Below are positions 1-32,000 of a DNA stretch of 32,000 nucleotides, in pieces. A program made the translations under genes and the position numbers. This stretch comes from an uncultured archaeon (GTDB lineage: Archaea; Iainarchaeota; Iainarchaeia; Iainarchaeales; DATDZZ01). Where the stretch lies: the NCBI GenBank assembly GCA_964373795.1, contig CAYJVY010000011.1, positions 1 through 32,000 of the forward strand. Direction: 5' to 3'. The stretch's first letter is position 1; each line of letters opens with the position of its first letter. A model generated the notes under the pieces. It saw only the letters and a program-made list of their open reading frames with translations. It had not been told where the DNA came from and did not search any database.

Positions 1-1457
1 ATTATTCCATGACTCGCATCAACCTCTACTTTGTCTCCGTCCTTAAGGATTTTGGTTGCATGCTTTGTTCCAATTACACAAGGGACACCCAACTCACGGG
101 AAACAATTGCTGCATGACTTGTCAAACCTCCTTGATCAGTAATAATTGCTGAAGATTTTTTCATAGCGGGAAGTAAATCAGGCGATGTAGCACTGGATAC
201 AAGAATTTCACCTTCTTGAAATTCATTCATATCATCAGGATGATTAACAATTCTCACAATTCCTTTTACTAATCCTGGACTTGCAATTTGCCCAGAAAAC
301 TCATCTTTTTGCTCTACAACTTCTTCAAACACGTGCTCCTTCCACCATTTTTTTGCTTCTTCTCCAATCAGGATTTTTGTTCCACCCCAAACACTAATAT
401 TTACAGAATAATTCCTTCTTTCAGACAATTCTTTGACAGAAGGATGCACACCTTTTTCAAGCAAAGCAATTATTTCACTCGGAGTACAAAATCTTAAATC
501 ATTAAAAGGCAAATAAAACTGCTTGGAAATTTCCTTGACAAGTTGCGAAGCAAGGTAAAAAGACATAACAAGAGATTCCTTTCTGTAGCCTTTAATAAAA
601 ACAGTTTTCCTAGCCAATTCAAACAAATGTTTTTCTTCCCCAGTTAAATCCGCTTCTTTCAAAGCTTCTTCAAGTCTTTGCTTCAACCTTTTTTGTTTGG
701 ATTTTTTGTGCTCAAGCATTTCTTCGAGATTGTTTTTCTTTATCAAATCATTCAATTGCTCTTCAAAAAAACTCTTTGGAAGCTCAGGCCCAGAATGACT
801 ATAAGTAATCCAGCAATAATTCCTCCAATGCTCTTCAAGCAATTTGTCAATTTCTTTTTTCGGCAAACCTTTTTTTGCCTTCACGGCTAGTTCCAGCATT
901 TCATTGTTTTCTTTTACTGAAAAAGTTTCCTCAAAAGGAGTTGTAAGAATACTAAAATAATCTCCTGCTTTTCTTGGCAGACTTTTTTGTTTTATTTTTT
1001 TATCCAAGATCTTCTGGCAGTTGTTTGTCAAATGTCCAGTTTCCATGTCTATGGCAACCAAGCCAAAACCATAAAAGCAAATTTCTTTGTCAATGTCAAA
1101 AATTTTGTTGAAATAATGCAACAATTCTTTGTTTGAAAACTTTCCAAAATCTTTTTTGTTCAATTCCTTAAGCAGGGCAAACATTTTTTCGCCGTTTTCC
1201 AGAACTTTGGATTCCACTTCATAAACAAGTCTTTTGTCTTTAGAAAAAAATTCAAAATTATAATCCCCGGTTTTTTTGAATTCATCCAAATTAATAGCCC
1301 ATCTCAAATTGCCATTAGAGTTTTCAGTTGCAGCAATTGTAACTGGAATTCCATTAAACCTTGCAAGCTTTGGATCAAGCCAAGAATACTCATTCAACAG
1401 TAATGCAAGAAAATTCCCATTGTACTCGTGAATTATTGCAGTCAGTTTTTTACTCAT
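1..1457 (-). CDS. Swivel-phosphohistidine-domain protein, paralog A. Unknown N-terminal domain plus C-terminal PEP-utilising-enzyme mobile domain. The 3' end is truncated by the window edge.
   Basis: Absent from the ORF track because no stop lies inside the window. Manual codon-by-codon reverse translation from the ATG at 1455-1457 is stop-free down to position 3 (485 codons): [23 protein letters not shown]...[25 protein letters not shown]...[10 protein letters not shown]...[22 protein letters not shown]...[50 protein letters not shown]. It is collinear with, and highly similar to, the 1462..2931 product. The motif GGxT[SC]HAAIVxRE is the PpsA/PPDK/Enzyme I swivel-His signature. Confidence 0.85.
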   Translation of the reverse strand, partial: [485 protein letters not shown]

Positions 1458-1461
1458 TTTT

Positions 1462-2931
1462 TCACCCTTTCACCACTCTAATAATTCCATGAGAGGCATC
1501 AACTTCTACTTGATCGCCATCTTTGAGTATTCGTGTAACAAACTTCACTCCCACAACACATGGCACTCCTAATTCCCTTGAAACAATTGCAGCATGACAT
1601 GTTAGTCCGCCTTGTTCTGTAATAATTGCTACTGCCTTTTTCATTGCAGGCAATAAATCTGGTTGAGTAGCAGTTGAAACTAATACGTCGTGTTCAGTTA
1701 CTTTTGCCATATCTTGGACAGAGTTAACAATTTTCACTATTCCTCTAACAAGTCCTGGAGAAGCTACTTGGCCATGCAATTCATCAACATTTCTTTCAAT
1801 TTCTTCTTCATTAACATTTTTTCTATACCATTCTCTTGCTTCTTCTCCAATTAAAACAAATTCAGGAGCAACACTTTTCCTGAAAACAACGCAATAGTTT
1901 CTTCTCTCACTTAACTCGAAAATAGGTGGATGAGTTCCTTTAACAAGCAAATCTCTTATTTCTTGAATAGTGCAAAACCTTAATTCACGAAAAGGAATGT
2001 AAAACCGTTTAGACATTTCTTTTACAAGCATTGCCACTAAATAAAAAGACAAAATCATTACTTCTTTTCTTAAGCCTTTCAAGAAAACAACATTTCTTCC
2101 TAAATCAAAAAAGTAGGCCTCTTCTCGAGTTAAATTTAATTCTTTTTTTACTTCCAAAACTTTTTCTTTAATTAGTTTTCTTTTCTCTTTTTTGTGTTTC
2201 AAAATATCTTGTAAATTATTTTTTTCAAGCAAGTCATTTAACTCTTCTTCAAAAAAGCTTTTCGGAAGTTCTGGCCCTGAATGAGAATAAGTAATCCAAC
2301 ACCATTTCTGCCAATGGTCATGCAAAGTTTTAATTTTCTGCTCGGATTTTAACTCACCTTTTTTTACCTTCAAAGCCAATTCAAGCAATTCTTTATTTTC
2401 TTCAGCTGACAAAATATCTTCATCAGGCATTGTAAGAATTGAAAAATATTCAGCTTTTTTTGATGTTGCTTTTTTCTCCAAAATAGAGTTTAACTTATTT
2501 GTAAGAAAATCATTTCCTAAATCAATTGCAACAAAAGTAAAACCTTCCGCACAAATATTTTCATCCAAAACAAGGATTTTATTAAAATAATGCAGCAATT
2601 CCTTATTAGACAATTTAGAAAAATTAGTTTTATTAAATTTTTCAAGCAATTTAACCATTTCATTAGTTGTTTTCAAATGACCTTTTCTTAATTCAAAAAT
2701 TAAGTTTCTGTTTTTGATAAAAGTTTTCAAACCTTTTTCTCCTATTTCTTTCCAGTTATCTAAATCAATTCCCCAACGCAAAGTGCCTTGATTATTTTCC
2801 ATTACATCAGTTGCCATTTTAATTCCAATTAGTTTCTCCAATTTGTCAGAATACCAGCCTTCACCATTGAAAAGCAAGGCAAGAATATTCCCGTTATATT
2901 CATGCACCATAATTGTTTGTTTATCAGCCAT
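1462..2931 (-). CDS. Swivel-phosphohistidine-domain protein, paralog B (489 aa).
   Basis: The C-terminus reads [17 protein letters not shown]...[46 protein letters not shown], matching the PEP-utilisers mobile domain. The N-terminal ~400 aa show no ATP-grasp or TIM-barrel motifs. The stop lies 4 nt from the start of paralog A. Confidence 0.85.
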   Translation of the reverse strand: [489 protein letters not shown]

Positions 2932-4515
2932 TTACTCGCCTTCTCTATCAAGTATGCGAACAATTGCATGTGTTGCATCTACTTCCACAGTCATGCCGTC
3001 CTTCAGAACTTTTGTTGCGTGCTTTGTTCCTATAACGCAGGGTTTTCCTAATTCCCTTGAAACAATTGCAGCATGACAAGTAATTCCTCCTAGATCTGTT
3101 ACTATTGCTCCTGCTTTTTTCATTGCAGGAACAACATCAGGATTAGTTGCATGAGCAACTAAAATGTTTCCTTCATTCATTTTAACCATGTCAGCTGGAC
3201 TCTCAATTATCTTCACTACCCCGCGGACAATTCCAGGACAAGCACAGTCTCCCAATAAGTTCTTTTCTTTAAAAGAATCAATATTTGTTGACTCCATCTT
3301 AATTCCTGCCATGAATTCCTTTGCTTCTTTTCCAACAAGCATTTTTACATTCTCATGATGAAGGTAAAGGACATGATATTTGTGTCGAGCATTAAGCTCT
3401 GATGGATTTGACTCTATTTTGCCTAAAAGAATGTCAACTATTTCATATGGGTAAAGCCATTGGCTTTGTTTCAAACTCAAGTTCTTTCTTTTGCATAACT
3501 CTCGCAAAATCTTGTCAACAACAAACATTCCAAAATACAAAGCATCTTTTCTCAAAGCTTTTGTGTAAACCATGTCTTGAGCAATTCTCAAAAGCTTTTC
3601 ATGCTTTCCATGCACTCCAATGTGTTTGAATAATTCTTTTTGTCTTTCAATTAAATTTTTTTTGTTTTTCTCAATCCTTGTAATTAGTGTTTTAATATCT
3701 GGATTTTGCCTAACAATTCCATGCAGGGTTTCAATAAAATATTTTTTGCTCCAAGCAGGACCAATATACATGAATGGAAGCCATTGGAATTCATAAACAT
3801 GTTTTTCTAGTAAAGAATTAATTTCTGGAAAATTTTGTGAAAGATTTTCTTCTATTTCCTTTGGCGCGCTTTGAAGGAAAAAATTCCAAGCTTTCTCGTT
3901 TTCCTGAATTTTTACGCCTATTTCTAACAAAGATTTTTCCTCTAACTGTGCAAAACTTTCTTTTGTCGGAGTAGTAAGAGTACTGAAAACCTCGTTAGCT
4001 CTAAGTGAAAGACTATTTTTCTTTATCTTTTGCTCAATATAGGCTAAAAGATATTTTGTAAACAATTGATGATCAAATTCCAAAACTACCCATAGCACTC
4101 CTGTCTGATGACAATTTGACTGAACAGTTGAAAGTCTTTCATAAACTTTTGCCAATTCTTTGTCCGAAAAGTTTTGTACATTAATTTCACGAATTTCTTT
4201 AGCTATTTTCATGTAGTCTTCAGAGTAGTCAATTATTTTCTTGTTATGTTTTTCAGCCCAATCAATGTCTTCCAAGATTTTATCCAAAATTCTTTGACCC
4301 ATTAAAGAAAATCTCATTCTTGGAAAAATTAGATCACTACAACCTTCATGACACAAAACAATGGATTTCCCTAAATTATAACTCATGCCAAATTGCTTCT
4401 GGTTAATTGCTCCCCTCATAGGGTAAAAAAACATCAAAGGAGTTGATCTAGGAATTTCCTCCATTAAAAACCATAAATCTTCAACTGTTTTTGTTGCAGA
4501 CAACTCATTCACCAT
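2932..4515 (-). CDS. Swivel-phosphohistidine-domain protein, paralog C (527 aa).
   Basis: The C-terminus reads [22 protein letters not shown]...[46 protein letters not shown]. It shares the N-domain motifs [25 protein letters not shown] and [13 protein letters not shown] with the other paralogs. Its stop directly abuts the start of paralog B. Confidence 0.85.
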   Translation of the reverse strand: [527 protein letters not shown]

Positions 4516-6085
4516 TTTTTTGTTTTAAAATTTTTATTACTCCAGTTGAAGCATCAACTTGGACATGTGTTCCGTCTTTTAGAATTTTTGTAGCAATCCT
4601 TGTTCCAACAATGCAAGGAATTTTCAGCTCGCGAGAAACAATTGCAGCATGACAAGTAATTCCTCCAACATCTGTAATAATTGCTGAAGCTTTCTTCATT
4701 GCAGATACAAGATTAGGATTAGTGGAATGGCTAACCATTATGTCTCCTTTATCCATTTTAAACATTTCATTAGGATGATTAACTAGTTTTGTAATTCCTT
4801 CAACTTGGCCTTCAAAAGCAGTTGTTCCAAGAATCTGTGTAATGTTTTCGTAAACTTCTTCTTTGTAAATCTGAGAAAAAAATCTTTGCGCATGATCTTT
4901 TGAAATGAATTCAAATTTTCCGTCCAAAACCCGGGCAACTGAAAACTTAATTCGTTCATTCAACTCATTCGCATCAATTTGTCCTGTATCCAAAGCTTTT
5001 ACTAATTCTTGCTTCAAAGAGTATCTAACTTGATCCAAAGTCAAATGCAATCTTTTCGCAATTTCCTTGAACAAAGGCTCTGAGGAATAAGATCCGAAAT
5101 ACATTGCATCTTTTCTCAAGCCTTTCAAATAAATCTGGTTCTGGACAAAAAAAACTAATTCTTTTTCATCTTTGCTTAAATCAAGTTTTTTCAAGAATTC
5201 TTTTTGCTGTTTCTCCAATTCTTGTTCAACTTTTTGAATCCCTTCAAGCATTTTTTTTGCATTAATTTTTTCCTGCAAAGAACTCTTAATTGCTTTAATA
5301 AAGTATTCCTTCTTCCAAGAAGGACCTTCATACATAAAAGGCAGCCAACAATAGTTCTGGAAATGCTTTTCCATTAAATCATTGAATTCTGAATCAGTTT
5401 TTGGAAGAAGTTTTTCTATCTCTTCAGGAGATTTTTTAAACAATTCAATTGTTTCAGATTTTGTGACATGAGACAAAAGTTTATAGAAATCATTTTGTTC
5501 TTCAGTTATTGCAGAACCCTTTAAAGGCGTTGAAAGAACACTGAAAACGTTTGCAATATCTAGGTTTAATTTTTTCTCTTTAATTCTTTTTTCCAACAAG
5601 TCTTTCACATGCTTTGAAAGCCATTCATGCTCGAATTCAAGCAAAATTCCCCATTGCCCAGAAATATGTGAAGCAAGATATGTGTCATAATATTCAACAA
5701 ACAATTGTTTTAATTCTTCATTTGAAAATTTAGAGAAATTCTTTATTTTCAAAAGCTTTCTGCCAACTTCAAAATATTTTTGCGCACAACCGTAAATATT
5801 TTGGTCTTTCTGTTTCCACCAAGCATGATCTGATAACAATTTTTGCAACAATATTTTGCCGTTTTCCTTGAATTGGTCTCTTCGCAAAAACAAGCAAGTG
5901 TCCTTGTTGACAAAGGAAACAGCCGCGTCCATTGGTTTTCCAAAATCTTGAAACAAATAAGAATACGCACACCATAATTCAGCACAAGTCATTGGATTGA
6001 TTTTGCGAATTTTCTCCATAACAAACCATTCAACGATTTTCGAATTAGACATGCCATTACCATTGCTTAAACCAGTTTTATTCAT
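4505..6085 (-). CDS. Swivel-phosphohistidine-domain protein, paralog D (526 aa). The start may instead be an internal Met.
   Basis: The C-terminus reads [22 protein letters not shown]...[46 protein letters not shown]. N-domain motifs are [25 protein letters not shown] and [13 protein letters not shown]. It overlaps the start of paralog C by 11 nt. Confidence 0.8.
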   Translation of the reverse strand: [526 protein letters not shown]

Positions 6086-6276
6086 GTTTTTTCACCTTAA
6101 TTATTTTTTCCATTCAACTCATTTGTTCAAATTCAATCTTTTTTTGATTAATTGCTTTTTTCGTTTTGTGTTTTATTTTAATTTCAGAAATTTTTTTAAA
6201 ATATTCTTGAATGAAAATTCTTGAAATCAAATAATCAATTGATTTACTTCTATGCATGAAAACACACTTCATTAAA

Positions 6277-6594
6277 TTAACTTTTTAAAACCAAAAAAAT
6301 AATGTAAATTACTAGCAAGTAAACAAATAAATCTGAAATAAAAACAGTTAAAGCAAGTAACACTATTGCAACAAATAATCCAAGAAAAAAATCAGGTGAT
6401 TTTCCACAGTCATCATCTACTTCAGAATTAGAAATTTTTTTCAATACAAAGTAAATCAAGAAAAGAATTAATAAGTAAACAAAAGACTCTGAAATAAAAG
6501 AAGCTAATGCAATCAAAATAATGGAAACATATAATACGCTAGAGGAAAGCATTCTTCCAAATCTATCATGCATTAAAGATTTAACTAAAGACAT
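6277..6594 (-). CDS. Small integral membrane protein with an internal tandem duplication (2 x 2 TM).
   Basis: The two halves align: IILIALASFISESFVYLLILFLIYFVLKK versus AIVLLALTVFISDLFVYLLVIYIIFLVLKS. They are joined by the acidic linker SNSEVDDDCGKSPD. The duplication is also visible at DNA level. Same strand as the flanking genes. Confidence 0.55.
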   Translation of the reverse strand: MSLVKSLMHDRFGRMLSSSVLYVSIILIALASFISESFVYLLILFLIYFVLKKISNSEVDDDCGKSPDFFLGLFVAIVLLALTVFISDLFVYLLVIYIIFLVLKS

Positions 6595-6606
6595 TAAATC
6601 ACTTTG

Positions 6607-7065
6607 TTAATGAGTTGCTGGAACAGGTTGAACTACTTTTTTTACAACCTGTTTTAGAGCTTGAATTTTGTGTTCTCTTGGAACATACAATTCTTTAGGA
6701 AATTTAACCCAAGGAGTTAACAAGCCTTCATAAATTTGATGCTCTTTTTCTAAGTCAACTCTTACAACATACTTTCTTGCAAATTTATTCCAAGCACTCC
6801 AAGCCTGCAAATATTTGAAATGATACTTAACAGTATAATGCACTAAAAAAATTAATGGAATTAAAAGTAATTTACTTAAAAAAATGGCTATAATTCCTAA
6901 AAGAATGCATGAAACAAATAAAACCCAAAAATTAAAGTATCTTTGAAGCTCTAAAAGTTTCATTGAAATATATTTATCACTAACCTCTCCCCTTGTTTTG
7001 TAATCAAAGTTTTCAGGATTTAAATGTAAATCAATTCCAGATCCTTTAACTAATTTTAAAGACAT
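6607..7065 (-). CDS. Small membrane protein (152 aa), paralog of 7132..7458.
   Basis: The N-terminus MSLKLVKGSGIDLHLNPENFDYKTRGEV is followed by a two-TM hairpin and a ~50-aa tail. It is collinear with the neighbouring ORF (DLKLVKGHNYEINLSPDKLKFERRDEV plus a TM hairpin). Confidence 0.55.
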   Translation of the reverse strand: MSLKLVKGSGIDLHLNPENFDYKTRGEVSDKYISMKLLELQRYFNFWVLFVSCILLGIIAIFLSKLLLIPLIFLVHYTVKYHFKYLQAWSAWNKFARKYVVRVDLEKEHQIYEGLLTPWVKFPKELYVPREHKIQALKQVVKKVVQPVPATH

Positions 7066-7131
7066 TATTCAACCTCCAAATTTTCCTTATTTTCTTTATT
7101 TTCGTTGGTTAAGCTTTCTTTTTAAGAAAGG

Positions 7132-7458
7132 TTAATCCATTCTAGTCAAAAACTTTGAATTCCAAGTTTCTTGATCATCTAATTTATCTCCCCAATCAAA
7201 TTGAGTTTTAAAAGTATGAATCATTAAAGGAACTAAAAAAATCAATAACCATTCAGAAAAAATAAAAGATAAAGCTATTAGTACAAGAGTTAAACCAAAG
7301 AAATTCCAATACCTTATTTTAAGCTTTGTTACAAGAACATGCCATTTAATGAATTCCCCTCCAACCTCATCTCTTCTTTCAAACTTTAATTTATCTGGAG
7401 AGAGATTTATTTCATAGTTATGGCCTTTTACAAGCTTCAAATCTTTTCCTTCACTCAT
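7132..7458 (-). CDS. Small membrane protein, paralog of 6607..7065.
   Basis: The ORF track gives 7132..7479. The start at Met8 (MSEGKDLKLVKG, nt 7458) is preferred by alignment with the paralog. It has a two-TM hairpin (FFGLTLVLIALSFIFSEWLLIFLVPLMIH). Confidence 0.5.
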   Translation of the reverse strand: MSEGKDLKLVKGHNYEINLSPDKLKFERRDEVGGEFIKWHVLVTKLKIRYWNFFGLTLVLIALSFIFSEWLLIFLVPLMIHTFKTQFDWGDKLDDQETWNSKFLTRMD

Positions 7459-7480
7459 ACACAACCCTTCCATTCTCACA

Positions 7481-7502
7481 AATTAACTTGAAAAAGTTAA
7501 TT
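7481..7502. promoter_or_regulatory. Perfect 9-bp inverted repeat AATTAACTT-GAAA-AAGTTAATT, lying between the HTH_10 regulator gene and the first small membrane-protein gene.
   Basis: Read directly from the sequence: 7481-7489 is the reverse complement of 7494-7502. It sits 2-23 nt upstream of the candidate starts of the minus-strand gene. Its role (operator, terminator or 5'-UTR hairpin) is undetermined. Confidence 0.3.
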
Positions 7503-7600
7503 CTAAAGTAATTGTGTGAAGAGTTATTAAAGAGATTTAACCCGATAAATAACGGTTTTAAAAACCCGGACATCATCGGCTCTAGGAATTAGTTTTAAAA

Positions 7601-8266
7601 CTATTTTTCAGTAATATTTTCAAGCAAGTATGGAAGTAATTTGTTTTCAGCCTTGCGTAAATGTTCTTGAAAAGAAGAAGGAGAAAGCTTTGCTAAATCA
7701 GCTAATCTTTCAAGTATTATTTTTCTGGGATACTCGTAATAACCATTTCTGTAAGCCAAGAGAATCGATTTTTTTTGTTGCTCTGTAAGCTTTGGCATTA
7801 AATGAGGAATATAAATATCTGTTAAATTTTCTTGATAAATACTTTGAGAATGAATTGTTCCAAACTTGGAAACCTCTTTTAATAGATTTGATAAATTTTC
7901 TTTCTTCCAAGAAGCTAATTCAATGTATTGAAAGCCGTCAGGTTTAACTGTTACTGGCTTGACTAAAAAAACATCTGGAGTGAAATACATTTGCAAATGA
8001 GATTCTTTTGCTGGAACAGTTATAGTGTAAACAACAAAGTTTCCTTCTCTTTCAATGTTTTGAATTCTTTCCTCTTTAGAAATAGCAGTGAAATACTTTT
8101 CTATTTGCTTTTTCTCTCCTAAAATAATGTTTCCAGCAGTCATTATTGCAACATTGTTTTGAATCACAGTATTTAATGGAAAGGTAAGCTTTGTAATATT
8201 AAATTTTGTTGCAAACTTTATTGACAATGAATTTGGATGAGTGAACTTTAATTTAGCAACCCACAT
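7601..8266 (-). CDS. HTH_10 (bacterio-opsin-activator-type) helix-turn-helix transcriptional regulator.
   Basis: The C-terminus LTEQQKKSILLAYRNGYYEYPRKIILERLADLAKLSPSSFQEHLRKAENKLLPYLL matches the archaeal Bat/HTH_10 signature (LT.rQ...L..A...GYy..PR...l.eLA..lgis.st..ehLR.AE.Kl). Confidence 0.7.
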   Translation of the reverse strand: MWVAKLKFTHPNSLSIKFATKFNITKLTFPLNTVIQNNVAIMTAGNIILGEKKQIEKYFTAISKEERIQNIEREGNFVVYTITVPAKESHLQMYFTPDVFLVKPVTVKPDGFQYIELASWKKENLSNLLKEVSKFGTIHSQSIYQENLTDIYIPHLMPKLTEQQKKSILLAYRNGYYEYPRKIILERLADLAKLSPSSFQEHLRKAENKLLPYLLENITEK

Positions 8267-8301
8267 GAAATATAGTAAAAGAATTTCAAATTAATAAATC
8301 T

Positions 8302-8871
8302 TTACATTAAAGGCTCTCTATGCGGCGAACTTATTTTTCTAGGAGCAGTAAATCTTCTTCTCCCTTTACGCCTTTCTTTAACATTTTTAAGCAAATCAAG
8401 ATTTAAAACTCTTGAAAGCTTTTTTGCTTCACTAAAAGTTAAAATCTCCGGAGAGTCAAAAGATTTTGTAATTAAAAAATTTGGATCAGGGCTTGCAGCT
8501 GCTTTCAAAAGCAATGCCTTTAAAACAAGTGGCTCAAAAATTTCAGCAAAAAACTCAAAAGGAGTTTTAGGAGTTTCAATTCCAGCTAACTCAACATAAT
8601 TTTTTGCATGAAACTCAATTTTGGTTTTAAGTCGCTCTACTCTTGATTGAAAATGTTTTTGCAATTTAACTTGCCCAAGAGTAAGAGGAACTCCTAAATG
8701 ACTTAATTTAAATAATTCTAGTAAAACATCTCGTCTTGCAGTAAAGAGTTGAACTATTGATTGTAAAACCATTCTTTTTTCTAAATCCAAATCCATAAAA
8801 CAAGTCTTTACGGAAAGCTTTTTAATTTCCGTTGAAAGAAATAATTTAATGAAGCCAAGAAAAACACGCAA
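8302..8871 (-). CDS. Hypothetical protein with a basic C-terminus. The likely true start is MDLDLEK at nt 8796.
   Basis: Long ORF with no recognisable motifs. The C-terminal segment KERRKGRRRFTAPRK is basic. Confidence 0.4.
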   Translation of the reverse strand: MRVFLGFIKLFLSTEIKKLSVKTCFMDLDLEKRMVLQSIVQLFTARRDVLLELFKLSHLGVPLTLGQVKLQKHFQSRVERLKTKIEFHAKNYVELAGIETPKTPFEFFAEIFEPLVLKALLLKAAASPDPNFLITKSFDSPEILTFSEAKKLSRVLNLDLLKNVKERRKGRRRFTAPRKISSPHREPLM

Positions 8872-9256
8872 TAGAAACGGATTTCCTAAAATAAAAAGAA
8901 TGCTTGACTCAGATGGACAGCTATTAATGAGAACAAACAGAAGTTCTGAAAAACCCCCAATAAATAAAAACCTTGCATTGTCAAGATTTTTTCAATCCTT
9001 AAAAGGCACTAAAGCAAGGGTGTATTTAAAACAATTATTTATTGAGGCCCTGCAAAAAAGGTTTTCAGTTTATTTAGGGCCAAGATCTGATTTAGCTTTT
9101 AAAGCATTGGAACAACCAACTCCAAATGGAGAAAACAGTTTTACTGTTAAAATAGGAATTGGAGAAGTAGGAGAAAAATTTGAACCATTTGTAGATATAA
9201 AATTTAGATTAGTGGAAAGAGAAAATATTTTTATTGAAGACGTTAAACCAATTTAA
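8849..9256 (+). CDS. Hypothetical protein.
   Basis: A 135-aa ORF divergent from 8302..8871. No recognisable motif, and the start is uncertain. Confidence 0.3.
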   Translation: MKPRKTRNRNGFPKIKRMLDSDGQLLMRTNRSSEKPPINKNLALSRFFQSLKGTKARVYLKQLFIEALQKRFSVYLGPRSDLAFKALEQPTPNGENSFTVKIGIGEVGEKFEPFVDIKFRLVERENIFIEDVKPI

Positions 9257-9322
9257 ATCAAGTTTTGTTTGCGAAAACTATTTATTTAAATAACTCCTAT
9301 TTCTTGCAATACAGGGAATTAA

Positions 9323-10696
9323 ATGAATTCATTAAATTATTTTTTTAATCCAAAAACCATTGCAATAATTGGGGCTTCAGCAGAAAAAGGATCAGTTGGA
9401 TTTACTATTCTTGAAAACTTTGTTAGATTAAAATTTAAAGGAAAATTTTTTCCAATAAATCCTCATAGAAAAAAAATTCTGGGAAAAAAATGCTTTAAAT
9501 CAATTCAAGAAATAAAAGAAGAAATTGATTTAGCAATAATTGCTACTCCTTCAAAAATAGTGCCAATTGTTTTACAAGACTGCGCGAAAAAAAAAGTTAA
9601 AGCAGTAATAATTATTTCAGCAGGATTTGCAGAAATAGGAGAAAAAGAATTAACTCAAAGAGTTAAAGAAATCATTCAAGCCAATCCAGAAATGAGAGTA
9701 ATAGGGCCAAACTGTTTAGGGATCATGTATCAAAAAAATAAAGTTGACTCATTGTTTTTACCTATTACAAGATTAGAAAGACCTAGAAATGGAGTAGTGT
9801 CATTCATTTCTCAATCAGGAGCTTTAGGTTCTGCAATTTTAGATTGGGCTTCTTTAAGGGATTATGGAATAAATAAATTTATTTCATATGGAAATGCAAT
9901 GGATATAGATGAAGCAGATTTGTTAGAGTTTTTAGGACAAGATCCTGAAACAAAAGTAATTTTGTCATACTTGGAAGGAGTAAAAAATGGAAGAAAATTT
10001 TTTGAAATAGCTAACAAGGTTTGCAGAAAAAAGCCTACAATTGTAATTAAAGGAGGAATAACTGAAGGAGGAGCAAAAGCAACTCAAAGCCATACTGGAA
10101 GCCTTGCTGGAAGCGTTGAAGTGTATAAAGCTTTATTCAAGCAAACAAGAATAATTCAAGCTGAAACAATGAAAAACATGTTTGACTATGCAAAAGCTTT
10201 TACTACAGAGCCTTCAATTAAAGGAAACAAAGTGCAAATAATTACAAATGGAGGGGGATATGGAGTACTAACAACTGATGCTGTTTTGTCTTCAGGACTG
10301 CAATTAGCTGAAATGAAGAAAAAAACTCTAACAGAATTAAAAAAGAAAATGCCTTCACATGTAATCGTTGCAAATCCAATTGATTTAACTGGAGACGCAG
10401 ATAATGAAAGGTTTAGAATTGCATTAGATGAATGCTTGAAAGATGAAAACATTGATGCAATTATTTTAATTATATTATTCCAAGTTCCAACTTTGGATAG
10501 AAGAATTGATGAAGTAATAAAAAACTCTTTAAAGAACAGAAAAAAACCTGTAATGATTTTAAGTGTTGGAGGAAAATTCGCTGCAGAACATAAAAGGCAT
10601 TTAGAACAAAATGGATTCAGCACTTTTGCTTCTCCTCAAAATGCTTCTCAAGCACTAAAAGCATTACATGAATTTTATGTGAAAAAAATAAAGTAA
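9323..10696 (+). CDS. Acetyl-CoA synthetase (ADP-forming) / NDP-forming acyl-CoA synthetase, alpha subunit (CoA-binding and CoA-ligase domains).
   Basis: FNPKTIAIIGAS..KGSVG is the N-terminal CoA-binding Rossmann motif. GPNCLGI is present. SHTGSLAGS is the phosphohistidine loop conserved in ACD-alpha and succinyl-CoA synthetase alpha. The length (457 aa) is typical of ACD alpha. Confidence 0.8.
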   Translation: MNSLNYFFNPKTIAIIGASAEKGSVGFTILENFVRLKFKGKFFPINPHRKKILGKKCFKSIQEIKEEIDLAIIATPSKIVPIVLQDCAKKKVKAVIIISAGFAEIGEKELTQRVKEIIQANPEMRVIGPNCLGIMYQKNKVDSLFLPITRLERPRNGVVSFISQSGALGSAILDWASLRDYGINKFISYGNAMDIDEADLLEFLGQDPETKVILSYLEGVKNGRKFFEIANKVCRKKPTIVIKGGITEGGAKATQSHTGSLAGSVEVYKALFKQTRIIQAETMKNMFDYAKAFTTEPSIKGNKVQIITNGGGYGVLTTDAVLSSGLQLAEMKKKTLTELKKKMPSHVIVANPIDLTGDADNERFRIALDECLKDENIDAIILIILFQVPTLDRRIDEVIKNSLKNRKKPVMILSVGGKFAAEHKRHLEQNGFSTFASPQNASQALKALHEFYVKKIK

Positions 10697-10716
10697 AAAT
10701 ATTTGGAGAATCTTTA

Positions 10717-11196
10717 ATGGAAAAAAAACTGACAGTAGGATTTTTTTCTTTCACTGGAGACGAGGGATGCATGATTGAATTCCTTGAAATTTTAAATAAT
10801 CATTACTTTGATTGGAAAAAAATTCTGGACATAAAGTATTGCAAGCAACTTAAATCAAAGAATGACTTCTCAAAACTTGACGTGGCATTTGTAGAAGGAT
10901 GTATAAGCACTTTTGCAGAAGAAGAAAAACTGAAAAAAATTAGAGAAAACTCTAAATTTGTTGTCAGCATTGGCACTTGCGCCATTAATGGCCAGCCAAG
11001 CAATTTAAGAAACTTTTTTGACGAAGAAAGAAAAAAAGAAATCCAATTCCTTTTAGATAGATTCAAACATTTAGAAAAAGTTAAAGCACCTCCAGAAATA
11101 ATAAAAGTAGATGACATAGTAAATGGTTGTCCAATGATTGAAGAACAATTTATTAATACATTAAATAAATATTTGAAGCAATTCGGAGTAATTTAA
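10717..11196 (+). CDS. [NiFe]-hydrogenase small subunit, truncated (proximal-cluster module only).
   Basis: Sequence elements are VGFFSFTGDEGCM, GTCAINGQP (compare GxCA..GG) and VNGCPM (compare PGCPP). It is only 159 aa, so there is no room for medial or distal cluster domains. It lies immediately upstream of, and abuts, the large subunit gene (TAA then ATG). Confidence 0.7.
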   Translation: MEKKLTVGFFSFTGDEGCMIEFLEILNNHYFDWKKILDIKYCKQLKSKNDFSKLDVAFVEGCISTFAEEEKLKKIRENSKFVVSIGTCAINGQPSNLRNFFDEERKKEIQFLLDRFKHLEKVKAPPEIIKVDDIVNGCPMIEEQFINTLNKYLKQFGVI

Positions 11197-12501
11197 ATGC
11201 ATGCAGAAAATTTCAGCATTAATTTAGAAAACCTTTCAAAAATAGAAGGACATACAGATTTAGAAATACTCGTAAAAAACGGTAAAGCTGAAACAATTAA
11301 ATTAAAGATAACAGAAAATAAAAGGTTTTACACTCAAGGAGTTAGAGGAAAAGATGTAAGAAATGTCCCAAACCTTGTAAGCAGAATTTGTGGAACTTGC
11401 AGTATTGCTCATTTAAGTTGTTGCACTGAAGCAGTTGAAAAAGGTTTAGGCATTACTCCAAGCAATCAAACAATGCTTTTACGAAAACTAACTTATAATG
11501 GATTAATCATAAGAGATCATGCAATGCATTTGTATCTATTTGTCTTACCAGACTTGTTTAACAAAGACTCAATACTTGAATTTGATGAAAACAACGAAGA
11601 ACAACACGAACTAGTTCATGACGCATTTGAAGTAAAAAAAGCAGGAAACGAGTTATGCAAAGTAATTGCAGGAAGAGCAATTCATGCAACTTACATGCAA
11701 GTAGGAAGTTTTATGAAAATCCCTGTAAAAGAAGAACTAATAAAAGCAAAAGAACTGCTTTTAAAAGTTCGACCAAAAGTGTTAAAACTAATAGACATAT
11801 TTTATAAATGCGATTTCTTGTTTAACAGGAATACAAATTTTGTTGCATTAGTAAACAAGCCTTTCAGCTTCCTTGAAGGCGAAATCGCAAGTTCAAGTGG
11901 AATATGTATTCCTGAAAGTCTTTACTTTGAATACCTTAAAAGAGTTGTAATTCCTTACTCCCAAGCAACAGGGTTTGAATTCAAAGGAAAAGATTACATG
12001 GTTGGAGCTCTTGCAAGACTTAATTTAAACAAGCATAATTTACATAAAGAAACCCAAAAAGACTGCATTAAATATCTAAAAGTTTTTCCAAGCAACAATA
12101 TTTATTCAAACAATCTTGCACAAGCAATAGAAATATTGCATTGCATTGATGAAAGCATTGAATTAATTGAAACAAGTACTTTTGTTTCAGAACCCAAGCC
12201 AGAAATAAAGCCAAAAGAAGCAACAGGAATAGGAGTAATTGAAGCTCCAAGAGGAACTCTTTATTACAGATTAGACATTTCAAAAGAAGGAACAGTAAAA
12301 TTTGCTGACTTAGTAATTCCTTCAGCTCAAAACCAAATAAACATGGAAAACGATGTAAAAGAATTAGTTAACACTTGCCTTGAAGAAAATCAATCAAAAG
12401 AATTCATTCAACACGAAATAGAAAAACTCATTAGGGCATACGATCCATGCATGAGTTGTGCATCGCATTTCCTTAAATTCAATTGGAAAAAAGTGAAATA
12501 A
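11197..12501 (+). CDS. [NiFe]-hydrogenase large (catalytic) subunit, group-3-like size.
   Basis: The N-terminal Ni-Fe ligand motif is RICGTCSIAH (RxCGxCxxxH). The C-terminal motif is DPCMSCASH (DPCxxCxxH), followed by a 10-residue extension (FLKFNWKKVK) of the kind removed by a maturation endopeptidase. Length is 434 aa. Confidence 0.85.
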   Translation: MHAENFSINLENLSKIEGHTDLEILVKNGKAETIKLKITENKRFYTQGVRGKDVRNVPNLVSRICGTCSIAHLSCCTEAVEKGLGITPSNQTMLLRKLTYNGLIIRDHAMHLYLFVLPDLFNKDSILEFDENNEEQHELVHDAFEVKKAGNELCKVIAGRAIHATYMQVGSFMKIPVKEELIKAKELLLKVRPKVLKLIDIFYKCDFLFNRNTNFVALVNKPFSFLEGEIASSSGICIPESLYFEYLKRVVIPYSQATGFEFKGKDYMVGALARLNLNKHNLHKETQKDCIKYLKVFPSNNIYSNNLAQAIEILHCIDESIELIETSTFVSEPKPEIKPKEATGIGVIEAPRGTLYYRLDISKEGTVKFADLVIPSAQNQINMENDVKELVNTCLEENQSKEFIQHEIEKLIRAYDPCMSCASHFLKFNWKKVK

Positions 12502-12865
12502 TTTCTTTAACTGCTTTTTCTTTGGCATAATTTGGTGGAACCCCAATAATTTTCACTGAATCAATTTTTTTCAATTTTTTTAAAAGCTTCAAGGTAAACC
12601 CTAAATCAAAATCATGTAAGGAAAACCTTTTCCCTGTTTCCAATAAATCAATATCTTTTTCAGTAAAAACAGTTACTTTTCTAATGTTTGCAACTGTGTC
12701 AAGAATTATTAGATTTCTTCCTTCTTCATCAAGCTCTTCATTTGGATCAAAAACTTTGAAGAATATTTTAGGCAAAAGTTTTCTAAGCCTTGGTAAAAGC
12801 TTTAATGGAAGAGAATCAAATTTCAATAACTCTGACCCAAAAACCAAAACCTTCAAGTACACCAT
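12479..12865 (-). CDS. Putative hydrogenase maturation endopeptidase (HybD/HycI-like).
   Basis: At 128 aa it has KVLVFGSELLKFDS (compare GN.L..D[DE]G), LIILDTV (compare the Asp ligand in xxDA) and FSLHDFDLG (compare the His ligand). Acid-Asp-His spacing resembles E. coli HybD E16/D62/H93. It is convergent with the large subunit and overlaps its 3' end by 23 nt. Motif match is from memory only. Confidence 0.5.
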   Translation of the reverse strand: MVYLKVLVFGSELLKFDSLPLKLLPRLRKLLPKIFFKVFDPNEELDEEGRNLIILDTVANIRKVTVFTEKDIDLLETGKRFSLHDFDLGFTLKLLKKLKKIDSVKIIGVPPNYAKEKAVKEIISLFSN

Positions 12866-12908
12866 AAATTTATAATTTGATTAATATTTATTAATTTGTG
12901 TATTATTA

Positions 12909-13856
12909 ATGCAAGCAATTGATTATAAAAAAGGAATAAGCTTAGTGTTACTCACGGCAATTGTAAGTGGTTTTTCAATTTTTATAAATAGCTTTGTAGT
13001 AAAAGGATTAAATCCATTTATCTTCACTACAACAAAAAACATTATTGTTGCACTTTTTTTGATTTCATTGATATTATTGTTTAAAGAATTCAATGAATTA
13101 AAAAAACTTTCAATAAAACAATGGACAAAACTTATAATAATAGGACTAATTGGAGGAAGCATTCCTTTCTGGATTTACTTTTATGCAATAAAAATAGGTT
13201 CAGAAATTTATTCAACTCCTTATGGAATTGTTGCAGGATTTTTCCACAAATCGACTCTATTTGTTTTCGTTGCAATACTTGCAACATTTTTTTTAAAAGA
13301 AAAAATTTCTAAAGAATTTATTGTGGGAGGACTACTATTACTTTTAGGAAACTATTTACTAGCTAAAAATTTTTTCACCATAGGTTTTCCAGAATTAATA
13401 GTTTTTATTGCAATAATTTTATGGGCAATTGAAAATGTTATAAGCAAATTTACTTTAAGAGAACTTTCAGGTAATCAAGTAGCATTTGGTAGAATGTTTT
13501 TTGGATCAATAATATTAATGTTAATGCTTGTAATTACTGGACAAGCAAACGAATTTCTTGCATTTGAACCAAAAACACTTTTTTGGAGTTTTATAACTGC
13601 TATTCCTTTGTTTTTATACGTGTTTTTTTGGTATAACGGATTAAAACACATTGAAGTAAGCAAGGCAACAACTATTTTAATGCTAGGACAACCAATAACT
13701 TCCCTGCTTACATTTACTTTTAACGGAGTAATGCCAAACATTCAAGAAATTATTTCAAGTACATTAATTATTAGTGGAATTATTTTAGTAATAGGTTATT
13801 CAAATATTGTTGGCTTCATTAATAAATTTCTTGCGACAAGGAGGATTACACAATAA
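12909..13856 (+). CDS. EamA/DMT-superfamily transporter (10 TM).
   Basis: At 315 aa it is strongly hydrophobic, with two roughly repeated five-helix halves and a size typical of EamA-domain permeases. Confidence 0.5.
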   Translation: MQAIDYKKGISLVLLTAIVSGFSIFINSFVVKGLNPFIFTTTKNIIVALFLISLILLFKEFNELKKLSIKQWTKLIIIGLIGGSIPFWIYFYAIKIGSEIYSTPYGIVAGFFHKSTLFVFVAILATFFLKEKISKEFIVGGLLLLLGNYLLAKNFFTIGFPELIVFIAIILWAIENVISKFTLRELSGNQVAFGRMFFGSIILMLMLVITGQANEFLAFEPKTLFWSFITAIPLFLYVFFWYNGLKHIEVSKATTILMLGQPITSLLTFTFNGVMPNIQEIISSTLIISGIILVIGYSNIVGFINKFLATRRITQ

Positions 13857-14539
13857 TTTCAATTCAAGGACTTCAAAGAAGTTGCAAAAATAGTTTTCCA
13901 ACTAATTTCAAAGAATATTGCGGGCCAAAAAATGCATTCCACGAATTCAATGAGTTCATTAATAATCCCTCCAATGAAAAAATTGAAAAAATAAAATCAT
14001 TAATAAAACAATTTCCAATACTCTATTCATATTATGAATTCATTGGAAAAAAAATTAATGCACATCCATTAGATGAAAAAGTTATAAAATACTACTGGCT
14101 TTCCGGTGAAGAAAAATTTTCAAACAAAAATGTTTTGAGATTTCTTTCAACAAAAATGATAAAAAACGGTTTAAGCAAAAAAAGAATTAAAACAATTTCT
14201 GAAAGCCTCCCTAAACAAATTCACATTGACCACTCATTTCATGTTTTAATAGTGAAATTTATAACAGAAAAAGTAGAAAAAACAATTGAAAATTTTTCAA
14301 AATGCTTAATAATGCCTGCAAGAGTTATAAAAGTTAATGAAAAAATTTCAGTAGAGGCAGTAGAACTTCAAAATATGGAAGGAAAACTTATTGAAAAGAA
14401 AAAAATAGTTGAAAACCCATTCAAAATACATTTAAAGAAAAATGAATTGGTGTCAATCCATTGGAACAACATAATAGAAAAAATTTCTAAAAAAACTGTT
14501 TCAAAACTTATAAAATCAGTTATGGAAAAATTTTCATAA
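13853..14539 (+). CDS. Conserved-looking hypothetical protein with a YCGP N-terminal motif and a HypC-like C-terminal segment. Probable non-AUG (ATA/ATT) start.
   Basis: The track ORF (14135..14539) begins at TTG, but the frame is open back to 13823 with no ATG/GTG/TTG in between. The upstream codons read ...IISIQGLQRSCKNSFPTNFKEYCGPKNAFHEF...YYWLSGEEKF. AGGAGG at 13839-13844 lies 8 nt before the in-frame ATA (13853) and 11 nt before ATT (13856). The C-terminal part reads KCLIMPARVIKVNEK...NELVSIHWNNIIEKIS. Confidence 0.45.
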   Translation: MISIQGLQRSCKNSFPTNFKEYCGPKNAFHEFNEFINNPSNEKIEKIKSLIKQFPILYSYYEFIGKKINAHPLDEKVIKYYWLSGEEKFSNKNVLRFLSTKMIKNGLSKKRIKTISESLPKQIHIDHSFHVLIVKFITEKVEKTIENFSKCLIMPARVIKVNEKISVEAVELQNMEGKLIEKKKIVENPFKIHLKKNELVSIHWNNIIEKISKKTVSKLIKSVMEKFS

Positions 14540-14546
14540 AAATCCT

Positions 14547-15299
14547 TCAATCAACTGGTTTAGCAATACTCCACATTAATTCAAAATAATCTCTATAAGA
14601 ATCAGATAAAGCAGAACTATCAATTGCTATTCCAATCCAATGATCCTCTGTTTGAAGTAAAAAACTTATTTTATTGCCATACATCCAAGTAATTGCAGGA
14701 CTCTTAAATTGTTTTGGCAACACACGTAATTTAATCATTGGATCTCTAATAACGTCTGCTCCTTCATTAAGAATATACCTAGCTTTTACTCCAAGTCTTT
14801 GCCTTTCCTTGTAATATTTTTTATGCCAAATTGGATCAATTTTTCTAAAATACCCTGAAGCCGCGCCAATTAAAACCATTTCTTTTTTTGTTACAACTGT
14901 TTGAATCATTGCATCGTTAAAAATATTCTTTAAGCCTTCCCAACCTTCAAAAACCTCTACATTAACTTTTTTTCCAGACTTTTTCTGCAAAGACTTAAAT
15001 CTAGGTAAAAAATCTTTTAACTCCGATTCAAGCTGCTTAATTCTTTCCTCTTTTGCTTTCAAAAAATCAAACAATTTTTCAACAGGAGCTGCTTTAAAGA
15101 AACGCAAATTATTTTTAATAACATAACTCGCTAAACCCAATTCTACAAGTTTATTCAAGTCATCGTAAACATTTGGCCTGGAAATTTTAACCTTTTTAGC
15201 TATTTCAGAAGCAGTTGCTTCTCCAGATTTAAGAAGAGTAAGAAATACCTCAGCCTGCTTCTTTGTTAAACCAAGCGAAACTAAAAATCCTTCTTCCAT
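14547..15299 (-). CDS. TrmB-family transcriptional regulator.
   Basis: LGLTKKQAEVFLTLLKSGEATASEIAKKVKISRPNVYDDLNKLVELGLA is the TrmB N-terminal winged-helix signature. The start is taken at MEEGF (the track ORF extends to 15314). Confidence 0.8.
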   Translation of the reverse strand: MEEGFLVSLGLTKKQAEVFLTLLKSGEATASEIAKKVKISRPNVYDDLNKLVELGLASYVIKNNLRFFKAAPVEKLFDFLKAKEERIKQLESELKDFLPRFKSLQKKSGKKVNVEVFEGWEGLKNIFNDAMIQTVVTKKEMVLIGAASGYFRKIDPIWHKKYYKERQRLGVKARYILNEGADVIRDPMIKLRVLPKQFKSPAITWMYGNKISFLLQTEDHWIGIAIDSSALSDSYRDYFELMWSIAKPVD

Positions 15300-15329
15300 T
15301 AAATAAATATACAAAACATATATTTAAAG

Positions 15330-15394
15330 TTGTTGTATGAAAATTATACTACAAAACCTTATTTTGTTTTTTAGTTGTATTTTTTTAATACAAC
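15330..15394. promoter_or_regulatory. Two related palindromic operators in the trmB divergent intergenic region.
   Basis: Site 1 (15330-15354) is TTGTTGTAT-N7-ATACTACAA. Site 2 (15374-15394) is GTTGTAT-N7-ATACAAC, which is perfect. The centres are about 42 bp apart. Confidence 0.45.
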
Positions 15395-15428
15395 ACATGA
15401 TTATTAACGCAATTTCTGCAATTTAGTT

Positions 15429-15785
15429 ATGGAATTAATGATCTTAAAAGTGTTGGGAAATTTGTTTCTTGGAAACATTGACTTTTTTGTTTCCTTGATT
15501 TTGAACAACATTTTCTTGACATTTGGATTGTTTACATACTTTGTCATTATTCAAGGAGAAAAAGCTCATTTACTTAGATTTGGAGTTTTCATGATTTTTT
15601 TATGGGGAGTGTTTGATTTTATTACAGTTAATGGAGGAATTCCTTTCAGTAGATTCAGCATGTTTTGGTATGTATTTTTAGCTCTTGGAACAGTTACAAT
15701 GACTCAAGGAACAAGGCTTGCTTCTAAAGCAACTATAATAATTATTTTATGGTATCAATCTTTTTCATTTTTTCTGGGAGGATAA
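15429..15785 (+). CDS. Small integral membrane protein (about 4 TM).
   Basis: Hydrophobic 118-aa ORF divergent from trmB. Confidence 0.45.
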   Translation: MELMILKVLGNLFLGNIDFFVSLILNNIFLTFGLFTYFVIIQGEKAHLLRFGVFMIFLWGVFDFITVNGGIPFSRFSMFWYVFLALGTVTMTQGTRLASKATIIIILWYQSFSFFLGG

Positions 15786-15786
15786 A

Positions 15787-15954
15787 ATGTTTTGGAAAAA
15801 AACCTCGAATGCATTGATTTATACTGCAAGTATTTACATATTTTATTTTGTTTCAAGTTTAAGTGGATTTAGATTGGCTTGGCAAGCATTTTCTTTAGAA
15901 GGATTTATAGCAAGTTTTTTGTTTGTTTTTACAGCTAACTGGTTGTTTAATTAA
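15787..15954 (+). CDS. Very small membrane protein (55 aa), below the ORF-track cutoff.
   Basis: The ATG lies 1 nt after the stop of the preceding ORF. Translation is MFWKKTSNALIYTASIYIFYFVSSLSGFRLAWQAFSLEGFIASFLFVFTANWLFN, with two hydrophobic segments. Confidence 0.3.
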   Translation: MFWKKTSNALIYTASIYIFYFVSSLSGFRLAWQAFSLEGFIASFLFVFTANWLFN

Positions 15955-15962
15955 GCTCAAAT

Positions 15963-17240
15963 CTAAACTAGTTTTGTTTGTTCCACTTTTTCTTTTAATT
16001 TTTTTTCTTGAGGCTTGAGTTGGGATAGAAGTTCAATTACTTTATCTATTTCGTCTTCTGAAAGCAAGTCAAACACTTGTTTTACTTCAAAGGCTTCATT
16101 GAAATCAGTTTCGTTCAAGTTTTTCTCCAACAAATTAAAACCTAAATTTATAATGCTTGCCTTATTTTTTTGCAATTCTCGTAACTCTAAAATCTTTTTT
16201 TTAAAAGATTCAAGCGAAAAATCTTTGCTTAAAGAAATAATTGCTTTTCCTTGAAATAATTTCAATAAAGGCGCTAAATCAATATCTGCTTGTTGAACTC
16301 CTTTAGCTAAAGAGCCAAGCAACTTTAATCTAATCATTGGAGTTAGCTTAAAATTCTCTGAACTTAAATCTTTTTCAATTGCTTCTTTCACTGTTAAAGC
16401 AATTTCTTCTAAAGAAGCTTTTTCAAACTTCAGTTTATGATAGAATAGTTTTCGTTGATTTGGAAAAGAAACAAATCTCAAATCATTTGATTCAGTATCA
16501 AATAATACAAATCCTTTAGGTTTTTCTGCTTCCAGTTTCTTCATTTGAGTATGAATAGTCGACCCAGGAATAAAAAACAAGCCTTTATTTAATTTGTGAA
16601 CTGCATGCCAATGAAGATGCCCATTAATGTATAAATCAAATCCGACAGGCAAATCACTTAAAGAAATAGATGCAGTCATTTCATCATCAAATGGAAGAAA
16701 CTCTTTCAAGGACTGATGAAAAACAAATACATTAAATGCGTTTTCAATTGGCTTTGAATTCCATAACTGAATTGCTTCTTTAGCTTTTTTTTCAGGAACT
16801 CCTCCCAATCCGTGAACAGCAATTTTCTCCAAACCTTTTTCAATCAACAAAGTTTCAGCATGAAAATGAATTAAAGCTTGAGCAGAATTCAATATCTGCA
16901 AAGCATTTGATTTTTCTTTAGAACGAAATTCATGAGTTCCATGAATTGCAATTACTGGAATTCCTTGAAAAACAATTTCTTTTTTTTCAGGCTTTAATTT
17001 AAATAACTTGATTTCAGATTTTCTTGCTTTCCTAGGCAAGGAAAACAATTCAAAAGCTTGATGCCAAGTTTCCTGAGTAGGAATACTTGAATCAAACAAG
17101 TCTCCAGGCATTAAAATTAATTCAGCTTGTTCTTGAATAGCTAAATGAAATGCTTGCTCTAAAGCATTAAAAGAGTCGTTCGCGCGCTCGGAATTTAATG
17201 CAAACCCTAAATGAGTATCAGAAATTACTGCTATTTTCAT
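15963..17240 (-). CDS. mre11: Mre11/SbcD-family DNA repair nuclease (calcineurin-like metallophosphoesterase).
   Basis: Phosphoesterase motifs occur in order: MKIAVISDTHLG, PGDLFD, AIHGTHE, FVFHQ, NGHLHWH and IPGS. The ~150-aa C-terminal extension matches archaeal Mre11. Confidence 0.65.
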   Translation of the reverse strand: MKIAVISDTHLGFALNSERANDSFNALEQAFHLAIQEQAELILMPGDLFDSSIPTQETWHQAFELFSLPRKARKSEIKLFKLKPEKKEIVFQGIPVIAIHGTHEFRSKEKSNALQILNSAQALIHFHAETLLIEKGLEKIAVHGLGGVPEKKAKEAIQLWNSKPIENAFNVFVFHQSLKEFLPFDDEMTASISLSDLPVGFDLYINGHLHWHAVHKLNKGLFFIPGSTIHTQMKKLEAEKPKGFVLFDTESNDLRFVSFPNQRKLFYHKLKFEKASLEEIALTVKEAIEKDLSSENFKLTPMIRLKLLGSLAKGVQQADIDLAPLLKLFQGKAIISLSKDFSLESFKKKILELRELQKNKASIINLGFNLLEKNLNETDFNEAFEVKQVFDLLSEDEIDKVIELLSQLKPQEKKLKEKVEQTKLV

Positions 17241-17914
17241 TCAAGGTCACGCTCCTTGAACGCGACAGCTCCGCCGGTTGCTTCGGCGTCACTAAAAATT
17301 GGCAAAGACTTTAAATCACTTAATTTTTCTAAAACAAAGTCCGGGTTTGATTTCAACAAAGTTTTTCTAGAATTATAACCATTAACAAAAGCAGCAGATT
17401 TTACTCCGCCATGCTTTGCTGTTTCAATGTCATGAACCATGTCTCCAACATATAAAACATGTTCAGGAATATGATCCAAATTTTCAACTACTTCATGAAT
17501 TTTATTCATTTTATTCACTACTTCACAATAAATTTTGTCAAAAAATTTTTCTAACCCGAATAACTTTATTTCTCTTTCAATGAATTCTTTTGGATGACTA
17601 CTTAAAACATCTAATCTAATGTTTTTGTTTTTCAACCATTGCAAGGTATTAATTACATCCGGATATAAATGTTTTAATTGAAGACTTTTAAAAAAAGGCA
17701 GAAAAACATTTTTTTGTTTTTCATCAATTTTTATATTAATTTTTTTATAAAACTCTGGCCAAGGAAGAATATATTCATCTCTAAATTTCTCTAAAGAAAT
17801 TCTTTTCCCGCCATAATATTTTACTACATGCATTGTTGCTTCATACACGTTTTCCAAATCGTTTACTATTACGCCGTTCCAATCAAAAATAACTGCTTTA
17901 ATCATTTCACTCAC
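17237..17914 (-). CDS. HAD-superfamily hydrolase.
   Basis: Motif I is VIFDWNGVIVND, motif II is VLSS, and motif IV is YVGDMVHDIETAKHGG. The stop overlaps the mre11 start in an ATGA arrangement. Confidence 0.7.
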   Translation of the reverse strand: MSEMIKAVIFDWNGVIVNDLENVYEATMHVVKYYGGKRISLEKFRDEYILPWPEFYKKINIKIDEKQKNVFLPFFKSLQLKHLYPDVINTLQWLKNKNIRLDVLSSHPKEFIEREIKLFGLEKFFDKIYCEVVNKMNKIHEVVENLDHIPEHVLYVGDMVHDIETAKHGGVKSAAFVNGYNSRKTLLKSNPDFVLEKLSDLKSLPIFSDAEATGGAVAFKERDLE

Positions 17915-18803
17915 TAAAAATTAATTTCATTAAATCATTCTTTTTTTGTTGAGATAAAAACATTAATGGATACAAAATCATTAAATCATATTCTTTGAAT
18001 TTTTCTTCTACAGGAATTACATTAAAATCTTGTTTTGAAAAAACAACTGCATTAATGGAATATTTTTCCATTAATGCTGGAACTTCATTCAAGGAATGAA
18101 CTTTGAAGTCTCTAAAAGAATTCCATGAAACAAGTTTTTGAAAAAGCTTTTCAACAGCTTCATGATTTTCTTCACTTGAAATTGGAAAAATATTGCAACC
18201 TCTTTTCATTAAAAGCCATGCAGCAATTAAATCTTCTTTTCGCGCTTCACTGAAAATAAAACAATTTCCTTCAACGCCTAAAGGCAAGCCTTTTAACCCT
18301 GAAACTTCTTCAAAAAAAATAAAAAACTCTTTTGGATGAATTTCAATAAAAATTGTTTTAACAGGCTTGGATAAATTCACTTTCAAACCTGGAATGGAAT
18401 TCAAAACTTGTTTTCCCACAAGGTTTTCAGTGTCTTTACTTGAAAAAGAATGCTGGCCTCTTCTTTGAACAGATAACTTAAAAGAGTCTCCTGAATGCAA
18501 AAAATTTTTTGCATGAAGTAAAACCTTTTCCTGAATTTCTTCAAGCACGGGATTAGAGTAATTAAATGCTTTTGCAATTGAATGAATTCCAAAAACTAAT
18601 CCAAGTTTTTCACTTAAATCAGGAGAAGAAAAAATGAATAATCTTCCAGGAGCTTTATCAATTTTTTCAATGTTTATTGAATGCTTTTTTGCAATCAATT
18701 TAATGTGTTCAACTAATTTTTTTACAAAAAACTGTTTAACAAAATGAGTTTTAAGAGACATCTCTGAAGAGGTTTTCACAATCAAGCAATTAAATTCCTG
18801 CAT
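17907..18803 (-). CDS. ThiI-like THUMP-domain protein with a degenerate PP-loop and a shortened C-terminus.
   Basis: The N-terminus LIVKTSSEMSLKTHFVKQFF is ThiI-like. The THUMP-like segment is FKLSVQRRGQHSFSSKDTENLVGKQV. Next comes GLPLGVEGNCFIFSEARKEDLIAAWLLMKRG, where ThiI has LLSGGIDSPVAAWLMMKRG. Confidence 0.55.
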   Translation of the reverse strand: MQEFNCLIVKTSSEMSLKTHFVKQFFVKKLVEHIKLIAKKHSINIEKIDKAPGRLFIFSSPDLSEKLGLVFGIHSIAKAFNYSNPVLEEIQEKVLLHAKNFLHSGDSFKLSVQRRGQHSFSSKDTENLVGKQVLNSIPGLKVNLSKPVKTIFIEIHPKEFFIFFEEVSGLKGLPLGVEGNCFIFSEARKEDLIAAWLLMKRGCNIFPISSEENHEAVEKLFQKLVSWNSFRDFKVHSLNEVPALMEKYSINAVVFSKQDFNVIPVEEKFKEYDLMILYPLMFLSQQKKNDLMKLIFSE

Positions 18804-18850
18804 AAAAGTCTTTGCTTAGGAAAACAATAAATAGGTTTGCGAATTATAAA

Positions 18851-18859
18851 TTTATATAA
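18851..18859 (+). promoter_or_regulatory. Candidate archaeal TATA box (TTTATATAA) for the tRNA-Cys transcript.
   Basis: This is the only strong TATA-like element upstream of tRNA-Cys. It would place the transcription start near 18883, giving a leader of about 60 nt. Confidence 0.3.
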
Positions 18860-18942
18860 TCTCAGTAAAAGATCTTTCACGAACGAAGTGAGCATGCTCA
18901 GTCAAAGACTGTGCGCATACTCTTCGGACGTTACGGCGATGT

Positions 18943-19013
18943 GGTGGAATGGCAGATCGGCTATGCGCTCGCCTGCAGAGCGAGATAGGAGGGTTCAACC
19001 CCCTCTTCCACCT
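18943..19013 (+). tRNA. tRNA-Cys(GCA): tRNA-Cys (anticodon GCA).
   Basis: Hand-folded. The acceptor GGTGGAA/TTCCACC has 7 Watson-Crick pairs. The anticodon stem is CTCGC/GCGAG with loop CTGCAGA (U33, GCA). The T-arm is GAGGG-TTCAACC-CCCTC. The discriminator is U73, the known tRNA-Cys identity base. No CCA is encoded. Confidence 0.85.
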
Positions 19014-19124
19014 TTATAAATTAAATAATTTAAAGAATTCGTCTCTTGTTAATCCAGCTTGTTTTATTATGGAATTTAGAGTTCCTTTTGAAATTACATT
19101 ATGATTTGGAATTGTCAATCTTTT
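19014..19124 (-). pseudogene. hicA: Decayed hicA toxin gene; only the C-terminal half is retained.
   Basis: The minus-strand frame reads KRLTIPNHNVISKGTLNSIIKQAGLTRDEFFKLFNL*. This matches the C-terminal half of HicA (vtiP.H...l..Gtl.sIlkqaGls.eeF..l). No ATG/GTG is present and no N-terminal half exists, because that frame opens inside the hicB 3' end just after a TGA. The stop (19014-19016) abuts the tRNA-Cys 3' end. Confidence 0.55.
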
Positions 19125-19138
19125 ATAAGATTGGAAGT

Positions 19139-19351
19139 TTAGGCAATTACTTCCACCACTTCTTCATCTATTGAAGGAGGAATTGGCTCATTATGTTTTT
19201 TTAAACTATCTAAATACCCTTTAATTGCATCTTTAATATTTTCAAGTGCCTCGCTTCTTGTTTTTCCTTGTGAAATACATCCAGGAAGAGAAGGACATTC
19301 AACTACAAATACTCCTTCTTCATCTTTTTCAACAATAATTCTGAACTTCAT
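19139..19351 (-). CDS. hicB: HicB-family antitoxin (UPF0150, RNase-H-like fold).
   Basis: MKFRIIVEKDEEGVFVVECPSLPGCISQGKTRSEALENIKDAIKGYLDSL is the classic HicB N-terminal domain pattern. The start is set at the internal Met (nt 19351), because the upstream 28 codons of the track ORF are low-complexity. Confidence 0.75.
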   Translation of the reverse strand: MKFRIIVEKDEEGVFVVECPSLPGCISQGKTRSEALENIKDAIKGYLDSLKKHNEPIPPSIDEEVVEVIA

Positions 19352-19535
19352 GAATTCACCTAAAAAATATGTATAAAGAAGAATATAAATATTTGCAAGA
19401 CTTACAGATATTTTTATCAAAATTTGATTGAACACTAAATTGAATGGTAATTAAGATTTATAAAAAGAAAAGAGACTTTTAAAAAGGTTTGGTCGGAAAA
19501 ATAGTATATTAATTACACGAATTTTTAGTGATTTT

Positions 19536-20246
19536 ATGGGTTTACGTCCAGGTCATTGTTATAGTAGAATGAAAAGAGCTTACACTAGAACAGCTGTAAC
19601 TGTGCCTGACAGAAACTATATTGGAACAAATCCAAATGTTAGAACAAGACAATGGAATATGGGAAACGGATTAAAAGAATTCAATACAGTAGTAGAATTA
19701 ATTGTCGAAGACACTATTCAAATAAGGGATAATGCTTTAGAAGCAACAAGAGTTTTAGTTACAAAATCTTTATCTGATGCATTAAAAAAAGAAGGATTTT
19801 TCTTAAAAATAAGGGTTTACCCTCACCAAGTGTTAAGAGAAAACAAGCAAGCCCAAGGAGCTGGAGCAGACAGAGTTACAACTGGAATGAGTCATGCTTT
19901 TGGAAAACCAACTGGAAGAGCTGCAAGAGTTAAAGCAGGACAAGTATTAATGAGTTTACTTGTAAACGAACAATCAACTGAAATAGGAAAAGAATGCTTA
20001 TTAAAATCAAAATCAAAACTTCCATGCAGAGTAACAACTAGAGTTCACAAAGATGTTCAATCAATTGGCACTAAACCAAAGAAAATTAAAATGCCTAAAG
20101 AAGAAAAGAAAGAAGAAACAACTGAAGCAGAAACAGGTGAAAAGAAAGAAGAAGGAAAAACTGAAACAAAAACAGAGAAAGCAAGCGATAAAAAAGAGGA
20201 AGCAAAAACAGAGAAAAAAGGAAAAGAAGAAGCAAAGAAAAAATAA
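19536..20246 (+). CDS. rpl10e: Ribosomal protein uL16 (L10e) with a K/E-rich C-terminal extension.
   Basis: MGLRPGHCYSRMKRAYTRTA... and ...GAGADRVTTGMSHAFGKPTGRAARV match archaeal L10e. Residues from about 180 to 236 form a Lys/Glu/Thr low-complexity tail. Confidence 0.85.
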   Translation: MGLRPGHCYSRMKRAYTRTAVTVPDRNYIGTNPNVRTRQWNMGNGLKEFNTVVELIVEDTIQIRDNALEATRVLVTKSLSDALKKEGFFLKIRVYPHQVLRENKQAQGAGADRVTTGMSHAFGKPTGRAARVKAGQVLMSLLVNEQSTEIGKECLLKSKSKLPCRVTTRVHKDVQSIGTKPKKIKMPKEEKKEETTEAETGEKKEEGKTETKTEKASDKKEEAKTEKKGKEEAKKK

Positions 20247-20322
20247 AAACTAATTCTAGGAAAAAAAAGGTTTTCAAGGTAACCAAAAGAATTTAATAGT
20301 AAAAAGTCTTTCTTTTAACTAA

Positions 20323-23300
20323 ATGAAATCAATTGCTTGGTTTAAAGAAATCAAAAAAGAAGACGTAGGAATAGTTGGAGGAAAAGGAGCTAATTTAGGG
20401 GAAATGGTTAACGCAGATTTTCCAGTTCCTCTAGGATTTTGCATTACTGCTCAAGCATACTTTAAATGGCTTGAAGACACTGGATTAAAAAAAATAATAA
20501 TTAAAAAAATTAATTCAATTGACGTTGAAAACACTGAACAATTAGAGCAAACAACTAAAGAAGTAAGAGAACTAATTATTAAAAAAGATTTAAGTCTAGA
20601 CTTAAAATCAGAAATACTTAAAGCCTATCACACTTTAAGCGAGAAAAAGATTGGATGGATTGGATTAACTGAATATGTTTACGTAGCTGTTCGTTCAAGT
20701 GCAACAGCAGAGGATTTACCAAGCATTGTTGAAGACTCACATGTATTAGTAAAAATTAATGGCAAAACAATTTATGACTCAATAAAAAATATTTACAACC
20801 TTTATGGAGATTGCACAAATAATGAAGTAGAAGTTATTGCTCTTGAAAACAATGAAGCTAAATGGATAAAAGCTCAACAAATATATTGTCATCCAGCAAA
20901 AGAAAAAAAATTATATAAAATAGTAACAGAAACAGGAAGAGAAATAACAATCACAAAAAACCACACATTAATAGTCTTAGATGAAGATACTTTGAATCCT
21001 AAAACAATTTCTATTGATGAACTCAAAAACGGCCAAAAAGTTCCAGTAACAAAATCAATTCCATTTATTGATTCTAATTTGAAATTCATAGATGTATTGG
21101 AATACATTCAAGATAATGACATATTTTTAGAAGAAGATTTAGTTTACATTAAAAATAATTCCTCCAATTGGACAATTCAAAACCCGTTAAAAAGACATAT
21201 TTCAATAAACAAAAACCTTGCTTATTTTTTAGGACTGTATTGCGCAGAAGGAAGCACATATCTTGAAAACGGAGTAATAATAACAAACTCAGATAAAAAT
21301 GTAATAGAAAAAACAAAAACGTTTTTAAGAGAACTTGAATTATACAACAATCAAAAAATAAACAAGCATTCCATTAGAGTTTATTGTAAAACATTAGTAA
21401 GACTTTTGCACGTCATTATAGGCAAACCTTTGAATATTAAAGGAAAAGGAAAATCAGCACAAATAAAAAAGGTTCCAAACTTTATTTTTGATTGCTCAAA
21501 AGAAATTATTGGAACTTTTTTAAGCGGTTGTTTCGATGGAGATGGATATATTGGTAGAGAAGCTATAGAATACACATCAATATCTGAAATGTTAATTGGA
21601 GGAATTGTAAAGCTTTTAGAATTACTAAATATAAATTTTTATATTCGAAAGAAAAAAAATACTTTCACCATATATATTCCTGCTTCACAAGCAGAACAAT
21701 TCAAAAACATGATTAATTTAAATCATTCTGAAAAATCAAAAAAATTGGATAATTTGATTACAAGGTATAATAAAAGAGAAAAACATGCAGAATTCAAAAA
21801 CCCGTTCATTGTTTCCCCAACCTTGTCAAAAAACCTAAGAAACGCCTTTAATGAAACACTAGAAAAAAGACTTGGAGAAATTGCAAAATGCATTCAATGC
21901 AAAAACTCTGTAGAAAAAACAAGTTACTATAAAAATAGATTAAGATATTATTGCAAACACTGTAAAAAAACATTTTATGAAAAAGAAATCATAAAAGAAG
22001 AAATTGATAAATATGTTTACTATGATGAAAAAGGCAGATTCAAAAAATATTTTACTCCGTGGAATAAAGCACTAATTAGGGGAAGATTGTCTAGTACAAG
22101 GTTTGAAAAATTTATTAAAAAAAATAATTTGAAAGATTATGTGCAATTTTTTAATAATAGTGTTTTGTGGGACCAGGTAAAAGAAATTCAGGAAATTGAT
22201 TACAATGGAATGGTTTATGATTTTACTGTGCCAAAAATAGAAAACTTTGCGGCTGGATTAGGAGGGATCATTACTCATAACTCAGCCTCTTTTGCAGGGC
22301 AGCAAGACACTTACTTGAATATAATTGGCGATCAAAAATTATTAGATGCAGTAAAAAGATGCTGGGCTTCATTGTTTAATGCAAGAGCAACTTATTATAG
22401 AAAAAAACAAGGATTTAGAACAGAAAAAGTAGGAATATCAGTGGTAGTGCAAAAAATGGTTAACTCTGAAGTAGCAGGAGTAATGTTTACTTCCACTCCA
22501 ACAGGAGATGAAACAAAAATAGTGATTGAAGCAGCATATGGATTAGGAGAGGTAGTTGTATCAGGAAGCGTTACTCCAGATACATACATTCTAGATAAAG
22601 AATCGCTACAAATTTTAAGCAAAAAAACTTCAACTCAAACTTGGATGACAATAAGAAAATCTGGGGCAAGCCAAAAAGAAGATGTAAACGAAAAAATGCA
22701 AGAAAAACAAAAACTTGAAGACAAGCATATAATTGAGTTAGCTAGAATTGGAAAACGAATTGAAGCTCATTATGGGCATGCACAAGACATTGAATGGGCT
22801 TTAGAAAATGACAGGCTTTATATTGTGCAATCAAGAGCAATTACAACTTTAGGATTAGGAAAAAAAGCTTTAGAAAAAGAAACTCAAAAAATTGAAACAA
22901 CTGCAAAACCTTTAATTATTGGATTAGCTGCTTCTCCTGGAATTATTTCAGGAAAAGTAATAATTGTTCCAACAGTTGAAGATATTCAGAAAGTAAAAAC
23001 AGGAGACATTATTGTAACAATAATGACTGATCCAGACTGGGTTCCAATAATGAGAAAAGCTTCAGGAATAATTACAAACGAAGGAGGATCAACTTGTCAT
23101 GCAGCAATTGTTTCAAGAGAATTAGGAATTCCATGCGTTGTTGGAACAGGAAATGCAACAGATATTTTAAGAGACAACGAAGAAATAACTTTAGATGGAT
23201 TTACTGGAAGAATTTTTGAAGGAAAAATCGCAATATCCAAGCCAAAAGAAGAATTAGAAAAAAAAGAATTAATTCAAGAAAAAGAAATAAAAAAAATTGA

Positions 23301-24387
23301 AACAGCTTTGGAAAAACTTGATTTAAAAGAAATTGAAAAAGAAGAAAAAGAATCAAGGAAAGCATTAGATGGAAGATTAGAGGAATTAAAAAAAGAAATA
23401 AAAGAACACGAAGAAGAATTACTGAAACTAAAAGAAATTGAAAAAGAATCAAAAGAAAAAGCTAAAGAAGGATTAACTGAATTGCTTGCAAAAAGAGCAA
23501 TTAAAGTTAAAGTAAATGTTGCCTTGCCTGATGCAGCAGAAAAAGCAGCTAAAACAAATGCAGACGGAGTAGGCTTATTGAGAGCGGAACACATGATTAC
23601 TGCTTCAGGAATTCATCCAGCAAACTTTATTAGAGAAGGAAAAAAACAAGAATTAGTGAAAACAGTTAAAGAAGGAATTAAAAAAGTAGCAGAATTATTT
23701 AAAGAAAAACCAGTATGGTATAGAACATTTGATGCTAGAACAGATGAATTCAGGCACTTAAAAGGAGGAGAAAAAGAACCAAAAGAAGCCAATCCAATGC
23801 TTGGATGGCATGGAATTAGAAGAGCTTTAGATGAACCAGAAATAATTAAAGCAGAGTTCACTGCAATAAAAGAATTAGTAAAAGAAGGATTCAATAATAT
23901 CGGAGTAATGCTTCCATTTGTTGAAGCAGTTGAAGAAGTAAAAAAAGCAAAAGAAATAGCTAAAAGCATTGGCTTACAACCATTAAAAGACGTTGAATTC
24001 GGAGTAATGATTGAAACCCCTGGAGCAGTATGGATTATTGATGAATTAATTGAAGAAGGAATAAGCTTTATTTCATTTGGAACAAACGATTTAACTCAGC
24101 TTACTCTTGGATTGGATAGAAATAATGAAAGAATTCAAAAATGGTTTAATTCAAAGCATCCAGCAATTCTAAGGCAATGCGAATACGTAATAAAAAAATG
24201 CCTTAAAGCAGGGGTAAAAACATCTATTTGCGGACAAGCAGGATCAGATCCTGAAATGGTGAAAAAATTAATTGAATACGGAATTACAAGTGTTTCCGCA
24301 AACATTGATGCAGTGGAAAAAATTAAAGAACTAGTTCTAGAAGAAGAAAAAAAGAAAATCTTAAACAAAATCGATAAAGAAAACTAG
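20323..24387 (+). CDS. ppsA: Phosphoenolpyruvate synthase (pyruvate, water dikinase) precursor containing an intein.
   Basis: The N-terminal ATP-grasp region has VGGKGANLGEM and VAVRSSATAEDLP|...|SASFAGQQDTYLN. The swivel domain has ASPGIISGKV...GGSTCHAAIVSRELGIPCVVG. The C-terminal PEP/pyruvate TIM barrel has DGVGLLRAEHM, GVMIETPGAV and FISFGTNDLTQ. The precursor is 1354 aa; after removing the 520-aa intein it is 834 aa. Confidence 0.9.
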   Translation: MKSIAWFKEIKKEDVGIVGGKGANLGEMVNADFPVPLGFCITAQAYFKWLEDTGLKKIIIKKINSIDVENTEQLEQTTKEVRELIIKKDLSLDLKSEILKAYHTLSEKKIGWIGLTEYVYVAVRSSATAEDLPSIVEDSHVLVKINGKTIYDSIKNIYNLYGDCTNNEVEVIALENNEAKWIKAQQIYCHPAKEKKLYKIVTETGREITITKNHTLIVLDEDTLNPKTISIDELKNGQKVPVTKSIPFIDSNLKFIDVLEYIQDNDIFLEEDLVYIKNNSSNWTIQNPLKRHISINKNLAYFLGLYCAEGSTYLENGVIITNSDKNVIEKTKTFLRELELYNNQKINKHSIRVYCKTLVRLLHVIIGKPLNIKGKGKSAQIKKVPNFIFDCSKEIIGTFLSGCFDGDGYIGREAIEYTSISEMLIGGIVKLLELLNINFYIRKKKNTFTIYIPASQAEQFKNMINLNHSEKSKKLDNLITRYNKREKHAEFKNPFIVSPTLSKNLRNAFNETLEKRLGEIAKCIQCKNSVEKTSYYKNRLRYYCKHCKKTFYEKEIIKEEIDKYVYYDEKGRFKKYFTPWNKALIRGRLSSTRFEKFIKKNNLKDYVQFFNNSVLWDQVKEIQEIDYNGMVYDFTVPKIENFAAGLGGIITHNSASFAGQQDTYLNIIGDQKLLDAVKRCWASLFNARATYYRKKQGFRTEKVGISVVVQKMVNSEVAGVMFTSTPTGDETKIVIEAAYGLGEVVVSGSVTPDTYILDKESLQILSKKTSTQTWMTIRKSGASQKEDVNEKMQEKQKLEDKHIIELARIGKRIEAHYGHAQDIEWALENDRLYIVQSRAITTLGLGKKALEKETQKIETTAKPLIIGLAASPGIISGKVIIVPTVEDIQKVKTGDIIVTIMTDPDWVPIMRKASGIITNEGGSTCHAAIVSRELGIPCVVGTGNATDILRDNEEITLDGFTGRIFEGKIAISKPKEELEKKELIQEKEIKKIETALEKLDLKEIEKEEKESRKALDGRLEELKKEIKEHEEELLKLKEIEKESKEKAKEGLTELLAKRAIKVKVNVALPDAAEKAAKTNADGVGLLRAEHMITASGIHPANFIREGKKQELVKTVKEGIKKVAELFKEKPVWYRTFDARTDEFRHLKGGEKEPKEANPMLGWHGIRRALDEPEIIKAEFTAIKELVKEGFNNIGVMLPFVEAVEEVKKAKEIAKSIGLQPLKDVEFGVMIETPGAVWIIDELIEEGISFISFGTNDLTQLTLGLDRNNERIQKWFNSKHPAILRQCEYVIKKCLKAGVKTSICGQAGSDPEMVKKLIEYGITSVSANIDAVEKIKELVLEEEKKKILNKIDKEN
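20722..22281 (+). mobile_element. Intein (520 aa) with a LAGLIDADG homing endonuclease domain, inserted in the ppsA ATP-grasp motif.
   Basis: Block A is SIVEDSHVLV (Ser1). Block B is GREITITKNHTLIV (TxxH). The LAGLIDADG motifs are LAYFLGLYCAEGS and FLSGCFDGDGYIG. Blocks F/G are VYDFTVPKIENFAAG and GGIITHN, followed by the +1 Ser. Joining the flanks restores the conserved AEDLP-SASFAGQQ. Confidence 0.85.
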
Positions 24388-24430
24388 GAAAGATTTTTAT
24401 TAAAGTAAAGCATTATTTTTTGAGATTGAA

Positions 24431-25186
24431 ATGAGTTTTTCAAAAATATTAATTGCATTGATTTTAATTTCATTAACCGTAAGTGTAGCCGCGCATACAG
24501 AAACTAAAGAGCCTGCAGCAGGAGAAATAACTGAATTTCTTCCATTAGATCCATTTCAAGGAATAATTATTGCTTCAATAATTATTTTACTAATTTTAAT
24601 TATTTCTTTTGCTTTACAGAATTCTTTAAGCAATCAGGTAAAAAAAATACTTTTTGTAATCATTGTAATAGCAACTGTTTTGCCAACACTTTATTTAGCC
24701 GGAAGCACTGTTTACCTAAATCTAATATCTGAATCTGAAGGGCCAATTCATTGGCATGCAGATTTCGAAATAGAGATTTGCGGAGAAAAAATTAACAAAG
24801 AATTAATTGAATCAGAAGGCTTGTCAAATAAAGTTGGAAACTCTGTATTTCATCATCATAATGATTACAGAATTCATGTTGAAGGAGTTTTAATAAAAAA
24901 ATCCCAAGCATCTCTTGGAAATTTTTTCAAAGTAATTGGAGGAGAATTTGAAAAAAGCCATTTAAGGATTCCATTAAAAAATGGAAAATTTAAAGAAGTT
25001 CGATTAGGAGATAAATGCCCTAACGGAAAACCTGGAAAACTAAAATTATTAGTATTAAATCGTGAAACAGAAAAATTTGAAGAAAATCCTTTATTAGATG
25101 AATATGTGTTAAAGCCTTTTGAATTAATTCCTCCAGGAGATGAATTAAAAATTGTGTTTGACTCTGAAAATGGAAGTGAAAAATAA
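24431..25186 (+). CDS. Membrane-anchored hypothetical protein with His-rich motifs.
   Basis: It has a signal/anchor sequence plus two further TM segments. The soluble domain carries IHWHADFEIEICGEK and VFHHHNDYRIHVEG. Its stop overlaps the next start by 1 nt. Confidence 0.5.
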   Translation: MSFSKILIALILISLTVSVAAHTETKEPAAGEITEFLPLDPFQGIIIASIIILLILIISFALQNSLSNQVKKILFVIIVIATVLPTLYLAGSTVYLNLISESEGPIHWHADFEIEICGEKINKELIESEGLSNKVGNSVFHHHNDYRIHVEGVLIKKSQASLGNFFKVIGGEFEKSHLRIPLKNGKFKEVRLGDKCPNGKPGKLKLLVLNRETEKFEENPLLDEYVLKPFELIPPGDELKIVFDSENGSEK

Positions 25187-25896
25187 TGGCAGTAGAAGCA
25201 TCTATTCCTGCATTAAGCACTGTAATAATTACTGCATTAATTGATTCAGTTAATCCTTGTGCAATAGGAGTATTAATTTTACTTATTTCAACAGTTATTG
25301 CTACTTCTCAAACAAAAAAAAGAATGCTTTCACTTGGATTTGCATACATTGCAGCAGTATTCATTACTTATTTTTTAGCAGGAATTGGATTGCTATTCGT
25401 TTTTGCCTACATTCCTCAAACAATTGCAGAATACATTTCAATTATTGTGGGAACATTAATTGTTTTCGCAGGCTTAATTGAATTAAAAGATTTTTACTGG
25501 TATGGACAAGGATTTTCGTTATCAATTCCTCCTGAAATGAGTAAAAAAATTTCAAATTATACAAAAAATTTAAGCATTCCAGGAATAATGTTTTTAGGAG
25601 CATTTGTTTCAGCAGTTGAATTGCCTTGCACTGGAGCTCCATATCTAGCAATTTTATTAGTATTAAAACAAAGCTTTGATTTAACTGCTTTAGGATTACT
25701 AATCTTATATAATTTTATTTTTGTTTTACCATTAATAGTAATACTTTTATTAGCAGCTTTAGGAATAAAGATAACAGAAATAAAGGCTTGGAAACATAGA
25801 AACAGGCCTTACATGAGATTATTTAGTGGAATGCTTTTAATTGCATTAGGATGGCTATTAATTTTAATTGCAAACGGAACAATTAATTTCGGGTGA
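25186..25896 (+). CDS. CcdA/DsbD-family transmembrane thiol-disulfide electron transporter.
   Basis: A six-TM protein with one Cys in each half, in the characteristic contexts LIDSVNPCAIGVL and VELPCTGAPYLA. Confidence 0.6.
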   Translation: MAVEASIPALSTVIITALIDSVNPCAIGVLILLISTVIATSQTKKRMLSLGFAYIAAVFITYFLAGIGLLFVFAYIPQTIAEYISIIVGTLIVFAGLIELKDFYWYGQGFSLSIPPEMSKKISNYTKNLSIPGIMFLGAFVSAVELPCTGAPYLAILLVLKQSFDLTALGLLILYNFIFVLPLIVILLLAALGIKITEIKAWKHRNRPYMRLFSGMLLIALGWLLILIANGTINFG

Positions 25897-25901
25897 AAAA
25901 A

Positions 25902-26174
25902 ATGAATTCAATAATTGTGAAAAGAAGAGGACATGAAGAAAAATTTGATGCAAAAAAATTATATGGAAGCGTTTACTGGGCATGTAAAAGCAGTCACTTA
26001 CAAGAACAATTTTGTGAACAAACATCTGAAAAAGTTTTAAAAGCAGTAAAACAATGGTTAAAGAAAAGAAAAAAAGTTGACTCAAACCAAATCTTTAAAT
26101 GCATTGTAAAAGAATTAAAAAAACACGATAAAGATGCTTCATTCATGTATGAAACGCATAGAGATTTAAGTTAA
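25902..26174 (+). CDS. Stand-alone ATP-cone domain protein.
   Basis: IIVKRRGHEEKFDAKKLYGSVYWAC...ASFMYETHRD fits the ATP-cone pattern (v.KRdG..e.Fd..Ki..si..A....a.aY..yR). The ATG at 25902 is preferred over the GTG at 25893. Confidence 0.6.
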   Translation: MNSIIVKRRGHEEKFDAKKLYGSVYWACKSSHLQEQFCEQTSEKVLKAVKQWLKKRKKVDSNQIFKCIVKELKKHDKDASFMYETHRDLS

Positions 26175-26257
26175 CATGCATTAAAATAAATTAGTTTGAA
26201 AAAGAAATATATTATTAATTGTTGCATTAACTAATTTTTTTAAGAGTTAAAAGAATT

Positions 26258-26372
26258 GGGCCTGTAGCTCAGTTGGTAGAGCACATGACAAATTAAATCA
26301 TTCAATAATTAATGATTGGTTTGGGTGAAGCTCTTAACCATGGGGTCAGGGGTTCGAATCCCCTCAGGCTCG
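26258..26372 (+). tRNA. tRNA-Lys(CUU): tRNA-Lys (anticodon CUU) with a 42-nt intron (26288..26329) at position 30/31.
   Basis: Hand-folded. The acceptor is GGGCCTG/CAGGCTC (one G-U pair). The D-arm is GCTC-AGTTGGTA-GAGC. The T-arm is AGGGG-TTCGAAT-CCCCT. Removing 26288-26329 creates the anticodon stem CATGG/CCATG and loop CTCTTAA (U33, CUU, A37). The mature length is 73 nt. Confidence 0.8.
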
Positions 26373-26383
26373 TTTCATTAACT

Positions 26384-27967
26384 CTACCCTGATTCAATAG
26401 AGAAAAGAATTGGTGGATCAATTTTTACTTCAGTTCTTGTTTTAGGGTCTTCAAAGGATACTTCAATCAAGCATTCAATTTTTTGGCTTGGCTCTGCTGC
26501 ATCAGGAAAAGAAAAAGTCATTGGAACAGAAAACTTGCTATTACTTGAACCCTTTCTCTTTAAATCAATTGGAAAAATGTTTGCAGTTTTTTGAGGAATA
26601 TTAATAATTGAAGTACTCTCACAGCTATCTAATCCAAAATCGTTAAGACTTCCTTGTTTTACTTGAAGGTCTACTTTTGAAACATCTAAATCTCCTTTGT
26701 TTTCCAAGTCAAGAGAAACTTGTTTTTTTTCAGGGTTTCCACTTGAATCTCTTCTAAGCTTATAATTATTTTCCAAAGGCCTTAACAAAGCAGAAACCAG
26801 AATTTCAGCTTCTTTTAATTTTACTTCAAGTAAAAGTTTATGCAAAACAGATTGATCTTTTTTCACAACAAGATATCCAGTTCCAAGAACTTGCCTTGCA
26901 GTTGCAGGAGGGGAAAACTTTAACAAGCCAATAAATTCATTATTTTGCTTGTCAGCAGAAATATCAATAAAGCAATTCTTAATATTTTCACAACCAGTTA
27001 AAGAAAACCAATTCAAAAAATCGTCTTTACTGTTTTCACCTACATCAGCTAATTCAATGCTTATTTGAATTTTTTCAATTTTAATTGAACCCTTATTAGT
27101 TATCTTAATATCCTTAGTTAAATCTGCTCCAGCTTTTGCATCCATGGAAAGAGTTCCAGTAGGATTAATACTTGTCTCAGGCTTTGGAAAAACTCTAAAA
27201 GAAAACTCTTTATTAGTTTTATCGCTTTTCAACAAACCTTTAATTAAAAACTGGCCTTTTAATTCATCGCCTTTAGATTTATCTTTAACTCTATAACTGT
27301 CTTTAACTTTTACTCTAAGCTTTAATTCATCTTCTCCATTAGGAGATAAAGGAAAAGTACTTGGAACAAATTCCGTTGACTCAAAAACGTCTTTAAACTC
27401 TTTTCCATCTAAATCAAAACTTAATTCAACTAATTTTTTTTGATCTTTATTCTTAATCCTAGTTAAAGCAAATTCTTTTTCCTCTCCAATAGATAAATCA
27501 GGAAAAGAAAAATCCAATAAATCTAAATCAAAATCTTTAGACAAAGTAATATTAGAAGGGGAAACTCCTCCACGAGTTACAGTAATTTCTTGAGACAAAG
27601 CCTTGTGTTTTGGAATGGGATTAAACTCAATTGAATAAGTTCCCTCTCTAAGCTTTCCAGAAATTATTCCAGAACTAAACTCTAAAACCTTGCTTCCTTT
27701 AGAATCTAAAACACTTCCAGAAGCAGCTGAAATAACTTTGCTTTCAGTATCCTTAATTGAAACATTTACTTCAACAATGCCTCCAATAAAAAAATCGTAA
27801 ACAAAAAACACCACTATTAAGAAAACAAGTAATGCAAGAATTTTCTTCCAATGAGGAAGAATAGGGGAAAGCATTTCCTTCACTGAATCCAAAGGCCCTC
27901 CAGATGATTGTCCGCCAAACCCTCTAGGTTCAAATCCGCCTCCAGAAAACTCGTCAAAATTAGCCAT
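26384..27967 (-). CDS. Membrane-anchored large extracellular protein (beta-rich, Ig-like repeats likely).
   Basis: It has a Gly-rich N-terminal tail (GGGFEPRGFGGQSSGG) and a single TM segment (ILALLVFLIVVFFVYDFFIGG). The following ~460 aa are Ser/Lys/Asp-rich with alternating polar and hydrophobic patterns. Confidence 0.5.
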   Translation of the reverse strand: MANFDEFSGGGFEPRGFGGQSSGGPLDSVKEMLSPILPHWKKILALLVFLIVVFFVYDFFIGGIVEVNVSIKDTESKVISAASGSVLDSKGSKVLEFSSGIISGKLREGTYSIEFNPIPKHKALSQEITVTRGGVSPSNITLSKDFDLDLLDFSFPDLSIGEEKEFALTRIKNKDQKKLVELSFDLDGKEFKDVFESTEFVPSTFPLSPNGEDELKLRVKVKDSYRVKDKSKGDELKGQFLIKGLLKSDKTNKEFSFRVFPKPETSINPTGTLSMDAKAGADLTKDIKITNKGSIKIEKIQISIELADVGENSKDDFLNWFSLTGCENIKNCFIDISADKQNNEFIGLLKFSPPATARQVLGTGYLVVKKDQSVLHKLLLEVKLKEAEILVSALLRPLENNYKLRRDSSGNPEKKQVSLDLENKGDLDVSKVDLQVKQGSLNDFGLDSCESTSIINIPQKTANIFPIDLKRKGSSNSKFSVPMTFSFPDAAEPSQKIECLIEVSFEDPKTRTEVKIDPPILFSIESG

Positions 27968-28065
27968 TCAAAGCCTCAATAAATTTAATCAAATGATTTA
28001 TATAATAAAAAACAAATATTTAATTCTTTTTACATTAAATACCTATAATAATTAAAGGAATTTAA

Positions 28066-28494
28066 GTGAAAAACACTAAATTAGATGAAAACGAGAAAGA
28101 ATTAAAGTTGTTTTTGTTATTCGTATTAATTTTAACCATACTTATTTTTGGATACATTTACTGGCTTCAATTAAACAAACAACCCGAAACATTTTCAGAA
28201 ACCTATTTAGGAAAAATGGAAAAAGAAGCAAAAGTTAATAAAGAATTCAATGTACAATTTATTATTGAAAACAAAGAAAGAAAACCAATGAATTACAATT
28301 ATTCAATTTCAATTGAAGAAAAAGAAATTGAAAAAAAAGTTTCACTACAAGAAAATGAAAAAAAAACAATTAATGAAAAAATTATTTTCACAAAAGCAAG
28401 CGAAGAAAAAAGAGTTTTAATTGAAGTAAAAAAAGATGAAAACAATTCCAAAGAATTAAGTTTATGGTTTTGGGTGAAAGTAAATGAAAATTAG
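28066..28494 (+). CDS. Hypothetical single-pass membrane protein (GTG start).
   Basis: A TM segment (LFLLFVLILTILIFGYIYWL) is followed by a K/E-rich beta-like domain. Confidence 0.4.
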   Translation: MKNTKLDENEKELKLFLLFVLILTILIFGYIYWLQLNKQPETFSETYLGKMEKEAKVNKEFNVQFIIENKERKPMNYNYSISIEEKEIEKKVSLQENEKKTINEKIIFTKASEEKRVLIEVKKDENNSKELSLWFWVKVNEN

Positions 28495-28906
28495 TTTTAT
28501 TAGTTGCTCTGAACAAGAAATTGATTTCTTGCCAGAATTAGAAGAATTTTTAGTAAACGAAGTAATGGGTTTAGAAACAGAAACTTTCTACGTTCCAACA
28601 GTTTTAGATATTCCTTTACAAGCAAAACAAGTATCAAGCAACTCAGACTTAGTTTTTACGTTATACTCATTTGAAAAAGAAGATAAAAGAATTTCACTTG
28701 TTTTGGAAAAACTTTTAAAAATCGAATTAGATTCAAATACCAGAATAGTTAAAGCAATTGAAGAAACAGAAGAATCAGAAATTTTAACTGAAGAAGACGT
28801 TCAAAAAGAAAAAGAAAGACTAGTAAAAAAATGGGGAGAAACAATAATTAATTTAATTCACTTTCCTGAAAAATTTAAACCAGGATTTGAAGAAACAGAA
28901 GAATAA
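28484..28906 (+). CDS. Hypothetical acidic protein.
   Basis: Overlaps the previous ORF by 11 nt. From memory it has only a faint layout resemblance to archaeal riboflavin synthase / lumazine-synthase-fold proteins (VPTVLDIPLQAKQV..DLVFTL ... LIHFPEKF). That is not enough for a functional call. Confidence 0.35.
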   Translation: MKISFISCSEQEIDFLPELEEFLVNEVMGLETETFYVPTVLDIPLQAKQVSSNSDLVFTLYSFEKEDKRISLVLEKLLKIELDSNTRIVKAIEETEESEILTEEDVQKEKERLVKKWGETIINLIHFPEKFKPGFEETEE

Positions 28907-28908
28907 AA

Positions 28909-29577
28909 CTATTTTTTTCTTCCAACAATTAATGCATGATCTTTTTCAAAAGGCTCTAAAAAAAGCACTTGCAAAACATTAAAGTCTTTTTTCAAGCTTT
29001 CCTCAACTTCTTTGAAAACCTTTTTAGGATTTGCAGCAACATCAATTGAACGAGCCTTTACAGCTAACAAGCCAATGCCATTTTTCTTTAAAAAGCATTC
29101 AGCATTCTTCAAAAAAATCTCGCTTTGATTTTTTTGAGAAACATCTTGAAACAATACATCTACTTCTAAAACAAATTCTTTATACAATTCAGGATGATTG
29201 GCGGACTGCATTATTGGAACTAAATTTTTTCTTTTCTCGCAAAGCATTACAAATTTCCTCATTACTCGAGCAGAAATATCAACTCCAAAAACAACTCCCT
29301 TTAATCCAACAATATCCGAAATATGGGAAACAGTTGTTCCTTCAGCGCTACCCAAATATAACACTCTTGAACCATCATTAAATGGAAATGTTTTCAAACC
29401 CTTTTTAATTGCTGCTCCTAATTTAGATCTTTGAGGCTTCCACTCTCTATATTCAACTCCATTAAATTTGAACAAGTTTTCTCCATAAACTTTTTCTCCT
29501 GGAACAAGGTTTTTAGTTACAAGTTTATTTTTAAAAACAAAAAGTCCTGGAAAAATTTGTTTAAGCATAAAAATCAA
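28909..29577 (-). CDS. flpA: Fibrillarin, the box C/D RNP 2'-O-methyltransferase.
   Basis: VYGENL..EYREWKPQRSKLGAAI, VLYLGSAEGTTVSHISDIVG (the SAM motif), GVDISARVMR and KRKNLVPIMQSANHPELY are all present. It lies immediately downstream of nop5 (2-nt gap), the conserved archaeal operon arrangement. Confidence 0.9.
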   Translation of the reverse strand: MIFMLKQIFPGLFVFKNKLVTKNLVPGEKVYGENLFKFNGVEYREWKPQRSKLGAAIKKGLKTFPFNDGSRVLYLGSAEGTTVSHISDIVGLKGVVFGVDISARVMRKFVMLCEKRKNLVPIMQSANHPELYKEFVLEVDVLFQDVSQKNQSEIFLKNAECFLKKNGIGLLAVKARSIDVAANPKKVFKEVEESLKKDFNVLQVLFLEPFEKDHALIVGRKK

Positions 29578-29579
29578 AA

Positions 29580-30389
29580 TTAATTTCTTAAACCTTTAAC
29601 TTGTTCTAAACGTTTTAGAAGACTTTTCTCTAAATCTTTTGCAATAAAGGCTTTACCAAAAAAATCTTCTTTAACTGCAATTGCAAGTTTTGCAGCTAAA
29701 GCCCTGGCTATTTTACCTTTTTGTTTTGGCTTTAATTCTTTAAGCATTGGATGCTGAAACAAATATCCATGCTTTGGAGGATTTGAATGAGTTTTTAAAT
29801 GCTGAAACAAGGACTTTTCTGCTCCAAGAACTTGAAGAGTTGAAGAAGGCAAAAAAGCAAGTTTTTCTAGCGAACCCGAATGAGCTAAAAATCTTGCTCC
29901 AAGCAATCCTCCACATAAATAAGAAAAATTTGGAGCAACTTCTTTCATTCCTTGTTCAATGAATTCAACTAATTCTTTTCTAAATTTTTTTAAATTCAAA
30001 GCATTTCTTGCAAGAGACTGAATTTCAATTAAATCTTTTTCTGAAAGATTTGCTCCCATGGAAGTATTTACCTTGCTTAAAATTTCTTCAATCTTTTTCT
30101 CGTTTTTATAAAATGCTATTAAATATTTTTTAGAAAAATTTTTTCTTTCTCCAAGCAAAACACAATTCAAGTAAACTTCGTTGTCATTTAAAAGCAATTG
30201 AAGTTCAGGAAAATGCATTCCAAACCATTCAATACAGTGCTCAGATAATTCATTAAAAGATTCATCTAATTCATCAATAACTGAAACAGCTTTAACTAAA
30301 TGCAAGTCTCTAGAAGAATACTTTTCTTTAACTTGTTTTTTTGTTTCAGCAATGAGTTTTTCACGAATTTCATTAAATGAGTTAGCCAT
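29580..30389 (-). CDS. nop5: Nop5 (Nop56/58) box C/D RNP core protein, NOP domain only.
   Basis: EWFGMHFPEL, MGANLSEKDL, APNFSYLCGGLLGARFLAHSGSLEKLAFLPSSTLQVLGAEKSLF, PKHGYLFQHP and KIARALAAKLAIA are NOP-domain signatures. Only about 30 residues precede the domain. Confidence 0.85.
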   Translation of the reverse strand: MANSFNEIREKLIAETKKQVKEKYSSRDLHLVKAVSVIDELDESFNELSEHCIEWFGMHFPELQLLLNDNEVYLNCVLLGERKNFSKKYLIAFYKNEKKIEEILSKVNTSMGANLSEKDLIEIQSLARNALNLKKFRKELVEFIEQGMKEVAPNFSYLCGGLLGARFLAHSGSLEKLAFLPSSTLQVLGAEKSLFQHLKTHSNPPKHGYLFQHPMLKELKPKQKGKIARALAAKLAIAVKEDFFGKAFIAKDLEKSLLKRLEQVKGLRN

Positions 30390-30441
30390 AATAAATAGCT
30401 AAATAGAAAGCAATTTAAAAACTATTTAATTGAATTAAGTC

Positions 30442-31926
<1,485 letters not shown>

Positions 31927-32000
31927 TCCAATAAACTCATTAAATCCAGGAAAAAGCCAAGAAAAACAGACTTAGACAATTGTCAAAAAAAACAATATAT

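Follow-up and report, generated by a model that had tools for sequence, protein, structure and literature searches.

At one end of the 32-kb window, by which we mean the whole stretch of DNA analyzed, four tandem genes encode related proteins, here termed A, B, C, and D, that end in a swivel domain with a catalytic His and have no nucleotide-binding domain of their own. The locus raises the question of where such proteins would obtain a phosphoryl group and what they would pass it on to. We suggest, on the basis of modeled structures and the arrangement of related loci, that A-D are four diverged substrate-binding/phosphocarrier subunits of a split RPH-type dikinase, with the domain composition of the HpeHI H subunit (probability about 0.7).

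The four genes were identified from the ORF list and its translation (Table 1). Direct reading of the junctions showed a 4-nt spacer between B and A, a stop codon of C immediately followed by the start codon (ATG) of B, and an 11-nt overlap of D and C. All four reading frames were intact, and Shine-Dalgarno-like GGTGA/GGCGAG motifs were located 5′ of the starts. The initial annotation of four tandem, coupled minus-strand genes was thus borne out. The array very probably continues past position 1 of the window, because the syntenic contig L001 has two more paralogs after the A ortholog.

Table 1. Features of the paralog array and its surroundings in the 32-kb window.
Feature	Position	Strand	Description
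Paralog A	1..1457	-	485 aa within the window, the last 9 or so residues falling outside it; N-domain and swivel; His448, K289/R292/K293
Paralog B	1462..2931	-	489 aa; predicted RPH-type substrate-binding domain (about residues 1-383) and swivel (about 384-489); His446, K285/R288/K289
Paralog C	2932..4515	-	527 aa; N-domain and swivel; His481, K319/R322/K323
Paralog D	4505..6085	-	526 aa; leading gene of the array; N-domain and swivel; His479, K321/R324/K325
Small membrane protein 1	6277..6594	-	Between the regulator and the array
Small membrane protein 2	6607..7065	-	Detectably paralogous to 7132..7479; orthologs in the same position in L001 and L007
Small membrane protein 3	7132..7479	-	Detectably paralogous to 6607..7065; orthologs in the same position in L001 and L007
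HTH_10 transcription regulator	7601..8266	-	221 aa; Pfam PF04967, E 1.4e-17
ppsA, PEP synthase	20323..24387	+	1354 aa; 14.2 kb from the array; not counted as part of the system

The sole Pfam match of A-D was PF00391 (PEP-utilizers mobile domain), located C-terminally in each protein (E 2.5e-27 to 5.6e-24). The swivel motif reads GGLTSH in A, GGLTCH in B, and GGITCH in both C and D, and together the profile and the GG.T[SC]H motifs confirm an intact catalytic His in all four. The N-terminal 380-420 aa (approximately) had no significant match in Pfam, neither to PPDK_N nor to PEP-utilizers_C, and an ATP-grasp profile matched only ppsA in the window, in agreement with the earlier statement that no ATP-grasp or TIM-barrel signatures are seen in this region. 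The N-terminal motifs described as shared were found to be real in a sequence alignment, and several of them are near-invariant in an alignment of 108 family members. The catalytic His and a basic K..RK cluster are likewise near-invariant over the 108 members and kept in all four paralogs. The only near-invariant family residue not kept throughout A-D is R309, which is changed to Q in A.

AF2 models of B (pLDDT 96.3, pTM 0.94) and D (pLDDT 94.1, pTM 0.91) were compared with the PDB using Foldseek. The top matches were RPH-Lm in both cases, with an E of 9e-16 and a TMq of 0.57-0.59 for B, and an E of 6e-15 and a TMq of 0.52-0.55 for D. RPH-Lm was the sole full-length match of either model, the others covering the swivel only (TMq about 0.2). 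The family profile aligned to residues 525-878 of RPH (E 4e-31). In this sequence-level alignment, made with HMMER and found in the same register with hhalign, family residues K285 and K289 (B numbering) are aligned with R666 and K670 of RPH. Residues R666, E667, and K670 make up the RPH phosphotransfer site (PMC4844700). Both programs placed a Gly or Ala of the family at the position of Glu667, and catalytic details may for this reason differ from those of RPH. A profile of the N-domain alone had no significant similarity to RPH (hmmsearch E = 5 for an RPH fragment, hhalign P = 0.002), and a profile of six close-relative N-domains had no match in the PDB; the fold assignment therefore rests on predicted structure and architecture. 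On these grounds the N-domain is an RPH rifampin-binding-domain fold, and for the B and D models the new fold that had been considered at the outset was ruled out. This also fits the original description of A-D as a phosphohistidine shuttle joined to an acceptor-binding module without a nucleotide site.

A and B are 55% identical as proteins, whereas the C/D pair and all cross pairs are 31-37% identical, as expected from the two subfamilies proposed, A/B being close and C/D more distant. At the DNA level, identity between paralogs is at most 65-75%. Orthologs in L001, which belongs to a second MAG, were found for A (89% identical, dN/dS 0.066), B (71%, dN/dS 0.15), and C (positions 5025-6611 of L001; 64%, dN/dS 0.15), while D has no ortholog in L001. 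The A-C orthologs are under purifying selection (dN/dS 0.07-0.15), which supports the suggestion that selection is behind the expansion. Apart from their tandem order and the lack of an ATP-grasp domain, nothing suggests that A-D are degenerating remnants of RPH/PpsA-like genes or that duplicated reads produced the array during assembly. This explanation was refuted by the four intact frames, by the dN/dS values, and by the size of the family, whose 3,658 cluster representatives share this architecture. Further evidence against it is the divergence of the paralogs, in protein (31-55% identity) as well as in DNA, and the presence of distinct orthologs of three of them in another MAG.

The family size was obtained by an exhaustive HMM search with the N-domain, the representatives being clustered at 50% identity. 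A word-indexed search had returned only 3 proteins (8 with a small profile), and the idea of a rare family was rejected. There is no Pfam or NCBIfam model for the N-domain family. A profile scan of the genome contigs with one family alignment gave 3 loci. The annotated four-fold expansion is not a private one, but belongs to a larger, widespread system. In DPANN archaea and Patescibacteria, the N-domain genes form arrays of 1-10 divergent paralogs. The arrays either adjoin a single conserved gene for a stand-alone ATP-grasp protein of about 315 aa or include one ATP-grasp by fusion. Among stand-alone ATP-grasp loci for which 8 kb or more of sequence was available, 13 of 15 had 1-6 N-domain/swivel genes. 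In one contig (L007) the HTH_10 gene, the small membrane protein genes, and the array follow the order of the window, and the last gene encodes a 315-aa PPDK_N protein (Pfam E 6e-97). Another Diapherotrites MAG (L010) has HTH_10 followed by one module and the ATP-grasp gene. Fused proteins have the order ATP-grasp, N-domain, swivel (L020, 817 aa; L021, 796 aa; L025, L026, and L031). Larger fusions combine one ATP-grasp with three modules (L018, 1752 aa), or carry three N-domain/swivel modules followed by a single ATP-grasp and a fourth module (P0009, 2309 aa).

The ATP-grasp was more conserved than the best-matching module in all 78 locus pairs, with a median identity of 56% vs 30%. The stand-alone family keeps the GGKGA, VAVRSSATAED, and QSRPITT motifs and has invariant motifs of its own, ASWAGELE and TPRAIFYR. 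The linkage is not obligatory: two loci (L016 and L022) have the ATP-grasp and no modules within 10 kb, and for three (L008, L009, and L003) the available sequence contains modules but lacks an ATP-grasp. Unannotated neighbors of about 280 aa were considered as a hidden partner (L006 953-1816, L009 3398-4243, and a 284-aa gene on the P0008 contig) and rejected; the two that were compared are unrelated to each other and had no Pfam match. The 32-kb window contains no stand-alone ATP-grasp gene, the ATP-grasp profile matching ppsA alone, and the array is cut by the window edge. By analogy with the related loci, a dedicated ATP-grasp gene would be expected in this genome just beyond window position 1.

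Charging of A-D in trans, by the resident PpsA or by a separate ATP-grasp protein, had been proposed from the start. PpsA could serve as donor through its ATP-grasp, or with PEP through its C-terminal domain, in which case no dedicated partner is needed. Its ATP-grasp domain, which is interrupted by an intein of about 500 aa that the initial annotation does not mention, is the only one of PPDK_N type in the window. The annotated resemblance of the swivels was confirmed, in that the 21-residue stretch cited for it is present in ppsA and the ppsA swivel is 48-52% identical to those of A-D. The A-D swivels also match the PpsA structure 8a8e (E 1e-47), have PEP synthases as their best NCBIfam and PDB swivel matches, and read T[SC]H where RPH has GGLMTH. 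The stand-alone ATP-grasp proteins, too, resemble the N-terminal part of PpsA (E 6e-66). However, at syntenic and related loci a dedicated ATP-grasp is encoded in the same operon or fused to the modules, which favors such a partner as the donor. Resident ppsA reads SASFAGQQDT in place of ASWAGELE, which fits the stand-alone proteins being a separate family that may have docking partners of its own. Moreover, the tethered swivel of PpsA competes for both PpsA sites. Charging in trans is thus supported, with a dedicated ATP-grasp as the likelier source, and we regard PpsA as an unlikely one.

It is less likely still that A-D work without any nucleotide-binding partner, the swivel His moving phosphoryl groups between small molecules. 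HpeH alone does transfer phosphate from 4-phosphoacetophenone to acetovanillone (PMC12167813), and some arrays (L008 and L009) have no ATP-grasp in the available flanks. However, the exchange by HpeH is a partial reaction of the dikinase cycle and not a physiological role, and most loci have a single conserved ATP-grasp adjacent or fused. The haloarchaeal RPH-like protein PspR reportedly binds a promoter and has no RPH activity (PMC10948481), and with an HTH_10 regulator as a conserved neighbor it could be argued that A-D are non-catalytic, ligand-sensing or DNA-binding regulators. This we consider highly improbable, as the His and the K..RK cluster are near-invariant, and the presence of several copies in arrays and their fusion to an intact ATP-grasp fit an enzyme better than a regulator. 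PspR also retains an ATP-binding domain, while A-D do not.

In each of four archaeal loci (the window, L001, L007, and L010), an HTH_10 gene lies immediately upstream of the system, and the four proteins cluster together; the window copy is 77% identical to that of L001 and 51% identical to that of L010. The three small membrane proteins are possibly part of the same unit as the array. A HAD hydrolase recurs in other loci, and apart from that the neighbors gave no clue to the substrate. TrmB-family genes are neighbors in 4 loci, the copy in the window being 8 kb away, and their proximity is probably due to chance. PADLOC gave no defense-system match for B, C, D, the ATP-grasp, or the small membrane proteins.

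For A-D as subunits of a split dikinase, a reaction cycle can be drawn up by analogy with RPH, PpsAB, and HpeHI. ATP would be bound by the separate ATP-grasp subunit of about 315 aa, on which the C-terminal swivel of a paralog would dock, and the His (446 in B) would attack the β-phosphate. The γ-phosphate would be released as Pi and AMP would leave. The domain carrying the phosphorylated His would then swing back to its own N-terminal domain, where the near-invariant basic cluster (K285, R288, and K289 in B) would position the phosphoryl group for transfer to a substrate hydroxyl. One conserved ATP-grasp "hub" would in this manner serve several substrate-specific "spokes," here four or more, and probably at least six. 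The paralogs presumably act on different substrates, and our best guess is that these are small molecules scavenged and trapped, or detoxified, by phosphorylation. For DPANN archaea and Patescibacteria at large we tentatively propose the same organization, in which one ATP-grasp would charge up to ten substrate-specific modules, sometimes fused to it (1,750-2,300 aa), as a small-molecule kinase toolkit.

To our knowledge, split RPH-like dikinases have so far been known only as one-to-one pairs, from phenol catabolism in free-living bacteria. We found no description in the literature of such arrays in DPANN or CPR organisms, nor of an array combined with a single ATP-grasp. The subfamily occurs in ultra-small, host-dependent archaea and bacteria, where arrays of 4-10 diverged substrate modules sharing one ATP-binding subunit occupy 6-15 kb in genomes that are very small. 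Should the substrates of the paralogs differ, the system is probably a major unrecognized part of small-molecule handling (scavenging, trapping, detoxification) in these organisms. It would also offer ready-made ATP-dependent small-molecule kinases with exchangeable specificity modules, and the multi-module fusions are natural constructs for structural work. A one-to-many dikinase would, if true, be a new organizational principle in the PEP-utilizing enzyme superfamily, and minimal-genome organisms would gain modular kinases for trapping or neutralizing host- or environment-derived small molecules. Enzyme I, which feeds many PTS branches, provides a loose analogy.

Among known systems, PspR of Haloferax mediterranei is archaeal, belongs to the RPH-like superfamily, and resembles A-D in having a ligand-binding and a His domain. 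Unlike A-D, which lack an ATP-binding domain and form arrays, it retains this domain in its single chain and is reported to be a DNA-binding regulator (PMC10948481). PpsA and PPDK have the closest swivel (PpsA) and a similar ATP-grasp, the array-linked family being PpsA-like. However, they carry a TIM barrel (PF02896) and an ATP-grasp in the same chain, and A-D have neither; the acceptor domain of A-D is of the unrelated, RPH type as judged from the models. Against the PEP synthase and PPDK models TIGR01418 and TIGR01828, A-D scored 104-133 bits, below the cut-offs of 598-740.

RPH, for which the Listeria monocytogenes enzyme served as reference (PDB 5FBS, 5FBT, 5FBU, and 5HV1; NCBIfam NF041857/PRK06241 group), has the N-domain and swivel in the same order and predicted fold as A-D (TMq 0.52-0.59), with aligned basic residues at R666 and K670. 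Its full domain order of ATP-grasp, N-domain, and swivel is also that of the fused relatives of A-D. RPH is, however, a single three-domain chain with the swivel motif MTH, while A-D lack the ATP-grasp, read TCH or TSH, and are only about 16% identical to it; against NF041857 they scored 58-72 bits relative to a cut-off of 999.

The closest counterparts are the two-component phenol dikinases HpeHI (Rhodococcus), CreHI (Corynebacterium), and PpsAB phenylphosphate synthase (Thauera), which act in trans via a transient complex (PMC12167813). Since these are already characterized (PMC12167813), the architecture of A-D is not unprecedented. Going by their published description, HpeH, CreH, and the PpsA subunit of PpsAB have an RPH-like substrate-binding domain and a C-terminal swivel His, as A-D do. 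The separate ATP-grasp subunit is about 35-40 kDa in this class (HpeI, CreI, and PpsB) and about 315 aa in the relatives of A-D, and in both its motifs are nearer to PEP synthase than to PPDK. The modules differ in size (485-527 aa in A-D vs 71.1 kDa for HpeH) and in the swivel, where A-D have the PpsA-type Thr (GG.T[SC]H) and HpeH and its homologs have Met (PMC12167813). With the NCBIfam PRK08296 models of hypothetical swivel proteins of about 600 aa, possibly equivalent to HpeH or PpsA, the best score of A-D was 108.7 bits, confined to the swivel region, vs cut-offs of 578-730. HpeHI, CreHI, and PpsAB act on phenols in the aromatic catabolism of free-living bacteria, while the arrays are found in DPANN archaea and Patescibacteria without aromatic-catabolism neighbors. 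Whereas HpeHI, CreHI, and PpsAB have one H-type subunit for each ATP-grasp subunit, the arrays described here have 4-10 diverged H-type genes for each ATP-grasp gene.

The ORF list, the translations and a direct reading of the junctions confirmed that paralogs A, B, C and D are four consecutive, tightly spaced minus-strand genes, as the initial annotation had described them. B and A are separated by a 4-nt gap, the stop codon of C abuts the ATG of B, and D and C overlap by 11 nt. Purine-rich Shine-Dalgarno-like motifs were found upstream of the gene starts, and together with the tight junctions they make translational coupling plausible. The only Pfam match in the four proteins was PF00391 (PEP-utilizers mobile, the swivel domain), located at each C-terminus with E-values of 2.5e-27 to 5.6e-24. 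The catalytic His was retained in all four (A 448, B 446, C 481, and D 479), and the earlier description of an intact C-terminal swivel domain was thus borne out. So was its likeness to the swivel of the resident PEP synthase gene; ppsA has [21 protein letters not shown], and its swivel shares 48-52% identity with the A-D swivels. The N-terminal ~380-420 residues (the N-domain) had no Pfam match, and every NCBIfam match to A-D was far under the curated cut-off and driven by the swivel region. The array is not an assembly artefact: the paralogs are 31-55% identical to each other in protein, and in DNA they reach no more than 65-75%, in local stretches. Gene decay is likewise refuted as the origin of the array.

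Positions of the array genes, their counterparts in related loci and other features of the window.
Locus	Feature	Coordinates	Strand	Size and remarks
Window	Paralog A	1..1457	minus	485 aa visible; last few residues beyond window edge
Window	Paralog B	1462..2931	minus	489 aa
Window	Paralog C	2932..4515	minus	527 aa
Window	Paralog D	4505..6085	minus	526 aa
Window	Small membrane proteins	6277..7479	minus	three
Window	ADP-forming acyl-CoA synthetase alpha subunit; genes resembling [NiFe]-hydrogenase small and large subunits	9323..12865		HycI-like maturation protease on opposite strand
Window	HAD gene	17237..17914
Window	tRNA-Cys	18943..19013		normal
Window	ppsA	20323..24387	plus	1354 aa; broken by ~500-aa intein with LAGLIDADG homing endonuclease
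Window	tRNA	26258..26372	plus	115 nt; Rfam 51.9 bits; missed by ARAGORN
L001	Small membrane proteins	3800-4800
L007	Small membrane proteins	4448-5266
L007	HAD-family hydrolase	12409-13011	minus
L012	HAD-family hydrolase	2446-3057
L019	HAD-family hydrolase	6805-7407
L032	HAD-family hydrolase	3178-3774
L008	SAM-dependent methyltransferases, GDSL/SGNH hydrolase, hexapeptide-repeat transferase	5226-6902, 11127-12065, 17575-20070
L006	Giant fusion P0009	2012-8941		2309 aa; three modules, ATP-grasp, fourth module
L009	Double-module fusion	4243-7080		945 aa
L018	Giant fusion	9998-15256		1752 aa; one ATP-grasp, several modules
	Fusions P0010, P0011			~1500 aa each
L010	Type IV secretion-like cluster	11459-17498
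L011	Type IV secretion-like cluster	11398-20218
L012	Type IV secretion-like cluster	10938-15807
L016	Type IV secretion-like cluster	1740-6876

We modelled B and D with AlphaFold2 from a 108-sequence alignment, and both models had high confidence values (pLDDT 96.3 and pTM 0.94 for B; pLDDT 94.1 and pTM 0.91 for D). When compared to the PDB with Foldseek, the best matches for both were six entries of Listeria rifampin phosphotransferase (RPH), with the whole query aligned (B, E 9e-16, TMq 0.57-0.59; D, E 6e-15, TMq 0.52-0.55). The other matches (PEP synthase, PPDK, pyruvate kinase, and Enzyme I) covered the swivel domain only, with a TMq of about 0.2. Since only the RPH matches were full-length, the N-domain is predicted to have the fold of the rifampin-binding domain of RPH, a fold that the authors of the RPH study found in no other structure (PMC4844700). 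The whole-length match rules out a degenerate ATP-grasp or TIM barrel, in agreement with the initial annotation, and also the new fold that it had considered possible. For the N-domain alone, sequence comparison points weakly to kinship with RPH: a broad N-only profile gave E = 5 against RPH residues 514-763, hhalign gave P = 0.002, and a narrow N-domain profile had no PDB match. HMMER and hhalign agreed on the register, aligning RPH Arg666 and Lys670 to K285 and K289 of the family (motif LKGLRKE, numbered as in B). Both RPH residues are part of the phosphotransfer site, and the R666A mutant no longer phosphorylates rifampin (PMC4844700). At the position aligned to RPH Glu667, family members have Gly or Ala. 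W212, G219, K285, R288, E305, R309, E324, and R343 are near-invariant, and all were kept by the four paralogs with the sole exception of R309Q in A.

An exhaustive profile search identified 3,658 cluster representatives (50% identity) with the N-domain, 2,172 of them at E <= 1e-10. Most are 480-520 aa long with the two-part architecture of A-D, and the closest relatives of the window paralogs are annotated as Candidatus Diapherotrites (DPANN lineage). Tandem arrays of such N-domain/swivel modules are the rule: five modules were found in the syntenic Diapherotrites MAG L001 (C', B', A', then E' and F'), 4-5 in L007 from an uncultured archaeon, five in the Methanosarcinales-labelled MAG L008, about 10 in L009 from Woesearchaeota, including a double module, four in L011 from Patescibacteria, and six on the metagenome contig L015. 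Paralogs inside one array are about 30% identical. The modules of L008 are interleaved with SAM-dependent methyltransferases and followed by a GDSL/SGNH hydrolase and a hexapeptide-repeat transferase; a GDSL gene is also located near the fused gene in L006.

A stand-alone ATP-grasp gene of ~311-330 aa adjoins the module arrays in relatives. It directly follows the last module in L007 (Pfam PPDK_N, E 6e-97), L010 has the order HTH_10, one module, ATP-grasp, and the gene was also found in L011, in the bacterial contig of the protein P0008 and in most metagenome loci. Stand-alone ATP-grasp loci with 8 kb of sequence or more numbered 15, and in 13 of them 1-6 modules were present. Single-chain fusions in the RPH order (ATP-grasp, N-domain, swivel) were found in L020, L021, L025, L026, and L031, while the giant single-ORF fusions (P0009, L018, P0010, P0011, and the L009 protein) span two to four modules; P0009 and the L018 protein each contain exactly one ATP-grasp domain. 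The stand-alone ATP-grasp belongs to a large and highly conserved family, whose members from Micrarchaeota, Diapherotrites and Patescibacteria are 57-73% identical to that of L007 and have the invariant motifs GGKGA, VAVRSSAT.ED, ASWAGELE, TPRAIFYR, and RP.TT. It was more conserved than the best-matching module in all 78 locus pairs (median identity 56% vs. 30%).

The type IV secretion-like clusters (PrgI-, TraC- and VirB4-like (AAA_10) genes plus a T4SS pilin) come immediately after the stand-alone ATP-grasp gene in L011, L012, and L016; in L010 two small ORFs lie in between. One of these loci is from Diapherotrites and three are Patescibacteria-like, and a block common to two domains suggests horizontal transfer. 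The only recurrent enzymatic neighbor is a ~200-aa HAD-family hydrolase (putative phosphatase) adjoining modules or ATP-grasp in four loci other than the window; it may dephosphorylate the dikinase products. The HAD gene of the window did not cluster with these hydrolases.

The window, L001 and L007 have a common order of an HTH_10 regulator (221-224 aa), two or three small membrane proteins and the array. The small membrane proteins, at least two of the three in the window being detectably paralogous, are always placed between regulator and modules, and had no Pfam or PADLOC match in these loci. The L007 array ends with the ATP-grasp gene. In L001 two further paralogs follow the A ortholog before the contig ends, and the window array therefore very probably continues past position 1. 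By synteny an ATP-grasp gene is expected at the end of the array or close to it, as the partner in this genome; within the window the only PPDK_N-type domain is that of ppsA. A (89% protein identity, dN/dS 0.066), B (71%, 0.15), and C (64%, 0.15) each have an ortholog in L001, the ratios being rough with dS near saturation, and these pairs show that the three paralogs are old and maintained. D had no ortholog in L001.

Altogether, A-D are best explained as H-type subunits of a split RPH-like dikinase, with a cycle modelled on RPH, PpsAB and HpeHI (PMC4844700; PMC12167813). ATP bound by a separate ATP-grasp subunit would pyrophosphorylate the swivel His, the gamma-phosphate would be lost as Pi, and the swivel carrying His~P would swing back to its own N-domain and phosphorylate the substrate bound there. 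The 1:n gene ratio, the single ATP-grasp domain in multi-module fusions and the conservation of ATP-grasp relative to the diverged modules argue for one ATP-grasp hub charging many module spokes. The paralogs are inferred to act on different substrates, since they are ~30% identical to each other while each ortholog is conserved.

Charging in trans, as initially proposed, has direct precedent in HpeHI, PpsAB and CreHI, since HpeH is a homolog of RPH's swivel and rifampin-binding domains and HpeI of its ATP-grasp domain (PMC12167813). The resident PpsA is a possible donor, as the A-D swivels are PpsA-like, but the dedicated ATP-grasp partner of relatives speaks against this. Next in likelihood is phosphotransfer from one small molecule to another with no partner, and a PspR-like regulatory role is less likely still.

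The window is archaeal; it has about 30% G+C and also encodes fibrillarin, Nop5, L10e, TrmB, and HTH_10 proteins. The intein of ppsA, overlooked in the initial annotation although this gene was quoted there, interrupts the ATP-grasp motif (...AEDLP | S...(intein)...THN | SASFAGQQDT). The tRNA at 26258..26372 is probably an intron-containing archaeal tRNA.

In the literature searched we found no description of the DPANN/Patescibacteria subfamily or of its missing Pfam/NCBIfam model, nor of arrays with many modules per ATP-grasp or of giant fusions. Of interest are the proposed hub-and-spoke organization and the expansion among symbionts with reduced genomes. The initial interpretation was supported in substance but overstated the novelty, since two-component dikinases were already characterized. 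The closest of these are the phenol dikinases PpsAB, CreHI, and HpeHI; unlike the known two-component dikinases, the subfamily of A-D has retained a Thr of PpsA type (GG.T[SC]H) ahead of the catalytic His.
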